This document shows positions 1 through 64,000 of a DNA stretch of 64,000 nucleotides, one piece after another. Numbering within the stretch: position 1 is the first letter of the stretch; the number at the start of each line of letters is the position of its first letter. Below the pieces are notes generated by a model. It was not told the DNA's origin, made no database searches, and saw only the letters and a program-made list of their open reading frames with translations. Source of the DNA: a virus (Duplodnaviria > Caudoviricetes); IMG/VR virus record IMGVR_UViG_3300031993_000067, positions 3,622 through 67,621 of that record. One strand, written 5' to 3'. Position numbers and translations under genes: made by a program.

Positions 1-247
1 TCACATTGTGTTCTACCTCCAGTCTTCGTAACATCCTCCTCGCGACATGCTCATCCGCTCTTTTTGTCGGATAGTGATCAATGATTCTGATCTTCGTGCC
101 GGGCTTTTTGTTGAAGAAGTCCTGGATCAGTTCATCCACAATACGAGTTGATTTGCCAGTATGCCTACCAACAATATTGTGAAGCGCTTCATCTGGCATG
201 TTTTCTACCCAATCAATCGTTCTTTTTTGATCGTCAGTCAGTTCCAT
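1..247 (-). CDS. Hypothetical phage protein, runs off the left edge
   Basis: Manual translation from ATG at 247: MELTDDQKRTIDWVENMPDEALHNIVGRHTGKSTRIVDELIQDFF..., open to position 1. Confidence 0.6.
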   Translation of the reverse strand, partial: MELTDDQKRTIDWVENMPDEALHNIVGRHTGKSTRIVDELIQDFFNKKPGTKIRIIDHYPTKRADEHVARRMLRRLEVEHNV

Positions 248-250
248 ATC

Positions 251-538
251 CTATCCGAACAATGTTCCTGTCAATTCAACTTTCTTCTCAAGCGTGCCGT
301 TCATCGCCACCTCCTTGCAAGTGGTAAGGAACTCGGCCCGCTCGCCGGTAATCGGGCAGATGCCCTTGCGGATCACCCAGAGGACTCCGGCATCGCGGAG
401 TTCGGCAACCCGGCGACAAACGGATGCCCGCTCGATGTTCAGGCAGACCGCAATCTGCATCCTGGTCAGACCATCAGGATTGGGGGATGCAAGCAGGTCA
501 TAGACCTGTTGCTGCTGCGTTCGTGTATTCGGTGTCAT
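251..538 (-). CDS. Winged-helix HTH DNA-binding protein
   Basis: LTRMQIAVCLNIERASVCRRVAELRDAG is a wHTH pattern; start moved to MTPNTR just after the upstream stop. Confidence 0.7.
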   Translation of the reverse strand: MTPNTRTQQQQVYDLLASPNPDGLTRMQIAVCLNIERASVCRRVAELRDAGVLWVIRKGICPITGERAEFLTTCKEVAMNGTLEKKVELTGTLFG

Positions 539-540
539 GG

Positions 541-1236
541 TTATGAGTTTTTGAGAATCCACATATAGACCGCAGAGGTGAAGTCTGCAATCGGCGTGTT
601 CTTCCTGGCAAGACCAGTGATGAGGTCAAGGAACTCCTGGTTGGTCTGGAAAGCATCCGGAAGTAGTGAGATGGGGGAGTATCCGTTCGACCCAAGAGCA
701 TTGTGGAACGCTCCGCCATCCAGGTAATTGAAATGCGTGATGCCTTTCTCCTCGTTGTACTCAAGGATGAAGAGGCGGTCGTTCGTCTGCGTTTCGAAAG
801 GGTTCGTCCACTCGCAGTATGCAGGATCAAACGGCTTCAAGTCCTCGGCAAGTTTGTCGAGCGTCGTGGACATATATCCGTTCTTCCCCTTGCGGAGAGT
901 CTTGGCGTATGACTTGAGGCTATCTATGAGTGAAGAACGCTCGCGCATGAAATCGCGGCAGGTGGTGATGGTGTCAAGTTTTCTCATGGTGTTATCTCTT
1001 TGTGTTTCGTTGTATTCTTCGTTCCAGCTCCTCCCGGCCCAGTATCTCTTGTCATAGAAACATCGACGGATGGTGTTGAAATCGGCTGGGTTGTCGAGAT
1101 GGAGTTGCCATACATCGTCGCCGTTGGAAATGATCTCGGCGAGTCGCCCAGGCCACTTGTCTTGGACGATCCGCTCACCCGGCTCAAGCACAACGCTTTG
1201 AGCCGTCCGGTAGTAAGCATAAACCTTGCAGTCCAT
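541..1236 (-). CDS. Hypothetical phage protein
   Basis: 231-aa ORF tightly packed in the operon. Confidence 0.75.
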   Translation of the reverse strand: MDCKVYAYYRTAQSVVLEPGERIVQDKWPGRLAEIISNGDDVWQLHLDNPADFNTIRRCFYDKRYWAGRSWNEEYNETQRDNTMRKLDTITTCRDFMRERSSLIDSLKSYAKTLRKGKNGYMSTTLDKLAEDLKPFDPAYCEWTNPFETQTNDRLFILEYNEEKGITHFNYLDGGAFHNALGSNGYSPISLLPDAFQTNQEFLDLITGLARKNTPIADFTSAVYMWILKNS

Positions 1237-1241
1237 AGGCG

Positions 1242-3293
1242 TCAGAAATTATCGTAATACGGAACATTCGTGAAATCCGGCATATCCTCAAACTCTGCCT
1301 GTACGGGTTGCTCGTCCCAACCGTAGATGATGTTCTCGGCTTTCTCGTTCTTGAGCCGTCTGGTTTCTTGCTCGTAGTAGAGACCGACAAGCAAGTCCTG
1401 GACGCCGGATGTCCTCGCCTTGACGACCTCGACCACGAGCGAGTAGTCCATGAGTTCCTGGACGGCGATAGGGCCGAAGAACTCGCGGCCACGCTTCTCG
1501 AAGTCACGGCCAACGCGATGGAGGAGGACGACATTGAACGCGAGGTTCGTGATGTCGCTCGATCCCGCGATACTCTCCTTACGGATGAGCTGCGTGAGGT
1601 TTTCCTTCCTCGGATGCGCGACGAGGACGATGTGAGTGTTCGTCCGCTTTGCGATGTCCGTCAGTTCAAGGATGAACTCGCGGTCTTTCTCGTTCGCGTC
1701 CCCAACGATGTTGTCGATCAAAAGGCTCATCTTGTTATCAAGGACGATGAGGTTCGCATTGTGCTGCTTGATGCAGTCTTCGATGTCTGCGCAGAGCTGG
1801 CTCCATCGGTTCCCGTATGAGTTCTCGTAGATGTGAAACCTATCGCCGAGCCAATCGTTGATCTTGTCGCGGATTCTCTTCGGGACCGAGTAGAGGTTGT
1901 CCGTCCCAGGGACGCTCTCTACATTGTTCTTCCCTGCGGCCATCTGGTCGATCCAAGCAACTATTCGTCCTCCGGCCATTTCTCCCGACCAGAGCGCAAC
2001 ATGGTAGTTCCTTTGGACTGCTGTAAGGATGAGGTGGTTGACAAATGTCGTCTTTCCGCTACCCGATCCGCCGGAGAGGACAGTTACCTCTCCAAGAATC
2101 ATCCCCATCGTCTTCCGGTCTATGGACGGGATGCCGAACGGGATAGCCTGGGCATCCTTGAGGTCGAAGAACTTGAACTCCGATGCGGTCTTCCACTTGT
2201 GACCGCGACCGTCCTCTGGCACCGGCTTTAGGTCTTCTTGGCGAATTGGGGCGTTATATTTGCGCTTCCGGTCGAATGCCTCGTATTCCCTCCGGTCGTA
2301 TGCTTGAGGGTCATAAAACAGCCTAAAATCACGCCAATGGTATTGCTGGCAGGAAGCGTGGAGGCACTTGAAAGCGAACGCCCCATTGTCAAGCGCGAAG
2401 ATGGCCGCATCCGGCGCCTTGTGGTTGTTGTTGAACGGACACTCCTTGAGGATGTATTTCGTTCCTCCGGAGAACCTGACAACCTTGACCACCTCGATGT
2501 TGTGTTCCTGGAGGAAAGCGTCGAGGTCGAAGCGCTCGGTGTTGTAGTTGTTGTACTGGCTGGGCCTCTCCGGTTCCGGTAGCATCGCGGCGACCTTCTG
2601 GATGTAGGCGATGTTCGTTTCCTTGTACTCGCTTGGAACCTTGAGTATCTTGGAAATCCGCTGCGGCCTGTCATGTGTGTTGGCGCCCTTGCTTGAGGTC
2701 GTGCCGATCAGTTTGGCGATGCGGGCGGCATTGAAGACCGAGGTGTCCACCATCGCGCCGCCGTCCTCGTTGTCCGAGAAGAGCATATCGAGCGCCTGGA
2801 GGAACTTCTTGATAGTCTCGTTCACCTCCGGCGAGTTGGCGAGGAAGACCTTGTAGAGCAGATGGTATCCGTTTGCGGAGTCGGCAACCACCGGCTTCTC
2901 GAATCCCTGCTCGTCAAGGAACTTGTAAATCTCCAGCGCTTTCTTGTGCGACGCCTCCTTCTCGCTGTCGCTCGCATTCGTGCCGCTCGTGCGCTTGGGG
3001 TCGATGTCGATCAGGAGCGTGGTGCGGTAGTCGATGTCGTTGTCCGAAGTGGTCTCTTTCGGCTTCTGGATGATGCAATCGTGCTGCATCCGTCCATAGC
3101 AGGATTCCTTGACCGCGTTGATGGTCGCGTAGATTCCATAGCCATCAAAACTGCGGATGTCACGAAGGACCGCCTCAACATCGGTGTAGTATCCGGAGAA
3201 TGTCTTCCCATTCCCCAAGATTCGTATTTCCGTCAGCGGGTTGTCAGCCTTGAACAGCGACCACCAACATCGAATTGTCATTTCGTCAATCAT
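1242..3293 (-). CDS. Primase-helicase fusion (AEP-like N-terminus, SF4 DnaB/Twinkle-type helicase C-terminus)
   Basis: N-terminal LLIDIDP and SANGYH motifs; Cys/His cluster CPF..H..C.H..C; Walker A SGGSGSGKT, Walker B LIVLDN, HIVLVAHPRK and IAGSSDITN motifs. Confidence 0.85.
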   Translation of the reverse strand: MIDEMTIRCWWSLFKADNPLTEIRILGNGKTFSGYYTDVEAVLRDIRSFDGYGIYATINAVKESCYGRMQHDCIIQKPKETTSDNDIDYRTTLLIDIDPKRTSGTNASDSEKEASHKKALEIYKFLDEQGFEKPVVADSANGYHLLYKVFLANSPEVNETIKKFLQALDMLFSDNEDGGAMVDTSVFNAARIAKLIGTTSSKGANTHDRPQRISKILKVPSEYKETNIAYIQKVAAMLPEPERPSQYNNYNTERFDLDAFLQEHNIEVVKVVRFSGGTKYILKECPFNNNHKAPDAAIFALDNGAFAFKCLHASCQQYHWRDFRLFYDPQAYDRREYEAFDRKRKYNAPIRQEDLKPVPEDGRGHKWKTASEFKFFDLKDAQAIPFGIPSIDRKTMGMILGEVTVLSGGSGSGKTTFVNHLILTAVQRNYHVALWSGEMAGGRIVAWIDQMAAGKNNVESVPGTDNLYSVPKRIRDKINDWLGDRFHIYENSYGNRWSQLCADIEDCIKQHNANLIVLDNKMSLLIDNIVGDANEKDREFILELTDIAKRTNTHIVLVAHPRKENLTQLIRKESIAGSSDITNLAFNVVLLHRVGRDFEKRGREFFGPIAVQELMDYSLVVEVVKARTSGVQDLLVGLYYEQETRRLKNEKAENIIYGWDEQPVQAEFEDMPDFTNVPYYDNF

Positions 3294-4048
3294 ACATCCT
3301 GGGGTCTTCGGATTCTTTTCTGGTCAAATAGCGATAGTTCCTGCTGGGCTGGTGTCACAATGGTAGGTGTTTCTGAGTAGTCCGGCAGATTGTTGAGGAA
3401 AGTGGAGAACATCTTGGTATATGCTCCGTGGTTCTCGGAGAGATACTGATTGATCGTGTTCGTCAACTCTTCCTCAGTATGAGAGTCAAGAAGTCTTGAG
3501 AGTTTATCCTTGTCCTTACCTGATTTCAGGGAAACCCGGTTGCCGTCGGCGCGGACGACAGAAGCGGGGTACATGGCATAAAGCCGTAGGACGGCATCGG
3601 ATTTTTCTTTAGATACTTTAGTATCTTTCTTTCTTGTATTATTTATTTTATTTATTTCTTTAGTAATGTCTTCGTCTGCGTTACCTTTTGCGTTACTTTC
3701 TGCGTTACTTTCTGCGTTTGAGTTCGGCTGGTACTTGTCGTAGTTAACGATTGATATTATGGAAGTTACATTGCTTTTTCTGCGTATCACTTTGCCACAC
3801 CTTTCGAGGGTATCAAGTGCGTGTGTGGTTGCGTTTACACTCCAGCACCAGCGCTCTGAAAGAATCCTGACGGAAGTGGCGAGTTCACCGCGATTCAGAT
3901 GGATGATTTGTCCCTTGATGTTGACATCTCGATCCTTGTATTCGGCGAGCTGAATCAAGTCGATGAAAGCAAATGTTTCGTTCGCTTTACCGGGCTTGAA
4001 AGTCTTGTCCGTAAACAGGTCTCTCGGTATGGTGATATATCCAGCCAT
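3290..4048 (-). CDS. Phage replication initiator / replisome organiser (lambda O-like)
   Basis: GYITIPR...RGELATSVRILSERWCWS...SIISIVNYDKYQ N-terminal wHTH pattern; internal SNAE repeats. Confidence 0.8.
   Translation of the reverse strand: MAGYITIPRDLFTDKTFKPGKANETFAFIDLIQLAEYKDRDVNIKGQIIHLNRGELATSVRILSERWCWSVNATTHALDTLERCGKVIRRKSNVTSIISIVNYDKYQPNSNAESNAESNAKGNADEDITKEINKINNTRKKDTKVSKEKSDAVLRLYAMYPASVVRADGNRVSLKSGKDKDKLSRLLDSHTEEELTNTINQYLSENHGAYTKMFSTFLNNLPDYSETPTIVTPAQQELSLFDQKRIRRPQDV
3676..3722. repeat. 12-bp iterons inside the initiator gene next to an AT-rich tract (putative theta origin)
   Basis: CTGCGTTACCTT TTGCGTTACTTT CTGCGTTACTTT CTGCGTTTGAGT tandem units; AT-rich 3601-3665 adjacent, as in lambda ori within O. 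Confidence 0.6.
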
Positions 4049-4252
4049 TAGTCTTGGTGATAAAACACTTGCGCCCCTTCATCTTCTCTTTTTCAAGAGG
4101 TAGCGCGTAAGACGAAGAGGCGCAAGCCAAATATGATGTATGACACAAATTGGCGGGTTTGCACTATGTCCGTCCTTCGCGCTACTTAAAGGAACATAAC
4201 AAAGATGCAAAACCATTTAATTCCGAGAAACAAAAAGTTTCACTTGGAAAAA

Positions 4253-4999
4253 CTATTCCAGCCCATAGTGCTGGCGAAGCGCGGACTCAAGGCCCTCGCT
4301 CCATCCGTGGGCGGAGTTGCAGACCCAGATTTTCCTGTTGAGAGCATCGGCGAAGCCCCTCTTGTCAAGCGGCTCGTAGTACACCCCGAACTTGTAACCG
4401 TCATCGTTGCGCATCTGGTGCGGAACGAGCCTCGGACGGAACTTGTTGAAGTAGATGTTCTCGATGACATAACTCTCGTGAATCAGGTCGTAGTCCTGGA
4501 TGATGGACGCGAGTTTATCGAACTTGTAGTAGAGGGGGAGGTGAGTGACCCAGTTGACGACGCCGAGACCTTCGCGGTCGCAGAGGTGGCGTGTCTTGAC
4601 AAGGTTGCGCCTCCAGGGGTTCGGATGAAGCTCTCCCTTCCACGGCATCTCGGCATCCTGGAACTTCGGCTGCTTCACATCGGCGATGGTGAAGTCGTTG
4701 ACCGCATAGCAGTCATCGGACGCCCAGATGCAGCCGTCATAGGCGCCGGAGAAAGCGTTGATCACCTCCCGCATCTTGTTTGCGATGTCGAGGTGAGGGC
4801 GGTACTGGCCGTCAACCTCCGGCAAGCGGTCAACCTTGAGTACGGTGTCGATGTTCTGGATGCCGGGATCGTCACCGACAACCACGATGCGGCACTTGCT
4901 CTTGAAGTGCTTCCGCCAACCCTCGACGGCGAGGCGGATTTCAGACCCCTGCGCGTCTTCCGAGACAAAGGGGATCACTACGAGAATTTCCTTTTTCAT
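4253..4999 (-). CDS. Stealth-like / GT-A fold sugar(-phosphate) transferase
   Basis: GSEIRLAVEGWRKH..RIVVVGDDP, CIWASDDCY (Stealth NDD-like) and THLPLYY motifs. Confidence 0.5.
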   Translation of the reverse strand: MKKEILVVIPFVSEDAQGSEIRLAVEGWRKHFKSKCRIVVVGDDPGIQNIDTVLKVDRLPEVDGQYRPHLDIANKMREVINAFSGAYDGCIWASDDCYAVNDFTIADVKQPKFQDAEMPWKGELHPNPWRRNLVKTRHLCDREGLGVVNWVTHLPLYYKFDKLASIIQDYDLIHESYVIENIYFNKFRPRLVPHQMRNDDGYKFGVYYEPLDKRGFADALNRKIWVCNSAHGWSEGLESALRQHYGLE

Positions 5000-5436
5000 C
5001 AGTAGTTGGATAGATATTGTTCAAAGACTTCCTGGGTGATGTTGATGCGCGTCTGGAGGATGCTCCAGATAACATCTTTCACCCTTTCGTAGCAATCGTT
5101 GAACTCCGCCTCGTCCATAGAGGCGAAGGACATTGATTTCGGAATCTCCACGAACTCCTTGAGCCGAGGAGAGTAGTAGGTGTCGTAGAACCCCGCAGCA
5201 ACGAGAAGGTAGGCGCGGAATCCTTCGAGAGAGCGGAAACCGCCTTGGGTCTTCTCCGGAAGGAGCGCCCAGGCGGTGTTAAGCATCGACCAGAATTTCC
5301 GGTGGAATTGGATGTTCCGCGCCACCTTGATCTCCGCCATATAGACTTGTCCGGCCCGGAGTTTCTTCTTTTCATCGAAGTCGGACTCGTAGAGCGGGAC
5401 AAGCCCCACGGCGGTGTTTTGCAAGAGGAGTTTCAT
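4999..5436 (-). CDS. DUF1367-family protein
   Basis: LVPLYESDF...RNIQFHRKFW...PKSMSFASMDEAEF pattern. Confidence 0.75.
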   Translation of the reverse strand: MKLLLQNTAVGLVPLYESDFDEKKKLRAGQVYMAEIKVARNIQFHRKFWSMLNTAWALLPEKTQGGFRSLEGFRAYLLVAAGFYDTYYSPRLKEFVEIPKSMSFASMDEAEFNDCYERVKDVIWSILQTRINITQEVFEQYLSNY

Positions 5437-5969
5437 CAGAACGGTAGGTCGTCAGTCTGACCTGTTTGTGCGACGGGCGGCTGCGGTGCGGGCGGCGCCT
5501 GCTGATACTGCGGCTGCGGAGCCGGGGCAGGAGCAGGAGCGGCGGGTTGCACGGGCTGTTGGTATGTCGGTGCAGGCGGCGCTACCGGGGCTTGCGCATA
5601 GACCGGGCCAGCGGGCTGCTGGTAGGACGGGGCGGGTGCTGCTGCTTGAGGACGAGGACCGCAAAGACGGAGGACATCGGCGCGGATTTTCTTCTTCTCG
5701 TGCGTGACGCCCTGGTTGTCGGTCCATCTGTCGGTCTTGATCCGGCCTTCGACCAAGACGCTCGCGCCCTTCGTCAAGTAGGGAGTTACGCCGGACATGT
5801 TCCAGATTTCGACATCGTGGAACTCGGTTTCCTCGGCGATAGAACCGTCGTTTTTCTTGTATTTCTCGGACGTGGCCACGCCTATCAGCGCGACCTGGTT
5901 CTGGCCAACCTGACGGACCTCTGCGTTCTTGGTCAAGTTGCCTTGAATGATGACTTTTTGGTAGCTCAT
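5436..5969 (-). CDS. ssb: Single-stranded DNA-binding protein
   Basis: KVIIQGNL, ETEFHDVEIW, KGASVLVEGRIKT; Pro/Gln linker; acidic DDLPF tail. Confidence 0.95.
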   Translation of the reverse strand: MSYQKVIIQGNLTKNAEVRQVGQNQVALIGVATSEKYKKNDGSIAEETEFHDVEIWNMSGVTPYLTKGASVLVEGRIKTDRWTDNQGVTHEKKKIRADVLRLCGPRPQAAAPAPSYQQPAGPVYAQAPVAPPAPTYQQPVQPAAPAPAPAPQPQYQQAPPAPQPPVAQTGQTDDLPF

Positions 5970-5970
5970 A

Positions 5971-6903
5971 TTATTCTGTTGGTTTGAAAGACAATGAAGC
6001 GGCCACCTCTACTTGTTTAGTGACCTTCTCGAATACAGCCGGGTAGAGCTTCTGCAACTTGGCAGAGTCCACGCGGTTCTGTGTGTATGATTTCTTGCGC
6101 TTGAAGACTCCTCCCGGAGCCGCCATCTCGTCAAGGTCGTTGTCGGCCATATAAGCCAACATCCGTTCGTCGTAGAACTTCAATCCCGCCTCGATCTCCT
6201 TGATCTTCGCCTTGAGCGCGGCGATTTCGTTCGCCTTGGAGATGTAGGTGGCCAACTCGTCTTCCTTGAGTACGAGGGAGGCGTCCGGAATATCGTTCTC
6301 GTCGATGTAGATAAGGCCGTTCCGTTCCGCTTCTATGAGCGCGGCAACCTCCTCTGCCGAGACGGGTTCGATCGGGATCAGGCCCTTGATCTTGCGGGTC
6401 TTCTTGTCGATCCACATGCAGAAGCATCCCTCTACCTCTTTGTCTGGATTCAACCGTTCAAAGTAGACTTTGTAGATGCCAAGTTGCCATTGGAGCGCAC
6501 GGCGGTGAAGGTCGAGCGTTGTCTTGATGTCAACGAGAACCGCCTTGCCGTTTCGGTTCTCGTAAACCTTGTCGATGGCGGAGGCAATCGTCTCGTAGTC
6601 GGTAATCGGGTACTCGCTCTCGACGGATTTAAGACCATTGGCGAGACAGAGGTCACGATACTCATCAATGAGTTCGGATGCGAAGATCGCCTCTCCGCTA
6701 TCGTAGTCCTCGATCTCCTTGTGGATGGCCGTCCCCTCCTCTGCCGCCTTTTTCAAGATAGACGCAGGGATGTTCCCATAGTCGGCGCCCAAGTTGTGCT
6801 TCCGCATCAACTCGGTAACGCCCATCAGTAGGACATCGCCATCCAGGAGATATGAGTGGGATATGGGGTCAAAGAAGACCCGATCGTCATGATGCAGTTC
6901 CAT
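5971..6903 (-). CDS. PD-(D/E)XK (Cas4-like) exonuclease
   Basis: AAEEGTAIHKEIE, ASAIDKV...VDIKTT, WQLGIYK; start moved to MELHHDD. Confidence 0.8.
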   Translation of the reverse strand: MELHHDDRVFFDPISHSYLLDGDVLLMGVTELMRKHNLGADYGNIPASILKKAAEEGTAIHKEIEDYDSGEAIFASELIDEYRDLCLANGLKSVESEYPITDYETIASAIDKVYENRNGKAVLVDIKTTLDLHRRALQWQLGIYKVYFERLNPDKEVEGCFCMWIDKKTRKIKGLIPIEPVSAEEVAALIEAERNGLIYIDENDIPDASLVLKEDELATYISKANEIAALKAKIKEIEAGLKFYDERMLAYMADNDLDEMAAPGGVFKRKKSYTQNRVDSAKLQKLYPAVFEKVTKQVEVAASLSFKPTE

Positions 6904-7481
6904 TGAGCAATTCCTTTTTGCGTTTGTTGAATGCAAGGAGTACGGCCTTGTTTCCCTTGAGCTGTTCGCCGTACTTTTGCCATGCTGCATCAAGTTCGGC
7001 GACGGAATTGAGCGACTTGAAATAGGATTCCCAATTCATATCGTTCAGCTCTTGTTCCGGCGTCTTGACGGCATCAACATCATCTTCGTCGGTGGCGATG
7101 TGGAATTGCTTCATGATCACATAGCGCTCGGCATAAGTGACTGCACTACCTAAAGACTTGTCAAAGGAGTTCATGCCGCTACTGGCCCACTCGATTGGGA
7201 GTTTTTCGCCGGACTCAACATCGACCCAGGTAAAGAGCATTTTCACAGCACAGAACATCTCTGTCTTCTGGCCGTTGCGCGTGTTGTACTCTTGCCGGGT
7301 GTAGGTCGCTTCCTTAATCTCGGAAAGAAGAAGGAGGCCGAGGTCGTCCATAATGGGGCGCACGATGCCGAGAAGTTTATTCCCGGTCACATATTGGTAT
7401 TTGTTCTGGTCGGCAGAGCCGTCCTTGCTAAGACCAATAATGCGCGTCTGGACTTCAAGGAGTTTAGAATAGATTGACATA
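6887..7481 (-). CDS. erf: ERF-family ssDNA annealing protein
   Basis: MSIYSKLLEVQ...KYQY...DKSLGSAVTYAERY...DDVDA pattern. Confidence 0.85.
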
Positions 7482-7790
7482 CTCTTGAGTATTAAAAAAC
7501 AGACCGGGGAAAGGTGAATACCACGAAGACAAAAGCAAGGGCGAGGACGAAGACCTCCGCTCCCGTCAAAGTCAAAGGTAAAGTCAGAAAATGAATCTTT
7601 GGGAGCAGAGCCATTGTTGTAAGTTGCGGAGTCGGACCGCGTCTCAAGAACCAAATTCTTGCGAGCTTACCAGTTGCTCTATTGCTTTTGGCTATGGGCA
7701 GTGACGCGCCCATAGATTGGATTTAAGTCACCTATTTTGTATTCACCCTCCCCGTTGGTCTGGGTTTCGGGACAGGCCCTCAGCCCCAGA

Positions 7791-8678
7791 TTATCTGTTT
7801 ACTGCGTCGTAAAGGTCCCGATACTGATTGGGGATAATGATTTTCAGAGCCTCGATCTCCTTGCGGCGGTCGATTCTCGTCTGCTTGTCGGAGAGATGGA
7901 TTTCTACAACCATCCGGTTGTACTCGTCCATCATCTTGTCGTACTTTTCCTGTTGCTCGCGGTTATCATCAAGCCGCTGCTGCTCGTCACTCTTGACGGT
8001 TTCCTCAATCTCGTGGTTGAGGCCGTTGAGTTGGGCTTCTGATTTCCGGTGTTCGGCCTGGAGGTCAGCGATGATGTCGTCGATCTCGTTGATCGTCATC
8101 GCATTCTCGCGGTGGATGAATACGGTTTCACGCCCAGTGTTAGCAACCTTGTCCGGCTCGGTGAAAGCATCGAAGGCGCGGAGGCGCTGGTTGTGAAGAT
8201 GGCCGCCGGGGTGGATGTACTCGCCGTAGGTCGCGGCGCGGGCCTGCGTTGCGAGGTAGGTCACGCGGTCGCCGATGCTCATCTTCTCGAAGACCATATC
8301 TACCGTGACGGGTCGCTTCGGAACCGGAGGTGGAGGCGGTCCAGGGAGTTCGGTTGAGAATGCCTCAATCTCGTCCGTAAGGAGCTTCTTGCACTTGATT
8401 GCTTCACGCAGGAAAGCAATGAAGCCCTTGCATCTTGCAATCTCGTCCAGGTTGCTTTTGAATGTCTGGCTGTCCATCGTGAACTCCTTCTTGCAGAGGT
8501 GCTTTTCGGTGCTGCCGATGATCTGCATCGTCTCGGTAGTGAAGTTCACGGAATTAAGTGTGTTCTCGATCGACTCATACCGCATTTTCAGCATATTTGC
8601 GATATGGTTCGCAGAGGTGGCGGTCAGGCCGCTCTCCCCGAAGAATCCCTCCGGGATGGGTGAAAAGTTAGTGATCAT
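7791..8678 (-). CDS. Hypothetical coiled-coil protein
   Basis: 295-aa ORF in the operon. Confidence 0.75.
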   Translation of the reverse strand: MITNFSPIPEGFFGESGLTATSANHIANMLKMRYESIENTLNSVNFTTETMQIIGSTEKHLCKKEFTMDSQTFKSNLDEIARCKGFIAFLREAIKCKKLLTDEIEAFSTELPGPPPPPVPKRPVTVDMVFEKMSIGDRVTYLATQARAATYGEYIHPGGHLHNQRLRAFDAFTEPDKVANTGRETVFIHRENAMTINEIDDIIADLQAEHRKSEAQLNGLNHEIEETVKSDEQQRLDDNREQQEKYDKMMDEYNRMVVEIHLSDKQTRIDRRKEIEALKIIIPNQYRDLYDAVNR

Positions 8679-9100
8679 ATTTGTTTTCCGTTAATGTATT
8701 TCAGAAGATTGCCGTCCACGACATACCAATTCTCCTCGGACTTGCCGTAGGGTGCGAATTGCGGGTAGAGGTCTGGGGCTTTTGTGTAAAGACGGCGCTT
8801 GTGCTGGTCGCAGAAGTCTTTGGTGAGGAAAGAAGGGCGATAAGGAAATGCGTATGCGTTTTCTTGCTGCGCCGCATCCTCGTCGCCGATCTCGTAATAC
8901 TGCAAGCAAAGTGTATAGCTCGAAAGCCAATCCCAATGCTTCTCGTACATCTTGACGACAGGATGATTGAACCATCCGTCCTTCCGTCCGGTGATGGCAT
9001 CAAGAATCTGTCTGCACTCGATGATCTGCTTGCGGAGGCGCCGCTTGTCGAGGCACTTCGCCACATCAATCGGCGACGGGAATGGTACAAAGACTTGCAT
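8675..9100 (-). CDS. Pyrimidine-dimer DNA glycosylase / T4 endonuclease V-like (MSMEG_6728 type)
   Basis: MQVFVP...LDKRRLRKQIIECRQIL...GWFNHPVVKMY signature. Confidence 0.75.
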   Translation of the reverse strand: MQVFVPFPSPIDVAKCLDKRRLRKQIIECRQILDAITGRKDGWFNHPVVKMYEKHWDWLSSYTLCLQYYEIGDEDAAQQENAYAFPYRPSFLTKDFCDQHKRRLYTKAPDLYPQFAPYGKSEENWYVVDGNLLKYINGKQI

Positions 9101-9110
9101 TGTGATAGTG

Positions 9111-9320
9111 TTAAAGTATTCCTGCTTGCCATTCGTCTCGATGACGCTTGCGGCTTTGTATGAACTCTATCTCTACCTTTCCGGCTTCCGTTTCGGCGCT
9201 ATTCGTGTCAATATCCTCCCACCTTGTGTCCTTGGCGCGATTGATTGCTTCCTTGTCCTTTTCTGTCAATAGCTTCTCTCTCTCCCACCAAGGAAGGCTT
9301 CGGATTTCTTGGTCGCTCAT
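9111..9320 (-). CDS. Small hypothetical protein
   Basis: MSDQEIRSLPWWERE..., ATGA overlap with the upstream gene. Confidence 0.65.
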   Translation of the reverse strand: MSDQEIRSLPWWEREKLLTEKDKEAINRAKDTRWEDIDTNSAETEAGKVEIEFIQSRKRHRDEWQAGIL

Positions 9321-9508
9321 ATATTCTGCGAGATTTTGTCGCGCAGAGCCACGGCGATAAGGAAAGGCGCGGCGAGGCAAGACGCGAGGTTGTAGATGTA
9401 CTGCCACCCTCGGTTGATTCCGAGTTCGCAGAGAAAGTCGGTGACAATCCCGATTCCGAGAATCACCACAAGCGCCCAAGCGAGGGCGCTGATCCATTTC
9501 CTTTTCAT
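9317..9508 (-). CDS. Small two-TM membrane protein
   Basis: Two hydrophobic segments in 63 aa. Confidence 0.65.
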   Translation of the reverse strand: MKRKWISALAWALVVILGIGIVTDFLCELGINRGWQYIYNLASCLAAPFLIAVALRDKISQNI

Positions 9509-9579
9509 ATAGAGTGTTATTGATTACGAGAGAAAGGGGCGGCGTATAAGAACAAAGAAACTATCCGATTCTGGCCACA

Positions 9580-9852
9580 TCAAGAAGCCGCCCCCGCCGT
9601 TTCACAACGGCTATATGTAGTAGGTTGTAAGTGGTTTCTCTTGTTTCCAAGCATCATATCCCGGCGGAGGCACCCGCAACTCAAGGTCGCGCCCCGGCGC
9701 AGGTTGATGCCGAGTGCCGTGAACTCCTGGCCGCAGTCGCATCTGACTCGCCAGGTTGTCATCCGGTTGTCGGTGAGATCATCCTGGCAGATGACGGTAA
9801 GGCGACCGAAGCGCCTGCCAGTAAGGTCTATATAGTTCTTAGAGTGTTTCAT
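9580..9852 (-). CDS. Stand-alone homing-endonuclease-associated Cys domain, no HNH or AP2 partner domain
   Basis: DLTGRRFGRLTV...WRVRCDCG...LRRGATLSCGC motif typical of phage HNH/AP2 endonuclease N-termini. Confidence 0.7.
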   Translation of the reverse strand: MKHSKNYIDLTGRRFGRLTVICQDDLTDNRMTTWRVRCDCGQEFTALGINLRRGATLSCGCLRRDMMLGNKRNHLQPTTYSRCETAGAAS

Positions 9853-9927
9853 AATAGAAAGCCCCGCTCAGGCGGCACGGGAGAGAAAAAGATAACCTAT
9901 GGAGATGAGAAGAAGCCTGGTGGCGCA

Positions 9928-10182
9928 TTACTGCGCATTTATCTTCTGTAATTCACTTTCCGGTATTCCGATTACTCCTCCACGAACCGCTTTCTTGATC
10001 CTTCCCTGGGCGATGTAGCGCGAGATGGTTTGCGGCGATTTGCCAATCATCTTTGCGAACTCGCGGCACGAGAAGACACGCTCGGTCTTCTTCTGCGTGA
10101 GAGCATCAGCCAGGCGGTTGTTGGATTCTATGAGTTTTGAGATAAGCGCTCGGTCCGAAGGAGAAAGGCTAATCGTTTCCAT
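9928..10182 (-). CDS. Excisionase-like HTH (HTH_17 / MerR-like)
   Basis: FSCREFAKMIGKSPQTISRYIAQGRI. Confidence 0.75.
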   Translation of the reverse strand: METISLSPSDRALISKLIESNNRLADALTQKKTERVFSCREFAKMIGKSPQTISRYIAQGRIKKAVRGGVIGIPESELQKINAQ

Positions 10183-10402
10183 ATTCCTCAACATTGATTG
10201 TCACGGAGAGTTTCGCCTTATCGACATGGAAAGTGTATCTGCGCCCCTTCCTGTCGGAATTGAGAGAGTACGCGATAGCCTTGCAGGACCGGATCGCGTC
10301 AACGGAAGGGAAGGGGAGAATGTGCTTTCCCGGCGTCAGTTCCTTGAGCATGTCGGTCCAGCGGGACTGGGACATAAATTCGTTGATCTTCTTAATATCC
10401 AT
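10169..10402 (-). CDS. First gene of the leftward lytic operon (Cro-position small protein)
   Basis: MDIKKINEF..., 77 aa, divergent from the repressors. Confidence 0.6.
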   Translation of the reverse strand: MDIKKINEFMSQSRWTDMLKELTPGKHILPFPSVDAIRSCKAIAYSLNSDRKGRRYTFHVDKAKLSVTINVEEYGND

Positions 10403-10851
10403 CTTTAGTTTCGTGTTTGAAGTTGGTCGTCCTCCGCATTCTTGCATCCCAGGCTTGGAACTGGGCATCGGTGCGTTACGGACTTTTGATTTGGATGGTA
10501 GGGTAATGCCGTGCATCCCCGTGCGCCGATTTCTCCCGGCTTTCACCGCAGCTTCCTCCGCTGCCGCGCTCGCACCTCCGAACTCTCTTTCATCTCCTCA
10601 ACCCGGAAAGTTTCCTCGGCTGATGCGTTTTTTAGTGACCCGCGCTTGGGCTTAGTCCACCAAATACTCGGATGGACGGGAGGGACAATGGAATGTTACT
10701 TATTGGGTGATTTGTAAATGTGAAGAGAACTCGCTATCTTTGCCGCCGAAAACACTCGCTATAATGTTTTTATAGGGCAAGACTCTTTTTGTGGGAGTAT
10801 CCTTTCACTTTTGTCAATCGACTCGGTTAGTTATCCTTGTCCGATTGCAAA

Positions 10852-10903
10852 GTTGGGGAATATTCCCGAAATATGCAAGAAAAACTTGGGAAATTTCACA
10901 AAA
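10852..10903. promoter_or_regulatory. Immunity switch with palindromic operators and divergent promoters
   Basis: Perfect palindrome GGGAATATTCCC at 10856-10867; related TTGGGAAATTTCACAA at 10886-10901; CAACTTTG -7-like element on the minus strand. Confidence 0.6.
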
Positions 10904-10949
10904 ATTTTTGCCCCTTTTTGTAACTTATTGTACCTCAAGAATTTGTGTT

Positions 10950-11267
10950 ATGGATAGGGACATCAGAAAACGGATCGCTATGGCGATTGACACCCTCTGC
11001 GGAGGGAATAAGTCTGAGTTCTGCCGCCATATAGGGCGAAAAGCGGATGCCGTGAAGGATATTGTCGGGGGTAAGGGTACTGCTCCGGGATTCGACCTTA
11101 TATATGATATTCTTGCTTCCGACTTGGGAATTTCCCCAACCTGGCTCATCCTCGGAGACGGCGATATGGTAACAAAGCCGAAATCCGAGGAGTTGACGCC
11201 AGCGGCGCCTCCACAAACAATCATTATCGGTAACTTGGAAGAACTCGCAAAAATATTGAAGAAATGA
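10950..11267 (+). CDS. CI-like HTH repressor 1, no S24 peptidase domain
   Basis: CGGNKSEFCRHIG...PGFDLIYDIL...ISPTWLILGDGDM, typical Bacteroidales XRE repressor. Confidence 0.8.
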   Translation: MDRDIRKRIAMAIDTLCGGNKSEFCRHIGRKADAVKDIVGGKGTAPGFDLIYDILASDLGISPTWLILGDGDMVTKPKSEELTPAAPPQTIIIGNLEELAKILKK

Positions 11268-11599
11268 AATCGGCGGATAGAATCAACTACATCATAGAAA
11301 CGCTTTGCGACGGCACCGCCCAGGTGTTCAGCGACAAGACATCCATCGGCAAGTCCCAGGTGTCTCTGCTCCGGTCTGGAAAGCTCGGCCCGGACATCGG
11401 CCCTTATGCGGAGCGGATCGCCAGGGCGTTCCCTGAGTTGAACTGCCGTTGGCTTCTTACTGGAGAGGGGAAACCGCTCGGAGAGTCCGGAAACGCGATC
11501 GTTGGTCTTCTCAAGGAACTGAGAGAGATCGAGCATAAGGTCGAGCGGATAGCAAAAGAAAAGTCCCGCATCACTGCGGGGCTTCGAGACAAGGAATAA
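11264..11599 (+). CDS. CI-like HTH repressor 2
   Basis: RINYIIETLCDG...FSDKTSIGKSQVSLLRSG...ELNCRWLLTGEG. Confidence 0.75.
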   Translation: MKSADRINYIIETLCDGTAQVFSDKTSIGKSQVSLLRSGKLGPDIGPYAERIARAFPELNCRWLLTGEGKPLGESGNAIVGLLKELREIEHKVERIAKEKSRITAGLRDKE

Positions 11600-12103
11600 T
11601 TATTTGGATGGGTGCAGTTCGCACCATATCTTTCTCGTTCCGTGGATGCCGTCCTTGTCGGACAGGTAGTTGACCGAGAGATCGCTTACCTTTTCTGCGA
11701 GGTCTTCCGCGCTGATTCCCGGCCACCACTTCTCAATCAGGACACGGTGTTTCGCCATCATCATCTGCATGGTGACATAGAAGTCCCACGCATTGTATTC
11801 TGACGGAATCTGATCCTTTACGGACTCATAGACCTCCTCCAGCTCCGGAATCGTCCAGAACGGCGCGTATCGCTTTGCGCCGTCATTATCTATGTAGTAC
11901 ATCTTTACCACCTCGTTGGTGGCGTGGTCTTCGTCGAAGTGTCCGCCGGAGAGCATGCCGAATAGTTTTGCATAGAGGGCTTCCTTGTCCTTGGCGGACA
12001 TGCTTTCCTCAACAGCATCGGACACGATCTTCACGGTGTCCCACATCATCCCTTCGCCCTGGCCTTTGCCGAGGCGCTTGGTCATTTCATAGAGTGTTTC
12101 CAT
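11600..12103 (-). CDS. Hypothetical protein, last gene of the Cys-rich operon
   Basis: 167-aa ORF with GHFDE...YNAWDFYVTMQM pattern. Confidence 0.75.
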   Translation of the reverse strand: METLYEMTKRLGKGQGEGMMWDTVKIVSDAVEESMSAKDKEALYAKLFGMLSGGHFDEDHATNEVVKMYYIDNDGAKRYAPFWTIPELEEVYESVKDQIPSEYNAWDFYVTMQMMMAKHRVLIEKWWPGISAEDLAEKVSDLSVNYLSDKDGIHGTRKIWCELHPSK

Positions 12104-12108
12104 TCTTT

Positions 12109-12489
12109 CTACTTGTGATTCCTCCGCACCTCGGACATGCTGGGATGACTCGCACCGGCCTTTGCGTTGTTGCGTTTCTTGCCGGGTTTGGTCTTTGCGG
12201 CCTCGGTGTCGGATATTTGTTTATAAAGTTCATTGTACTTCTTGTTTAGCATTGATAGGCCGAGGTCGGCCCACATAGCAACATAAGAAAAAAGGAAGGA
12301 GGCGCAAACTGCGGTTATTAGTTCACATCCGCTTATGAGCAGGAGGAGGAGCGTTGACCAGAAGCATAGGCATTTCGGGCAGGAGAGGAACTTGGATTGT
12401 ATGCCAATCCTCCTCTGCACCTCATCGGATAGGCCCATGCTTATGAACAGGACGCATCCGATGACGAGAAATGCGGCCTCCCTCCACAT
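12109..12489 (-). CDS. Membrane protein with CPKC motif
   Basis: Three hydrophobic segments; SCPKCLCFW. Confidence 0.7.
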   Translation of the reverse strand: MWREAAFLVIGCVLFISMGLSDEVQRRIGIQSKFLSCPKCLCFWSTLLLLLISGCELITAVCASFLFSYVAMWADLGLSMLNKKYNELYKQISDTEAAKTKPGKKRNNAKAGASHPSMSEVRRNHK

Positions 12490-12492
12490 AGT

Positions 12493-12951
12493 TTAAGCGG
12501 TCGCCAGGTTGAACGAGCCAACGAGAGAGACGGCATTGGTGATGTTGCAGCAGTCGCGCATGTTCGTGGGCGATGCGATTACGGTCCCGGCGGTGATGGT
12601 GGGCGCCGTGGCCGATCCGCAAGGTACGCTGACGGTCGCATAGATGTTGTCGGTCTTCGGACACGCGCACTCGCAGCCGCACTGGTACTGACCATTGCGG
12701 TACGGCATGTAGGTCACATTGCCGGTGATCAGGATGTCGATGACATAGGCATCGTTTCCTACGGACTGCGGAGCGCCGAGGGCGGTGTACTTGAGGTCGC
12801 CCGAAATCGGGTAAGCCCCGTTCGCGCAGACCTTGCGGTTGCCGCAGAGGTAATGAGTGAGGTCCACCACATAGGTGGCATCGGTGGCGGTAGCGCCGGG
12901 GGCAGGGATGCAAGTGTTCACATAGGTCTGCCCATTGTTGTAACAAGCCAT
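12493..12951 (-). CDS. Cys-rich beta-rich protein
   Basis: About 10 Cys including CGCECAC and CC in 152 aa. Confidence 0.75.
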   Translation of the reverse strand: MACYNNGQTYVNTCIPAPGATATDATYVVDLTHYLCGNRKVCANGAYPISGDLKYTALGAPQSVGNDAYVIDILITGNVTYMPYRNGQYQCGCECACPKTDNIYATVSVPCGSATAPTITAGTVIASPTNMRDCCNITNAVSLVGSFNLATA

Positions 12952-12963
12952 TGTTATGAAAGA

Positions 12964-13206
12964 TTAGATTGTTTTTGAGGACCCCCTATTCTCTGCACCG
13001 GGGTCTTTCTGTGCTTCATCTTCTTTCTTCAAGGGGTTGATGATGTCTGCCTGGCCGAACTTGGCCATCGCGTTCTCGATTCTGTCAAGCCGCTCGATGA
13101 TGCCCGGCAAGAAGGTCATGATGGCGTGACCGTGCTGGGCCGCGCAATACACCTGTTGTTGGAACGAGCATTTGAGGCAATCGCCCGTACATCTTTTTTC
13201 TTCCAT
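12964..13206 (-). CDS. Small Cys-motif protein
   Basis: CTGDCLKC...YC. Confidence 0.7.
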   Translation of the reverse strand: MEEKRCTGDCLKCSFQQQVYCAAQHGHAIMTFLPGIIERLDRIENAMAKFGQADIINPLKKEDEAQKDPGAENRGSSKTI

Positions 13207-13207
13207 C

Positions 13208-13396
13208 CTATTTAAAATAATTGGTTACGAAATAGTTTCCTTTCCACCGCTCAACGGCGGCAGCGATTTTGTCTGCGGTGACGGCTATTCCTTTCTCCGC
13301 CATAGCTGACACAAAGCCCTTGACGGCTGCTGATGCCCGGTCTGCCTCCTCCTGGGAGTTGGCATACACATTGAACTTCATCTCGAACCCGCTCAT
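13208..13396 (-). CDS. Small hypothetical protein
   Basis: 62-aa ORF, tightly packed. Confidence 0.7.
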   Translation of the reverse strand: MSGFEMKFNVYANSQEEADRASAAVKGFVSAMAEKGIAVTADKIAAAVERWKGNYFVTNYFK

Positions 13397-13399
13397 AGG

Positions 13400-13744
13400 C
13401 TACCCGTTTATCGGTGGAAGCGGGGAAGCCGGTGCCGGAGCGCCTTTTCTTCCGCGAAGAATACCGCGAACGAAGTCCAGCCCTTGCGTGAGCATATCTT
13501 GGTTCTCACGAAGCCACCCAAAGATGCCGTTCGCCTGGTCGCCGAAGTTTTGGATGAAAGACCGGGACTCCGGCTCAACATCCGGCAACGCATCCTCCAT
13601 CCCTTTGACGAGGAAATCGTACATCTTCTCCGCCTTTGCTACATCGAAACGCGAGAGGTATAGGGCCTGTTGCTTGAGTGCGGCCTTGCTTGTAGGTTTG
13701 ATCATTGAAGCCATCTCGGATAGCCGTTTGTTTTTGTTGAACAT
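13400..13744 (-). CDS. Hypothetical protein
   Basis: 114-aa ORF, tightly packed. Confidence 0.7.
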   Translation of the reverse strand: MFNKNKRLSEMASMIKPTSKAALKQQALYLSRFDVAKAEKMYDFLVKGMEDALPDVEPESRSFIQNFGDQANGIFGWLRENQDMLTQGLDFVRGILRGRKGAPAPASPLPPING

Positions 13745-13867
13745 TTATCCCGAATTTTATTATCTTTGTATCGGGGAATAGGTAGGAGTAATTAACCTAC
13801 TGACAAGAGTTTCAAGACCTCTTTCCCCTTCTATTATAGTCTTGAATCGCATAAAACTTGAGGCATT

Positions 13868-14503
13868 ATGACAAATCAAGAGTTTATCGAGTCTATTAGG
13901 CTCGAAGGAGAAGAGTGGAGAGATGTTGTCGGGTGGGAGGGATATTACATGGTATCGTCTTTTGGACGAGTCGCCACGATGTACCGAGAGTATGTTAGAA
14001 GTGATGGTGTTCTTCACCACACCGAACAAAAACTCATAAGAGGGGATGTCGTCCATTACACAAACACCGTCCGATATAACATCTTCACCTTTAGGAAGGG
14101 TGGTAAACGCTATCACATGGCCGGTCATCGTCTTGTTGCAATGGCGTTCATTCCTAACCCGGATGGTTATCCAAATGTTGATCACATTGACACGAACGGA
14201 CTCAATAATCGTGTTGAGAATTTGAGGTGGTGTACGCAAGCGATGAACCTATCAAATCCAATATCAAAGCGGCGATCTCTACTTGCAAGCTCTGCTCGTA
14301 TTGGTGTGCCAAATGTACCTCTGGAAAAGAAGGTGGCGCAGATTAAGTGTGGACGCCTTGTTCGTATCTTCGTGTCGTTGGCGGAGTGCGAAAGATTCGG
14401 ATTCCACCATTCTGCGGTAAGCCGTTGTTGTAGCGGAAAAAAACCACAATACAAAGGTTACTCGTGGATGTATCTACCCGACTACGAAAAATCTTGTCAA
14501 TAA
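13868..14503 (+). CDS. NUMOD4-HNH homing endonuclease with its own promoter
   Basis: EEWRDVVGWEGYYMVSSFGRV (NUMOD4); HRLVAMAFIPN...VDHID..GLNNRVENLRWCT (HNH); TATCTTTG at about 13761. Confidence 0.9.
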   Translation: MTNQEFIESIRLEGEEWRDVVGWEGYYMVSSFGRVATMYREYVRSDGVLHHTEQKLIRGDVVHYTNTVRYNIFTFRKGGKRYHMAGHRLVAMAFIPNPDGYPNVDHIDTNGLNNRVENLRWCTQAMNLSNPISKRRSLLASSARIGVPNVPLEKKVAQIKCGRLVRIFVSLAECERFGFHHSAVSRCCSGKKPQYKGYSWMYLPDYEKSCQ

Positions 14504-14555
14504 GTCAAAGAACTAATCATAAGAGGGGGCGGGGTTGCGCGCCCCCTCGAATGGA

Positions 14556-15053
14556 TTACTCGCCGCAACCGGGGCAGCCACACGCCGTCGCATCGCGCCA
14601 GATAGCCACCTTTTGCGGGCACTGCTGCATGTTGCCAAGCACAGCCTGATTGAAGAGGGTGTTCTGGACGCTTTGGACAGCAGAAAGTTCCGCTGCCTGT
14701 TGAGCGGTTAAAGTGCCCTGCTGGCTTCCACTAACACTATCGTTAATCGTGTTGGTGATAGTGTAACCCTGCGCGACGCGCTCTGCCCGCTCGTTGGCCA
14801 GGAGGCTGGTCAGCGTAGCAAGCTGCTGGTCGTTCGCGTTGAACTGCGCGTTGGCAAGATCGCGGACGCCGTTTGCCTTTGCGTTGGAGAAGATAGGGGC
14901 GAAAATCCACGCACCGATGCCGAGGGCGGCACCAACGGTGCCAAGGACGAGACCGGCCACTGCCGTACCGGAGGGACGACGGGACGACATTTCCGACACC
15001 TTGAAGCTCTCATAGGGAGAGAGACCCCAATGGTTCATCATTTCATCAGCCAT
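14556..15053 (-). CDS. Gly-zipper / Gln-rich protein with Cys-rich C-terminus
   Basis: AVAGLVLGTVGAALGIG hydrophobic segment; ends CPQKV...CGCPGCGE. Confidence 0.75.
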   Translation of the reverse strand: MADEMMNHWGLSPYESFKVSEMSSRRPSGTAVAGLVLGTVGAALGIGAWIFAPIFSNAKANGVRDLANAQFNANDQQLATLTSLLANERAERVAQGYTITNTINDSVSGSQQGTLTAQQAAELSAVQSVQNTLFNQAVLGNMQQCPQKVAIWRDATACGCPGCGE

Positions 15054-15161
15054 TGCTTGAATAAGATTAAAAGTGAAACAAAATACCAACGGCTCAAAGC
15101 GAGCCGCTGGTACAAAGTTCACTATCTGCCCTCTGGCGATGAATGGATGGTCGGAAAAATC

Positions 15162-15470
15162 CTAACCTCTTGGTTGTTCGCCTCCTATGCGCCAACCTTT
15201 CGGGGCAATCCGGATGAATTTAGAGAACGAGTATAAGACCACATTCCTTCTTGGCTTCCCGGTGTATCTGCGCTTTATCACTCCGTTGACGGCATCCTTG
15301 GACTTGCCGAAGAAGTCTGCGATTTCATCCACCGTGCCGAGCGCACCGCCGGAAGACTCGATGGCGTTTAGGACCGCCATCTGCTGCTCCCTGGTGCAAT
15401 CGCCACGCTTGATTTTCTTAATCCAGAATCTTAGCGTTGCTATGAGTATCTTATCGACCAAATCTTCCAT
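15162..15470 (-). CDS. HTH-type regulator upstream of the Cys-rich operon
   Basis: GTVDEIADFFGKSKDAVNGVIKR. Confidence 0.6.
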   Translation of the reverse strand: MEDLVDKILIATLRFWIKKIKRGDCTREQQMAVLNAIESSGGALGTVDEIADFFGKSKDAVNGVIKRRYTGKPRRNVVLYSFSKFIRIAPKGWRIGGEQPRG

Positions 15471-15807
15471 TTTCGGTGAAGAATACCTTGTAAATGGCAA
15501 CCATAAAGATCGCCGTTGTTAGTATGAGCGTAATGGTGATAACAATCCAGGCTCCGTGTTCAAAGTGGTAGATGTATGTGTCGAATAGGTCAACCGACTG
15601 TGGTAGTAGCGGGAGTGCGCAGGCAACACGATGCCATCCGCACATCATGAGCATACGCGAATAGACAAGGTGCGCAAGCACCACAATCGGAGATACGAAA
15701 AACACATAGTCTATGACATCCAGCCAGGCGCCGGAGCAGAAAGAGTACACCGTGAAGAGGACGAGAAACAAGGCCGTGTAGATGAACGGGAACACTTGCA
15801 CGGCCAT
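15451..15807 (-). CDS. Multi-pass membrane protein
   Basis: Three to four hydrophobic helices. Confidence 0.7.
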   Translation of the reverse strand: MAVQVFPFIYTALFLVLFTVYSFCSGAWLDVIDYVFFVSPIVVLAHLVYSRMLMMCGWHRVACALPLLPQSVDLFDTYIYHFEHGAWIVITITLILTTAIFMVAIYKVFFTENGRFGR

Positions 15808-15835
15808 TGTTATCCTCCGAAGAATCAGTATGAGC

Positions 15836-15967
15836 CTACTTCTTCCCTGTGGACCGTTTGGCTGCGGTGAGTTCGACGATTCTCGGTCTGGGGCCGATGT
15901 GCGGAGGTTTGATTCGTGCTGCGGAGTTTCCCTTGATTGCATAGGTTGTGGTTTTTGCTTTTCCCAT
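15836..15967 (-). CDS. Small basic protein (43 aa)
   Basis: Manual translation MGKAKTTTYAIKGNSAARIKPPHIGPRPRIVELTAAKRSTGKK; fills the gap between neighbours. Confidence 0.5.
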   Translation of the reverse strand: MGKAKTTTYAIKGNSAARIKPPHIGPRPRIVELTAAKRSTGKK

Positions 15968-15990
15968 GATAGAAGTAGTTTAGAGAGTTA

Positions 15991-16326
15991 TTATTCGTCA
16001 AGATGTTCGATCCTGACCTTGATGTATTCTTTTCCTTTCTTGACAATCACCTTTTTGATGTGCGCCTCGTGGATCAGTTTGTCGTTGAAGCCATATTTCT
16101 TTTGAAGGATGTCGCCAAGCGGCTTGCAGGGGTTGTCATAGTCCGCGAGCGGATTACTGAACCCAAATTCATAGTAAATACGAAATGGCGGTTCCGGTAG
16201 TTTCCTTTGTGGGAGAAGCCAAAGCATCTTGCGCTCATAGGTCTTATACTCGTTCGTCTTGAAGCGCCTACCTTGCCAGGCATCGTTGACGGAAAGCGGC
16301 TTTGTTTCAATGAAGATTTCGTCCAT
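15991..16326 (-). CDS. rusA: RusA-like Holliday junction resolvase
   Basis: KPLSVNDAWQG...ADYDNPCKPLGDIL...FNDKLI. Confidence 0.85.
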   Translation of the reverse strand: MDEIFIETKPLSVNDAWQGRRFKTNEYKTYERKMLWLLPQRKLPEPPFRIYYEFGFSNPLADYDNPCKPLGDILQKKYGFNDKLIHEAHIKKVIVKKGKEYIKVRIEHLDE

Positions 16327-16353
16327 GATCTCTTGTTACCGTGCATAGTGTTG

Positions 16354-17085
16354 TTAGTCTTCGTGGTGATATTCCGGCCAGCACATACACCGAGGGTGTG
16401 ATTCCCAGAATGGGACCGAGATGGGGATTGGTTTGCCGCACTCCGAGTCGCATTGCGGGCAGAGGAATCCGCTACCGCGACGGCGGATGTAGTAAGACGC
16501 ACCGCCCTCCTCCTCGGCTTTCCATTCTGCATAGCGCACCGTGCTGATGATTGCGTCCTGGCCGATGAGCGTAATCTGCGCGATGAGGTCTTTCTGATAG
16601 CCGCGACCCCACTTGAGCAGTCCCTGCGGAAGTTCTTTCCAGGCAGGGGAGAGATAAGGGTTTCGGATGTAGCGCAGTACGCTTATCTTGAGATAGCTCT
16701 GCGTCATCCCCTTTACGAAAGCGAGCGCGATCCATATTTCAAGGAGTTCCTTGAGGAAAGAGCCTTGCTGATCGAATCGCGTAACGATGTCCTCGTCAGT
16801 ATGTGCATCTGCCACCTCCCAGGCATCATCGCCGCCGTCCCATCCGGAATCGCGGATGAGATTCATCGCGCGGTTTTTGGCCCTTTCTGCTGCGTTGTCG
16901 GACAGGTCTCGTAGAATCCTGTTCGCTTCATCATTGAGTTCCGGGACGGCATCCCAGAGGAAGTTGGCGCCGAGATATGAGTAACGGAAAGCAAGCGCGA
17001 TGAGGGCGACGACCGCCTTGTCGAAGAGGTCGTTTGCGTCTTTCTTATAGGCCGCCGCTTGGTCGGTGAGCTGCTTGTTCGTCAT
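16354..17085 (-). CDS. Head morphogenesis / minor capsid protein (Mu F / SPP1 gp7-like)
   Basis: C-terminal CPQCD...HPRCMC; lies directly after the portal. Confidence 0.75.
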   Translation of the reverse strand: MTNKQLTDQAAAYKKDANDLFDKAVVALIALAFRYSYLGANFLWDAVPELNDEANRILRDLSDNAAERAKNRAMNLIRDSGWDGGDDAWEVADAHTDEDIVTRFDQQGSFLKELLEIWIALAFVKGMTQSYLKISVLRYIRNPYLSPAWKELPQGLLKWGRGYQKDLIAQITLIGQDAIISTVRYAEWKAEEEGGASYYIRRRGSGFLCPQCDSECGKPIPISVPFWESHPRCMCWPEYHHED

Positions 17086-18587
17086 TACTTGTTACGAGAA
17101 TCTGCAACGGGGTTCTTCCTCTGCTGGCTCGCCTGCGCCTGCTGCTGGGCAACGAGTTCGTCGTGTGCCTCCTGGGTGATGCGGTTTATCTCGTCCGGCG
17201 AGGAGTATCCGATGTTGTAGGCAAGCTCCGTGGCGGTCTTGCGGGACATACATCCGCAGGCGACGAGCATCTGGATCGCTGAAATGACATCGTTCTCGGA
17301 GAGGAAGATGAACGGGTCGAGGTAGGTCTTGATCTTGAACCCCTCGGCCTGGCTCGTCTTGCCCCTTTCGGTGAAGTAGGCATGCTTGAAGAGCGCCGCG
17401 ATCTGGTTGATGAACGGCTGGAAATCCAGGGAATCGGAGAGCGCTTTGACATAGGAGTCGGCGAAGAGCATCTTCACGGTGCGGGAAGACATATCCGCAC
17501 CGGACTTGATTTCCGGCGTTTCAACCGCAAACGAGCAGCGCATGATGTTCTTCTCCATGATGGCGAGCTGCGCCGCGAATGCGCCGTCCGCACCCTGGGC
17601 GGGTTCCAGGAATCCAACCTTTGCGTTGGGGTCGGGGGAGTCGATGCGGTTCGGTGTGCCGTCGGTGTTGGTTAGGACTTCCAACTCGCCGCCGAGGGTG
17701 TAGAGGATACGAAGCGCATAGGCCGCATTGTTCTCGGAGAACTGCGAGATGGCAAGTTCGTAACCCTCGATGAGACTCTGGGAGAAAGACCACACGGCGC
17801 CGTCGTCCTGACGGAAATATGCGACCGGGATCATCGGGAATCCGTGCTTCTCGATCTTGCCCTCAAGAACCCAAGACCCGTCGTTTCCCTGCTTGTAGGT
17901 TGCGAATGATGTCTTGTCAATGACATCAAGATATATCGCGGATTCCCCATCCCAATCCTCTTGCTTGTATGCTCTGCCCAGCAGCGTCATTTCTCCGGTG
18001 AGCGTGTCATAGTGAGGGTAGAGGACATCGCCGTCCGAGTATGAGAACACGCGCCACTTCACCTTCTGTTCCTCCATAAAGACATAGACGGCAGCATCTC
18101 CCGACTTGAACACCGCCTCGATTGCCTTGTCGATGGCCACCTCCATATCCTTGTCCTCCCAACCCTCGCGGAAGAAGGAGAGAGTGTCGATCATCTTCTG
18201 GTTCGTGGCATTGGAAATGAGCCGCATTCCGACATTGTTGCCGAGCAGCGATTCTTTCCTCTTGATGAGGATGCGGTTCTGGAATCCGATGGAGATGCGA
18301 GAACGGACCTTGGCCTGGTATGCCCCGGACTTCTTGTTCAGGAACATCGTATTCGGATAGTATAAGATGCTGTTGATGGAATGCGAGGACGGGTAGAACT
18401 CGCGCAGGAAGTCTGCCTGGGATTTCATCTCGAAATTCAGCACATCGGTAGGGAGCGTAATGGTCTGCCCCGGCTTGACGAGATTCTTCCCAATGGAGGA
18501 TTTTTCGCTGGGGATGATGAAAGAGAACGGCTTCTTCTTAACGATTTGGTCGGGTTTCATCGTCTCGATGGATGGTGTAAGTCTCAT
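17085..18587 (-). CDS. Portal protein
   Basis: About 500 aa immediately after TerL; IPVAYFR and SRKTATE motifs. Confidence 0.8.
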   Translation of the reverse strand: MRLTPSIETMKPDQIVKKKPFSFIIPSEKSSIGKNLVKPGQTITLPTDVLNFEMKSQADFLREFYPSSHSINSILYYPNTMFLNKKSGAYQAKVRSRISIGFQNRILIKRKESLLGNNVGMRLISNATNQKMIDTLSFFREGWEDKDMEVAIDKAIEAVFKSGDAAVYVFMEEQKVKWRVFSYSDGDVLYPHYDTLTGEMTLLGRAYKQEDWDGESAIYLDVIDKTSFATYKQGNDGSWVLEGKIEKHGFPMIPVAYFRQDDGAVWSFSQSLIEGYELAISQFSENNAAYALRILYTLGGELEVLTNTDGTPNRIDSPDPNAKVGFLEPAQGADGAFAAQLAIMEKNIMRCSFAVETPEIKSGADMSSRTVKMLFADSYVKALSDSLDFQPFINQIAALFKHAYFTERGKTSQAEGFKIKTYLDPFIFLSENDVISAIQMLVACGCMSRKTATELAYNIGYSSPDEINRITQEAHDELVAQQQAQASQQRKNPVADSRNK

Positions 18588-18606
18588 ATCGTTGTATTTT
18601 TGGCGG

Positions 18607-20268
18607 TTAACTATTAAAACAGCCCCAGTCGCCGCGCCTAATCTTCTTCGCGGTCTTGGCGGCATCAGCGCGGTCAACGCAGTAGATCAGCGACTCAATG
18701 AAGTCCGGAGAGTGGCCGATAATGTTTTTCATATCGGTCTTCTTGATCAGCGAGCGCGGGTTCTCGTCCTCTTTCCACTTGAGGACGAGCCGTTCCTGCA
18801 TCAGCCGGTCTTCTATCGTGAACGGAAGTTTCTTCTCGGAGAAGGTCTTCCGGAGTACGGCTTCGTCAATGGACATTTGCCCTGTCTGGAGCTTTTCTAT
18901 AAGGATTCCCGCGCACTCTGACTTGCGCGTGGTGTATTGTGTCTTGTCCCTTGCCGGTGCCTTGTTGTCGAACGCGAAGCAGTTGCGCATATCCTCGGAC
19001 TGCTTGACCCAGTTCCCGATGCCGTTGACATCGAAAGCGAAGTTCTCGTCCGGGATATTGTTCCGGCGCAGGAACGCCTTGATCCTCGGAATGACATCTT
19101 CGGAGGTGAGCCACCTCGCGGCATCGACATCTATGATATGCCAACCATCCATAGCCCAAAGCACGAGCCAGTCGTCGCGGAGGGCGATGTCGCCGCCGCC
19201 AACGCGCGTTCCGTTCACGAGCGGGGCGCACTGGAAGAAGTTGTGCATGTCGTTTGCGGTGACGAGGGCGCCGCTATCATCAACATCCCTCCAGACGCCC
19301 TTGATGTCGTTGATGGTCGAGCGGGAGCCGCCGGAGGAGATGCGGTTCATATACTTCGGGTCGGACACATGGAGGATGGCATTCTCGGAGTAGTCGCCGT
19401 CGATGAAGGTTAGCGAGGTAATGAAATTCTTGTACTCCTCGTCAGGGTTGTCGGTGAGGGTGCAAATCTTGTTGTGTGCATTCGGATTCTCATATACCTC
19501 CTCCGGAGTGTCGCCCCAAGCTATCTCGGTGATGTCTTCACCATAGCGGCAGAAGTACCGCAGTACGCCGGAGCGCTCCGGGATAGCCTCGTCCGTTTCC
19601 GGGTCTATCCACCAACTCACGAAATGCCGCAGGGCGTTCGACTTGCCGACCGGGTTGCAGGTGCAGATGAAACGGGAGGGGAGTCCTGTGGTGGATCGGT
19701 TGGAACCCATCAGGTCGAAGATGACATTGAGGTTTTCCTTCGTGAACTCCGCAAGCTCCTCGATCACGATGTAGGGCATCTCGGCACCACGGAATCGGTC
19801 TTTCACTTGCTTGAGGTCGGCGAGGTGTTCCATCTTCATCGTTGCGCCGTTGCCGTTGTAGAACTTCGCCTCGAATGAGGTGTCTGCGAAAGAGGCGAAA
19901 CCACGGAATAGCGGCTTGCAGGACTTCCAGATACCTCGCTTTACATCAGCCTCAAGGCGGCGGAATCCGTACATGTTCACATCCGGATTGTCTGCATAGT
20001 AGAAAGAACCGATGAGGCTGACGGCGGTCTTACCTGAGCCACGCGAACCACCGCAAATCACGATGTCCGCCTGACTTGTCAAGACTTTCTCCTGGAAACC
20101 GGCCTGTGGGATGATGTTGTAGAGGCGCTTACCTTTCCGCTTGAGGTCAAGATTCTCCATCCTGATCTTCTCGGCATACTCGTAAGTATAGACCTCCATC
20201 CCATATTCAAGGAACACGGGATCAAAGATGTTCGCTTCGGTATGAGGTTGCACCGTCATTTGCGGCAA
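18607..20268 (-). CDS. terL: Terminase large subunit
   Basis: QEKVL...GGSRGSGKT Walker A, IVIEELAEF Walker B, CTCNP; nuclease GGDIAL...FDVNGIG...HSPDFIES. Confidence 0.9.
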   Translation of the reverse strand: MPQMTVQPHTEANIFDPVFLEYGMEVYTYEYAEKIRMENLDLKRKGKRLYNIIPQAGFQEKVLTSQADIVICGGSRGSGKTAVSLIGSFYYADNPDVNMYGFRRLEADVKRGIWKSCKPLFRGFASFADTSFEAKFYNGNGATMKMEHLADLKQVKDRFRGAEMPYIVIEELAEFTKENLNVIFDLMGSNRSTTGLPSRFICTCNPVGKSNALRHFVSWWIDPETDEAIPERSGVLRYFCRYGEDITEIAWGDTPEEVYENPNAHNKICTLTDNPDEEYKNFITSLTFIDGDYSENAILHVSDPKYMNRISSGGSRSTINDIKGVWRDVDDSGALVTANDMHNFFQCAPLVNGTRVGGGDIALRDDWLVLWAMDGWHIIDVDAARWLTSEDVIPRIKAFLRRNNIPDENFAFDVNGIGNWVKQSEDMRNCFAFDNKAPARDKTQYTTRKSECAGILIEKLQTGQMSIDEAVLRKTFSEKKLPFTIEDRLMQERLVLKWKEDENPRSLIKKTDMKNIIGHSPDFIESLIYCVDRADAAKTAKKIRRGDWGCFNS

Positions 20269-20339
20269 AAATGCAAAAATGTTATTTTAAGTGAAACTTT
20301 TTGTTGCACTTGAAACAACCTCTTTTTATTTTTGCCCGT

Positions 20340-20492
20340 GTGGAAGGAGAAAAGAATACAGAAAAGCGCTACTGCCGATATTGCGGCAGTCGGCTAATGG
20401 TTGATGTGAAAGCCTTGCACGGCAAGGTGACGCTTGAGGTTAAATGCACCAAGTGCAAGCGCCAGAACATCATCGAAGAAGAAAATAGTTAG
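20340..20492 (+). CDS. Mu Com-like zinc-finger regulator
   Basis: RYCRYCGSRL...EVKCTKCKRQN; probable GTG start just after TATTTTTG at 20327-20334. Confidence 0.8.
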   Translation: MEGEKNTEKRYCRYCGSRLMVDVKALHGKVTLEVKCTKCKRQNIIEEENS

Positions 20493-20540
20493 CGTACCAT
20501 AGCGTACCATAGCGGCTATCAGCGTTCCTGCGCGAACCAT
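20491..20540 (+). repeat. Five 10-nt periodic units after the Com-like gene
   Basis: AGCGTACCAT AGCGTACCAT AGCGGCTATC AGCGTTCCTG CGCGAACCAT. Confidence 0.75.
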
Positions 20541-20542
20541 CG

Positions 20543-20587
20543 GCCCGGAGTACAAGTCCAGATACGGATTTGCGCTTCGGGCTTTTT
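20543..20587 (+). terminator. Long hairpin plus T-run between Com-like and scaffold genes (attenuator candidate)
   Basis: GCCCGGAGTACAAGTCC-AGATAC-GGATTTGCGCTTCGGGC-TTTTT. Confidence 0.7.
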
Positions 20588-20612
20588 GTATAACCCAAAT
20601 ACGATCATTGAA

Positions 20613-21275
20613 ATGAAAGAAAAAATCATTGCAGAACTCAAAACTGCTTACGCGAAGCTGGGGTTGAGTGATGAGGCTTTTGACGGGGTCGCCTCTCTGC
20701 TGGAGAAAACTGTCACCGAGGAATCCGAGATTGCAACTGCTGTAAGCGGGGACAATGTTAAGAACCTCCTCAAAACCATTCAGGGCCAGGTCGATTCGTG
20801 GAAGAACAAGTACCACGATAAGGCCAAGGAACTGAACAGCTACAAGGAGAAGCACCCGGACACCGATCCGGGGAAGACCGATCCTGACACCAAGGCTGAC
20901 GACGACGAACCCGCGTGGGCGAAGCGGTTACGCGAACAGAACGAGGCGATTGCAGCGCGTTTCGAGGCGGAAGACAACGCCAAGAAAGCAGCGGCGAACC
21001 TCCAGGCTGTTGAAGCGAAACTCAAAGCCGCCGGGTGTGTCAATGCCGGAATCCTCAAGGGGGTCCTCAAGGGCTTCGCGCTCGGAAAGGACGAAGATGT
21101 GGATGCTGCCGCGACGAGACTCCAGGAGGAGTACAACAACTCTTACAAGGAGATTTTCGGCGATGGCCCTCAGCCTGGGTTCGGAAGCGGAAACTTCAAT
21201 CCCGACCCGAAAGCCAACATCAACAAGATGAACGACATTCTGCGTCAGGAAGGGCTTCTCCCGGCAAACGAGTAA
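20613..21275 (+). CDS. Capsid scaffolding protein
   Basis: Charged coiled-coil with EPAWAK motif, upstream of the capsid genes. Confidence 0.7.
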   Translation: MKEKIIAELKTAYAKLGLSDEAFDGVASLLEKTVTEESEIATAVSGDNVKNLLKTIQGQVDSWKNKYHDKAKELNSYKEKHPDTDPGKTDPDTKADDDEPAWAKRLREQNEAIAARFEAEDNAKKAAANLQAVEAKLKAAGCVNAGILKGVLKGFALGKDEDVDAAATRLQEEYNNSYKEIFGDGPQPGFGSGNFNPDPKANINKMNDILRQEGLLPANE

Positions 21276-21297
21276 ACCCTTTTAAAAACAAACAGCA

Positions 21298-22014
21298 ATG
21301 CCTACTTTCAGCTCATTCAACGCCTATGGCTCCGAGTCCATTGAAATCGGACAGAGCCATGTTCCCGTGTGGCTGGGTAATGTCTCTCCCGTTCCCGTGG
21401 GCGGCAACCTTGCAAGCGACTTCTTGAAGAAGGGCATCCTGATCGGTGCCGGTTCTCCAATCAAGTACGCCAACAAGGTGATCACCCCGTTCGTCGGCTG
21501 GGAGGTCGTTTCCTTCACCGGTGCTTCCGGCTCCGAGACGGTGGATACCATCGTCATCAAGCCCGCTGTTCTCGGCAATGTCACCATGCTTCCCGCCGTC
21601 GATGACAAGATCATGAAGGTCGGTTCCACCTTTGCCGCCACCGGCAAGGCCGCAGCCGTCGCCTCCATCGCTCTCATCGAAGAGGGTCAGAACGCTGGCA
21701 ACTATGCCGTGACCGTCCTCCACTCTGCCACCATCGACTCCGTGAGTGCTGGCGATGTCCTCGCCCTCTCCTCCGCCGAGTCTGCTGGTTCGAGCAAGTC
21801 TCTCAAGGTGCAGCCCAATGCGTACCTCTACAACGACATCTACCTCGGCAACCTCGATGACTCAGCCGCCGCCAAGAGCGCCAAGACCATCGCCGCCACT
21901 GGTGCTGTCGTCCAGTTCCACAAGTATGGTCTGCTCGTCGATATGACCTCCAGCGCTGCTGTGAAGGCCCAGATGCAGAAGGCCGTACCGGGTGTTCTCC
22001 AGGTTGAAGTGTAA
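21298..22014 (+). CDS. Head decoration / auxiliary capsid protein
   Basis: Position between scaffold and major capsid; beta-rich. Confidence 0.6.
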   Translation: MPTFSSFNAYGSESIEIGQSHVPVWLGNVSPVPVGGNLASDFLKKGILIGAGSPIKYANKVITPFVGWEVVSFTGASGSETVDTIVIKPAVLGNVTMLPAVDDKIMKVGSTFAATGKAAAVASIALIEEGQNAGNYAVTVLHSATIDSVSAGDVLALSSAESAGSSKSLKVQPNAYLYNDIYLGNLDDSAAAKSAKTIAATGAVVQFHKYGLLVDMTSSAAVKAQMQKAVPGVLQVEV

Positions 22015-22037
22015 TCCCGCAAAAAAGAGAAATCACT

Positions 22038-23204
22038 ATGGATACCTATCAGATTCAATTCTATGATCTGCTCTCCCGCGCACTCGTTGGTGGGCAGACC
22101 CTTCAGGACTTCCTGGACAACACGATGGCCTTGAAGTACAACAAGCTCCAGCTCGACGGTTTCGCTTTCGACCCGTTTATGCTGGATGACTTCGCGTACA
22201 CCCAGACCGTGACCGAACTCGCCATCAACCCGGTCGCTCAATACTACGATGTCGATTCCCCGGCTCTGCCCGACGGAACTCGCGGTGGTAAGGAGTACAC
22301 CGGCAAGATTCCTCGTATGAAGAAGGTCGAGTTCTTCAACGAGGACAAGATTCGCAAGATGCGCAAGATCGAGCGTCGCCGTGACATCTCTGCCGAGGCG
22401 GTTCAGGCCGCTGCCTACCGTAACCTGTTCATCACCGTGGACAAGCTCATCGGTGGTCACACCAACGCCCTGACCTACCAGCGCCACCAGGCCGTCTCTG
22501 CCGGTAAGTTCACCATCTCTGCCGCGAACAACCCGAAGGGTATCAAGGATGTCACCCTTGACTACCATGTGCCTGCCGCCAACAAGACCACGCTGACCAG
22601 CACGGCCCGTTGGTGGACTTCCAGCACCCACACCACCGCGAACGAGGGTGCCGACTCCGACCCCGTGAAGGACCTCAGCGACATCGTGGCGAAGGCTCGC
22701 TACGCTGGCATCCGTGGCCACTTCGAGGTTGAGATCGACTACCTCAAGGAGTGCCTTGCCCACAGCAAGGTCCTCGCGCAGATCGGCATCTCTCTGCTGC
22801 CCGCTTCGGATTCCACCGCGCAGATCGCTTTCGCGCGTTCCCGGAATTACGATGTTCGGCTTGCCGAACTTGAGGGTCTTATCGGCGCTCCGATCAAGGC
22901 GATCGACTCGCTCGTCGCCATCGAGAGCTTCGACAAGGCGAACAAGGCGCTCGTCGCTGCCAACACCAACGCCTTCAACAAGGATGTCTGGGTGTTCGTA
23001 CCGGACGGCACGATCGGCACCGTTCAGACCGTGGAGCCTATCGCCATCGCTGGCGGTGACTACTCACAGTTCTACGGCGGGAAGCTGCTCATGACCGTGG
23101 ATGTGGACGCTGTGACCAAGTTCCAGGGCATCTACACCGAGATGACCTCCCTGGTCATTCCGACCATGCCGCAGTACATGTGGTATCTCTTCCCGAACGC
23201 TTAG
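22038..23204 (+). CDS. Major capsid protein (lambda E-like HK97 fold)
   Basis: 388 aa, strongly biased codons; DYHVPAANK...W...ADSDPVKDL pattern. Confidence 0.85.
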   Translation: MDTYQIQFYDLLSRALVGGQTLQDFLDNTMALKYNKLQLDGFAFDPFMLDDFAYTQTVTELAINPVAQYYDVDSPALPDGTRGGKEYTGKIPRMKKVEFFNEDKIRKMRKIERRRDISAEAVQAAAYRNLFITVDKLIGGHTNALTYQRHQAVSAGKFTISAANNPKGIKDVTLDYHVPAANKTTLTSTARWWTSSTHTTANEGADSDPVKDLSDIVAKARYAGIRGHFEVEIDYLKECLAHSKVLAQIGISLLPASDSTAQIAFARSRNYDVRLAELEGLIGAPIKAIDSLVAIESFDKANKALVAANTNAFNKDVWVFVPDGTIGTVQTVEPIAIAGGDYSQFYGGKLLMTVDVDAVTKFQGIYTEMTSLVIPTMPQYMWYLFPNA

Positions 23205-23241
23205 TTCTTTGAAAACGAGTTAGTGAAAACCGACGGAAGAA

Positions 23242-23616
23242 ATGGCAAGTATCGCAAATAACATGACGATGGTGGCTTGGCTTCGTTCCAAGTGCGACCC
23301 CTATATGGATTTCTCCGATGACTTCATCTACGCAACGCTCCTTGGTAGGGGTGTTGACGACGACGATCAGAAGGTGTCCGCAACCTCGGAGAAAACACGC
23401 GACCTGTGTCTTGCGGATTGTTATGTTGCGGCTGCCGTTTCTTCCACCAAGTCGGGAACGCAGGGAGAAGCAGATGGTGGTTGGACTCACTATGTGGCGA
23501 TTAAGAATGTCATTAGCCGGGATGCTTTGATGCAGATGGCGCGTGACCTCTACGCCAAGTGGGGAGAACCGTTCACCGATCCGCGCCCGAAAATCACCAT
23601 GAAATCGCTCTACTGA
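23242..23616 (+). CDS. Head-tail connector
   Basis: 124 aa after capsid; RDLCLAD motif. Confidence 0.6.
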   Translation: MASIANNMTMVAWLRSKCDPYMDFSDDFIYATLLGRGVDDDDQKVSATSEKTRDLCLADCYVAAAVSSTKSGTQGEADGGWTHYVAIKNVISRDALMQMARDLYAKWGEPFTDPRPKITMKSLY

Positions 23617-24026
23617 TGTATAACCCCAGATGGCCCTATACCTTCGTCGTGGCTGGCGAGAGCCTGGACGAGAACGGCGTTCCGGTTACGGACGAGAATG
23701 GGATACCTGTTGTGTCTTCGATGACCATAAAGCAGGTCGTCTATGACGGACGCTGGAATCCCATCCGCAACGCAGCCGGGCAGTTCAAGACCAAGGATGT
23801 CACCACCGTACCCTGGGGGTATAGGACATCAACGGGGGGTATGAAGACGAGCGGTGAGGTGATTGTCGCGGATTACAAGGTTTCATGCCCGATGCTCTTG
23901 ACTGACATTCCTACCGGGACGGTCCTCCTGATGACTGATGCGGTACACACCTTCCGCGTCACGGTGGTCAAGATGACCACATACAACTGGGGGACGAATC
24001 TTTGGGTGGATAATGTCAAGAACTGA
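23616..24026 (+). CDS. Head closure / head-tail adaptor
   Basis: MYNPRWP...; TGATG overlap with the previous gene; synteny. Confidence 0.6.
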   Translation: MYNPRWPYTFVVAGESLDENGVPVTDENGIPVVSSMTIKQVVYDGRWNPIRNAAGQFKTKDVTTVPWGYRTSTGGMKTSGEVIVADYKVSCPMLLTDIPTGTVLLMTDAVHTFRVTVVKMTTYNWGTNLWVDNVKN

Positions 24027-24454
24027 TGGGAAAGGAGAAAAACGAATCAACCATCAAGCGGGCATTCGCCCGCCTGCAAGAGCGTAAGGATACGATCATC
24101 CGCGAGGGTATGATCAACCTGGCGAAAGCGGGGCTTGAGTATCTGGTCGCGGTGCATAACATGCACGAAATGTTCATGGCGCACACGACCGAAACAGACA
24201 CGCTTGCCTATGCCGTAGCACACGATGGTCTTATCGTCGCGTCCGGATGCCACAATGGTGGCGATGATGACCTTCCTGGTTCTGCAACGGATGCGGCCAT
24301 TTCGATTCTCTCCGGCACTTCCGGCTGGGTAGCGGTGATCCTTTCAGAAATGGAGGGGTATTACCGGGTTGACTACGAGCAGGACTTCCTGTTCGATGTG
24401 TCATTCCACACCGTCGCCGAGTTCCAAACCTACTTTAAGAAGATAGACCGATGA
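24026..24454 (+). CDS. Neck / tail-completion protein
   Basis: Synteny; GWVAVI...YY motif. Confidence 0.55.
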   Translation: MGKEKNESTIKRAFARLQERKDTIIREGMINLAKAGLEYLVAVHNMHEMFMAHTTETDTLAYAVAHDGLIVASGCHNGGDDDLPGSATDAAISILSGTSGWVAVILSEMEGYYRVDYEQDFLFDVSFHTVAEFQTYFKKIDR

Positions 24455-24837
24455 ACGATTTTGACATTACCGCCATAGAGACTCTTGTTACCGACGAGGT
24501 AAGGAAACTCAGTGTTTCCTCCAATGTCTGGAACAATCGCCCCAAGTCCACCTCTGATACCATCAACGACTTCGTTGTCGTCAAGGTGTCTGGAGGGGTT
24601 ACGGACAGGTGCGCGTTTGGTGAATGCGTCATCTCCATCCGTCTCTTCGCAAGGGATGTGAAGGAGATGAAGAACAAGAAGAGGCTATCGGTTATGCAGA
24701 AGGCGGCAGAAGGTCTTCCGATTTGGATAGAACCGCTGCTCATCAAAGGCAATCCGACGATTGTAGGCGACACTCCCGACGACTTCGGTTTCCACGCTCG
24801 TATCATGAATTTCAAGGCTTACATCAAATCAAAATAA
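24451..24837 (+). CDS. Tail terminator
   Basis: 128 aa directly before the major tail protein. Confidence 0.6.
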   Translation: MNDFDITAIETLVTDEVRKLSVSSNVWNNRPKSTSDTINDFVVVKVSGGVTDRCAFGECVISIRLFARDVKEMKNKKRLSVMQKAAEGLPIWIEPLLIKGNPTIVGDTPDDFGFHARIMNFKAYIKSK

Positions 24838-24844
24838 CAATCCT

Positions 24845-25471
24845 ATGCCTACTCTTACCCACGCGATGCTTGACGACCTCCACATCGGTAACGCATCCCT
24901 CTCTCTGCTCCCGTACTCCGCTTCGGGAGTGGACATCACTTCTGGGCTGGACTTCTCCCAGGCGGACCAGATTTTCACCCTTGAGGGGACCTTCAACCTT
25001 GAGAGTGACGACCCGTCCAACACGGATGTCAAGATCGACCAGCACCAGGAGGTGATCGACACCCAGATTGACAAGGGCGGCAACTGGCGCATGACGGGCA
25101 ACATCCCGTCCGTCGCCGAGGCCCTGCTTGCCTACTTCTTCCCGGACGGCGCAGCCGTTGCTGCCGGAACCGCGTCTCATCCGACCGGTGTTACCGGCGC
25201 CGACGGCAATGCGTACTACACCGGCAAGGGCTTCCTCGCCACGCCGGAAACCGTCGAGGTCACGATCCTCGCCGAGTCCGAGTCCAAGAACACGGCCATC
25301 CTGTTCCCTCATGTCAAGATGATCGTGTCGAAGCCGAAGAAGGACGACAACAACAACCCGGCGTACCTCTCCTTCGTGGGGTATGTTCTTCCGAACCCCT
25401 ACAAGAAGGGCGAGAACCTGGTTGGCGACTTCGCCGTCCTCAAGGCGACCAACAAACCTGGGAACGCTTAA
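24845..25471 (+). CDS. Major tail tube protein
   Basis: 208 aa, biased codons, followed by a terminator and the chaperone gene. Confidence 0.75.
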   Translation: MPTLTHAMLDDLHIGNASLSLLPYSASGVDITSGLDFSQADQIFTLEGTFNLESDDPSNTDVKIDQHQEVIDTQIDKGGNWRMTGNIPSVAEALLAYFFPDGAAVAAGTASHPTGVTGADGNAYYTGKGFLATPETVEVTILAESESKNTAILFPHVKMIVSKPKKDDNNNPAYLSFVGYVLPNPYKKGENLVGDFAVLKATNKPGNA

Positions 25472-25496
25472 CAGCTCTCATCACAATTCCTTGTCC

Positions 25497-25527
25497 GGGG
25501 GCGGGGTCAAAAGCCCTGCCCCTTTTT
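25497..25527 (+). terminator. Intrinsic terminator after the major tail gene
   Basis: GGGGCGGGG-TCAAAAG-CCCTGCCCC-TTTTT. Confidence 0.75.
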
Positions 25528-25539
25528 AAATGAAAAGAT

Positions 25540-26106
25540 ATGAAGCAACCCGACCTCATAGCAAGAAAGGACTACATCGACATCGTGAAGGATGCGCCCA
25601 CCGAGATTCGCATCGGCAAGCGGCGTTTTCAGATACATTGGATCAAGCCGTACACGATGGAGCGGTTGACCGAGGTGTGGCTTGAGCGCGACCTGGCATC
25701 CGCCGAGGTGCGCAAGGGCGCAGATGTCCTTAAAGACATGTGCAAGGAGCCGTATTTCGCTTTCAAGGAAGCGGCGCTGATGATTCTTAACAACGACATC
25801 AAGATTCGCCTTTTCTACGGATTCCTGTGGCGCTATCTGGCGCACAAGTACGACGAGACGCAGATTGCGCAGATAGTCAAAGCGGGTAAAAAAAAACTTC
25901 CGCTGGAGGCGCATTACAGAGTTATCGCGTTCTCGATGGATATGAGGACGGATGTGATGAAGATGACGGCGAAGGAAGCCGAGCAGTACCGAGCCGAACT
26001 GCTCTTGGCTGCGAAGCAGCTTTCGTCAAAGACTTCCCGGCCTACGGACGCCCTCGCTGGCGGCTTGGCCGATGGGAAAGGAACTTCGGGTACAGGTGCA
26101 TCCTGA
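25540..26106 (+). CDS. Tail assembly chaperone (G-like, zero frame)
   Basis: Between tail tube and tape measure; GKKK slippery site. Confidence 0.75.
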   Translation: MKQPDLIARKDYIDIVKDAPTEIRIGKRRFQIHWIKPYTMERLTEVWLERDLASAEVRKGADVLKDMCKEPYFAFKEAALMILNNDIKIRLFYGFLWRYLAHKYDETQIAQIVKAGKKKLPLEAHYRVIAFSMDMRTDVMKMTAKEAEQYRAELLLAAKQLSSKTSRPTDALAGGLADGKGTSGTGAS

Positions 26107-26321
26107 CCTGCGCCCAGATTGAACTGATGCAGTCCGACCTGCCGCACACGCTCTACAAGAGGCCGAACCGGAAAGACGGCAAGAGCGGCGGTAGCCAGGG
26201 CGGGTTCAAGTACAACGAGAATGATCCGGCCATCCAGAAGCAACTGGAGGCCAACAAGAGAGCCGCCTTGCGCAAGGCGCACAAGAGCGGCGAATATACA
26301 ACAGAACAGTTATTCCAATAA
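25540..26321 (+). CDS. Tail assembly chaperone GT-like product via -1 frameshift at the A9 run 25888-25896
   Basis: The -1 frame has TAA at 25887 and is then open from 25890 to 26321 (SAGGALQSYRVLDGYEDGCDEDDGEGS...ILTCAQIELMQSDLP). Confidence 0.75.
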
Positions 26322-26332
26322 TCACATAGTCT

Positions 26333-29300
26333 ATGGCAGCGGGTACGATAGATTCATTGAACTTTGAGGTTCTTCTGGACGACAAGCAGTTTGACGCGAA
26401 GATCAAGAGCGATCTCGCCAATGCTGAGAAGTTCAACACGCAGTTGTCGAAAGTCCTTGATTTCCGTGGGAAAATCCGCGACACGAACCAGCACCTTACC
26501 GGTACGAGTTCGGCGCTTCGGACCATCTCGCAGTTGACCGGCGTTGCTTTCAGCGCCGTCGGCGTCCGTCGTTTCCTCTCCTCGCTGATCGAGATTACCG
26601 GTCAGTTCGAGGTGCAGAAGATGGCCTTGCGGAACATGGTGCAGGACATCGACAAGGCGGACAAGATATTTGAAGACCTCTACAACTTCTCCTCGAAGTC
26701 CACTTATCGGTTCTCGGAACTCGCCAAGTATGCCAAGCAGTTGGCTGCATTCAGCATTGAGTCCAACGACCTGCTTGATACCACCAAGCGCTTGGGCGAT
26801 GTAGCTTCCGGAATTGGTGTCTCGATGGATCGCATCATCCTGGCATACGGCCATGTAAAGTCCTCCGGTTTCCTGCGTGGCATCCAGCTCCGTTCATTCG
26901 CCCAGAACGGCGTCCCGGTGCTTGAGGAACTTTCCAAGATGCTTACCGAAACATCCGGGAAGATGGTTACGCTTGGCGATGTCTTCGACAAGATGACTCG
27001 GCGAGAGATTACTTTTGAGATGGTTGAGGAGGCATTCAAGCGTATGACGAGCGAGGGAGGGAAGTTCTATAAGATGCAAGAGGTGTTGGCGAAGACCCTC
27101 GCAGGTCAGATCAACATCCTCAAGGGCAAGTGGGAGAACTTGATGTATGCTATGGGAGAATCCCAGGAGGGAATATTGAAGGGTGTAGTTGGCGCCCTTA
27201 CCAAGATTGTTTCCTCTACTGAATCGTTCGGGCAGGCCGTCTCTTGGGCTATCGGAATACTCGGCGGATGGAAGGTAGCATCCTTGATTGCGGCGGCGGC
27301 GACCGATACGCTTACTGCATCACAGATTCGTCTTATCTCGGTTGTGGGCAACGCAGTTAGCGTGGCTTTGAGACCATACACCCTCTTTGCTACTGCTATT
27401 GCAGCAACCGTTGGTGCTATCGTCAAAGCGGAGAAAGATGTCCAGTCGTTGGAGTCTTCCGGAAACAAGGTGAGGGAGGCTGCAATAAAGAACAATGAAA
27501 AGTATATCACAACACTCAACGCAGAGACCCGCGAGCTTGATAAACTCTACGAGCGCGTAAGACACGCGAAAGAGGGAACGGAGGAATATACAACGGCTAA
27601 ACTTGCCCTTGAGAATAGGTTCTCTCCGTACATCAACCAACTCAAGGCAGAGGGTGTCGAGGTCGGAAATCTCGCCGTGCTATATGATGGTCTGGCCACA
27701 AAGGTCCGCGAGGCCAACAAGCAAAGGTTCCTTGAGTCCGCGCAAGAGAGCATCTTGGGCGCAAAGGAGGCAGAGATGAAGACCATTGAGGAGCGGTTTA
27801 ATGCTATCATTGGTCAGATGAATAAGCGTCTTGGCGGAGAACTCTCTATGTCAGACCAGGCGAGCATCTGGTCTTACATGATGGGCGACCTCAACGCGCT
27901 TACTGGGCTGAGTTCGGAGGCCCGCGCGATTCTGAACAAGCGAGAGAAGGGCATCCATAAGAACAAACTCGCATACCAGAACTATACCTTCCTCGACCAG
28001 ATAAACGATGTTCGTGAGGGATACGAGTCCTTGATGGATGTCTATTCCAGCAAGATGGAGGAGGCCGTGACACTCTATCAAAACACGATGTCGAAAATCG
28101 GTGATGCCAACGAGGATGGATCAGAGAATGTCTATAAGTTGTCGTCTATTATTGAAGGCATCAAGAAGTTCGACAAGGACATCGAGGCACTTCGTCGCAA
28201 GGCAAAGAGTGATTCCGGACTTACCGAGGCCGAGAAGAATCGTCTTGATGCGCTCGTTGAGAGCAGGGAGGAACAGGCGAAACTCTATAAGTCGATTATG
28301 GGCGTTGATTATGACAAGTTCATCAAATCGTCCACGAGAGAGCAGAATCAGGCCGTCAAGGATCGCATCCAGAACCTCAAGGCGGAAATCGCTATCTTTG
28401 AGAAGTACCGCGATGCGAGGGAGAAATTGCAGCCGTATTTCGGCGGCGATACCAACAACCAGCTTGCCACGCTCTTCGGGGGTGATGCTGCGAGCTACGA
28501 CAACATTGATACTGCCCTGCAAAAACTCATCAGTGACCTCAAGGCGCTCGGAGAAGAAGGCACCCAGGCCGCCGAGCAGATAGAGGTCAGGCTTGGCACC
28601 GATGCGCTCGGCCTCCTACTCAAGCGTCAGAAGGCGCTCAAAGCCTACGAGGATAGTAAGTCCCGTTGGATGACCGAGGAGTATGGTTTCGGCGGCGGTG
28701 ACGGCACGGAGAGAGATGTCCGGAAGATTGTCACCGACCTGATCGAAGCGAACAACAAGGCGCTTGAGAAGTACAAGGAGAACGCCGAGAAAGCGCGTGA
28801 GGCGCACAAGGGTGACGAGCAAGCAATCCGCGCAGAGATTGCCGCTCTGAACGATCTCCTCTTTGCGGAGCGCGAGTACAACAAGCAGCAGGCGCAGTCC
28901 GCCATCAATGCTCTGGCGAGGGGCAAGGCGCAGGAACTTGCGTCTGGATTCGATATGCGCGACTGGGGCGATAAGAGTATCGGCCAGGTTCGCGGCATTT
29001 GGCGTGGCCTTTCCGAACTCGCTAAGAACCCCGACATCCAGCTTGACTCCAAAACGAACGAATTGCTCACCAAGGCCGGTATCACCCTTGAGAAGTTCCG
29101 CACCAAGACCAAGGAGGAGCTTGACAAGATGACCGAAGAGGCCAAGGAGGAGTACCATAAGAAAATCGGTGAACTCGTCCAGGAGGTGGTCGGCGATTTC
29201 ACGCAGGTTTCAAGCGCCATACAAGGGTATGCCGAGGCGACGGGCAACCTCGGCCTCGCTGCCGCTGCCGAAGACTTTTCTTTCCTTGCGAATATGGTTG

Positions 29301-30472
29301 GCAACTTCGCGTCGAAGATTCTGAGCGGCGATATTATCGGTGCTTTTTCCGGCCTCGTTACGACCATCGTGACCGGGTTCTTTGAGGCGAAGCGGGCTGT
29401 CGCCGAGTTTGAGCGGGAACTTCGCGCCATGAAAGAGGAGATTCGCGTTTCTGAAATCAAGGACGCTCTCAATATGGATTCTATCTTCGGCACCAATGAT
29501 GTTGGCAAGGTACGCGCCGCCGTTGCTGCCGTTGACGAAATCAGGAAGCACATCAATACTCTTGGCGCCGAGATGCCGAAGGTCTTCAAGGAGAAGCGCG
29601 ACTTCTGGGAGTGGTTCTTCAATAGCGGCCTGTCGGATGAGAGGTACAACAAATACTCATTGGAGCAGCTTGCCGAGTCCATCGGTGGCGACCTCTATGA
29701 TGCTTATGGCAACCTCAACGCCGACACGCTGCAAAAGATTCTCGACACATACAAGAATCTCGGTGCCACCGAGAGGGAGTGGATAGAACAGGCCATCCAC
29801 GATTCGGAGATGTATATGGATGCAATGAATCAAATCTACTCCGTGATGGAGTCACTGTTCGGAGACATCGCATCCCAGGCGGCTGATAAGATAGTCAATA
29901 GCTGGATCAAGGCTGGCGATGCCGCGCTCGACTATGCTGACATCCTGAACGATGTGGCCGTTGCTTATGCCAAGATGATCACCCAGTCCATGCTCATAGA
30001 CTCCGTGATGACCGAGGACTTCAAGAAACAACTCTCGTCGAAGTTCTCCGTTGGGGATACCGCCGGTGCAATGGAACTCATCATGGAGGGTATGGAAACG
30101 ATGCAGGCTCTCGCGCCGCAGATTACCGAGGCGCTTGAACCGCTCCGCCCGTACATCAATGGCGGGGGAGTTTCATCCGACACGCTCCGCGACGGAATCA
30201 ACAAGGAACTCGTGGAGGGTAATTCGTCGCTCATCGCATCCTACATCAATGCGATGCGGGCAGACCTCTCCGTAATGCGGGCGCAGGATGCCGCCGGGTG
30301 GAAGGATGTCAATGCGATAATGGTTGCTATGCCCACGCTTGGCGACCACCTCGCCAGGATTGCTGCCGCCGACGAGAATACCGCCAGGAACACCGGAGAG
30401 ATTCTGGCGAAGTTCAAGAGCATCATCACGGCATCGCCTGCCGGTGGCAGCGCGGTCCGGACTACCAAATAG
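26333..30472 (+). CDS. Tape measure protein
   Basis: 1379-aa helical protein; KQLAAF...LGDVASG...LRSFAQNGVPVLEEL tape-measure domain. Confidence 0.9.
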   Translation: MAAGTIDSLNFEVLLDDKQFDAKIKSDLANAEKFNTQLSKVLDFRGKIRDTNQHLTGTSSALRTISQLTGVAFSAVGVRRFLSSLIEITGQFEVQKMALRNMVQDIDKADKIFEDLYNFSSKSTYRFSELAKYAKQLAAFSIESNDLLDTTKRLGDVASGIGVSMDRIILAYGHVKSSGFLRGIQLRSFAQNGVPVLEELSKMLTETSGKMVTLGDVFDKMTRREITFEMVEEAFKRMTSEGGKFYKMQEVLAKTLAGQINILKGKWENLMYAMGESQEGILKGVVGALTKIVSSTESFGQAVSWAIGILGGWKVASLIAAAATDTLTASQIRLISVVGNAVSVALRPYTLFATAIAATVGAIVKAEKDVQSLESSGNKVREAAIKNNEKYITTLNAETRELDKLYERVRHAKEGTEEYTTAKLALENRFSPYINQLKAEGVEVGNLAVLYDGLATKVREANKQRFLESAQESILGAKEAEMKTIEERFNAIIGQMNKRLGGELSMSDQASIWSYMMGDLNALTGLSSEARAILNKREKGIHKNKLAYQNYTFLDQINDVREGYESLMDVYSSKMEEAVTLYQNTMSKIGDANEDGSENVYKLSSIIEGIKKFDKDIEALRRKAKSDSGLTEAEKNRLDALVESREEQAKLYKSIMGVDYDKFIKSSTREQNQAVKDRIQNLKAEIAIFEKYRDAREKLQPYFGGDTNNQLATLFGGDAASYDNIDTALQKLISDLKALGEEGTQAAEQIEVRLGTDALGLLLKRQKALKAYEDSKSRWMTEEYGFGGGDGTERDVRKIVTDLIEANNKALEKYKENAEKAREAHKGDEQAIRAEIAALNDLLFAEREYNKQQAQSAINALARGKAQELASGFDMRDWGDKSIGQVRGIWRGLSELAKNPDIQLDSKTNELLTKAGITLEKFRTKTKEELDKMTEEAKEEYHKKIGELVQEVVGDFTQVSSAIQGYAEATGNLGLAAAAEDFSFLANMVGNFASKILSGDIIGAFSGLVTTIVTGFFEAKRAVAEFERELRAMKEEIRVSEIKDALNMDSIFGTNDVGKVRAAVAAVDEIRKHINTLGAEMPKVFKEKRDFWEWFFNSGLSDERYNKYSLEQLAESIGGDLYDAYGNLNADTLQKILDTYKNLGATEREWIEQAIHDSEMYMDAMNQIYSVMESLFGDIASQAADKIVNSWIKAGDAALDYADILNDVAVAYAKMITQSMLIDSVMTEDFKKQLSSKFSVGDTAGAMELIMEGMETMQALAPQITEALEPLRPYINGGGVSSDTLRDGINKELVEGNSSLIASYINAMRADLSVMRAQDAAGWKDVNAIMVAMPTLGDHLARIAAADENTARNTGEILAKFKSIITASPAGGSAVRTTK

Positions 30473-30529
30473 TTCTTTCAAGTGAAACTATTTGTTTCAA
30501 ATTGAATAACTCAAGACTACATTCGCAAT

Positions 30530-31045
30530 ATGGCAATCTACAATCCGGCAATCCGCGACTACGCGCCTTTCTACATCCAGCGGGCAAGCGATGTCAGCGC
30601 GATAGATGTCCGTACCACCTACGGAATCATCATCAAGGATAGCGGCTACCCGATGCAGCGTAAGGTCAAACAGCCGTACAAGAATGACTGGAAGGACCGG
30701 AATGGTGACGATGAGTGGAACGCCAGCCTCCAGTACGAGGCATTCGAGTACACTTTGGAGTGCGCCCTCTTCTCAACCGCAGCGAACTCGTCCACCGCAA
30801 GGCAGGAGTTGAAGAATGCTGTGAGGACTTTCCAGAATGCCATCAAGGACGGAGAGTTCAAGATATGGTCGGAATGGAGCAAGTTCGGTTTTCAGAAAGT
30901 TCGGATTGAGGAGTTCCCGGACCCTGGTTCTTCCGGCTTCTCCGAGTTCGATGGTCACTGCCGTCTTATTTTCAAGATGGTTGTGAAGATTAACGACCCG
31001 GTGACTGAAATGAAATATTACAACGGATCAATCGTCACCGCATAA
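30530..31045 (+). CDS. Distal tail (Dit-like) protein
   Basis: 171 aa after the tape measure; YKNDWKDRNGDDEW...INDP pattern. Confidence 0.65.
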   Translation: MAIYNPAIRDYAPFYIQRASDVSAIDVRTTYGIIIKDSGYPMQRKVKQPYKNDWKDRNGDDEWNASLQYEAFEYTLECALFSTAANSSTARQELKNAVRTFQNAIKDGEFKIWSEWSKFGFQKVRIEEFPDPGSSGFSEFDGHCRLIFKMVVKINDPVTEMKYYNGSIVTA

Positions 31046-31046
31046 A

Positions 31047-34000
31047 ATGGCCCACTTTTCCATCATATCATCGCAAGGTCAGCACCCGGTACTTTTCACG
31101 GGTGCGCCTCGCTATGTCGGCGCATATCTGAAACCCGGCTATCTTGAGTTCCCGGAGATTGGTTCTCCGACCGCGATTGGCTGGCATGTGGGGGACTATG
31201 TTGTGTATTCCAGGACGGGCCGGACTTATCGGCTCTACGGAACGCCGAAAGCAACGGAGCAGTCCGATGCGAACAAGTTCGGCGCGGCGTTCCTCTACGA
31301 GAATGTGCAGTTCTTCGATGATATGAAGCAGTGGGAACTCTGCCCGTTCACCGACCTGGTGCCTGACGACAACACTGTCCATTTCTCCACGCAGGGCGTT
31401 GTTTCTTTCTTCGGGAAGCCGTTGAATGTAGCAGAGCGCTTGCAGGCTTGTCTTGAGAATCAGTACGGTGCAAATAGCTGGGAGGTCCGCATTGTGGAAA
31501 CATCTGATGCAGACATTCTGGAAATCCTCAACACAGAGGTAGAGTTCTCGGTGAGCGGCGTGAACTGCTTGCAGGTTCTCGACAAGGTGTACGAGACCTG
31601 GAACAAACTCGGCTGGGCGTACACAATCGAGAATGGGAAGAATATCCTGACCATCGGTGCGCCAAACGATCGCACGGCGGCCAACACCACGGAGGGCTAT
31701 GCCTATGATGACGGCCTTGTTGCCGTGGAGAAGTCCATCGCCAATGCTGCTGAGATTGGAACACGCCTTTTCGCCTATGGTTCGATGAAGAACATGGACG
31801 CGACTTACTATCGCGGCCTTGACATCTACCAGGCCGAGTCGGTTGACATCGAGCATCTGATGATACCGATTTCAAACTGGGGGACCACGAGCAGCAAGCC
31901 GGATGCGAGGAAAGCATACATTCAGGATGCAACGGCCATCGCAAAGATGGGCATCATACCCCGTACTGCATACTTTGACGGCACCGGCGACCTCCCGGAC
32001 ATCCACCCTACGATTGAGCGGATGACGATAGGAGAGGTATATGATGCCGGTGGCGCCGGGTATCTCCCCGACCTTAACGAGTGGTCCCGTGACCAAAGGA
32101 TTGACGAGATCATCGGCGCGACCAACCCGTCGGACGAAGGCGCTGCATCTGATATGGGCGTTCGTTTCAAGGAGTCTATATCTGACACTTTTGATGCCGT
32201 GACCGAGGTCGGCTCGGCTAACGATTTCATCGAGCCGGACATCTACACCACCACGCTCACCAAGAGTGGTCGCCTCGTGTTGAAGTTTGGCCGCAACATA
32301 CAGACGATCACCCTCAATGCTGCCTGGGATGCGAGGTTCAATGTGGCCACGATGGAGGTTGCTAATGGAAACACGGTAGAGACCATACCACTCAACATTG
32401 CGCCGGTGTCATCCTCCTCGTTCTCCTTTGTCCTCCCGGAACAGGTTGTCATCCAGAATGCTGTCGCCGGTACGCTCCGTGTCGGTCTGAATATTTTCGT
32501 CCTTGACAACGCGCCAACGGCTGAGACTGACACCGTTACCATTGCCATAGATGGTGATACAACTATTGAGGGTGGTGTCGAGTACATGCTTGACAAGACC
32601 TTCTCGGTTGTCATCCCTCAAATTGGTTTCGACATCGAAAAGTATGCTGCTCTTGGAGAGGGGAAGAAGATTTCGATGAAGACCGGTATGTGTGCTGGAC
32701 GCGACTTCGAGATCAAGGAGGTGAATTATCAGATAGCAACGGATAGTTGGCATCTGACCCTATATCGAAGCAACGACGAGGATTTGAATATCCTCTTCCC
32801 GAATACCGATTACCAGATAGCTTCCGGAGATCAGTTCGTGCTACTTGACATCGCCATGCCGGAGATGTATGTGACGGTTGCGTCCCAGCGCCTTCTTGAA
32901 GCAGCGCAGAAACTCCTTGCAGACATCTGCGAGGAGAAGCCGTTCTATGCTCCGCAGATCGACGCAAAGGCAGTTGTTGACGAGTCTCGTGTTCTCCTTG
33001 AGGGTCTTTGGATGGACATCTCTTTCAACGGCACCCAGGAGTATGCGTTAATCGACTCCATCACGATTGACGAGAACGGCTCGAACATTCCAATATACGA
33101 TGTTGCGCTTCGCCAGGAGAAGGGGCTGGATTGGACAGAGAATATCGGCTCTGCATCGTCTGGCAGGTCTTCCGTTTCCGTTTCCGGGAACGAGTCATCT
33201 GAGGTTCGCGGGACTGTTACATCCGTTGGCCTTACCGCTCCAGAGGGGTTGAATGTGTCCGGCTCTCCGGTTACGACTGCCGGAATACTTGGACTAAGCC
33301 TGGCGCCTGGGTACAAGATTCCTCGCACCGAGGAGTTGGCGCAATACTTTGAACTCGGCGGGTCCGGCGATCCGTCCGGTTTCGTCCGTCTCAAATCCGA
33401 ATACAACTTCCTCGGCCCCAGAAAGGGCTTGATTTTCGACGCGCAGACAAGCAGGATAGAGAGCAACCCGCCCGACCTCTATGTGAGGACGATAGACGGG
33501 CAGAGGGTTCTTTACTCTCCGCTCCCGTTGATTACCGAGGGGGACCAGATCGTCTTGTCCGGGACGCCCGGAGGTGGCGGCGGGAGCAACTACCTCCGCC
33601 TCCTTGAAGATGTGTACCATAACGAGAGCGGCGTAAGGCGATACGCCTCCGGCAATGTCGGAAGCACCGACCTCCTCGCGTATGATTCTACGAAGGGTTG
33701 GTATGCCGTTCAACTTGGGAGCGGACTTTCGTTGAGCAACGGCGTCCTCACGGCGTCCGGTGGCGGTGGCGGAACAAGCTACACTTCCGGTACGGTTGAG
33801 GAGTTGAACGCAGGCTCCGGCACCGTCGATCGCGTGTGGGCCCCTTCCGTCCTCGCATCCTGGCTTTCCGGCAAGGACTATGTGATGAGGACGACGGCCC
33901 AGACCATCACGGCGGCGCACACCTTCTCCAACGGCTTGAAACTGAACACGGCGTCCTCGTCGTGGACGAACTCCGACCGGGCGCTCTACTTCGGGGCGAA

Positions 34001-36929
34001 CGGGGATGATGCCAACCTCCGCTACTACAATGTCGATGCGGACAAGGGCCTGACATACAACCCGAACACCGGCGCATTGAAGGCGGGGTCTTTCGTGAAG
34101 CGCGGCGGCACATCGGCGCAGTTCCTCAAGGCGGACGGCAGCGTGGATTCCAACACCTACCTTACCACGTCATCTGCGGCGGACACTTATGTCCTGAAGG
34201 CCGGGGACACCATGACCGGCGACCTGACCATCAAGAAGTCCGGCGGCGGCGCGTTGAACATCCAGGGTTCCACGCACAACGCCGCTTCTGGCGAGATCGT
34301 CTTCAATCCGCACGGGACGCAGATACGGAACGGCGCGAAGATCTCTGCGGTCGCCGGAAGCACTTCCTACGACCTCATCGACATCGTGTTCTCGGCGTCG
34401 AACAACCGCACCTCTCCGTATTCCCCGGATTGGTACGAAACCCTCCGCATCAAATACGACAAGTCGGTCATCCTTGCCAACGCGGGCATCCTCAAGTGGA
34501 TGAACAACCCTTCGGAGGGCGACCCGACCGCGATCGACTGCATCAAGCTGACCTCCGGGAACATCTTCATCATCGGGCGCGGAGTAGCGAACAACTCCTA
34601 TGATTCCTACCTCGAAGGCAAGTCCGTCTATATCCGGACCGGCACCTCGACCTTGACCTCCCGCCTTTCGGTTTCGCAGTCGGCCATCACAATGAGCCTC
34701 GACACGATTCCCAATGTGGACAATAACTACAAGCTCGGAAATGCCAACAGGTATTGGAAGGAGTTATACACGAAGAAGGTGTACCTTGCCGATGGTATCT
34801 ACATCGAGTATGTTGACAACTCCGGCAACGGCTATGTCCATATCAACGCACCGCTCGTGACCGACGGGGACCAAATAGTGCTTTCCGGCACCCCCGGCGG
34901 CGGTGGCGGCGGCGCGTCCTTCCTCGCGGACCTCAACGATGTGACCCTCACGAACCTCGCAAATACCAACCTCCTCCAATGGAACGGCAACGCCTGGGTG
35001 AATGTCGCGGCGAGTTCCGTCGGCGTGACCACGGAAGGTACGGAGGCGAACTTGAACGCAGGGACGCCCTCGACCGATAAGATGGTGTGGGCGCCCGCCA
35101 CCCTCGCCTCATGGCTGGCCAACAAGGAATACTCCACCACGGCGAACACGGTGTCGAATGTCGCCGTCGGCGGCTCCGGGCATACAACAGAGCTTGCCAT
35201 CACGAAAGCGGGGTCAACGAGCTACATCACCGTTCCGTTCGCAACGATGACCGAGCGACCGAAGTATGTCACCCCGACGCAATCCGCAGATGCCATCGAC
35301 CTCAACACCATCCTGGCCGGAGGTGGCATCACCAGGAATGTCTGGAATCAAGGCTACTGGAATCACGCGCCGAGCGGCATCGGCTACTTCGGCGCGGCGT
35401 GGCAGATCAACGCCCATTCATCGGAGACGGGCGCGATGCAATTCGCGTGGAACGGCAACTACACCGGGACGACCCCGACGAAGAGCCTCTGGTTCCGCGT
35501 CCGCAATAGCGAGCAATGGGGCGACGACTGGCATCTCATCTACGACAGCGCCAATCTCACGAAGTCCGTCATCACCGGCTTGCTCGATGCGGGTAACGGC
35601 ACCTACCTCCCGCTCTCCGGCGGCACGATGACGGGTAGCATCAACATGACCGACGGGAAGCAGATCATGGATTCCACCGGCACTTGGGCCATGCTCGGCC
35701 TCTCGTCCACCGGCGTGTTCTATTGCGGCCCCGGCTACCAGGTGTCCTCCGCTTTCCTCATCCGGTCCGGCGATATGGACCTCAAACACAGAAGGTACAC
35801 CTCGAACACCGCGTCCGGCTACAACGAGTACACGATTTTCGACGAGGCGAACGCAAACCTCCTTTCCGTAAGCTGGTCGGCGCTCAACCTCACGGCGGCT
35901 GGCACCCTTACGGCGAGCGGCCTCGCTACCCTCAGCGGTGGCATAAGCACCACCATGGAGACGGCGAGCGGAACTATCACCGCGTTGAACTTCGCTCTTT
36001 CGGCGACCAACGCAAGCTCCAAGATCGTCTTCGCCCGCGAGGGTTACAACTACCTGCAAATCCCCGCCAACGGGCAACTCAATGTGGTCGCCAATTCCTC
36101 GTTGAGCGCGGCGAACTCCACGGCCATCTTCACGGCTACGGACATCCGGCCCGGCTCCAACGGCGGGTACAATCTCGGCTATGTCGATTCCTCGTCGGCG
36201 GACAACAACCGCCTCTGGAATGTGTACGCGCAGGAGATGATGCTTATAAAGGCCAACGGCCCCACCCTCACCTTGCGCGGAACGGGCGACAATACCGACG
36301 GCGCGACCATCCTGTTCAAGAGTTCGAGCGCCAACCACAACGGCTTCAAGATTGCGGTTGAGAAAGCGGCGTCCAGCAATAACCGTGGCCGTCTCGCGCT
36401 CAACTTCTACTCCTCGAATGTCACGACCGACCCTTACGAGCCGGATTGGAAGCGGGCCATGAGGGTTTCCTACAACGGGAATGTCCTCATTGGGGCGTCG
36501 GACTTCTCCAACACCCTCTACGCCTACGGCACGGCGGTTATCGGCTCTGCCACGGCCATCTCCGGGGCGACCCTCTCCGTCACCGGCGTGATAGCGTCCA
36601 CGGGCGACCAGGTGGTCACTTCCGACATTCGGATGAAGACCAACCTCAAACCGATTGAACTCTCCGTGGAGCAGATTGCGAAGTGCCGCGCCGTCACCTT
36701 CGACTGGACCACGGGAGGCCACTCCTTCGGCTCCGTCGCCCAGGATTGGCTCGACATTCTCCCGGAGGCCGTACACAAGGGAAACACCCTCTCGCTCGCC
36801 TACGCACAGCTCGGAACAGTCATCGGCATCACACTCGCCAATCACGAGACCGAGCAGGACACGGAGATACGGGAATTGAAAGAAAGAGTGAAATACCTCG
36901 AAGAAGAAGTGAAACGATTAAGAAGTTAG
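31047..36929 (+). CDS. Baseplate hub / tail fibre with C-terminal peptidase S74 intramolecular chaperone
   Basis: 1960 aa; N-terminal hub-like region (TRLFAYGS); fibre repeats; SDIRMKTNL...GSVAQDW...LAYAQL followed by coiled coil. Confidence 0.85.
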   Translation: MAHFSIISSQGQHPVLFTGAPRYVGAYLKPGYLEFPEIGSPTAIGWHVGDYVVYSRTGRTYRLYGTPKATEQSDANKFGAAFLYENVQFFDDMKQWELCPFTDLVPDDNTVHFSTQGVVSFFGKPLNVAERLQACLENQYGANSWEVRIVETSDADILEILNTEVEFSVSGVNCLQVLDKVYETWNKLGWAYTIENGKNILTIGAPNDRTAANTTEGYAYDDGLVAVEKSIANAAEIGTRLFAYGSMKNMDATYYRGLDIYQAESVDIEHLMIPISNWGTTSSKPDARKAYIQDATAIAKMGIIPRTAYFDGTGDLPDIHPTIERMTIGEVYDAGGAGYLPDLNEWSRDQRIDEIIGATNPSDEGAASDMGVRFKESISDTFDAVTEVGSANDFIEPDIYTTTLTKSGRLVLKFGRNIQTITLNAAWDARFNVATMEVANGNTVETIPLNIAPVSSSSFSFVLPEQVVIQNAVAGTLRVGLNIFVLDNAPTAETDTVTIAIDGDTTIEGGVEYMLDKTFSVVIPQIGFDIEKYAALGEGKKISMKTGMCAGRDFEIKEVNYQIATDSWHLTLYRSNDEDLNILFPNTDYQIASGDQFVLLDIAMPEMYVTVASQRLLEAAQKLLADICEEKPFYAPQIDAKAVVDESRVLLEGLWMDISFNGTQEYALIDSITIDENGSNIPIYDVALRQEKGLDWTENIGSASSGRSSVSVSGNESSEVRGTVTSVGLTAPEGLNVSGSPVTTAGILGLSLAPGYKIPRTEELAQYFELGGSGDPSGFVRLKSEYNFLGPRKGLIFDAQTSRIESNPPDLYVRTIDGQRVLYSPLPLITEGDQIVLSGTPGGGGGSNYLRLLEDVYHNESGVRRYASGNVGSTDLLAYDSTKGWYAVQLGSGLSLSNGVLTASGGGGGTSYTSGTVEELNAGSGTVDRVWAPSVLASWLSGKDYVMRTTAQTITAAHTFSNGLKLNTASSSWTNSDRALYFGANGDDANLRYYNVDADKGLTYNPNTGALKAGSFVKRGGTSAQFLKADGSVDSNTYLTTSSAADTYVLKAGDTMTGDLTIKKSGGGALNIQGSTHNAASGEIVFNPHGTQIRNGAKISAVAGSTSYDLIDIVFSASNNRTSPYSPDWYETLRIKYDKSVILANAGILKWMNNPSEGDPTAIDCIKLTSGNIFIIGRGVANNSYDSYLEGKSVYIRTGTSTLTSRLSVSQSAITMSLDTIPNVDNNYKLGNANRYWKELYTKKVYLADGIYIEYVDNSGNGYVHINAPLVTDGDQIVLSGTPGGGGGGASFLADLNDVTLTNLANTNLLQWNGNAWVNVAASSVGVTTEGTEANLNAGTPSTDKMVWAPATLASWLANKEYSTTANTVSNVAVGGSGHTTELAITKAGSTSYITVPFATMTERPKYVTPTQSADAIDLNTILAGGGITRNVWNQGYWNHAPSGIGYFGAAWQINAHSSETGAMQFAWNGNYTGTTPTKSLWFRVRNSEQWGDDWHLIYDSANLTKSVITGLLDAGNGTYLPLSGGTMTGSINMTDGKQIMDSTGTWAMLGLSSTGVFYCGPGYQVSSAFLIRSGDMDLKHRRYTSNTASGYNEYTIFDEANANLLSVSWSALNLTAAGTLTASGLATLSGGISTTMETASGTITALNFALSATNASSKIVFAREGYNYLQIPANGQLNVVANSSLSAANSTAIFTATDIRPGSNGGYNLGYVDSSSADNNRLWNVYAQEMMLIKANGPTLTLRGTGDNTDGATILFKSSSANHNGFKIAVEKAASSNNRGRLALNFYSSNVTTDPYEPDWKRAMRVSYNGNVLIGASDFSNTLYAYGTAVIGSATAISGATLSVTGVIASTGDQVVTSDIRMKTNLKPIELSVEQIAKCRAVTFDWTTGGHSFGSVAQDWLDILPEAVHKGNTLSLAYAQLGTVIGITLANHETEQDTEIRELKERVKYLEEEVKRLRS

Positions 36930-36932
36930 CTT

Positions 36933-38084
36933 ATGGCTTGGGACCCTACCACAAACACCCTCACGAAAGGGTTCACGAAGATAGGCGCGAATGGGAACGG
37001 CGACCTCCAGGCCGCACTCGGTCGCTCCGGCAATAACTCGCATCTGCAACTCATCTGTGACATCGACGGGAACGGAAACCGGGTGAACAAGATTAACGCG
37101 GCGTCGAGGTACAAGCCGTTCTGTTATAATACCGTCCCGTTCGCTTCCGAAGCGGCGCGTGTGGCTCGTAACTGCGGCCTCACGATGAGGGGTTATTCCG
37201 CGCTCTCAACGATGTGGTCTGCGGCACTTGCGCTCGCCCCGGATGAGTTTTGCTGGGCCTACGAGCCGCCCCGCGCATCGCAGACCTCCGAGCCGAAGCG
37301 GGCTAACGACTTCATCAACGAGGACAGCACCACGAGGGGGTATTGCTCCACCTCGAAGTTCCAATTCGGCTACCGCCTTCTCCCGAACCCGATGACCAGG
37401 TGGAATGTCCCGCCGAAGGTGCAACTTCCGAGTGATGTCATGCTCTCCGCAGACGCAATCGACCTCTCCGACTTGCAGGGCGACGGCACGAGCGGCTACA
37501 CGAGCGCCAACCATGCCTACTACAAGCTCTCCGACTTCTACTTCGCCATAGCCATCGCGGAGCGTGGCGCTTCCGGGCCTCAATGGATCATGTGCTTCGA
37601 GAGTGCGGACCTTCCGTTGACCGTGGACTATTTCAACTCCGTTACAACGACGAAAGACTACGATGTGGTCTTCTTCTTCTTCAAGCCCCAGACGGCTGGC
37701 GGAGCGATATACAACGGAGGCTCCTCCCCTTTGCCCGGGACGCACATCCTCGCGCCGCAGCCGTATGTGCAATTCCACTACGACTACTCCCTGGGCATCG
37801 ACACGACCGCCATAATGAATGCGGCCCGCGACACCATCTCGCTCACCATATCGGCTACGAGTTCGGACATCCCGTACCACCATATCTCGCTGATATGGCA
37901 GGACGGCCAGACCACGCGATCCGCATCGTTCACGAATACTGCCGGGACACTCACGCAGACACCCGCCAGTTTCTCGGCGACATACGCAAGCGGGTGGGCC
38001 ACCGGCACGACCTTCCTCATCCGCATATACACCTCCGCCTCCGCATACAAGGAGCAGACGTTGCCTGTTATGGAACAATCATAA
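36933..38084 (+). CDS. Fibre-associated structural protein
   Basis: KINAASRYKP...WAYEPPR..EPKRANDF pattern; GC-rich like the fibre C-terminus. Confidence 0.6.
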   Translation: MAWDPTTNTLTKGFTKIGANGNGDLQAALGRSGNNSHLQLICDIDGNGNRVNKINAASRYKPFCYNTVPFASEAARVARNCGLTMRGYSALSTMWSAALALAPDEFCWAYEPPRASQTSEPKRANDFINEDSTTRGYCSTSKFQFGYRLLPNPMTRWNVPPKVQLPSDVMLSADAIDLSDLQGDGTSGYTSANHAYYKLSDFYFAIAIAERGASGPQWIMCFESADLPLTVDYFNSVTTTKDYDVVFFFFKPQTAGGAIYNGGSSPLPGTHILAPQPYVQFHYDYSLGIDTTAIMNAARDTISLTISATSSDIPYHHISLIWQDGQTTRSASFTNTAGTLTQTPASFSATYASGWATGTTFLIRIYTSASAYKEQTLPVMEQS

Positions 38085-38103
38085 TCACCAACAATAAAGC
38101 ATT

Positions 38104-38325
38104 ATGAACGACGACAACAAAAAAAGAATCAGCATGTGGCTCAAGGTGGCCGCTCTGTTCATCATCGCAATCATCAACATCGTCACTTGCGCTGGCGTGT
38201 GGAACTACTGCGATGAGCCTTTCGTTTGCAACTGCGCGATTGCGCTGTTCATCATTGACCTCACCGCCGTGGTTTACCTCGGCATCAAACTCAAAGACAA
38301 AAACGAAACCAAAGAGAGCAAGTAA
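38104..38325 (+). CDS. Small two-TM protein
   Basis: Two hydrophobic helices, basic C-terminus. Confidence 0.65.
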   Translation: MNDDNKKRISMWLKVAALFIIAIINIVTCAGVWNYCDEPFVCNCAIALFIIDLTAVVYLGIKLKDKNETKESK

Positions 38326-38783
38326 TGGAACTCGAAATCAGCAAAATCATCCAACTCGTAAATTTAGGCGTACTCAACACCACCGAACATGATGTGCCGG
38401 TGGAGGATGCTTACAAGGCGTCCAAGTTCCGCCGTGCGCTCAAGAAAGCCTCCGATGAGGTGATAGAGCGCGAGAAAGCCCTTGCCAAAGAAGCTGGCAT
38501 CGAGGACTATGGGAAAGGTTCGGAAGCACCGGAGGAGGCGCGCAAGCGTTTCGCCGAACTCAAGGCCGAACTCTACAAGGATAGCATCGACCTCCCTGGC
38601 ATCAAGCCGATGTCCTACGCATCCTTCCACGCGCTTTCGAAGGAGAACCGGGATGTCCCCATCCAAGTCCCCGCTCTCGACAAGGACGGCAAGGAAACTC
38701 TTGCTACGATCAATGTCGATGTATTCCGGAATTGTGAAGAAATCCTCGAAGGCGTCCTCTGGGTCGCCCCTGCCGAGGAATAA
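38325..38783 (+). CDS. Hypothetical protein
   Basis: 152-aa ORF, translationally coupled. Confidence 0.7.
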   Translation: MELEISKIIQLVNLGVLNTTEHDVPVEDAYKASKFRRALKKASDEVIEREKALAKEAGIEDYGKGSEAPEEARKRFAELKAELYKDSIDLPGIKPMSYASFHALSKENRDVPIQVPALDKDGKETLATINVDVFRNCEEILEGVLWVAPAEE

Positions 38784-38802
38784 CCATTAAACTCAAAACA
38801 CA

Positions 38803-39081
38803 ATGCCTAACTACTCTTGCATCACGCACATCGCCGCAACAAGCTACCGTGGCGACTTCGCGTACTCCGATGGCTCCGGTCACTTCGGCGCGGACGCCAA
38901 CCTCAACCTCACTTCCATTTCCGGCACGAAAGAGGGCATCGGCTCCTTTGAAGCCTACCTCGACGACGGTGGATGGAACTACAACCCCCATTTTACCGAT
39001 TTGACAAAGGTTATGGATTTGGTCAATTTCATGACCGGAGCCATCGCTGGCGTCACCGCAGACCTTGCACTTGGGGTGTAA
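38803..39081 (+). CDS. Hypothetical protein
   Basis: 92-aa ORF. Confidence 0.65.
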   Translation: MPNYSCITHIAATSYRGDFAYSDGSGHFGADANLNLTSISGTKEGIGSFEAYLDDGGWNYNPHFTDLTKVMDLVNFMTGAIAGVTADLALGV

Positions 39082-39180
39082 AGACTAAAAAAGGAGGCGC
39101 ACCTCGCGGCGTACCCCCTATCTTCTAAAATATAAAGGCTCACGAATTTAAGAATTTACTTTCAAAAAACAAAAAAGATT

Positions 39181-39690
39181 ATGACAACGGAAAATAACAC
39201 TATTACTGCGGTCATTTCCAGCGGAATTGGCAGCACCGCCGTCATATTCTTTCGTGACGCCGTAACTGCTATGATACCCTGGCTCATTCTCTCCGTGCCG
39301 TTGATCGTCCTTGACCTCGATTACGGCATCAAGGCCGCGCGACATCGCGGCGACAAAATCCGATTCAGTAAGGCTTTTAGGAAGACCTTCGGCAAGGCTG
39401 TGGAGTATGTCGCGTGGTGCTGCTTCGCCGCAACCGCCGCCCGCGCATTCGAGGCCAAATGGCTCGAATGGCTGGTGATGGGTGCGGTGAACATCAACGA
39501 GATGGCCAGTATCATCGGCAACTACGCGGAAACGAAGGATGTGACTATCTCCTGGTCTTACATCTGGAACAAGTTGCTCCGTATCGTCGGCGCCAAAGCC
39601 GGAATCGACACGGGCGACATTGATGTAGGCGAGGTGGTTAAACCCAAGCCGAACCGTGATCCAAGCGCAGGTAAATTCACAAAGAAGTAG
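39181..39690 (+). CDS. Holin-like protein
   Basis: TM segments; DLDYGIKAA...RKTFGKAVEY...EMASIIGN pattern; upstream of the endolysin. Confidence 0.75.
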   Translation: MTTENNTITAVISSGIGSTAVIFFRDAVTAMIPWLILSVPLIVLDLDYGIKAARHRGDKIRFSKAFRKTFGKAVEYVAWCCFAATAARAFEAKWLEWLVMGAVNINEMASIIGNYAETKDVTISWSYIWNKLLRIVGAKAGIDTGDIDVGEVVKPKPNRDPSAGKFTKK

Positions 39691-39693
39691 GGT

Positions 39694-39855
39694 ATGAAGC
39701 AGTATGTGATGACCTATGCCGAGATCGGATATAAGGGCGCTCTCATCCAGCATCGTGAGGTATTCCATACGAGGCTGGGCGCCCGTATCAACTTGTTCTT
39801 CTCCAAGATGAACAAGAGGAGAATCTGGAACAAAATCAAAGAAGAAGAAAGGTAA
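39694..39855 (+). CDS. Small basic protein (53 aa)
   Basis: Manual translation MKQYVMTYAEIGYKG...KEEER; TAATG overlap with the next gene. Confidence 0.5.
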   Translation: MKQYVMTYAEIGYKGALIQHREVFHTRLGARINLFFSKMNKRRIWNKIKEEER

Positions 39856-40334
39856 TGGTACGATTGACTAACCAAAGGAATCCCGCCGCAAGCACCGATA
39901 AGTCCACTATCGGTCGGCTCTATGTCGAGGAGGGCGGCTTCCTCTGCCACATCCTCGAACCGCCGGATCGTGGTCTCGACAAGTCGATGCCCATAGACGA
40001 AATCCGCAAGAAGAAGGTCTATGGCGCGACCGCTATACCCAAGGGTGAATACGAGATCAGGTTGCTCGTGTCCCCCTCGATGAAGGACAAATCCTACGCG
40101 AAGAAATACGGAGGGCGATTCCCGTACATCATGGATGTTCCCGGTTTCGACAGCGTTCTTTTCCACCCCGGAAACACGCCGAAAGACACGAAGGCGTGTC
40201 AAATCACCGGCGACTTTAGCCCCAGCAAACCGGACTATGTGGCGAACTCCGTCAGGGCCTACCAGGACTTGATGGATTTCTACCTCTGGCCCGCCTTCCT
40301 CCGTGGTGACAGGATAACCTACAAGGTCGAGTAG
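39855..40334 (+). CDS. DUF5675-family putative endolysin
   Basis: STIGRLY...CHILEP.DRGL...TAIPKGEY...VPGFDSVLFHPGNTPKDT.ACQ. Confidence 0.8.
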   Translation: MVRLTNQRNPAASTDKSTIGRLYVEEGGFLCHILEPPDRGLDKSMPIDEIRKKKVYGATAIPKGEYEIRLLVSPSMKDKSYAKKYGGRFPYIMDVPGFDSVLFHPGNTPKDTKACQITGDFSPSKPDYVANSVRAYQDLMDFYLWPAFLRGDRITYKVE

Positions 40335-40335
40335 T

Positions 40336-40917
40336 ATGAAGACGAAGACAATCCTTATCGGCCTCGCCGTATTCCTTGTGTGGTGCGCGATAGAAGCCAT
40401 CTATTGCGAAAACAAGGGCTACAAGAGAGGATTCGCAGACGGAACGGGGAACACCCAACACGACACCACCATAGTTGTAGATACCGTCCGGGAATACTAC
40501 CCAGTCGAGGAGTACAAGTATGTGGACCGGCTTGTCTATGTCCCAGTGACGGACACCATACATCAGCACGACACCACCTACCTGGTCATGCAGATGGAGG
40601 TAAAGGGTTACAAGGACGAGGACTTCGCTTTGGAGATAGAGGGCATACAACCCTCCCTGCGGTGGATAGAGGTGTACCCCAAGACAACCTACATCACCAA
40701 CACGGTTACGAAAGAAGTACCCTATAAGTACACTTTCTCCGCTTTCGCGGAAGCATCCGCCACGCTCAACTATTACAATGCACGAGCCGGGTTGATGTAC
40801 GACCGCCAGATTAGCGGACGCTGGAGAGGATATGCCGCTGCCGGGTACGAATACGGATCACTCGGCAAAGGCCCCTTCGCCCAGGTTGGTACGAAATTCA
40901 ACATACTACAAAAATAA
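40336..40917 (+). CDS. Spanin-like / lysis accessory protein
   Basis: N-terminal TM anchor, DTTIVVDTV repeats, C-terminal beta strands; last gene of the lysis cassette. Confidence 0.55.
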   Translation: MKTKTILIGLAVFLVWCAIEAIYCENKGYKRGFADGTGNTQHDTTIVVDTVREYYPVEEYKYVDRLVYVPVTDTIHQHDTTYLVMQMEVKGYKDEDFALEIEGIQPSLRWIEVYPKTTYITNTVTKEVPYKYTFSAFAEASATLNYYNARAGLMYDRQISGRWRGYAAAGYEYGSLGKGPFAQVGTKFNILQK

Positions 40918-40980
40918 GGGGTGCGCGTAGTGCCGGAGGCTTGTCGGATTGGCTTGCCGGTACTCCCACCCCTTTCTTTA
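40918..40980 (+). terminator. Terminator of the late operon
   Basis: GGGGTG...CACCCC stem followed by TTTCTTTA. Confidence 0.6.
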
Positions 40981-41009
40981 TTAGGAATTAAATTCGTACA
41001 TTTGCAATA

Positions 41010-41144
41010 CCTCTACCGATGGTAGGTGGCATACAGAGCCTTCGGACGCTTGGGCAGTTAACAAGCGTCCATTAGTACATCCACAAGTGTGGAATGTAAT
41101 CGGGACGCGGCGCGACAAAGATTCGTGACCGCGCCCTGTCTTTT
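41010..41144 (+). ncRNA. Putative ~135-nt four-hairpin non-coding RNA convergent with the integrase
   Basis: TACATTTG promoter at 40997-41004; four consecutive stems ending in TTTT; no ORF. Confidence 0.45.
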
Positions 41145-42324
41145 ATTTGAAGAACGGAATGGACGCGAGCATCCGCGCGTTCTCCTCCTTGCTGATCCGG
41201 AGATACTTCTGGAAGTTCTGGATGGTACGGTGGCCGGTGATCTTCATTAACTGATAGTCCGGAACTCCGGCGAGGTGGAGGATGGTGGCACCCGTCCTCC
41301 TCGCGGTGTGGGCGCTCACTTTCTCCCATTTCGCCATCTTCCTGACCGTGACCTTGCCGCCCTTGGTCTGCCTGGTGTCGTAGGTCTCAAGAAACGAGTC
41401 GCCCAGCGTCTTGCATATAGCTTTCATCCTACGGCCAAGTTCCTGCTCGGTCATCCTGGGCGCCGCCCCTCCGTTCCTTTCAAGCACCTGGCGGACGCGA
41501 GGGGAGAGCGGAACGATGACGGAATCGCCGGTCTTCGGCTGCACGAACTGGATCATACCATTAACGATGTTGGAATCCGAGAGTCGAGAGTAGTTCTGGA
41601 AACGCGAGGCGGTATAGACTCCGAGGATGAAGAGGTCGCGGGCCATAGCGTCCCGGCCTTGCAGGTCGGCAGACCAGAGGGCGTCCACCTCCGCTTGCGC
41701 GAGGGCGATAGAGTCCGCCGTTTCCCACCGATACGAGAACTTCCTATACTCCTGGGATTCGTGGTAGCCGAGTTTGTACCCCTCGATCAGCACGGACTTC
41801 ACCTTGGCCGCGAGGGTGGCGCAGTAGTTGGCCGAGAGGTTGATGGCGTTGCAACGCTGCGAGAACCGCACATACCAGGCGCCGTTTACATCCTCCCAGT
41901 CTTCCCTGGTCCCCATAATCTCGGACACGCGCCGGTAGGCGAGACTCCGGTCTTTCGCAGACCTCGTGTCACGAGCTGCCCATTCCCTGAAATAGTCCCA
42001 AAACTTTGGGCGGGACATACCCGCACCCTCTTTCTTCTTCTGCTCCTCGCCGGTCAGCGCATAGGCTATGGCATCCTCTATCTGATCCGGAGTGGAAAAC
42101 TGTGTCAATTTCTCGTTAAGGCGCACCTCGATCGCCCTCAGCCGGACATTTATCTCCTCGTCCTTGCATCGCTGCTTCTTGAAATCGCAGGGGCGCACCT
42201 TGATGCCCACCATCTTCCTGTATTGCTTGCCGCCGTGGTTTATGACAAGGCGCAGCGGCGTGGGTTTCTGCCGGGCGGGGCTGATGTCCTCCTGGCGGTC
42301 GAACGGATAAAACGCGAAAGTCAT
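41143..42324 (-). CDS. int: Phage integrase (tyrosine recombinase with arm-binding N-domain)
   Basis: N-terminal LRLVINHGGKQYRK; catalytic TASRF, HTARRT, TGH...QKY. Confidence 0.92.
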   Translation of the reverse strand: MTFAFYPFDRQEDISPARQKPTPLRLVINHGGKQYRKMVGIKVRPCDFKKQRCKDEEINVRLRAIEVRLNEKLTQFSTPDQIEDAIAYALTGEEQKKKEGAGMSRPKFWDYFREWAARDTRSAKDRSLAYRRVSEIMGTREDWEDVNGAWYVRFSQRCNAINLSANYCATLAAKVKSVLIEGYKLGYHESQEYRKFSYRWETADSIALAQAEVDALWSADLQGRDAMARDLFILGVYTASRFQNYSRLSDSNIVNGMIQFVQPKTGDSVIVPLSPRVRQVLERNGGAAPRMTEQELGRRMKAICKTLGDSFLETYDTRQTKGGKVTVRKMAKWEKVSAHTARRTGATILHLAGVPDYQLMKITGHRTIQNFQKYLRISKEENARMLASIPFFK

Positions 42325-42363
42325 TTCTTTGTCGGATTTCTTTGCTCGACAAAGGTATGAAAA

Positions 42364-42568
42364 TTGGCTGGATTATTGGCTGAAATCCGCTAACTTTTTG
42401 TGAATCGCTTATCACTATGATTCGCAAACATTCACACTAACTGCCTGATAGTGCGCCAGGAGAGCGCCGTGGAAAGGAAGAGTTCAAGTCTGTTAAGTGG
42501 CTCGAAGAATCCCGCCTTGAGTGCATCAAAGCGGGATTTCCTTTTTCGTTGGCTGGATTGTTGGCTGA
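42364..42568. other. attP-like site: tRNA 3'-end core flanked by arm-type direct repeats
   Basis: Core AGTTCAAGTCTGTTAAGTGGCTC at 42481-42503 resembles a T-loop plus acceptor 3' half; TTGGCTGGATT(A/G)TTGGCTGA at 42364 and 42549. Confidence 0.65.
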
Positions 42569-42600
42569 GAGAGCGAGGAGGGTATCACCCCTCCCCGTCC

Positions 42601-42996
42601 TTATCTTTTCTTGAACTCGCAGACCACCGCCTCGCCGTTCTTACCATTGATGCGCCCCTCGACCTTGAACGAGGTGCGGCTGGTAATCGTGCCTGGGCTG
42701 GATGAACTGAACGAGTACACGAGCGTCTGGCCGAAATGCTCGGCACGGCGGCACTCTATCTCCACCACCCCGGCGAAGGTGATCTTGTCGCCGTCGATGG
42801 CATAGTAGCCCATATTACCGGCCTGGCCGTTGAAGTAGAGTTTGTGGGTGTTCTCGCCCAGGAACTCGGTGTAGAGGTCGCCGTCAGGCGTGGAAGCGGA
42901 GTAAAGACCAAGTTCTATTCCCTTGGGGTTCTCGATCTTGTGGCAGGCGGCACAAGCAACAAGCGCCGCCGCGAGGATAAGCATTAACTTCTTCAT
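42601..42996 (-). CDS. Lipoprotein (superinfection-exclusion candidate)
   Basis: MKKLMLILAAALVACAAC signal peptide II / lipobox. Confidence 0.7.
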   Translation of the reverse strand: MKKLMLILAAALVACAACHKIENPKGIELGLYSASTPDGDLYTEFLGENTHKLYFNGQAGNMGYYAIDGDKITFAGVVEIECRRAEHFGQTLVYSFSSSSPGTITSRTSFKVEGRINGKNGEAVVCEFKKR

Positions 42997-43020
42997 GGCA
43001 TTGAGATTAAGCGTTCAAAT

Positions 43021-43857
43021 TTAAGAATTTAATCCGAAAAATGTTCTCGCCTGGTCGTTGAGGTCAACGGATGTGGGGACGCAGTAACGCTGCGTCATCT
43101 GGACAGAGCTATGCCCGGCGAGGCGGCTGATGGAGAGGAGGTCCGTGCCGGTCTTGGCGAGGTTCGTGCAGAAGCTCACCCTGGCCGTGTGGCTCGTGAT
43201 GAACTCCCACTTCTCCCCCCGCTCTTCCTTTCCGTTCTTGAAGACCACCACGGCGGTGCGGATACCCGCCCGCCTTGCCAGGCGCCGGATAGCATCGTTG
43301 TAGGTGGCGAGGTAGAGTTCGCGCCCATTCTCCTTCAACCACTCGATCCGCTCCGCGATGCCGGGACGCAGGGGGATGGTGGTAGTGGTCTTGGTCTTCT
43401 GGCTCACATAGGTGAGCATACCCCCATCCGTCTTTTCCGGGCAGACGGTGTTGGTGTCGGAGATACGCATGCCGGTCCAGGCGGACACGAGGAACTGGTT
43501 CAGGACTATCTCCTCGATCTCGTTCTTGGGGGTCACGCGCTCCAGCGCCTCAAGTTCGTCCGTGGTAAGGTAGGTTTTAAGCGGTTTTTCGCCCCTGGCG
43601 GTGATGATGGACTCCCAATCCTTCGGGAGTTCTATATCGTCCGAGAATCGCTTTAAAATGGCCTTAAAAGCGGCGCATACGGTCTTGGCCGTGTTGGGGG
43701 CCACCGTCCGGGCTAAATGGTCACGAAACTCGTAGAAATTGCTCTTCGTGAGGCCGTCCCAGGTGAAGATGCCAACGGCGCGGAGGTGCTTGATGATAGA
43801 AGCGGCCTGGCCGGGGTTGGCGGCGGCGTGTTCAATAGACTCAAATAACTCTTTCAT
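43021..43857 (-). CDS. Second tyrosine recombinase (no arm-binding domain)
   Basis: WTGMRISD, HTARVSFCT, LAGHSSVQMTQRY catalytic motifs. Confidence 0.9.
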   Translation of the reverse strand: MKELFESIEHAAANPGQAASIIKHLRAVGIFTWDGLTKSNFYEFRDHLARTVAPNTAKTVCAAFKAILKRFSDDIELPKDWESIITARGEKPLKTYLTTDELEALERVTPKNEIEEIVLNQFLVSAWTGMRISDTNTVCPEKTDGGMLTYVSQKTKTTTTIPLRPGIAERIEWLKENGRELYLATYNDAIRRLARRAGIRTAVVVFKNGKEERGEKWEFITSHTARVSFCTNLAKTGTDLLSISRLAGHSSVQMTQRYCVPTSVDLNDQARTFFGLNS

Positions 43858-43957
43858 AAGGCAAAGATTCAGATGTTTGGAAGACCGGGGAGGTATCACC
43901 CCCTCCCGGCCTTTTACCCCATAAAAACACAGTTAACACGACGCGCCAAGCGGCTGA

Positions 43958-44167
43958 TTATCTTGACGCGACAGGTTCTACATAGCCCGACATATTGATG
44001 CGGCCAATATCATATTTCTCGATGAAACTATGATTTCTCCGGTATTCGTAGGCGGAAGAAAAAGAGTCGAACTTTTCCGCCTGGTCGAGTTCTTTCGTCG
44101 TGGTAGGCCAGCAACCCACCCTTGACGCGAGGTAACTCCCGAAGCGCATAAGCACATAACTTGCCAT
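43958..44167 (-). CDS. Small hypothetical protein (array)
   Basis: 69-aa ORF. Confidence 0.6.
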   Translation of the reverse strand: MASYVLMRFGSYLASRVGCWPTTTKELDQAEKFDSFSSAYEYRRNHSFIEKYDIGRINMSGYVEPVASR

Positions 44168-44178
44168 AGCGCCAGGGA

Positions 44179-44445
44179 TTAGGACGCGACATTATACGAG
44201 ACCCACTGGCAGAATTTGGGGAGCGTGAAAGCCCTATACGATGCGTTTGTCATCGCGCCAAAGTCCTTGCCGCTTGCTACGAAGTCGGGGAGGTTCCCGA
44301 TATACACAACGAATACATGCGTCACCACGCCCATCCCGTCAGGGAAATCGACATGGACGGCCAGGTAGGTGTCGCCCTCCTCGTCCTTGAGGACATCGGC
44401 GACGTAATCGCCGAACTCCTGATTCTGAGATACAAATGTGAACAT
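44179..44445 (-). CDS. Small hypothetical protein (array)
   Basis: 88 aa, preceded by hairpin plus leader. Confidence 0.7.
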   Translation of the reverse strand: MFTFVSQNQEFGDYVADVLKDEEGDTYLAVHVDFPDGMGVVTHVFVVYIGNLPDFVASGKDFGAMTNASYRAFTLPKFCQWVSYNVAS

Positions 44446-44508
44446 AGCGCAAAAAATTAGAGGTTATTGGCGAGCCTGCGCGGTATCACCCGCGCAAGCC
44501 CGAAGAGG

Positions 44509-44763
44509 TTACAGGCCCAGTTCTTTGACCAAAGCGTCGAAGTCCAGGTTGTCCAGCGAGACGCCCCCCTCGTTGTAGTTCTCGTAGGAGAGCATGCCTG
44601 GACGGACCGGATCGTCGTCAGTGTTGACGACCACCTCCCGGTGTTCCTTCTCGACATGCACCCAGACCTTGGGGTTGCGCCCGGTTGCGGTTGCGACGGC
44701 AACGATGACGGTGCCGCGAATTTCGGAATCGGTCTTGCCGACCGTGTTTTCAATGATGATCAT
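44509..44763 (-). CDS. Small acidic protein (array)
   Basis: MIIIENTVG..., acidic C-terminus. Confidence 0.7.
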   Translation of the reverse strand: MIIIENTVGKTDSEIRGTVIVAVATATGRNPKVWVHVEKEHREVVVNTDDDPVRPGMLSYENYNEGGVSLDNLDFDALVKELGL

Positions 44764-44781
44764 AAGCAAAAGTATTTAGGA

Positions 44782-45090
44782 TTAAACGGTTGCTGCGTAA
44801 ACGCTCCTGGGGTACATCTTGGCTCTTGCGGCCTGGAACTCCGGGGAGTTGTTGATGGCTTCACTGGACATGCGCCAGTGGTTCTCCGGGAAGGCGATCT
44901 TTGCGGCCACGCCAGGCATGTAGTCTGAGCCATCGGGGATGGCCACCCCCTCCGCCTTCCCTATGTTGATAAGATACTGCGAATAGATGCGGAAGACACG
45001 CTGCCAGGTCTTGCGGTCGTGCTTGGAGCGGTCCCAGTTATCGCAGATTCTCCGGTACTGCTGGAAGATTGTAAGTAATGATTTAGCCAT
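44782..45090 (-). CDS. Hypothetical protein (array)
   Basis: MAKSLLTIFQQY..., 102 aa. Confidence 0.6.
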   Translation of the reverse strand: MAKSLLTIFQQYRRICDNWDRSKHDRKTWQRVFRIYSQYLINIGKAEGVAIPDGSDYMPGVAAKIAFPENHWRMSSEAINNSPEFQAARAKMYPRSVYAATV

Positions 45091-45103
45091 AACACTAAGG
45101 TCT

Positions 45104-45409
45104 TTAGATTTCCACCTGTCGTGTCTCTTTCGAGTCCGCGATCCGGCGGCGGATTTCCTTGTAGCAGGTAGGACCGACAGGGAAGAACCCTTGACCTCTC
45201 CCTCCGTCGTCAAGTACATCCTTTACATCCCCCTGTTCGTCAGTCCAGAAGCCGCACTCCAATAGTTGGACCAGCTTCGTCGTTTTGGGGTTCAGCCTCC
45301 TGCCGCAGATTTCACAATGCTCGAAGTTGTTCCCTGCGTAGGTCCGATCATAGTTGAGATCATGGCGGTCGTCCTGCCAGTAGGGTGTTACTTTAATGGT
45401 CTTCTTCAT
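45104..45409 (-). CDS. Zn-finger-like small protein (array)
   Basis: HCEICGRRL...FPVGPTC. Confidence 0.7.
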   Translation of the reverse strand: MKKTIKVTPYWQDDRHDLNYDRTYAGNNFEHCEICGRRLNPKTTKLVQLLECGFWTDEQGDVKDVLDDGGRGQGFFPVGPTCYKEIRRRIADSKETRQVEI

Positions 45410-45476
45410 ATCCATGTGATTTTATGGTTATCTGGAGAGACGGGAGGGGTATCACCCCCTCCCCCCCCTCTTTTTG

Positions 45477-46478
45477 TTACGCATTGGCCCAGTAGGACCA
45501 GGTGTGAATCTTGGAAACGCCGTAGCGTTTCAGGTAGGCATGCAGGCGCTTCTCGAAGCCGTCCCGGACGAAGCGGAGAGCAGCGGCCACGGCCTTGCGC
45601 TCCTCGTCTGTGAGCTGGCGCCAGCCCTCGCGCACAGCGTCCCAATAGTCTACGCTGTACTGCTTGGTCCGTATCCAGGCCGTGTTAGAGTCGTACTTGT
45701 CGGCGGCGACAAGGACCGGATCGTCGCCTTCCTCCAGGAACTTCAATTTGACATCGAAGTCGGAGAGGTTCGCGTTGAGGAAGTAGGCGCGAAGTTTCTC
45801 CTCGTCGGCGAGGAGGGAATTATACAGGTCGTAGTCGGGGCCTTCGTCCTCGAAACAGAACTTGTTCTCGATCGACGGCTTGCTGATCAGATAGAAGCCC
45901 TCCGGTAGTTTGACGCAGGCAGCGGTTTTGCGCTCCTTGTATTCCCGCCCTCTCGTGCATGTGTCGAGATATTCGCGGCGGGCGACGAGGTATGGGGCCT
46001 CAGCCTCCTCTTTCTTCGCCGTGGCGGTTTTAGCGCCTCCAAGAAGGGCGCGGACGGCCTCCTCCTGGCGCTTGGAGAAAATCCAGCCAGGACCGCAAGA
46101 CAGGCGAGGATTGAAGCGCCCGCCCAGCGCCTTGAGACTGTCAGAAATGGACCTCGTATCACCCGTAACGGCGATAGCTTTCTCGGAATAGTCAACGACC
46201 TCGAAAGAGGACGCCGGAGCCTCCTCCTGGGCCTCCTCCTTCATGGCGGCCTTGACATCGTTGAAGTCGGCCTCGGACAGCCACTCCATGCAGGAGAGAC
46301 CGTCGGGGAAGCCCTCGGTGTCCTGGATCATAAACTCAGGGTCACGCTCGTCCTTGTGCGCGTCCTTGCACTTAGCCAGGAAATCGGAATAGCTTGCGCA
46401 GTCGGAGAGGTCGATCCACGCACCGGCGATGCTGCCGGAGTTGTACTTCCCATAAGTACTAACATAAACTTGTGCCAT
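45477..46478 (-). CDS. ardA: ArdA antirestriction domain fused to two further domains
   Basis: VYVSTYGKYNSGSIAGAWIDL...DPEFMIQDTEGFP is the ArdA N-domain; then VDYSEKAIAV...GGRFNPRL..GWIF; then KPSI...FEKRL..YLKRYG. Confidence 0.8.
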   Translation of the reverse strand: MAQVYVSTYGKYNSGSIAGAWIDLSDCASYSDFLAKCKDAHKDERDPEFMIQDTEGFPDGLSCMEWLSEADFNDVKAAMKEEAQEEAPASSFEVVDYSEKAIAVTGDTRSISDSLKALGGRFNPRLSCGPGWIFSKRQEEAVRALLGGAKTATAKKEEAEAPYLVARREYLDTCTRGREYKERKTAACVKLPEGFYLISKPSIENKFCFEDEGPDYDLYNSLLADEEKLRAYFLNANLSDFDVKLKFLEEGDDPVLVAADKYDSNTAWIRTKQYSVDYWDAVREGWRQLTDEERKAVAAALRFVRDGFEKRLHAYLKRYGVSKIHTWSYWANA

Positions 46479-46536
46479 AGCACGGAAGCCCTGTTTATAT
46501 CCCGCCGGACTTGCGGTGCAAAATTTAGAAGGCGAT

Positions 46537-46570
46537 ACAAATATAAGCAGAATATTTTAAACTGCAAAAT
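46537..46570 (-). promoter_or_regulatory. Early promoter copy 2 (drives the ardA sub-array)
   Basis: TTTTGCAG...TATATTTG on the minus strand; near-identical to 51419-51452. Confidence 0.75.
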
Positions 46571-46592
46571 AAATTTGAAGTATTTCGCGGTT

Positions 46593-46913
46593 CTATTCCT
46601 TGGTGGTGCGCTCCAGGCTCTCCACTGCTTTTCTTACAGCATCCTCTAAGGTTGTGCCATAGAAATCATGCTTGGTCCAGTGCGGCCAATCTCCGATCTT
46701 TACACCCCACTTAGGTTCTCTAAACTCCTCGTGGTACACAACCTTATGAGTGCCGTTTTTAAACACTTTCTCCTTGATGGTGTCCCCGTCGTTGATCGTT
46801 TCTCCATCGCGGTATATGTGGAAGCCAACAATATGCGTAGGGAAACACCTCACAGTTAAATTGTGCTTCTGGATCAGGGAGAAAATCTCCTCAAAGGTCA
46901 TTGAGTTTGTCAT
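46593..46913 (-). CDS. Hypothetical protein (array)
   Basis: 106 aa; TACCTTTG elements upstream. Confidence 0.65.
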   Translation of the reverse strand: MTNSMTFEEIFSLIQKHNLTVRCFPTHIVGFHIYRDGETINDGDTIKEKVFKNGTHKVVYHEEFREPKWGVKIGDWPHWTKHDFYGTTLEDAVRKAVESLERTTKE

Positions 46914-47021
46914 GGCTTTTTGTTTTTGTTAAGGCAAAGGTAGGGCAAAGGTGTGCAATGTATTTGCACAATAAAAACGAATTGGAGGACCAGGCCCCGG
47001 TCAGGGGGCCAGGCCCTTGCA

Positions 47022-47630
47022 TTATGCCGCGACAGCAGCGAGCAGGCGCCCGCGCTGCGTGGTGACTTTGTGATATACGCATGTCCCGTCGCTAAACAGC
47101 CCGCCCCGCTCGAAGATGTTGTCACCCACAAGATCGGCGCAAACACCTTCCAGATACGAGATGACTCCCTCCAGGGCTTCGTTTATCTTCTTGTGGATGT
47201 TGGCCTCCTGCATTTTCTTGATCCCGGCGTTCCAGTCGGTCCCGCGCTCGCAATAATCCCAGTCCTCGAAGATGTCACGAGCGATGGCCTCCAGGTCGTC
47301 GTAGTCGTTCATGCTGAAACGGTCATTCCAGCCAACGGCCTCGAAATCCCAGTCCAGCGTGGCGTCCTGGTAGTAGCCTGGCCGCACGATGATCTTTCCG
47401 TACAGGTTGAAACAGTAATTCCGAGAGAGTTGGACATCGCCCCACTTAAATTCAAGGATGACCGTCCCCTCGTCCCTGTGGTATCTTGCGCCATGCTCCG
47501 GTTCGTTCATGATCCGGAATCGCTCCCCGTCGGGCCGATTCTTGGCAGCAGCCTGGATGTCGCGGATGGTTTTGTTTTCAACGACATAATAGTATTGTGC
47601 GTTGATCTTGGAGAAATTTGTAGTACCCAT
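47022..47630 (-). CDS. Hypothetical protein (array)
   Basis: 202 aa, MGTTNF...PGYYQDATLDW; hairpin plus leader. Confidence 0.75.
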   Translation of the reverse strand: MGTTNFSKINAQYYYVVENKTIRDIQAAAKNRPDGERFRIMNEPEHGARYHRDEGTVILEFKWGDVQLSRNYCFNLYGKIIVRPGYYQDATLDWDFEAVGWNDRFSMNDYDDLEAIARDIFEDWDYCERGTDWNAGIKKMQEANIHKKINEALEGVISYLEGVCADLVGDNIFERGGLFSDGTCVYHKVTTQRGRLLAAVAA

Positions 47631-47689
47631 AATGCCAAAATTTAGAAGTTATTTGCAAAGGGGATGGCGGCCAGGCCGTCCCCTCCGTG

Positions 47690-48046
47690 TTATGCTTTCT
47701 TTGGATTTTGCATTGAAAGGGCCCTTTGTTCGCAAAAACTGGTCCCACTGCACCAGTTATAGCGATCTTTCAGGGTCTCGATGTCATCCACCAGTTCCTT
47801 GTATTGTTTAGGAGTCAAGTCGTGAAGGTGGAACGGGTCCCACTTCTTATAAAAGCGCATCGCGGCGCGGTGGGTTTTCAGGACGTCATCCTGGCACTGG
47901 CCGCACCTGTTGAAATCCGTCTTCGGACGATTAAAGACAGCCGCAGACGTGGAGAAATACGGAGAGGCATTGCTACCAATAGTCTTGTAGCTAACTTCAA
48001 AAATTTCCGTCCTTGATAGCTGGAACGTAAGATTTAATTCGTTCAT
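47690..48046 (-). CDS. Hypothetical protein (array)
   Basis: 118 aa, CGQCQD; best-matching leader. Confidence 0.75.
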   Translation of the reverse strand: MNELNLTFQLSRTEIFEVSYKTIGSNASPYFSTSAAVFNRPKTDFNRCGQCQDDVLKTHRAAMRFYKKWDPFHLHDLTPKQYKELVDDIETLKDRYNWCSGTSFCEQRALSMQNPKKA

Positions 48047-48086
48047 ATCACAAAATTTAGAGGTTAATTTGAGAGGGTGGGGCCGA

Positions 48087-48449
48087 TCAAAGCCCCGCCC
48101 CCTTGATCCTGGCGGCGAAGGTGTGCGCCCCTATCTTTTCGAGAAGATAGACGGCGACCCGCGCGTCCAGGTTTCCAAGCAGCGCCGCACGGACGCAGCA
48201 GTCAAGTTGCAACAGCGGCATGCCGCAACCACCCCGGCGCCGGTAGTCCTGGAGCGCTTCACGAAGCACCCCCGCCAGGTAGTTAGGCTCCGCCTCCATC
48301 GCGGCGTATGTGTCGGACAGCTCAGGGCTGGCCGGGACCAGGGCCTCGCCCTCGCTCTCCTCGGTCCGTTTACGATCCAGGCGGCGAGCCAGGCCCCACA
48401 GTGCGCCAATGATTGCACCGACGCCCCAGCAAAGAAGAATTATTTTCAT
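48087..48449 (-). CDS. N-terminally anchored membrane protein (array)
   Basis: MKIILLCWGVGAIIGALWG. Confidence 0.6.
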   Translation of the reverse strand: MKIILLCWGVGAIIGALWGLARRLDRKRTEESEGEALVPASPELSDTYAAMEAEPNYLAGVLREALQDYRRRGGCGMPLLQLDCCVRAALLGNLDARVAVYLLEKIGAHTFAARIKGAGL

Positions 48450-48502
48450 AAGCCAGGAAATTAGATGGAAGGAGGGGAGCCGGTCAGGGCGCCCCTCCTT
48501 TG

Positions 48503-48934
48503 TTATTGCATTACAGTCATTAAGGCCATAAGGCCCATAGTTGCATGGACCTGGGCCTCGTTTTCCATAGGCGGGAGGTCCTGGAGGCGCTTTTTATTCT
48601 CCTCGGTCAGCCCGGCGTGAAGTTTCTGGAAGGCGCCAAACATCGCCTCGCAGCGCTCATTTTCCGCCGCAGCCTCCCCGTCGATCAGTTGACGCTTCAT
48701 TTCCGCCTGCATGTCCTTGGGGAACTTCCTAATCATGCCCTTGAGGGCTGTTTCATAATCGAAGCGTTCCCAGGTCCTATTGATATACGATACCTTCGTG
48801 TCCCGGACATCGTAGTCCAGCGACACGACCGTGTGACAGAACCCGTTCCGGGTCCAGGTGGTGTAACATTTGAAACGGTACTCCTTCCCGTTCACTTTGC
48901 AGGAAAACTCCTTGCAGTTTCTTTTCTGTGTCAT
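48503..48934 (-). CDS. Hypothetical protein (array)
   Basis: 143 aa, TRNGFCH...YINRTWERFDYE. Confidence 0.75.
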   Translation of the reverse strand: MTQKRNCKEFSCKVNGKEYRFKCYTTWTRNGFCHTVVSLDYDVRDTKVSYINRTWERFDYETALKGMIRKFPKDMQAEMKRQLIDGEAAAENERCEAMFGAFQKLHAGLTEENKKRLQDLPPMENEAQVHATMGLMALMTVMQ

Positions 48935-49003
48935 AATTGCAATTTTTAGAGGGTTTTGGAAGGGGAGCGGGGAATCACCCCCGCCCCTCTTTATTGCTGC
49001 CGT

Positions 49004-49249
49004 TTAGTCCTCGAAATAGCCGTCCACAAGCGACAACACAAAGTCCTCGCCGTGCGGCGTTTTCCCTTGCACCTCGAAGACATAAAAGCCCTTTTCGCGG
49101 TTAAAGAAATCGTCCTTGCGGGTGACCTCCCAGCCGGAGGCGATAAGATTGTCGCGCTCCTCGATCATGGCGGCCTTGGCGTGGTCCCAGTCCTTAAAAT
49201 ACCGATCACACCGGCGCCCGCCGACGGTCTTACAGTAGATTGTAAACAT
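49004..49249 (-). CDS. Small hypothetical protein (array)
   Basis: 81 aa with hairpin plus leader. Confidence 0.75.
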   Translation of the reverse strand: MFTIYCKTVGGRRCDRYFKDWDHAKAAMIEERDNLIASGWEVTRKDDFFNREKGFYVFEVQGKTPHGEDFVLSLVDGYFED

Positions 49250-49310
49250 AATGCAAAAGTTAGGGGTTTGGAGAAGAGGAGGGGAGTCACCCCCTCCCCC
49301 TCTTTTCTAT

Positions 49311-49514
49311 TTACGGCGTCACGATCACCAGGCGCCAGTCGCGCGGGGAGCTGTTACATTCATAACCGGCGCCCCGGAACGCTGCGACCAGGCGGCAGGC
49401 GTCGGCGGACGATCCAGCCCGGACTAAATATTTACCGTCTTCGTCCTCCCGGACATGCGGTTTCTGGAAACTGGCGCGAGGCGTCGCCAGGGCAATAGCT
49501 TTGATTTTGTCCAT
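49311..49514 (-). CDS. Small hypothetical protein (array)
   Basis: 67 aa with hairpin plus leader. Confidence 0.7.
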   Translation of the reverse strand: MDKIKAIALATPRASFQKPHVREDEDGKYLVRAGSSADACRLVAAFRGAGYECNSSPRDWRLVIVTP

Positions 49515-49574
49515 AATGCAGTATTTAAGGGGTTATTTGAGAGGCTGGGGGCTGTCACGCCCCCGGTCCCTTGA

Positions 49575-49799
49575 TCATGAAAACAGCACGTCCATTTCCG
49601 TAATATCCACGTCTGTGTCGTTTTCCTCACAGTAAGCCTGTACGCACTCGCAAATATCATTTGCGAGACCATAGTCCGCCTGCTCGATAGGGATTCTATA
49701 ACGATCACACAGGGAGATAGCGGCGGCGGCTCTAATATCGTAGTCGTCGATTCGCTCCCGGCAAAAGGCTTGCACGGCCTTGATTGTATTCTCGCTCAT
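49575..49799 (-). CDS. Small acidic protein (array)
   Basis: 74 aa, D/E-rich, with hairpin plus leader. Confidence 0.75.
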   Translation of the reverse strand: MSENTIKAVQAFCRERIDDYDIRAAAAISLCDRYRIPIEQADYGLANDICECVQAYCEENDTDVDITEMDVLFS

Positions 49800-49857
49800 A
49801 ACGCAAAATTTAAGGGGTTACTTGCAGCCTGCCAGGGGATCAACCCCGGCGGGCCGT

Positions 49858-50022
49858 TTAATATCTGGAGAAAAGGACGTCTTCGAGGACTTCCAGGCAC
49901 TGAGCCTTCCCCCACGCTGGCGCCCAGGAGCCCGGCGCGTAACGGTGCAAGCACTCAGAGACAAACCAGGCCGGGCAAAGCGCCAACAGCCATAACACAA
50001 TACGGATAGCTTTGTAATTCAT
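49858..50022 (-). CDS. Small hydrophobic protein (array, 54 aa; not in the ORF track)
   Basis: MNYKAIRIVLWLLALCPAWFVSECLHRYAPGSWAPAWGKAQCLEVLEDVLFSRY, flanked by two elements. Confidence 0.65.
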   Translation of the reverse strand: MNYKAIRIVLWLLALCPAWFVSECLHRYAPGSWAPAWGKAQCLEVLEDVLFSRY

Positions 50023-50076
50023 AACACAAGATTTTAGAGGTTTGGAAAGAGAGGGGACGGCCAGGCCCCCTCCCTT

Positions 50077-50286
50077 TTATTTGTCTTCCGTATGATAGCA
50101 AAGCGTATCCCCGGCGGTATGCTCATACACCCGGAAATTCGTCTTGAAGCCATCATTCTTTGCGGCCTCCTGGAGCCTGGCGGCAGCGCTAAGCGCTTTT
50201 TCCTTGTCGAAGTACAGGGAATGAATCCCGGACCAGCCCCGGGAAGATTGCCGGATTTCGTAAATCTTAGTGCGAATAACGATCAT
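50077..50286 (-). CDS. Small hypothetical protein (array)
   Basis: MIVIRTKIYE..., leader directly upstream. Confidence 0.7.
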   Translation of the reverse strand: MIVIRTKIYEIRQSSRGWSGIHSLYFDKEKALSAAARLQEAAKNDGFKTNFRVYEHTAGDTLCYHTEDK

Positions 50287-50342
50287 AATGCAAAAATTTA
50301 GGGGGTTTGAAAGGGGAGGGGCGGTCAAGCCCCGGCCCTTTG

Positions 50343-50483
50343 TTAGCCTTCGTAATATTCACGAATAATTACAGCGCCATTCTCTTTGATAAGGTCAGGG
50401 AGGAGGACCGCCAGCTCCCCGGCGTCAACTGCCGTATCTAAAATGATACAGCCAGTTTCTTTGTTTAAAACTTCGAATAACAT
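50343..50483 (-). CDS. Small hypothetical protein (array, 46 aa)
   Basis: MLFEVLNKETGC...; ATG start follows the element at 50484-50544. Confidence 0.6.
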   Translation of the reverse strand: MLFEVLNKETGCIILDTAVDAGELAVLLPDLIKENGAVIIREYYEG

Positions 50484-50544
50484 TGCACAGGAGTTTAAAA
50501 GGTTTGCAGCCTGGCCCCCGGTCAAAGGAGCCAGGCCGGAAATG

Positions 50545-50811
50545 TTAACTAACAAGATACGACCCGCCAGGAGTCTCTACGCGAAGCCCGCCAGGGACCC
50601 GCCAGCCGCAAGAGAAACCAAAGCTATTATACGAAATGATTCTGAAATCTTCGCCGCCTTCGTTTTCCATCATGTTTTTGCAGTCTCTTTCCGCCAGCGC
50701 CTTTGCGCACGAAAAACGACCGTAACAGTCGGAAAGGGTTGAATCTGTCGAAAGATCATACATTTTGATCCAGCGCTTGCCGCGCTTGATGGTGCTGTTG
50801 ATTTGTTCCAT
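50545..50811 (-). CDS. Small hypothetical protein (array)
   Basis: 88 aa, YGRFSCAK...IISYNSFGFSCGW. Confidence 0.75.
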   Translation of the reverse strand: MEQINSTIKRGKRWIKMYDLSTDSTLSDCYGRFSCAKALAERDCKNMMENEGGEDFRIISYNSFGFSCGWRVPGGLRVETPGGSYLVS

Positions 50812-50875
50812 AATGCAATTTTTTAGAGGGTTAAAGAGAACCCCGGCCAGCGGTCAAGCGGGCCGGGATTGATAG

Positions 50876-51202
50876 CTAAGAAATGAAGTACAAAACGCCG
50901 TCAATTTCCAGGCTGATAGCTTCCTGTTGCATGATCTTGCAAAGGTCCTTACAATAAGCGACGACCGCGCGACGGTTACGAAGTTTTTGAGCCAGGCTGC
51001 AAAAGCCCACACAAATAGTTACATTTTCCAGGACAAGCCCGGCGGACTGAGAGACCCAAGCGCCGCGAACGTCGTAACTTGTCGCACCGCCGAAAAGCCC
51101 GGAAAGGAAAGAAAGCGTATTTTCAACCTGCTTTGAGTTGTCGCAAGACTCAGAAACGGCGACCGTCGAAGGTACGTAAATTTTGAAATTGTGGCGTAAC
51201 AT
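50876..51202 (-). CDS. First array gene, ferredoxin/PII-like fold candidate
   Basis: MLRHNFKIYVPST...FGGATSY...GAW...MQQEAISLEIDG. Confidence 0.7.
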   Translation of the reverse strand: MLRHNFKIYVPSTVAVSESCDNSKQVENTLSFLSGLFGGATSYDVRGAWVSQSAGLVLENVTICVGFCSLAQKLRNRRAVVAYCKDLCKIMQQEAISLEIDGVLYFIS

Positions 51203-51418
51203 AATGCAGTTATTTAGAGATTTGAAGCCCGCCACGCCGCGAAGCGTGACAGGCTGTATTTGTCGGTTTTCCGATCCACCGAAAAGCTAAGAAGAAGAAA
51301 GTTTATTTACTTTCCGTTTCCCTTTGTAAGCCGGGCGTATCTACCTGCAAACCGTAAGCCGGGAAACTGTCAAAGGCTGGCCGCGAGTGTGGTTAATTCG
51401 TTTCGTTCCTTTGCCTAC

Positions 51419-51452
51419 ACAAATATAACTCAAATATTTTAAACTACAAAAT
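51419..51452 (-). promoter_or_regulatory. Early promoter copy 1 (head of the array)
   Basis: TTTTGTAG-TTTAAAATATT-TGAG-TTATATTTG on the minus strand. Confidence 0.75.
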
Positions 51453-51514
51453 ATTCAGACACTTTTTTTCATCAAAATATCAAATAAATATTTTTAATAA
51501 TATACCTTTGCAGC

Positions 51515-51781
51515 ATGGAAACAAATCAAGTACTTGAGCGGGTCCGCTCGATCATGAAGGACCGGAAAATAACACAAAAGGACCTTGCCGCAAGGCTGGG
51601 AGTTAGCCAAAACCAAGTTAGCCAGTATCTGGCAGGAGTGCCACGCCTGGATACATTCCTAAAAATTGCCGCCGCGCTGGGGCTGGAAGCCGCCGAACTC
51701 CTGAAAGACGAAGCGCCGACCACCACAACAGCCGCAATTTGCCCCCAGTGCGGAAAGAAGCTAACTATAACCCTGAAATGA
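51515..51781 (+). CDS. XRE-family HTH regulator with C-terminal Zn ribbon
   Basis: ITQKDLAARLGVSQNQVSQYL; CPQCGKKL; TACCTTTG immediately upstream (near-leaderless). Confidence 0.85.
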   Translation: METNQVLERVRSIMKDRKITQKDLAARLGVSQNQVSQYLAGVPRLDTFLKIAAALGLEAAELLKDEAPTTTTAAICPQCGKKLTITLK

Positions 51782-51847
51782 AACTTATATCGTACACGAT
51801 ACGAGTTTCACCAAAAAAGTTTCAAAAGTTTCAAATCTTTGTGACCC

Positions 51848-52417
51848 ATGCCCGGACAGACTACCAAATTAACGAACCGCGAAAGAGCCGCCATTTTACT
51901 CCACGCCGCAGGACTGGAGGACGACTGGACCGAACTCTATTTTATAGCCGAGGACAAAAGCAGGAAAGACGCCGAAAGTGTTAAATTTGTCGCTGCAAGC
52001 GTTTCCAGATGGAAAAACAGCGACAAAATTAAAAACTGCCTTTCCGAGTTTCGCAAACTCCTGGCCGACCGAGAAGCGGACGCCAGGACCGAAGGACGCG
52101 AGGAAGGAAGAAGGACCGAGGCCGAGAGGATGAACAAAGGCGGAGGAAGTGAACCCACCGAAAGCAACCGCCGCCGCGAAGTTGCCGCCGCCGTTGACTA
52201 TTACGACCCCGAAAACCAGCGCAAGCAGATAAATAGAATCATTCAGGAGTCAAGCGACGACCCGAAAACGCAGTTAGACGCGATCAAAGCCATACAACAG
52301 ACCCAAAGAGACGACAAACAGGCCGCCAGAGACCAAAAACAGGTCCGGGCATACTTGCCGCAACGCTGTGAAACTTGCCCTCTCTACATTAAAGCCCGCG
52401 AAAGGACTATAAAATAG
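51848..52417 (+). CDS. Terminase small subunit-like protein
   Basis: Y..AE......AASVSRW HTH pattern, charged linker, C-terminal CETCPLY; followed by a G-run and pac-like region. Confidence 0.5.
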   Translation: MPGQTTKLTNRERAAILLHAAGLEDDWTELYFIAEDKSRKDAESVKFVAASVSRWKNSDKIKNCLSEFRKLLADREADARTEGREEGRRTEAERMNKGGGSEPTESNRRREVAAAVDYYDPENQRKQINRIIQESSDDPKTQLDAIKAIQQTQRDDKQAARDQKQVRAYLPQRCETCPLYIKARERTIK

Positions 52418-52429
52418 GTATTTTGTAAG

Positions 52430-52840
52430 CGACCGGCGAAGCGATCCAGCGGGCGGGAAGGGGACCGGGGGGGGGCAAACCACCAACGAAGGAAACGCTC
52501 TCCCTATCCTCCGAAATATTTTTTCTCAAATTTTTTTTCTTGCAATTTACGACAAATGCAAAATCTGCATGCTGTAAAGTGTTGATACAGAGCGTTTCGT
52601 AAATTTCGTAAATCTTTTTTAGGGCTTTACGCAGGAGAGATAAAATATATATATAGAAAGGACTGAAAAAAATATACGAGATTTACGAAGTCCTGATTAT
52701 CAATGCGTTAGCTGGTGTAAAAGTTGCAAATTTCGTAAATTGGTGTAAATTGGGTTAGGATTCGGCGTTTTGCATAAAAATAGTTTCATAAAAAGCAACA
52801 CATAGTTGTTTTAAGTGAAACTATTTTTTATCTTTGCGGT
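52430..52840. other. Non-coding ori/pac-like region with heptamer repeats and IHF-like boxes
   Basis: G9 at 52467-52475; five TTTACGA/TCGTAAA copies; TATCAANNNNTTA at 52575-52587 (-) and 52698-52710 (+). Confidence 0.5.
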
Positions 52841-53173
52841 ATGACAAGGAAAGAAGAAAGGATATTGTCGGAGTTATACCCCGGCGTGTCAAGTTTCACG
52901 GACGAGCAGGTCGCGTTCGCGCACCGAGCCATTGAAATCTGCAACAGGGACGCGAAGCGTTCGAGGATTCCCCGTACCGACATCGGCATTGGGGAAACTT
53001 TTTTCCGCAAGGGCAAGCGGTACAGGTGTATTCCTCGCCGCCGTGTTGGTTTGCCTTGCGAGGCGTGTTCCGGGTGCGCGTTCAATCAGTCGGATGCGAA
53101 GTGTGCCGGATTGCGATGCTCGAAGTTCGACCGCAGTGACGGCAACAATGTCTGGTTCGAGGAGGTTGTATGA
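52841..53173 (+). CDS. Cys-containing hypothetical protein
   Basis: CEACSGCAF...C...C...DG..VWF; TATCTTTG 4 nt upstream of ATG. Confidence 0.7.
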   Translation: MTRKEERILSELYPGVSSFTDEQVAFAHRAIEICNRDAKRSRIPRTDIGIGETFFRKGKRYRCIPRRRVGLPCEACSGCAFNQSDAKCAGLRCSKFDRSDGNNVWFEEVV

Positions 53174-54489
53174 TTTCCATTCTGCGTGAGGAGTTTTCGG
53201 GGCTGTTGACGGCGAGGGCGGAGCCTTTGTCGTCGGTGTTGTCTGTACGCGCGGTGAAAGACCGTGTGGACTCCTTGACGCTATTTTGCCGGGAGTTGTT
53301 GCGGTCGTCGTCGTTGTGTCTGGTGGATGGTGATCTGCATGTCTTCGATGGTCGGAGTTATGTGTCGTGTTCGCGGGCTGATGTGGTGGCTGTGCTGGGG
53401 AATGTGCTTGTGGATGGAGGGGTGTCGCCGACGGATGTCCGGATGATGTCTGACATGCCGATGTCGGTGATTGGTGAGCGGTCGTTCCGTTCCGGCCGTC
53501 TTCTCTGTTTCCAGAACGGCGTGTACGACCTGGACGACGGCTCGTTCACGGAGGGTTTCAGTGCGGATCGTGTGTGTACGGAGCGGATGGAGTACCGATA
53601 CGACCCTTCTGCCGGATGTGCGGCATGGGAGGCGTTTCTTTGCGAGGTGTTGCCTGATGCTTCGGTGCGGAGCGTCCTCCAGGAGTTCTTCGGCATGGTC
53701 TTTCTGGACCGAGAGCGGTTGAGCGTGGAGAAGTTCGCGTTGATGGTTGGTTCCGGTGCGAATGGGAAGAGCGTAATCGGCAATGTGATGCGCAGGGTGC
53801 TTGGTGCATCCGGTGTCACCTCTCTGGACACGGCTCAGTTGCGGGACGAGAAGATGTTGCCATTCATCGGGAAGCGGTTGAATTTCGTCCCGGACATGGC
53901 GCGGAACAAGGACTTCGACTCGGCGATCAAGGCGCTTGCCTCCGGCCAGGAGGTGACTGCGAGGCGTAATTACCAGGACCCGGAGCGGGTGAAGTGTCCG
54001 CCGTTGTGTTTCGCCCTGAACGAGTTGCCGGTCTTCCGCGACCTCACGCCCGCTTTCTTCCGCCGTCTGCTGCTCTTCCGGTTCGACGTACAGATCCCGT
54101 CGGAGCGTCAAGACAGGACGCTGGCCGACCGGTTGTGCGCGACGGACCTGCCGGGCATCTTCAACTGGGTGATTACCGGGCGTGACCGGCTCATCCTGAA
54201 CGGCGGCGAGTTCACTCCTTGTCCGAAGATGGACGGCGAGCTGGAGTCGATGCGCCGGGAGGTGTCCGCCTGTTCGTACCCGGCGCGGGCGTACCTGGAG
54301 AGCCGTGGCTACTCGGTACGTCCGGAGTTCGACGGCCAGACGCCTGTGCTGGTCTCTCAGAACGAGATCGCGCTGGGCTTGCGCGACACGGTGTCGCGTT
54401 ACATGATCACGGCGGAACTCAAGCGCCTTGGCGTCCAGACTTTCCGGAGCAAGGAGCTGTTCTACAAGGTATATCCCAAAACGAAATAG
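53170..54489 (+). CDS. P4/D5-like SF3 helicase (primase-associated C-terminal part)
   Basis: LCFQNGVYDL (D5_N), WEAFLCEVLPD, GSGANGKS Walker A, FALNELP, FFRRL. Confidence 0.85.
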   Translation: MISILREEFSGLLTARAEPLSSVLSVRAVKDRVDSLTLFCRELLRSSSLCLVDGDLHVFDGRSYVSCSRADVVAVLGNVLVDGGVSPTDVRMMSDMPMSVIGERSFRSGRLLCFQNGVYDLDDGSFTEGFSADRVCTERMEYRYDPSAGCAAWEAFLCEVLPDASVRSVLQEFFGMVFLDRERLSVEKFALMVGSGANGKSVIGNVMRRVLGASGVTSLDTAQLRDEKMLPFIGKRLNFVPDMARNKDFDSAIKALASGQEVTARRNYQDPERVKCPPLCFALNELPVFRDLTPAFFRRLLLFRFDVQIPSERQDRTLADRLCATDLPGIFNWVITGRDRLILNGGEFTPCPKMDGELESMRREVSACSYPARAYLESRGYSVRPEFDGQTPVLVSQNEIALGLRDTVSRYMITAELKRLGVQTFRSKELFYKVYPKTK

Positions 54490-54491
54490 AA

Positions 54492-54932
54492 ATGAAAGCA
54501 TTGAAAGACAAAATCAAGCTCGACGCGAACGAGCGGCGTGTGGGTAACTTCGTCATCCGCGACGAGGAGAACCACATGAAGGTCATGGACATCAACTCCC
54601 TCTTCACGCACCGTGTGGCGAAAGGCGTACCGGTCGGTATGTTCCTCAAGCAGCTCTACGACGAGATCAAGGGGGGCAGGAGCGACGGCAACGGGCTTCA
54701 CAACTGGCTCGCGGTCATCTTCTCCGTCTTCTCGTGCATCCCGGACCAGGAGTACCTGGAGAACGTCTTCAAGGAGACGGAGGCGTGTATGAAGCGTCAT
54801 CCGGAGTGCTACGGCATGAAGCTGGACGGCACGGAGGAGGAGGATGCCGCCGCCGCGCAGGAGGTGAAGGAGATGATGGGTTTCGAGGAGGAGGTCAAGG
54901 AGATGGTCGGGAACGATGGCCGGTCTGAGTAA
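54492..54932 (+). CDS. Hypothetical protein
   Basis: MKALKDKIKL..., acidic C-terminus. Confidence 0.7.
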   Translation: MKALKDKIKLDANERRVGNFVIRDEENHMKVMDINSLFTHRVAKGVPVGMFLKQLYDEIKGGRSDGNGLHNWLAVIFSVFSCIPDQEYLENVFKETEACMKRHPECYGMKLDGTEEEDAAAAQEVKEMMGFEEEVKEMVGNDGRSE

Positions 54933-55134
54933 TTTCCAGTGCGGATGGCGCCGCATCGCCTGCCGTGTGATCCTGTGGTTCAACGGTCTGCTTCGCGGTC
55001 TTGGGAGGTGGCTTTTCCACCTCTCATTCGCCGGGGTGCAGACCAGGCTGTATAAGCGGTGGTACATCGAGCGCCAGGAGCGTATGACTGTTGACGAAAT
55101 CAGAATGACGTATGGCGGTGGAACGGAGTCTTGA
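54916..55134 (+). CDS. Small hypothetical protein
   Basis: 72 aa overlapping both neighbours. Confidence 0.55.
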   Translation: MAGLSNFQCGWRRIACRVILWFNGLLRGLGRWLFHLSFAGVQTRLYKRWYIERQERMTVDEIRMTYGGGTES

Positions 55135-55627
55135 TCTCGGTCTGGCGGAAATAAGAAGTAGTATGGCCATACCTACACAACCCATAGATTTCAGCCCGTC
55201 GAAGGTCTTTCTCCAGAAACTTGACGGGTCGGAGCCGCCGATCGTCGGCGAGTTCCCATCGGCTCCACCTCTGCCGAAAAAGGTGGGTGGGGAACGGTGG
55301 TGGACGGGATGCGACACCGGCCCGGGATTCGGCGAGACCGTATTGACCGCAGAGGTGTCCGTTCCGCCGGAGGCCGTCGCGGAGTTGAAGCGTATGGCGC
55401 AGCAAGCTCTCCTCGACACTTTGGTTAATGTGATTCGGAAAGCGCGATACATAGACCGCTATTTTCACGTTTTTCATTTGACGGAGGAGATATATCGGCG
55501 CGATTCCGCCCTCTGCCACCGGCTCCACCGGATGAACCTCACCAGATACCTCCGCTCCAAATGCCTCTATCCGGCCCGTGGCATCCGCGTCACCCTCAAG
55601 AGCGGCGCGGTGGTCTGGCGGAAATAA
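55112..55627 (+). CDS. Hypothetical protein
   Basis: 171 aa, last gene of the rightward unit. Confidence 0.7.
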   Translation: MAVERSLDLGLAEIRSSMAIPTQPIDFSPSKVFLQKLDGSEPPIVGEFPSAPPLPKKVGGERWWTGCDTGPGFGETVLTAEVSVPPEAVAELKRMAQQALLDTLVNVIRKARYIDRYFHVFHLTEEIYRRDSALCHRLHRMNLTRYLRSKCLYPARGIRVTLKSGAVVWRK

Positions 55628-55694
55628 AAAAAGCCGCCCACACATCTCTGCGTGGACGGCACCTCTAAATTTTGCATTACGGATTTAAAAATCC
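55626..55694 (-). ncRNA. Putative trans-acting small RNA antisense to the shared start-codon leader of the array genes
   Basis: GGAUUUUUAAAUCC hairpin + GUAAUGCAAAAUUUAGAGGU seed + GCCGUCCACGC/GUGUGGGCGGC terminator + U7; own promoter. Confidence 0.75.
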
Positions 55695-55698
55695 AGTG

Positions 55699-55729
55699 CA
55701 AAGATAGTGAATCCGGAGGGGAAATCAAA
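55699..55729 (-). promoter_or_regulatory. Consensus Bacteroidetes primary-sigma promoter for the sRNA
   Basis: -33 TTTG (55726-55729), 19-nt spacer, -7 TATCTTTG (55699-55706). Confidence 0.8.
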
Positions 55730-55746
55730 GCCTCTCCGGATTTTTC

Positions 55747-56535
55747 TTATTCGACTATCCCCATCCGGCGCAGCCTGCCCCGGATCGCGTTCTCCAGGAA
55801 GGTGCGGTACTGCTCGCGCAGGAGTTCCGGCGGATTGTGCATGAGGACTACGGAGGCGAAGGCGTCACGCGCCTCTCTCGCGTCAGCCAGAGTGTATTTC
55901 CCGGTGATGAGCGATCCGTTGCGCCTGGTGTAGTGATAGACGACCTCGGTGCTGATGAAGGTCCGCTTCCCGGCGAACGCGAACTCCATGTTGAAGATCA
56001 TGTCCTCGAAGACTCGCACTCTGGGGAAGGATGTGATGGCTTTGCGCCGGTAGAGGCATCCGGTCACATGGCCGACATCGCAGGTAGGCGTGAATAGGAC
56101 GGGGGAGAGCCGGTGCCGGAGGCCGGGCGGTTCTATCTTCCAGATGCTCTTCTCTCCAGTTGCCTCCCATTCGTTCATCTCAAGCCCCACGATGCGGTCC
56201 GCTTCCGGGTTGCGCTCCATCTCGGCGAGGAGGGTGCTGAGGGCTTCCGGGAAGAGCCAGTCGTCGGAGTCGAGGAAGGTGACGAAGACGCCGGATGCCA
56301 CGGCGAGACCGAGGTTGCGGGCGTGGAAGAGGCCGTTGTTCTTCGTGGATGAGACGATGGTAAACCGGGGGTCGCCATCCGTCTGGGCGATGATCTCGCG
56401 CAGACTTCCGTCGATGGAGCCGTCGTTGACAACGATGCACTCCCAGTCCTCCTCGGTCTGCTCTTTCACGGAGTCCAGGCAGCGCTCGATGTATTTCTCG
56501 GTGTTGAAGACCGGTACGATGATGGATGTCTTCAT
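55747..56535 (-). CDS. Glycosyltransferase family 2
   Basis: SIIVPVFNTEKYIERCLDSV...IVVNDGS...ARNLGL...FLDSDD...FEDMIF. Confidence 0.9.
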   Translation of the reverse strand: MKTSIIVPVFNTEKYIERCLDSVKEQTEEDWECIVVNDGSIDGSLREIIAQTDGDPRFTIVSSTKNNGLFHARNLGLAVASGVFVTFLDSDDWLFPEALSTLLAEMERNPEADRIVGLEMNEWEATGEKSIWKIEPPGLRHRLSPVLFTPTCDVGHVTGCLYRRKAITSFPRVRVFEDMIFNMEFAFAGKRTFISTEVVYHYTRRNGSLITGKYTLADAREARDAFASVVLMHNPPELLREQYRTFLENAIRGRLRRMGIVE

Positions 56536-56537
56536 GG

Positions 56538-56900
56538 CTAAAGGTCTTTCTGGTCGCACCAGGTTCCGGGTTTAAGCGGCATCGCGTGGTCTCTCTTGAC
56601 CTTGACCTCGATGCTGTACCCCACGAGGCTGCCGCCCTCGGTGATCTCGTCGGCGCCGAGCTGACGGACTATCGAGCGACCGAGGAAACCGGCCATCCGG
56701 CGCTGGGCTTCTTTCTGCATTCCGATGATGTTCTTGCCGAACTTGATGGTGTCGGAGTCGGTGATGGTGTAGTAGGCGGTGAAAGTCTGTTGCTTGTTGA
56801 GATCGTTTTCGGCATAGTCGAGCAATCTCTGTGCGCGGGCGAGCGATTCCCGCAGTTTCATATTCTCCTCCCGGAGTTTCTTGATTTTGTTTCCGAACAT
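56538..56900 (-). CDS. Hypothetical protein
   Basis: 120 aa with N-terminal coiled coil. Confidence 0.65.
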   Translation of the reverse strand: MFGNKIKKLREENMKLRESLARAQRLLDYAENDLNKQQTFTAYYTITDSDTIKFGKNIIGMQKEAQRRMAGFLGRSIVRQLGADEITEGGSLVGYSIEVKVKRDHAMPLKPGTWCDQKDL

Positions 56901-56907
56901 AATGTGA

Positions 56908-57741
56908 TTAGAGTGTTAAGTCGATTTTGAAATAGTCTTCGAGGAAGGCGCGTGGGCTTATCGCGCAATCCGGGAAGAGTGGCGGGTTAACCCTGGTGTT
57001 GAACTCCTCGTATGAATCGCAGAAAAGGTTCTGGAAAGCGACGCCGTATGCGTCGCCCATGTTTGCCTTTGCGGAGCAGTTCGGGTGTGTGTCCAGGTAA
57101 TACTGTTCTGCGCGAAGAACGGCGAGGAGGAACTTCGGATATTTTCTGAAATCCGCCTTGCCGCAATCGCCTTTGAGCGGGCATCCTATACAACCAAGGC
57201 GGCGTTCAGGATGAAAAATCCCGGCCTCATCATAATAGACCGGGGCGCATTTGATCTTCTCTTCTTGGATGAACCTCACGACATCTTCGAGCGTCCATTC
57301 GAGGATCGGCAGGTAAATCTGAACCGTATCTTTCTTCGAGAACACTCGGCAGACCTCCGGCTCCTTATATCGCCTCTCTCGGTCATGGGACTCATCACGC
57401 CTAACTCCTTGAACTGCTCTTGAGTACACTTTGTACTCCTTGAGTATGTCGCAACAGAATCTTGCCCTTCGGGTAGGCATGCCTTTTCTCCGAATAATGT
57501 CGAGGAATGTTTCCTTCGGCCTGATGATGGTTGCGCCGACCTCTTTGCAATGCGCCGTTGTTCCCGGCGGGTCGATCGAGGTCTGCTTGTAGATGGCCTC
57601 GTGCGGGATGCCCGCCATCTGCGCCAGGCGGAGGATCACATCACTATCTTTGCCGCCAGAGTAGGAAATCTCCAGCGGCCCGTCTTGCGGGATTGCCCGG
57701 AGGAGTTTGATTGCGGCGTCAACTTTTCTATTATAGTCCAT
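56908..57741 (-). CDS. PAPS-reductase / DndC-like adenine-nucleotide-alpha-hydrolase family protein
   Basis: SYSGGKDS PP-loop, RFCCDILKE, RLGCIGCPL. Confidence 0.85.
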   Translation of the reverse strand: MDYNRKVDAAIKLLRAIPQDGPLEISYSGGKDSDVILRLAQMAGIPHEAIYKQTSIDPPGTTAHCKEVGATIIRPKETFLDIIRRKGMPTRRARFCCDILKEYKVYSRAVQGVRRDESHDRERRYKEPEVCRVFSKKDTVQIYLPILEWTLEDVVRFIQEEKIKCAPVYYDEAGIFHPERRLGCIGCPLKGDCGKADFRKYPKFLLAVLRAEQYYLDTHPNCSAKANMGDAYGVAFQNLFCDSYEEFNTRVNPPLFPDCAISPRAFLEDYFKIDLTL

Positions 57742-57860
57742 ATTTAACGCTTAAACTTTGTAACGATAAATCTCTCGGCTTCGGCCTTGAGACGAAAAAA
57801 CGGGGGCATTGCGGCCTCCGTAGATTTTGTGGTATAGATTTACTTGCTTGCGCTTCGCAC

Positions 57861-58214
57861 TTAAATTTGGCGGGCCGCTTTCGCTTCCCGTGCATTTTTT
57901 ACGGCTTTGGAGAAATCATTCCAGAGTTCTCGTTCCACCGTGTACCCTGGGGATGACATGAAAGCCGCCATAAGGTTCCGGTAGTGAGAGATGGTCGCGT
58001 GGTTCTTGCCGAGGAGGGCGCCCACTTGTATGGTGGTCATTCCCCTCTCCAGCAGGACGTGGGCGATCATCGCCCGTGCGACCACGTTGTCCCGTTCCCT
58101 TGTCTTGGTTGCGGCATCCGCTCCCGACACGCGGAGCATCGTCTGTCGCAGTTCCTCGGCCCACTCCCGCATCCTGGGCGAGAGCACCGGCGCCGGTTTC
58201 TTTGGTCTTGCCAT
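57861..58214 (-). CDS. DnaA-C-terminal/TrpR-like HTH protein
   Basis: VARAMIAH...TIQVGALLGKNHATISHY. Confidence 0.7.
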   Translation of the reverse strand: MARPKKPAPVLSPRMREWAEELRQTMLRVSGADAATKTRERDNVVARAMIAHVLLERGMTTIQVGALLGKNHATISHYRNLMAAFMSSPGYTVERELWNDFSKAVKNAREAKAARQI

Positions 58215-58839
58215 TGATTTCTCGTTTATAGTCTTCGTAGAGCCAGAGGCAAATCTTGTTGGCGACCACCTTGACGGCGGCTTGCACGCGGTTGAATTGC
58301 TTCTGGGAGATGGTACGGCCTTCGCCGAAGCGGAGGCGTGAGTATTCCTTGCTGGCCTTGAGCACCCGGTCGATGTAGGGATCGTAGAGGGGTTGGCCGG
58401 AGGCTGTCTTCCAACATTCGCCGTGGAAGTCCTGGGCGTCGGCGGCAAGGAGGTTGCAGAGCCACGTTTGGGAGAGCTCGCGTTGTGTCTCGATGGGGAG
58501 TGAGTTGTCGCACTCCTGGATGGCGATTTCGGCGATGCCGAGGTGCGGTTGGATGAACGCCTCAAGCTCGTCGGCCTTGTCGATGACGTACTCGGTCTGC
58601 TCTTGGTCGAACGCGGAGAAGAAGTTGCGGAAGAAGGTGTAGAAGCCGTCGGCCATCTGGTTCTTGTACTTCTTCTGGAGGCCCTTGCAAGGTTGCTTGC
58701 GTATGCTCTGCTCGAAAACCTGCTTGGCGGCGTCGAGGAGGAAGAAGTATGTGATGGCTGTGAGGTTGTCCTTGTTTCCTTTGACTTGGTGGTAGCCGCG
58801 CCGCTTGTAGATGGCGTCGTTGATCTCTCGGTTAGTCAT
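57916..58839 (-). CDS. Hypothetical protein; C-terminal ~100 codons overlap the next gene
   Basis: N-terminal ~205 aa look protein-like; the tail reads through the HTH gene in another frame. Confidence 0.6.
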   Translation of the reverse strand: MTNREINDAIYKRRGYHQVKGNKDNLTAITYFFLLDAAKQVFEQSIRKQPCKGLQKKYKNQMADGFYTFFRNFFSAFDQEQTEYVIDKADELEAFIQPHLGIAEIAIQECDNSLPIETQRELSQTWLCNLLAADAQDFHGECWKTASGQPLYDPYIDRVLKASKEYSRLRFGEGRTISQKQFNRVQAAVKVVANKICLWLYEDYKREINGKTKETGAGALAQDAGVGRGTATDDAPRVGSGCRNQDKGTGQRGRTGDDRPRPAGEGNDHHTSGRPPRQEPRDHLSLPEPYGGFHVIPRVHGGTRTLE

Positions 58840-59062
58840 ACTTGTGTATCTTTTCGTTAAGCCACATCAACGCTACGGAAAACCACGCGAGCAAGCAAGC
58901 CGGGGCGAACACGATGTTAAACACCACTTGCTCGACGAACCTGCTTGCACGGGGGCTCCCGCCGCGCAAAACGGACAAGACATATAGCGAGGACTCACAG
59001 ACCGCGCAGATGACGGCGGCGATTCCCCACCAGAGAAGGATGTCTAAATTTCCGATCTTCAT
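58832..59062 (-). CDS. Small two-TM protein
   Basis: MKIGNLDILLWWGIAAVIC... Confidence 0.6.
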   Translation of the reverse strand: MKIGNLDILLWWGIAAVICAVCESSLYVLSVLRGGSPRASRFVEQVVFNIVFAPACLLAWFSVALMWLNEKIHKYD

Positions 59063-59244
59063 TTCTTGCCTCCTTTGCTCCAATGGATTCCGACGAGCGC
59101 TTGGAGAGCTCGGACGAGCCAGCAAGGGCGGAAGCCCTCGAACACGCACGTTGGTTTCGCGTTCTTCTTGCCGATGTAGAAGTATGAGGTCTGGGGTCGC
59201 TTCGTCTTGGGCGCCGTCGCTATTGCGGTAAAAGTTCGTTTCAT
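59059..59244 (-). CDS. Small basic protein
   Basis: 61 aa, ATGA overlaps. Confidence 0.6.
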   Translation of the reverse strand: MKRTFTAIATAPKTKRPQTSYFYIGKKNAKPTCVFEGFRPCWLVRALQALVGIHWSKGGKK

Positions 59245-59513
59245 TTCTTGATCTCTTTAAGTTTGTCGATGCTCGGAAGCCCGAGGAGTCGGAGAGCTTG
59301 GTCGGCCTTGCGCTTGGTGGTCACGCCCTTCAAGAGAAGATAGTTGAAATCGTGATAGATTTCGAGCGTTTCGGTGTCGGGGCGATATTCTACATACTCA
59401 TACCTTCCGTGTCCGTTGTCGTCCTTGACAACGAACCTAAAGAAAGGGATGGGAGGGAGTATTTCATTCCCTTTCTCGAACCCCCATTTGAGTAGGTCTT
59501 TCTCTGTGATCAT
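59241..59513 (-). CDS. Hypothetical protein
   Basis: 90 aa, MITEKDLLKWGFE. Confidence 0.65.
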   Translation of the reverse strand: MITEKDLLKWGFEKGNEILPPIPFFRFVVKDDNGHGRYEYVEYRPDTETLEIYHDFNYLLLKGVTTKRKADQALRLLGLPSIDKLKEIKK

Positions 59514-59686
59514 ACTCTATTTGTTTTGATTGTCCGCTCTTGAAATTGCTTGCACGAGGCGAGAGGAGAGCGAAACGCCTCTCCACCCCTTTAAAAGAGC
59601 GAGGTCGTACTTTCGGAGTTTGTCGCTTTTCTGCGTGCGACCGAACTTGAATTTTCTCCCTCCTTTCCAACGATTCGCGTTCTCTT

Positions 59687-60073
59687 TCATCCCCGGCCCT
59701 CCTTTTTCTCCTTGTACTCCGCGAGTGCGTCATAGAACATCTCGGTGATGTGGCCGATGAGGTAGGCGAACGTCTCCTCGTCCTCAACACCCCTGGGGTG
59801 GAGGATTTGGTAGGCGGCGTGGAAGATTTCGTGAGCTACTGCCTTCGGTGACGGCTCGCTGTTGAACACGATGAGGTAGTTCGGCGTCCCGAAGTTGCAG
59901 GTAAGGGCCTCGACCTTCATAGACGGGTCTTTGTCGAACTGGTCCTTGAAGGACTGCCGACCATCTTCGGGAAGGCCGATCTCGTTGAAAAATGCGTCCA
60001 ACTCTTTCTGGTTGGTGTCGATTGCGAACGAGAGGTCGCAATCAAAGATGTCGATAGGGAATCCTGTGATCAT
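59687..60073 (-). CDS. HExxH-motif small protein
   Basis: VAHEIFHAA...EETFAYLIG. Confidence 0.7.
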   Translation of the reverse strand: MITGFPIDIFDCDLSFAIDTNQKELDAFFNEIGLPEDGRQSFKDQFDKDPSMKVEALTCNFGTPNYLIVFNSEPSPKAVAHEIFHAAYQILHPRGVEDEETFAYLIGHITEMFYDALAEYKEKKEGRG

Positions 60074-60510
60074 ATTTCTTCCTCTTTAAGTAGTTTTCCG
60101 TTCATTCTCTCCGGGTGCCCGACGAGGACGCACCAAATGCAGTTGGTGGCCCATTGTTCGAGGTAGGCCAGCGGCTCGCTTGTGTCGAACCCGCCCAGCG
60201 GAATGTCGAATTGCTCGCTCAACAGGGCTACATAGTGAAGTGCTTCGTGGGCGCAGATGCCAGCCCCGCACTCTTTCGGGCGAAACATTGACACAAGGCA
60301 ACCCCTCCAATGGCTTTCTTTGTTGCCGACGCGGACAGTGTTTGCGAATTGGCCACCCTCGTCGAAAACATCTCCAAAGGAATCACAGATTTCTCCTTCA
60401 TTGTCGAACGGGTAGAACAGCTCCGCTACATCCTCGGCGTTCGGTTGCTTGCAAACCCAGAGCCTCGTGGGGTAGATCACGGGATCGAACTCGTAAATCT
60501 TCGTATTCAT
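60070..60510 (-). CDS. HExxH-motif small protein, similar to its neighbour
   Basis: CAHEALHYV...SEPLAYLEQW. Confidence 0.7.
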   Translation of the reverse strand: MNTKIYEFDPVIYPTRLWVCKQPNAEDVAELFYPFDNEGEICDSFGDVFDEGGQFANTVRVGNKESHWRGCLVSMFRPKECGAGICAHEALHYVALLSEQFDIPLGGFDTSEPLAYLEQWATNCIWCVLVGHPERMNGKLLKEEEI

Positions 60511-60513
60511 ACT

Positions 60514-60780
60514 CTATTCCTCCCCGTTAGGCTCGATGAACTCGATACCATATCGCTCACATTGATACTCGAAAGAGGTGCTGAACCTTTCAGCCCAACA
60601 GAACGCAGCACCAATATAGTAGTAGTCCTCAACTTTCTGCGCGGCATGTACTTTCTGCACCAGTTCTCCCGACGCAGCATAAGGAGATTCTTCCCACAGC
60701 ACAATAATCATCTCCCCCTTACCGAGCAGCTCCTTGAGCCGCTTGTAGTCCTTGCTTGTCTTGTAGTTCAGTTTGCTCAT
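60514..60780 (-). CDS. Hypothetical protein
   Basis: 88 aa. Confidence 0.65.
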   Translation of the reverse strand: MSKLNYKTSKDYKRLKELLGKGEMIIVLWEESPYAASGELVQKVHAAQKVEDYYYIGAAFCWAERFSTSFEYQCERYGIEFIEPNGEE

Positions 60781-60911
60781 TTGACTTTGCTTTTGGTTTC
60801 ACGAATCTTCTTGGTCAGTTCTCGGTACAAGTCCCACTCGATGTTGAAGTGGTTGATTACCCAGCGGAGGCCACCGAGGAAGCCTCGCCAATATTGTGCG
60901 TCGAACTTCAT
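60777..60911 (-). CDS. Small hypothetical protein (44 aa)
   Basis: MKFDAQYWRGFLGG..., ATGA overlaps. Confidence 0.5.
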   Translation of the reverse strand: MKFDAQYWRGFLGGLRWVINHFNIEWDLYRELTKKIRETKSKVK

Positions 60912-61477
60912 TTCTCGTCCTTTTTGATGATTACTGATACCTTCTCGCCGAAATAAAGGTTGTTGGGTATCTTGCTCATAGTGCGAACATAGTTCACGTT
61001 TTTGAGGTCGCTGACCACTTCTCCCTCCACCGCGTCCTTCATCAGCCGCTCCTTGCAGACCATCCACCCGTCGGCAAAGGCTGGTTTCATAAGACGAAAT
61101 GCGCCATAGGTCAGGCTTTGTTTGCCTTTGACATATTCGTTAGCCGCATCAAGAGCCTCCTTGTCATATTTCGGATCATAGTCATCAGGCGCATCGTTCT
61201 TGCCACAGACGCGCCACCTCTCGGCAAGCATACCATCGGCAAAAGCCTGGCGCTTGGCAAAGGTTGCCGAATCCTCGTCCACCTCCGCACGATAGCCGAT
61301 GTACCAAGCTGCCGCCTCTTGCACATCGGCGGGGACGGGTAGGACGGCCCGGGGTTGGGCGATAAGGTTCTCGGCATCCGCCGTAGTGATGCACACGGAG
61401 ATTTCGCCGAAGTTCAACTCAATCGAGTGCTTAACGCCTTTGATTACTTCTACTTTCATATCTCTATCGTTTTCCAT
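60908..61477 (-). CDS. Hypothetical protein with internal EAA...AFADG repeat
   Basis: AFADGM and AFADGW repeated segments. Confidence 0.65.
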   Translation of the reverse strand: MENDRDMKVEVIKGVKHSIELNFGEISVCITTADAENLIAQPRAVLPVPADVQEAAAWYIGYRAEVDEDSATFAKRQAFADGMLAERWRVCGKNDAPDDYDPKYDKEALDAANEYVKGKQSLTYGAFRLMKPAFADGWMVCKERLMKDAVEGEVVSDLKNVNYVRTMSKIPNNLYFGEKVSVIIKKDEK

Positions 61478-61802
61478 TGTTTTCTTTCATCCAAGCCTTT
61501 GCCTGCTCGATCCAGGGTTCAAGCTCATGGAATTGCTTATACTCGGGTTGGCCTTTCGGAAAACAATCCGGGCAGAAATATGCGCATGGCGGATTGGCTT
61601 CGTGCTTTGTTACATGCCACCCGTGATAGAGAAGCCATTGTGTAACAAGTATAACCGTTGTGGCGCAGTACGGTTTAAGAAGCGCCAGCTCCTTTTCACT
61701 GTACATATTCGGCACCTCCAGCTCCTTACCGCAGGACGTGCATTTGACCAAGCCTACACGGGAATTAAGCCCGTATTTCTCACGCAGTTCTTTGATTGTC
61801 AT
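61464..61802 (-). CDS. Zn-finger-like protein
   Basis: CTSCGK...FCPDC. Confidence 0.65.
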   Translation of the reverse strand: MTIKELREKYGLNSRVGLVKCTSCGKELEVPNMYSEKELALLKPYCATTVILVTQWLLYHGWHVTKHEANPPCAYFCPDCFPKGQPEYKQFHELEPWIEQAKAWMKENNGKR

Positions 61803-61806
61803 ATCT

Positions 61807-62454
61807 CTACTTCTTTAAGTGTTTCATCGGATTCCACTTGAACTTTGTCAACTCCTCTGCAATTTGTTCTCTAAATCGTTTTACTCCCCACTCCGCGAAG
61901 TGGCGGGCGAGGGCGATGATACCTTCGTTGTCGAGGTAGTGGCCGCTCATTGAATCGAACTTGTAGTCCTTTTTCAGATTGGCATACCTCTCGTTCCACC
62001 ACCGCTCAATCTCCGCCTCCAGGTCTGCCTCCGGCGCGATGCTCCCTTGAATCGGCTGCGGCGGGCACATCTTGTCGAACTCGGCGCGGAGATCGGGATT
62101 CTTGGCGAGTATCTGCGCCCACTCGCGGAGGGAATGGGTTTCTTCGGCAATAATCTTGTCAATGTTGCTCCGCACCTCGGCTCGTACCTTCGGGTCGCAG
62201 TTCTTTACGCATACCTCGAAAAGTGCATTGGTCTTATTCGGTTGCTCCGCCTCGACGAAGTAGGCGTATTGTGCATTATCCGCACCGTCATATTGAGAGC
62301 AAGCGACTCCGCCGTTCATATCCCTCGCAAAGCAACCTCGATAGGACGAGCGGTCAATAAGGCAACACTTATCACAACACTCTGCTTCGTTTGTACAGTG
62401 TTCCACTCTCACCCGCTTACCCGCGATGGTGATTATTTCTTCTTGTTTGCTCAT
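61807..62454 (-). CDS. Hypothetical protein with Cys-rich N-terminus
   Basis: CCDKCCL...C...C. Confidence 0.65.
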   Translation of the reverse strand: MSKQEEIITIAGKRVRVEHCTNEAECCDKCCLIDRSSYRGCFARDMNGGVACSQYDGADNAQYAYFVEAEQPNKTNALFEVCVKNCDPKVRAEVRSNIDKIIAEETHSLREWAQILAKNPDLRAEFDKMCPPQPIQGSIAPEADLEAEIERWWNERYANLKKDYKFDSMSGHYLDNEGIIALARHFAEWGVKRFREQIAEELTKFKWNPMKHLKK

Positions 62455-62460
62455 ATCTTA

Positions 62461-62709
62461 CTACATATTTTTTGCATTAACATCGGCTAACGCCTTGATT
62501 GAACGGCAACTTCTTCCACGCCACCACTCCTCTATTGCTTCGGCTTTATCTCTTGGGCACGGATCAGGCTCATAGGAAGCAGGGCAATACATACAACCAT
62601 CCCCATCATCGTGATAGTGGCGGCAGACCGTTTTTAGTCGCTTAACCAACGCCCGAATAATCCTATCGTTCAGCTTCTTCATATTACTTCGATTTAATCT
62701 CTTAGCCAA
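62461..62709 (-). CDS. Small Cys-motif protein
   Basis: C.HY...CMYCP...CP. Confidence 0.55.
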   Translation of the reverse strand: MAKRLNRSNMKKLNDRIIRALVKRLKTVCRHYHDDGDGCMYCPASYEPDPCPRDKAEAIEEWWRGRSCRSIKALADVNAKNM

Positions 62710-62918
62710 TGATCCGGTATCTGCACACCGGTCTTGTGCTCATATGCCATTGCGATTTCAGCAATGTCGAGTTCGTCGATGCTATAGTCACCCGTAAGGA
62801 GGATTTCACGGATCGTCCTAAAGGCATTCTCGGTCATACCTGCAGTCATCTCGAAAGGGTCATGTACTACAGTTGCTGTTAACTTGCCGTCTTCTGACTT
62901 GTAATAAATCTCGCCCAT
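62694..62918 (-). CDS. Small hypothetical protein
   Basis: MGEIYYKSEDG... Confidence 0.55.
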   Translation of the reverse strand: MGEIYYKSEDGKLTATVVHDPFEMTAGMTENAFRTIREILLTGDYSIDELDIAEIAMAYEHKTGVQIPDHWLRD

Positions 62919-62928
62919 ATTGCTTCGA

Positions 62929-63690
62929 TTAAAGGGTGATTTCTTTCTCGATGCCGCAGAGGTGATCGTCCGCATATCTCCAGAGATAACCACCAGCGCT
63001 TCTACATACATATTCTTTCCCGTCTTTTTTGAGTTTTTTACCGACCGCACAATTATGGATATTTGAGCTTCCAATATGAAGCGTTCTGCTTGCCTCTTTT
63101 ACACTATTAAACGTGCGAACAAACTCTCCATCTGTGGTGAATTGACTGATCCGCTTTGAGACCCTTTGAGTACGTGTTCCATATTTTGTGTTATACTCTT
63201 TGGTACACCATTCAAGGTTCTCCACACTGTTGTTCAACTTGTTCTCGTCTTTATGGTTCACATCGCTTAATTTTCCCCCGTTTGGAATAAACGCTATTGC
63301 AACGAGACGGTGAATCGCAAAGCTCTTCGACTTACCATCTTTACACAAGAAAACATTCAAATAGCCGTCTTTTGAAACCGACGGCTTCAACACTTTCTCC
63401 TTTGAGATATAGGCAAACTTACTGTTGCTATTCTTTTGCCGAGAACAACTTTTTACACGCCCCTTGTTCGAAATAAGATATAGTCCCTCATAATCCGGAA
63501 GCTCTCTCCAAGTCTCCCCGTCAATATCCATCATGTCAAGAAGTTCAACGCTCTTGCTCAAGACCATTTTTGCGACAAGGGGGTTGCCATATATAGACAG
63601 CAACTCCTCGCATACACGGCGAGATGTCTCATTTATGGAGTAATGCTCTTTCTTGCACCAGCCAGATACTTTCAATTCTTTTGCTTTCAT
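62929..63690 (-). CDS. NUMOD4-HNH homing endonuclease with C-terminal DNA-binding motif
   Basis: ETWRELPDYEGLYLISNKGRVKS; HRLVAIAFI...VNHKDENKLNNSVENLEWCT. Confidence 0.9.
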   Translation of the reverse strand: MKAKELKVSGWCKKEHYSINETSRRVCEELLSIYGNPLVAKMVLSKSVELLDMMDIDGETWRELPDYEGLYLISNKGRVKSCSRQKNSNSKFAYISKEKVLKPSVSKDGYLNVFLCKDGKSKSFAIHRLVAIAFIPNGGKLSDVNHKDENKLNNSVENLEWCTKEYNTKYGTRTQRVSKRISQFTTDGEFVRTFNSVKEASRTLHIGSSNIHNCAVGKKLKKDGKEYVCRSAGGYLWRYADDHLCGIEKEITL

Positions 63691-63878
63691 AGCACGATAA
63701 ACATTACGATCACGATGATAGCGGCCACGCCGCAGACAATCCAACGGGAGGTTTTCTCGTCCCGCTTGGCTTTGGAACACGGCAAGCTCGTCACGGGGCA
63801 AGTGTCCCCGTAGAACTCGCATTGGTGACAGATGGCCTTCGGCACTCTGTACTCTTGGACTTTATACTCTGGTTTCAT
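63687..63878 (-). CDS. Small Cys-rich protein with C-terminal TM
   Basis: CHQCEF..C....C plus hydrophobic tail. Confidence 0.6.
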   Translation of the reverse strand: MKPEYKVQEYRVPKAICHQCEFYGDTCPVTSLPCSKAKRDEKTSRWIVCGVAAIIVIVMFIVL

Positions 63879-64000
63879 TTTCCTCTTTCGTTAAATCGTT
63901 TCAACACTTCCTCGCAGAGTTCGGGGTTGGTCTGGACTTTCGTCTCAAACTCGTCCTCCACCTCCCTGATGATCCCGGCGAGGTCACGGATAGTCACCCA
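63875..64000 (-). CDS. Partial hypothetical protein entering from the right edge
   Basis: WVTIRDLAGIIREVEDEFE...FNERGK then stop. Confidence 0.5.
   Translation of the reverse strand, partial: WVTIRDLAGIIREVEDEFETKVQTNPELCEEVLKRFNERGK

Follow-up and report, generated by a model that had tools for sequence, protein, structure and literature searches.

A repeated boundary unit in the accessory-gene array

The window, the 64,000-nucleotide stretch analyzed here, belongs to a temperate Bacteroidota phage and contains an 8-kb block of accessory genes, the array, on the minus strand from 51202 down to 43021. A first-pass annotation described a ~20-base leader, flush against the ATG, as common to most of these minus-strand genes. 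Eleven strong and four weak copies were read at the starts it named, together with a copy upstream of ardA, but good sites are found at only ~11-13 of 20 array genes. The motif is real, yet it forms only the 3' half of a repeated unit whose parts the annotation had taken separately, consisting of a stop codon, a GC-rich hairpin, an accessible AT-rich leader and the ATG. A stable hairpin between about -25 and -58 (stem of 11-16 bp, loop mostly 6 nt) was present in 15 of 16 units examined, with folding energies of -18 to -30 kcal/mol and z of -2.6 to -5.2. Stem sequences are not conserved between units, but a common YUGAYM / GUGAUA sequence recurs in the loops, including those of distant gut phages. 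The hairpins in the window have no U-tract on the mRNA strand, and the leader has no Shine-Dalgarno sequence.

The units are given here in descending order on the minus strand, with the position weight matrix (PWM) score in bits and the energy of the duplex with the antisense seed described below in kcal/mol. The first boundary, that of gene 50876-51202, spans 51200-51256 (ATG 51200-51202, leader 51203-51224, hairpin 51226-51256; PWM 31.7, duplex -18.7). It is followed by boundaries at 50809-50870 (ATG 50809-50811, leader 50812-50833, hairpin 50839-50870; 34.4, -19.3), 50481-50537 with a weak leader (ATG 50481-50483, hairpin 50507-50537; 13.1, -8.5), 50284-50341 (ATG 50284-50286, leader 50287-50308, hairpin 50310-50341; 38.4, -17.6), 50020-50075 (ATG 50020-50022, leader 50023-50044, hairpin 50044-50075; 34.2, -18.1), 49797-49856 (ATG 49797-49799, leader 49800-49821, hairpin 49825-49856; 36.1, -19.0), 49512-49571 (ATG 49512-49514, leader 49515-49536, hairpin 49540-49571; 36.2, -14.1) and 49247-49303 (ATG 49247-49249, leader 49250-49271, hairpin 49272-49303; 29.5, -19.3). 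Further along the array are 48932-48991 (ATG 48932-48934, leader 48935-48956, hairpin 48960-48991; 29.9, -16.7), 48447-48500 with a weak leader (ATG 48447-48449, hairpin 48469-48500; PWM 8.0), 48044-48103 (ATG 48044-48046, leader 48047-48068, hairpin 48072-48103; 23.8, -20.8) and 47628-47687 (ATG 47628-47630, leader 47631-47652, hairpin 47656-47687; 35.1, -21.5). The boundary at 45413-45470 has a degenerate leader but retains its hairpin (45435-45470; duplex -4.5), and the weak copy at 44761-44785 (ATG at 44761; duplex -10.4) is without a stable upstream hairpin. The remaining boundaries are 44443-44501 (ATG 44443-44445, leader 44446-44467, hairpin 44472-44501; 33.0, -18.4) and, before a second tyrosine recombinase gene (43021-43857), 43855-43918 with a weak leader (ATG at 43855, hairpin 43879-43918; 15.0, -13.3).

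Two canonical promoters, both on the minus strand, serve the array. The ardA promoter, identified by the Bacteroidota -7/-33 consensus (PMC7366714), lies at 46538-46568 (-33 TTTG 46565-46568, 19-nt spacer, -7 box TATATTTG 46538-46545). The array promoter at 51420-51450 (-33 TTTG 51447-51450, 19-nt spacer, -7 box TATATTTG 51420-51427) nearly duplicates the module of the ardA promoter and results in a 5' UTR of ~210 nt. The ardA transcript carries a copy of the leader core, TGCAAAATTTAGA, at its 5' end (46517-46529, minus strand; duplex -22.2), 2-3 nt past the predicted transcript start and 38 nt upstream of the ATG at 46478.

With a PWM derived from the 11 strong sites, those same sites scored 24-38 bits, and the highest score among ~2,000 other ATGs of the full 67.6-kb record was 7.9 bits; by this measure the motif is restricted to the array. 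The 22-mer leader consensus gave 4 matches with up to 3 mismatches against 0.00 expected. Across 151 Bacteroidales genomes, each of ~1.8-8 Mb, the 20-mer consensus with up to 2 mismatches occurred six times and its reversed-pattern control once. Because the leader is almost absent from these genomes, it is not the generic Bacteroidales start context that the annotation had named as its possible undoing. In the predicted polycistronic RNA the leader is the most accessible stretch, with a mean unpaired probability at -20 to -11 of 0.80 versus 0.45 for the whole transcript; the hairpin region has values of 0.34-0.36.

A candidate antisense RNA and its counterparts in relatives

On its plus strand the record has just one leader-like sequence, which lies within a candidate anti-leader small RNA (sRNA) gene of ~70 nt at 55626-55697, on the minus strand. 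The unit resembles a gene: behind a canonical promoter come a 5' hairpin, a 21-nt seed left free and a U7 terminator. The promoter, identified by the same consensus, is at 55699-55729 (minus strand; -33 TTTG 55726-55729, 19-nt spacer, -7 box TATCTTTG 55699-55706). The 5' hairpin (55681-55694) is followed by the seed (55660-55680) and, on the same strand, by a 12-bp terminator stem-loop (55633-55660) with its U7 tract (55626-55632). The predicted fold has an MFE of -33.5 kcal/mol (z -5.3) and leaves the 21-nt seed single-stranded. This central 21 nt is complementary to the leader consensus from -19/-20 to +3. The strict seed pairs at 11 of the 20 array starts with -16.7 to -21.5 kcal/mol, always covering -19/-20 to +3, and pairing at these starts equals or exceeds the best of 2,037 other ATGs.

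Comparison with L100, a 98%-identical relative, indicated how the array and the anti-leader change. In L100 eight cassettes are replaced by six others, and the breakpoints fall inside hairpin-leader units, the right one being the boundary at 48447-48500. The 18-nt seed core of the L100 anti-leader is unchanged, a U-A pair in its 5' hairpin has become A-U by compensatory change, and the one seed change converts a G-U pair at the start codon to A-U.

Four other phage lineages have the same hairpin-leader cassettes with different leader sequences, and in each a co-directional anti-leader unit matches the phage's own leader. In G002 the leader is GTTTAACTC..CTACAACTATG, with a 28-nt anti-leader behind a TATCTTTG box and followed by a terminator; in G008 the leader is AACTTTCAAAA..ACAACTATG, and the matching unit lies behind TACCTTTG and ends in a U6 terminator. 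Two-box leaders occur in L124 and in a group of human-gut contigs (L226-L250), where the anti-leaders are bipartite, in the order anti-box2, GUGA-loop hairpin, anti-box1 and a terminator-like hairpin. Cognate pairs dominate both cross-matrices. Leader and anti-leader change together in these four further lineages, which is the main new evidence, and this covariation, with the promoter-to-terminator unit at 55626-55697, agrees with the cognate antisense RNA, here a candidate RNA, that had been proposed for this phage. A search of the literature turned up no published account of anti-leader RNAs of this kind in Bacteroidota phages. An anti-leader was not found in G003-type phages, all of which are fragments, and G006 has leaders on both strands, so an anti-leader is not recognizable there. 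Some units of L124 and the human-gut group have no recognizable promoter and would have to be processed out of operon RNA or act in cis.

Proposed mechanism and alternative readings

We propose, with a probability of roughly 60%, that translation starts at the leader without a Shine-Dalgarno sequence and that the leader marks the cassette genes as targets for repression by a single phage sRNA. The ~20-nt motif would serve for translation initiation at each portable cassette boundary, on long array RNAs made from the two host-type promoters, upstream of the array and before ardA. The ~70-nt RNA from its separate minus-strand gene (~55697 to 55626) would pair with the leader from -19/-20 through the AUG. 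Such pairing should block 30S binding, so that all tagged cistrons would be repressed together; since the small RNA gene is an exact mirror image of the leader, one RNA probably switches off translation of the array. The hairpins probably insulate or stabilize the upstream cistron. The repeated boundaries double as recombination points for cassette exchange, and a newly acquired gene would therefore join the regulon automatically. Expression of the sRNA is guessed to be constitutive, in the lysogen as well, setting a threshold that array mRNA would exceed only in a burst. The data support the first-pass reading of the leader as a regulon tag; the regulation itself we infer, including production of the RNA, repression rather than activation, and the timing of its action.

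Several observations count against repression by an sRNA. About 7 of the 20 array genes are without a good site, ardA's own AUG among them, and the A residues at -3, -11 and -12 and the AT-richness of the leader are required in any Bacteroidota start region. Recombination between cassettes alone could homogenize the boundaries, by concerted evolution as in the PeSL units of T4-type phages, and the inverted copy at 55660-55681 could be its non-regulatory by-product. The leader would then be an efficient, unstructured Shine-Dalgarno-less start that spread with its hairpin as a boundary, as its accessibility and generic A positions and the breakpoints in L100 allow. The antisense strand of each cassette already resembles a seed followed by a hairpin, and an inverted cassette would therefore mimic the sRNA. 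We nevertheless consider this unlikely. The inverted copy is single, is closer to the consensus than any one cassette, and is bounded exactly by a canonical promoter and a U7 terminator. Compensatory changes surround its conserved seed core, the co-directional anti-leaders of four other lineages match their own leaders, and several contain a structured hairpin between the anti-boxes, which simple inversion would not make.

Somewhat more doubtful still is the possibility that a phage or host protein binds the leader, either an RNA-binding translational repressor or activator like T4 RegA or one that uses it as a DNA operator within the transcribed region like the stoperators of cluster A mycobacteriophages, with RNA complementarity secondary. 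The motif is asymmetric, has one orientation and occurs in intergenic spacers of non-structural genes only; phage HTH proteins are encoded beside the array, and the loop sequence shared with distant gut phages suggests a reader of loops. However, the 3' block of the strong copies (TTG plus 4-5 nt) reaches the ATG without a spacer, which argues for the RNA level, and leaders vary by lineage with anti-leaders following. In G008 and the gut group the anti-copies are on the sense strand among same-strand genes, where a DNA operator against opposite transcription would make no sense, and a candidate binding protein was not identified.

We give very little weight to the hairpin-leader units as sites of site-specific recombination, comparable to integron attC or shufflon sfx, used by the array-end tyrosine recombinase with the inverted copy as partner site. 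That second recombinase (43021-43857) is the last array gene and itself carries a unit, and near-identical phages differ in cassette content, but ordinary homologous recombination at 20-60-nt repeats is enough for such exchange. The stems are unconserved and have no attC-like core (GTTRRRY with its inverse) on either side, the bipartite anti-units are interrupted by a hairpin where a recombination core should be contiguous, and the homologous recombinase in G002 appears to be the sole integrase. By our reasoning, inversion between an array leader and the 55660 copy would put no promoter before any cassette.

An internal promoter is just as improbable. It would use TAAATTTTG as its -7 box to make leaderless or near-leaderless cassette mRNAs, the hairpin terminating the preceding cassette in the terminator-plus-promoter architecture of PeSL units (PMC2839356); TAAATTTTG does resemble TAnnTTTG, with its G 5 nt before the A of the ATG, but the box is one base too long, its internal spacing differs among copies, the place of a TTTG 19-21 nt upstream is taken by the hairpin, which has no U-tract, 5' UTRs below 10 nt make up only ~3.7% in B. 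thetaiotaomicron, and the array already has two full canonical promoters. This misfit to the -7/-33 consensus and the complete absence of TAnnTTTG from relatives' leaders led us to reject the leader as a promoter and, with its accessibility, uphold the original view of an RNA-level tag.

Comparison with known systems

The promoter-early stem-loops (PeSL) of T4-type phages are likewise repeated stem-loop units between small non-essential genes, in a variable region where genes are shuffled between close phages by unit recombination (PMC2839356, PMC4122927). A PeSL consists of a strong sigma-70 promoter and a working terminator, whereas the units here are promoterless, their hairpins are without a U-tract, and the conserved part is a translation start region with a matching candidate antisense RNA. 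T4 RegA also shuts off many early genes coordinately through an AU-rich sequence over the start codon (PMC3014915), but its effector is a protein with loosely conserved operators; here the predicted effector is an RNA and the operators are near-identical.

The earlier comparison with the start-associated sequences (SAS/ESAS) of cluster K mycobacteriophages holds, but only as an analogy. SAS, a short asymmetric motif that the host lacks, closely precedes the ATG of 11-19 non-structural genes in a single orientation, with an upstream inverted repeat at half of the sites reminiscent of the hairpin-leader unit and, in four genomes, a single opposite-orientation copy away from gene starts that recalls the anti-leader (PMC3203893). 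We confirmed this copy in phage Anaya, on the sense strand within a 385-nt non-coding gap. In contrast to the leader, the SAS sequence GGGATAGGAGCCC, which is unrelated, contains a Shine-Dalgarno core, lies 3-7 nt from the start codon rather than abutting it, and is identical across subclusters instead of varying by lineage. ESAS repeats do not covary in the manner of RNA stems and are believed to contain promoters (PMC3203893); no antisense RNA has been proposed for SAS, which is without an assigned role in PMC11373665 and PMC12699233.

The FopS and GibS sRNAs of Bacteroides thetaiotaomicron (Rfam RF04319; PMC7366714, PMC11697453) come from the same phylum as the phage's host. They are transcribed from sigma-ABfr-type promoters, end in an intrinsic terminator and expose a single-stranded seed, and they repress translation by pairing at Shine-Dalgarno-less start regions, one seed serving several mRNAs with a common start-region sequence, as proposed here. 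The anti-leader RNA had no Rfam match, C4 included, even at E <= 10, and matched FopS/GibS in neither sequence nor structure. It differs in being phage-encoded, with own-phage targets, an extra 5' hairpin and a lineage-specific seed, and its targets are a deliberately uniform leader repeated within one polycistronic array. The c4 antisense RNA of phages P1 and P7, in the account of Citron and Schuster (1990) relayed by PMC12197685, is similar in size (~70-77 nt), blocks its own phage's translation in trans by pairing around the ribosome-binding site, and varies in specificity between related phages (heteroimmunity). As described there, c4 is excised from the transcript of the same operon and acts at two sites for a single function (icd-ant), whereas the anti-leader is framed by a promoter and a terminator of its own and has 11-13 predicted sites to pair with, every one at a different gene. 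The proposed regulation would thus resemble that by FopS/GibS or P1 c4, but in a one-to-many form.

The accessory array and its boundary units

The virus record is 67.6 kb in length, 64 kb of which is covered by the window. Genes in the window for a large terminase and a major head protein, for a DnaB-like helicase and a primase, and for an integrase plus a second tyrosine recombinase show the virus to be a temperate tailed phage. Three lines of evidence indicate a host in Bacteroidota: its promoters are of the TTTG/TAnnTTTG type, Shine-Dalgarno sequences are lacking, and its relatives come from rumen and gut metagenomes as well as from Paludibacteraceae/Bacteroidales MAGs. The accessory array consists of ~20 small minus-strand genes running from 51202 down to 43021. 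Searches of the array proteins against Pfam detected no family apart from the ArdA N-domain of gene 45477-46478, the sole family match among the array genes; the array recombinase matches generic phage integrase families only. Relatives of the array protein encoded at 47022-47630 were not found in viral contigs, and megablast of positions 43000-52000 against the phage collection returned no match. A 91-nt tRNA-Ser(GCU) called by ARAGORN at 44051-44141 (minus strand) is doubtful, with the Rfam tRNA family absent even at E ≤ 1. This call lies within a 69-aa ORF lacking a leader (43958-44167), and the region may represent a fragment of a tRNA related to attP.

On the mRNA strand, the consensus of the leader shared by array genes is AACCTCTAAATTTTGCATT, with the ATG directly after. 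The first-pass annotation had placed copies of this motif at most array starts, and all of its coordinates proved correct when each position was checked in the sequence. Scored with a position weight matrix (PWM) built from the 11 strong sites, strong copies reach 24-38 bits and weak copies 8-15 bits, compared to a top score of 7.9 among the ~2,000 other ATGs of the whole record. Leader sites are confined to array ATGs on a single strand, and a good site is missing from 7 array genes. The same annotation had allowed for the motif being a generic AT-rich context, equally frequent at ordinary Bacteroidales gene starts. In 151 Bacteroidales genomes of ~1.8-8 Mb each, the 20-mer consensus produced 6 matches at up to two mismatches (1 for the reversed control), and the leader is therefore not a generic start context. 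An exact IUPAC search of IMG/VR, using a pattern stricter than every copy in the window, returned 0 matches.

The leader is only half of the boundary unit, in which stop codon, hairpin, leader and ATG follow one another; the hairpin is the other half. A hairpin of 11-16 bp is found at approximately -25 to -58 in 15 of 16 boundaries, with folding energies of -18 to -30 kcal/mol and z-scores of -2.6 to -5.2. Stem sequences vary between boundary units, yet pairing is always kept, and the loops, mostly of 6 nt, follow the pattern YUGAYM and are frequently GUGAUA. By local folding of the complete array RNA, leader positions -20 to -11 are the most open stretch, with an unpaired probability of 0.80 compared to 0.34-0.36 for the hairpin region and a transcript mean of 0.45. 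GUGAUA/YUGAYM loops are common to this rumen phage and to distant human-gut phages despite differing stems, examples being window 43879-43918, 44472-44501 and 45435-45470 and positions 12416-12482 and 12945-13006 of the gut contig L244. These loops may be read by something, for instance a protein or a tertiary contact.

Comparison with L100, a 98%-identical relative, provides direct evidence of cassette turnover. Eight cassettes of the window (51265-48488) are swapped in L100 for six other small genes (5826-7990), and both flanks match. All six replacement genes carry a hairpin and a window-type leader, and the breaks in homology fall within boundary units.

A candidate anti-leader RNA

Two near-identical promoter modules of canonical form (TTTG, 19 nt, TATATTTG) are present on the minus strand at 51420-51450 and 46538-46568. 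The near-identical stretch extends over ~45 nt (51418-51465 and 46530-46575), with the modules driving the array and ardA, and this likeness indicates that the promoter was duplicated within the array. The first-pass annotation had put a leader core at the extreme 5′ end of the ardA mRNA, and this placement is upheld by the predicted promoter at 46538-46568. The promoter at 51420-51450 yields a ~210-nt 5′UTR ahead of the first cassette (51203-51413, minus strand), which has no Rfam match. Its first ~100 nt are almost identical in L100, whereas the downstream cassettes differ, and the 5′UTR may represent an additional RNA element with a regulatory role.

The sole leader-like sequence on the opposite strand (55660-55681) falls within a candidate ~70-nt RNA gene at 55626-55697 (minus strand), located ~4.4 kb upstream of the array and beyond its transcription unit. 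As read from the sequence, the promoter of this anti-leader unit comprises TTTG at 55726-55729, a 19-nt spacer and TATCTTTG at 55699-55706, all on the minus strand, and is followed by a 14-nt hairpin, 21 free nt, a 12-bp terminator stem-loop and U7. The predicted fold (-33.5 kcal/mol, z -5.3) leaves the centre unpaired, and the centre is complementary to the leader consensus at 21 positions in a row, AUG included. With the strict seed, duplexes of -16.7 to -21.5 kcal/mol are predicted at 11 of 20 array starts, always spanning -19/-20 to +3, and each is at least as strong as the best among 2,037 other ATGs. The site in the ardA 5′UTR is predicted to pair with the seed at -22.2 kcal/mol. In L100 the 18-nt seed core is unaltered, the 5′ hairpin of the anti-leader carries a compensatory U-A to A-U change, and one seed substitution converts the start-codon G-U pair to A-U. 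Rfam returned no match for the window at gathering score and none for 55500-55850 at E ≤ 10, FopS and C4 included.

An HTH-like ORF on the plus strand (10950-11267) starts with a leader-like sequence (10925-10952), and its start has both the top non-array PWM score (7.9) and the strongest non-array duplex with the seed (-16.7 kcal/mol), so the sRNA might also touch a regulator gene; a 203-aa minus-strand ORF overlapping it appears less coding. At the sRNA locus, a plus-strand ORF (55112-55627, GC3 0.68) converges on the terminator hairpin and stops 5 nt before it. The hairpin lies between an A7 and a U7 tract, and it may work bidirectionally for both the ORF and the sRNA.

Leaders and anti-leaders in related phages

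Related phage contigs, reached through homologues of the ArdA fusion, repeat the cassette layout of the window with differing leaders. The leader of G002, ATTGTTTAACTC..CTACAACT-ATG, precedes ~15 cassettes, and its anti-leader lies directly past the array on the same strand, with a TATCTTTG box, a CGCC-GUGA-GGCG hairpin, 28 nt of anti-leader and a 13-bp terminator stem. In G008, where the leader is AACTTTCAAAA..ACAACT-ATG, a unit located behind TACCTTTG has a centre that mirrors this leader and ends in a stem and U6. L124 and the human-gut contigs (L226-L250) have two-box leaders, that of L244 being TCTAACTTAAAA, 5-6 nt and GGAATT-ATG at 13 or more cassettes. These contigs carry one to six co-directional units composed of anti-box2, a GUGA-loop hairpin, anti-box1 and a terminator-like hairpin, and where box 1 differs slightly between L124 and L244, their respective anti-boxes differ to match. 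In L244 (14593-16344), and likewise in L226, L235, L246, L248 and L250, three to six bipartite anti-leader paralogues lie directly downstream of an array of 13 cassettes. Some human-gut units overlap the stop codon of the ORF before them and have no visible promoter, and thus may be processed from operon RNA or act in cis.

Cross-tests between sets show a preference of leaders for their cognate anti-leaders. On the diagonal, 9/18, 15/28, 7/15 and 2/9 leaders form a duplex of -16 kcal/mol or stronger, compared to 0-4 off the diagonal, with some cross-talk between the AT-rich L124, L244 and G008 sets. At least 9 contiguous complementary bases are found for 12 of 13 L244 leaders and 12 of 28 G002 leaders. 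BLAST of the window and G002 sRNAs against the relatives detected nothing, as expected if only architecture were shared.

No anti-leader was found in the parts examined of the fragmentary G003-type contigs or of the L133- and L146-type contigs, and G006 (145 kb) is uninformative because its leaders occupy both strands. A repeated leader is absent from the Paludibacteraceae/Bacteroidales MAG loci with full-length ArdA-fusion homologues (L020-L024) and from other genome loci with ArdA-N only. The tandem repeats of G004 and G005 are different and do not belong to the present leader system. In G003 (= L003), positions 6900-8800 hold an additional repeated box, AGTACGATAATT, between hairpin and leader, at times in several copies.

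Proposed mechanism and comparison with known systems

Small RNAs that repress by pairing at a start codon are well known, and there are a few RNAs of phages (c4, sar, OOP) that govern single phage genes. In the mechanism we propose, the boundary hairpin probably insulates or stabilizes the upstream cistron, and the boundary unit would also supply an open start region without a Shine-Dalgarno sequence. The predicted anti-leader RNA would bind this region across the AUG and block initiation, as for GibS and FopS in Bacteroides; repression as the direction of this regulation, and its timing, are our inferences. Since the boundary itself carries the tag, any incoming cassette would enter the regulon upon arrival. 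The full reading is that a portable RNA address label is in use among many phages of Bacteroidota, whereby any gene that comes to lie between the hairpin and the lineage leader automatically falls to one or a few anti-leader sRNAs that gate array translation, leader and seed form a co-evolving lineage-specific code, a prophage could silence a superinfector of the same code, and the cluster K motifs discussed below may be explained. We hold this tentatively, at a probability of about 35%.

If true, an accessory or anti-defence array would be gated as a whole, and a resident prophage could shut off early genes in a superinfecting relative through the shared code, an RNA-based immunity that relatives with a different code would escape. 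One phage RNA set against the uniform leader of at least a dozen cistrons in a shuffling array would be a different design, in which regulation moves with the cassette boundary instead of the gene, and our literature searches found no account of any phage RNA directed at a shared leader. Such a design would offer a simple rule by which co-regulated accessory or anti-defence genes could be spotted in uncultured phages of gut and rumen. It would suggest immunity and timing control at the RNA level for a phylum with unusual translation start rules, and Bacteroides engineering would gain a compact one-to-many switch that can be programmed.

Rival readings were scored separately. The leader may be a homogenized boundary and the inverted copy incidental; the cognate pairs in related phages argue against this reading. 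The leader could also be a protein operator. The stoperators of cluster A mycobacteriophages are asymmetric DNA sites for a repressor that lie within transcription units and are oriented with transcription. The window leaders obey this orientation rule, but it is at odds with the anti-copies that G008 and the gut group carry on the sense strand. Internal promoters at the boundaries are unlikely, because the cassette leaders of the window do not fit the -7/-33 consensus and the -7 box is absent from those of relatives. The T4-type promoter-early stem-loops (PeSL; PMC2839356) are similar in that each window unit has a stem-loop and the units are breakpoints of shuffling between close relatives. 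However, PeSL units hold a strong host-type promoter as their conserved part, whereas the conserved part here is the start region, window units have no properly spaced TAnnTTTG/TTTG pair, and the leaders of relatives have none. Recombination sites of attC/shufflon or inversion-switch type were considered and set aside; attC sites are imperfect inverted repeats with conserved R″/R′ cores (RYYYAAC ... GTTRRRY) on which an IntI integrase acts, whereas the window stems are short, variable and not flanked by such cores.

Among known sRNAs, FopS/GibS (RF04319; PMC7366714, PMC11697453) resemble the window unit in its sigma-ABfr promoter (TTTG-N19-TATCTTTG), single-stranded 21-nt seed and Rho-independent terminator (12-bp stem, U7), but the window sRNA has no Rfam homology to them (R1 seed model). 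FopS/GibS repress translation by pairing beside the start codon and are bound by RbpB; for the window unit, duplexes from -19/-20 to +3 are predicted. The window sRNA likewise has no match to the C4 family in Rfam, and while c4 of P1/P7 is processed from the operon of its own targets (summarized in PMC12197685), the window unit has its own promoter and terminator. The promoter-less gut-phage units could match c4 in being processed from the target operon.

The start-associated sequences (SAS) of cluster K mycobacteriophages have a 13-bp consensus, GGGATAGGAGCCC, with a Shine-Dalgarno core; the window leader is dissimilar and lacks the GGAGG core. As with SAS, the window leader has a single orientation, is found just ahead of the ATG in non-structural genes and is missing from the host (those 6 matches in 151 Bacteroidales genomes, ≤2 mismatches). 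The upstream 17-bp inverted repeats of the associated ESAS do not covary as RNA stems, whereas the window stems vary yet all pair. The role of SAS was still termed unknown in papers from 2024-2025 (PMC11373665, PMC12699233), and the 2011 description noted a lone copy in opposite orientation in four phages (PMC3203893). In Mycobacterium phage Anaya, we located the single inverted SAS on the sense strand (34871-34883 in L279, about 59870-59882 in the Anaya record) in the 385-nt non-coding gap between gp96 and gp97, after a terminator. This geometry is the same as that of the window anti-leader copy, which we offer as a lead only. A rightward transcript across the gap would bear anti-SAS sequence, and the same leader/anti-leader logic may explain the cluster K SAS motifs, for which it supplies a testable hypothesis.

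Follow-up and report, generated by a model that had tools for sequence, protein, structure and literature searches.

The 64,000-nucleotide stretch of phage DNA analysed in the present study (hereafter, the window) contains at positions 55626-55729, on the minus strand, what is probably the gene of a trans-acting antisense small RNA (sRNA). Judging from the sequence, the probability is put at about 0.7 that this stretch encodes an RNA of ~70 nt that would block translation initiation on an early gene array whose cistrons are tagged with a shared leader. In effect, such an sRNA would be a global repressor of early-gene translation that is made of RNA.

The window comes from an IMG/VR virus record of 67.6 kb that is rated complete. 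A codon-bias gene map and family searches identify the phage as temperate and siphovirus-like; its host belongs to the gut or rumen Bacteroidales. The gene map and family searches placed a structural block at 20.5-41 kb on the plus strand, followed on the minus strand by two tyrosine recombinases (41143-42324 and 43021-43899) and an array of small genes (~44-51.2 kb), which includes a gene for an ArdA fusion (45477-46478, minus strand, recognised by family searches). A D5-type primase (53170-54489, plus strand) belongs to a rightward operon, and a minus-strand block with a family-2 glycosyltransferase and a PAPS-reductase-like protein begins at 55747. The sRNA unit lies inside the 119-bp gap between the plus-strand ORF 55112-55627 and the stop codon of the glycosyltransferase gene at 55747. 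This corrects the genomic context assumed earlier: the unit sits at a convergent-gene junction, between the plus-strand ORF ending at 55627 and the minus-strand glycosyltransferase gene ending at 55747.

The search of the phage collection found no near relative of the window phage at the DNA level, and neither the sRNA core nor the leader had an exact-pattern match in viral_contigs. The 171-aa plus-strand ORF neighbouring the sRNA unit has no relative in viral_contigs, and the search with the glycosyltransferase led to two loci, both non-syntenic and both without the sRNA unit. The relatives compared below are syntenic loci from metagenomes and metagenome-assembled genomes (MAGs) reached via primase homologues. 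One close relative is integrated beside the gene of ribosomal protein L19 in a MAG, and its primase is attributed to a Bacteroidales bacterium by one source. The MAGs into which the contigs of relatives L016, L017 and L018 were binned are labelled Fibrobacter or Clostridia. Mis-binning of the phage contigs is likely, because the promoters, the prophage context of L013 and the other relatives point to Bacteroidales.

The original prediction of a promoter, a 5′ hairpin, a 20-nt stretch and a terminator proved accurate in the position of every element. The complete promoter TTTG-N19-TATCTTTG spans 55699-55729 on the minus strand, with the -33 element TTTG at 55726-55729 and the -7 box TATCTTTG, of the Bacteroidetes sigma-A type, at 55699-55706 (for the consensus, see PMC7366714). 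The full pattern TTTG-N17-21-TAnnTTTG has four matches in the window against 0.42 expected; one is the sRNA promoter, and of the other three, one precedes a helix-turn-helix (HTH) gene, one ardA and one the head of the array. The predicted sRNA, ~70 nt in length, occupies 55626-55698 (minus strand), with a putative 5′ end and with a 3′ end in the U-run. It comprises a 5′ hairpin GGAUUUUUAAAUCC (55681-55694), an unpaired 20-nt seed GUAAUGCAAAAUUUAGAGGU (55661-55680), which is antisense to the array leaders and the start codon, and a Rho-independent terminator (55626-55660), all on the minus strand. A CGU of the seed stands opposite the AUG start codon and pairs with it through one U-G. The terminator consists of a stem-loop at 55633-55660, with 12 pairs, 8 of them G-C, and of U7 at 55626-55632; its U-run overlaps the stop codon of the plus-strand ORF 55112-55627. 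The orientation, which had been deduced from two G-U pairs of this stem, was borne out by the folding energies: -28.2 kcal/mol (z -4.9) for the minus-strand RNA versus -18.7 kcal/mol for the plus strand. No Rfam family reaches its gathering score in the window, and none fits the sRNA at E values up to 10 in the region 55560-55780.

Another hairpin, TCCGGAGAGG..CCCCTCCGGA, is located at 55716-55744 between the stop codon of the glycosyltransferase gene and the sRNA promoter. It is followed by a T-run on the plus strand only and probably ends the rightward operon; relatives carry a terminator hairpin at the matching place. The two hairpins of the junction are crossed, the one with the plus-strand T-run (55716-55744) lying near the minus-strand gene and the one with the minus-strand T-run (55633-55660) near the plus-strand ORF. 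Therefore, the 3′ ends of both converging transcripts and the sRNA would overlap by ~100 nt.

Among relatives whose primase is 48-71% identical (L004, L006-L016, L018), 14 of 14 carry the sRNA unit, in each case on the minus strand and where the primase operon has its 3′ end. The elements of the unit keep their order: the -7 box comes first, then the 5′ hairpin, an A/U-rich stretch free of pairing, the GC-rich terminator and finally the U-run. All relatives displayed keep the TAnnTTTG -7 box except L012, which has CACCTTTG, and most have TTG or TTTG ~19 nt upstream of it. The neighbouring genes on the far side vary and include a glycosyltransferase, a methyltransferase, a DUF1064-portal block and small ORFs. 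This indicates that the unit travels with the early region.

All ten units that were folded form the 5′ hairpin, the unpaired seed and the terminator. The hairpin sequences are unrelated between phages, yet they always pair through compensatory changes, with several pair types per stem position, as counted by a script that ranked positions from the base of the stem; MAFFT alignments of the sRNAs were structurally inconsistent, and RNAalifold recovered the terminator only. In the terminators of relatives U-G pairs are frequent, which would be mismatches on the opposite strand. A covariance model built from seven units recovers the other seven, and nothing else convincing was found with it in 600 kb. 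Neither a regular expression nor the covariance model detected the unit at five distant primase loci (39-47% identity; L017, L019, L020, L021, L023) or in the 2.8-kb fragment L022 (43%). At L020, where the primase is 45% identical, no anti-leader or inverted copy is present within 10 kb of the primase gene. Three genes of L020 (6387, 7743 and 8182, minus strand) share a different leader, TTTTTAAAATTTTTAAGTT-ATG. Either the RNA gene of this phage lies elsewhere, or a tag can exist without an RNA gene.

In the window, the seed is complementary to the region from -20 to +3 of 11 array gene starts, with duplex energies of -19.3 to -26.5 kcal/mol; among the 79 further starts that were scored, 7 of them from the array, the strongest duplex has -12.0 kcal/mol (Mann-Whitney p = 2e-6). 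Listed from the head of the array, and all on the minus strand, the target leaders are those of ATG 51202 (51200-51224, -20.1 kcal/mol), start 50811 (50809-50832, -24.9), ATG 50286 (50284-50308, -20.3), start 50022 (50020-50044, -20.0), start 49799 (49797-49820, -21.3), start 49514 (49512-49532, -19.3), start 49249 (49247-49268, -20.7; 2 mismatches to the 20-mer), start 48934 (48932-48956, -19.4), start 48046 (48044-48068, -22.7; 3 mismatches to the 20-mer), start 47630 (47628-47652, -26.5, the best target, with one bulge) and start 44445 (44443-44468, -19.8). The ATGs 51202 and 50286 are proposed as corrected starts of ORFs 50876-51235 and 50077-50328. The starts GTG 51235 and TTG 50328, which were assigned mechanically, are probably wrong; both in-frame ATGs carry the shared leader.

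One more leader-like site (46513-46532, minus strand, -21.7 kcal/mol) is located at the 5′ end of the ardA 5′ UTR, ~35 nt before ATG 46478. Its geometry differs from that of the other targets, as the copy is not adjacent to the ATG, and ardA has a full promoter of its own. A scan of the whole window on both strands agreed with the expectation that the array starts should come out on top of a phage-wide target prediction, as did the comparison of scored starts: the top 16 sites hold the 11 array starts and the ardA 5′ UTR site. The remaining ones are the antisense of the unit itself, an HTH gene start (10950) and a further two, which are taken for chance matches.

The start region of this HTH-like small gene (ATG 10950; 10921-10954, plus strand), which stood outside the scored gene list, pairs with the seed at -21.3 kcal/mol, like the array leaders. 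The gene lies behind a full-consensus promoter (10711-10742). If this site is real, the reach of the sRNA would extend to a regulator close to the immunity region.

The original prediction described the seed as the antisense of the shared leader. This holds for the consensus (20 of 20 positions) and for the duplex energies, but less well for single genes: the literal 20-mer has only two array matches at ≤3 mismatches and nine at ≤6, most leaders showing 4-6 mismatches. The pairing reported for the genes at 47630, 48046 and 49249 is in agreement with the energies calculated here (-26.5, -22.7 and -20.7 kcal/mol).

Two full matches to the promoter consensus, both on the minus strand, are the only full promoters serving the array, one at its head (51420-51450) and an internal one before ardA (46538-46568). 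The hairpins of the array have no U-tract on the sense strand. It follows that the leaders should be internal to polycistronic mRNA, and from its sequence the array looks polycistronic with two promoters. The layout of the junctions is the same in the window and in relatives: a stop codon, an A-rich stretch, a GC hairpin, CCAAA, the leader and ATG. The leaders are A/U-rich and have no Shine-Dalgarno core.

The cassette-like layout is seen in the window at 42600-51260 (minus strand) and in the arrays of L006-L015, where the hairpin loops often read GTGAY, CTGACC or CTGGCC. In the window, as in eight relatives (including L006, L008, L010 and L012-L015), a short tyrosine recombinase closes the array at its distal end. 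As regards the function of the array, ArdA is the single gene that suggests an anti-defence role. The junction hairpins at 48967-48984 and 49278-49297 score as intrinsic terminators on the plus (antisense) strand, with the T-run on that strand and an A-run on the sense strand, and could stop antisense transcription across the array.

The leaders might also be read as DNA. According to such an explanation, the shared motif would be a promoter -7 box or the operator of one protein, and the copy at 55661-55680 a promoter on the plus strand opposed to that on the minus strand; pairing between RNAs would play no part. Indeed, the motif CTAAATTTTGCAT resembles TAnnTTTG plus a start region, the plus-strand copy ends in ATG in five of the ten phages tabulated, and the window has a terminator-like hairpin with a T-run downstream on the plus strand. 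Nevertheless, this explanation is very improbable. TTTG is often absent from the array leaders and is their least conserved part, the best-conserved bases adjoin the ATG, and no leader has a -33 element. Moreover, in the relatives the copy is not followed by any conserved plus-strand ORF or terminator, and the U-G pairs of the terminator turn into mismatches on the plus strand. Two related candidates were rejected. Leaderless array mRNAs with the motif as the -7 box do not agree with the unconserved TTTG and the missing -33 element, and an N4-like hairpin promoter does not agree with a siphovirus-like temperate phage that has no giant virion RNA polymerase gene.

Covariation of seed and leaders in related phages had been named beforehand as decisive for an RNA-pairing function, and it was observed: the relatives keep the antisense unit, and the seed tracks the leaders of the array. 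The leader pentamer at -5 to -1 is GCATT in the window, GAGTT in L006, L007, L012, L015 and L018, GCTTT in L008, L009, L010 and, weakly, L014, and GCCTT in L013. The commonest pentamer is the one predicted from the phage's own seed in 11 of the 11 phages with an array in reach, the agreement being weak in L014, where only one of seven array genes carries it. In the eight relatives counted, other pentamer types are absent save for one gene. The test did not include L004, L011 and L016; in the latter the array lies off the contig. In most phages the seed has CAU, or CGU with a wobble, opposite the AUG.

The topology of the primase tree shows the pentamer types interspersed, GAGTT, GCTTT and GCCTT each occurring in several clades, and places the window (GCATT) as sister to L006/L007 (GAGTT) with a support of 100/98. 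Given this scatter, and given that the array and the sRNA gene are separated by the primase gene, seed and leaders have switched together repeatedly. These joint changes may have arisen by co-evolution or by joint exchange. The natural covariation across phages is the equivalent of a compensatory-mutation test. Duplex energies fail to separate the window seed from the seeds of L008, L011 and L013, so specificity among the GCNTT types is weak. Seeds of the GAGTT type pair much less well with leaders of the GCNTT type.

The junctions of the array also bear on the origin of the sRNA gene. On the opposite strand they read CAT, anti-leader, GC hairpin and T-run, and they score as plus-strand terminators and as weak matches to the sRNA model. 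For this reason the sRNA gene resembles a cassette junction that was inverted and acquired a promoter and a 5′ hairpin. If this origin is true, the inversion of one cassette junction would be an easy route to a new regulatory RNA. Gene conversion between the repeats could in principle keep the inverted copy in step without any function. The resemblance of the junctions to an anti-leader plus terminator would suit the idea that the unit acts mainly in cis at the convergent junction, either as an OOP-like antisense RNA to the 3′ end of the rightward replication operon or through crossed terminators, its anti-leader being an inherited inverted junction maintained by gene conversion. The constant position of the unit at the 3′ end of the plus-strand operon, whatever adjoins its other side, and the overlap of the U-run with the stop codon agree with this idea as well. 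On the other hand, seed and leaders have co-switched several times although the primase gene between them shows no grouping by type, and this is unlikely to be due to conversion of an inverted repeat of 20 bp at a distance of 4-12 kb. Conservation of the promoter and the 5′ hairpin, and of the lack of pairing in precisely the anti-leader part, also speaks against a cis role, and an expressed RNA with such a seed would pair with the leaders anyway. A mainly cis-acting unit is therefore considered improbable, if somewhat less so than a DNA site.

The proposed mechanism of the trans-acting sRNA is as follows. Transcription from the host-type promoter would yield an RNA whose ~20-nt seed is left unpaired between a 5′ hairpin, serving as protection, and an intrinsic terminator. 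Through this seed the RNA would base-pair with the shared leader (~-20 to +3, AUG included) of 11 cistrons of the leftward early array, as well as with the site in the ardA 5′ UTR. In Bacteroidota, initiation does not involve Shine-Dalgarno pairing and needs an unstructured A-rich stretch right before the AUG (PMC7366714). As these bacteria depend on that stretch, a duplex over -20 to +3 should block initiation and would keep the ribosome off all the tagged cistrons at once, with polarity or decay possibly coming next. Accumulation of the sRNA during infection might shut the array off, or the sRNA might keep the array silent in the lysogen. There are precedents in the host phylum: pairing of Bacteroides thetaiotaomicron FopS-10 next to a start codon abolishes in vitro translation, with compensatory mutants as a control (PMC11697453), and GibS pairs across start codons (PMC7366714). 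The silencing direction is suggested by the FopS precedent in Bacteroides and, otherwise, by the position of the duplex.

The pairing itself may be real and its effect something other than repression. The sRNA could open or stabilise the message near the GC-rich hairpins, guide its processing into single cistrons, or serve mainly as an RNA immunity factor against related phages that enter the cell with the same tag. The data that speak for initiation block speak for these variants too, as none of them gives the sign of the effect. A strong hairpin precedes every leader, and the layout could mark processing sites; the sRNA gene is flanked by terminators and has a promoter of its own that looks constitutive, as is the case for genes that prophages express. 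The poor pairing of GAGTT seeds with GCNTT leaders would allow immunity groups, but the one-base differences among the GCNTT types discriminate little. Considering that the duplex covers the initiation window from -20 to +3 and that FopS-10 pairing by the start codon represses (PMC11697453), an effect other than repression is regarded as unlikely, although it is the strongest of the alternatives. A block of initiation by the sRNA is still the preferred reading.

The assertion that no such system has been described was too strong, since P1/P7 c4, the P4 CI RNA and FopS share the principle. The predicted sRNA would work like c4, the P4 CI RNA and FopS/GibS, but it is none of them. The c4 RNA is cut from the leader of the operon under its control and has two target sites in one mRNA, and from P1 to P7 its seed changes in parallel with its targets. 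Both c4, which belongs to the immI region and is represented by the Rfam family C4, and the sRNA proposed here are short phage-encoded RNAs acting on genes of their own phage by pairing; c4 represses icd and ant of P1/P7 by pairing with their mRNA (PMC8198154). Unlike c4, the present unit is a stand-alone gene with its own promoter and terminator, located 4-12 kb from its targets, beyond the primase operon, with 11 gene starts as targets and a host of a different phylum. The Rfam C4 model has no match at the gathering score in the window and is absent from 55560-55780 at E values up to 10.

The CI RNA of the satellite phage P4 pairs with the repeated sites seqA and seqC in its own early transcript and keeps the early functions off (PMC4825925). 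It is likewise an antisense RNA directed against repeated complementary sites in the phage's own early genes. Unlike the present sRNA, it acts by premature termination of transcription, is processed from the target transcript and has two sites, which are not at start codons. Rfam searches found no sequence or model similarity between the two RNAs.

FopS and GibS of B. thetaiotaomicron share with the sRNA the host phylum, the promoter type and a seed placed next to or across the start codons of several mRNAs. Blocking of initiation by a seed of the FopS type is backed by in vitro evidence for FopS-10 (PMC11697453). In contrast to the present sRNA, FopS and GibS are chromosomal and target mRNAs of SusC-type transporters (PMC11697453, PMC7366714); the targets here form a phage array with one tag on all cistrons. 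In FopS, the seed is held in the single-stranded 5′ end and the terminator follows directly, whereas in the sRNA described here a hairpin precedes the seed (all ten units folded). The FopS family model gave no match at the gathering score or at E values up to 10. What the unit has in common with trans-acting sRNAs in general is a host-type promoter, a Rho-independent terminator on the same strand and a covarying unpaired seed. In phage T4, many early mRNAs cease to be translated when a single phage factor, RegA, occupies their initiation regions. RegA is a protein; the factor proposed here would be an RNA that recognises its targets by base pairing.

Cluster K mycobacteriophages have a conserved short sequence directly before many start codons (SAS/ESAS; the SAS has 13 bp), and about half of the copies are preceded by an inverted repeat; the consensus positions differ between phages, and the function was left open, antisense RNA not being mentioned (PMC3203893). 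Only the layout is like that of the array leaders. SAS is of the ribosome-binding type, probably has another sequence and occurs in phages of an actinobacterial host, and the likeness is an analogy only.

Little has been charted of post-transcriptional control in Bacteroidota and the phages that infect them, and here about a dozen phage cistrons appear to form the regulon of one sRNA by virtue of a shared start-site tag. Tentatively, and with slightly less than even confidence, it can be suggested that temperate Bacteroidales phages run a whole early accessory array by an RNA tag and anti-tag: each cistron would carry the same start-site leader, and one phage RNA would read them all. Tag and anti-tag would drift and switch jointly, giving RNA specificity groups that could also provide superinfection immunity, and the same logic may explain start-associated sequences elsewhere, for example in Cluster K phages with a single inverted site. 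If confirmed, the sRNA would represent a simple and testable mechanism by which gut and rumen phages switch off early or anti-defence genes, would offer an explanation for conserved start-associated sequences, the function of which has been open since 2011, and would provide a possible RNA basis of immunity groups. The seed and its tag would also make up a compact programmable handle for the control of genes in Bacteroides.
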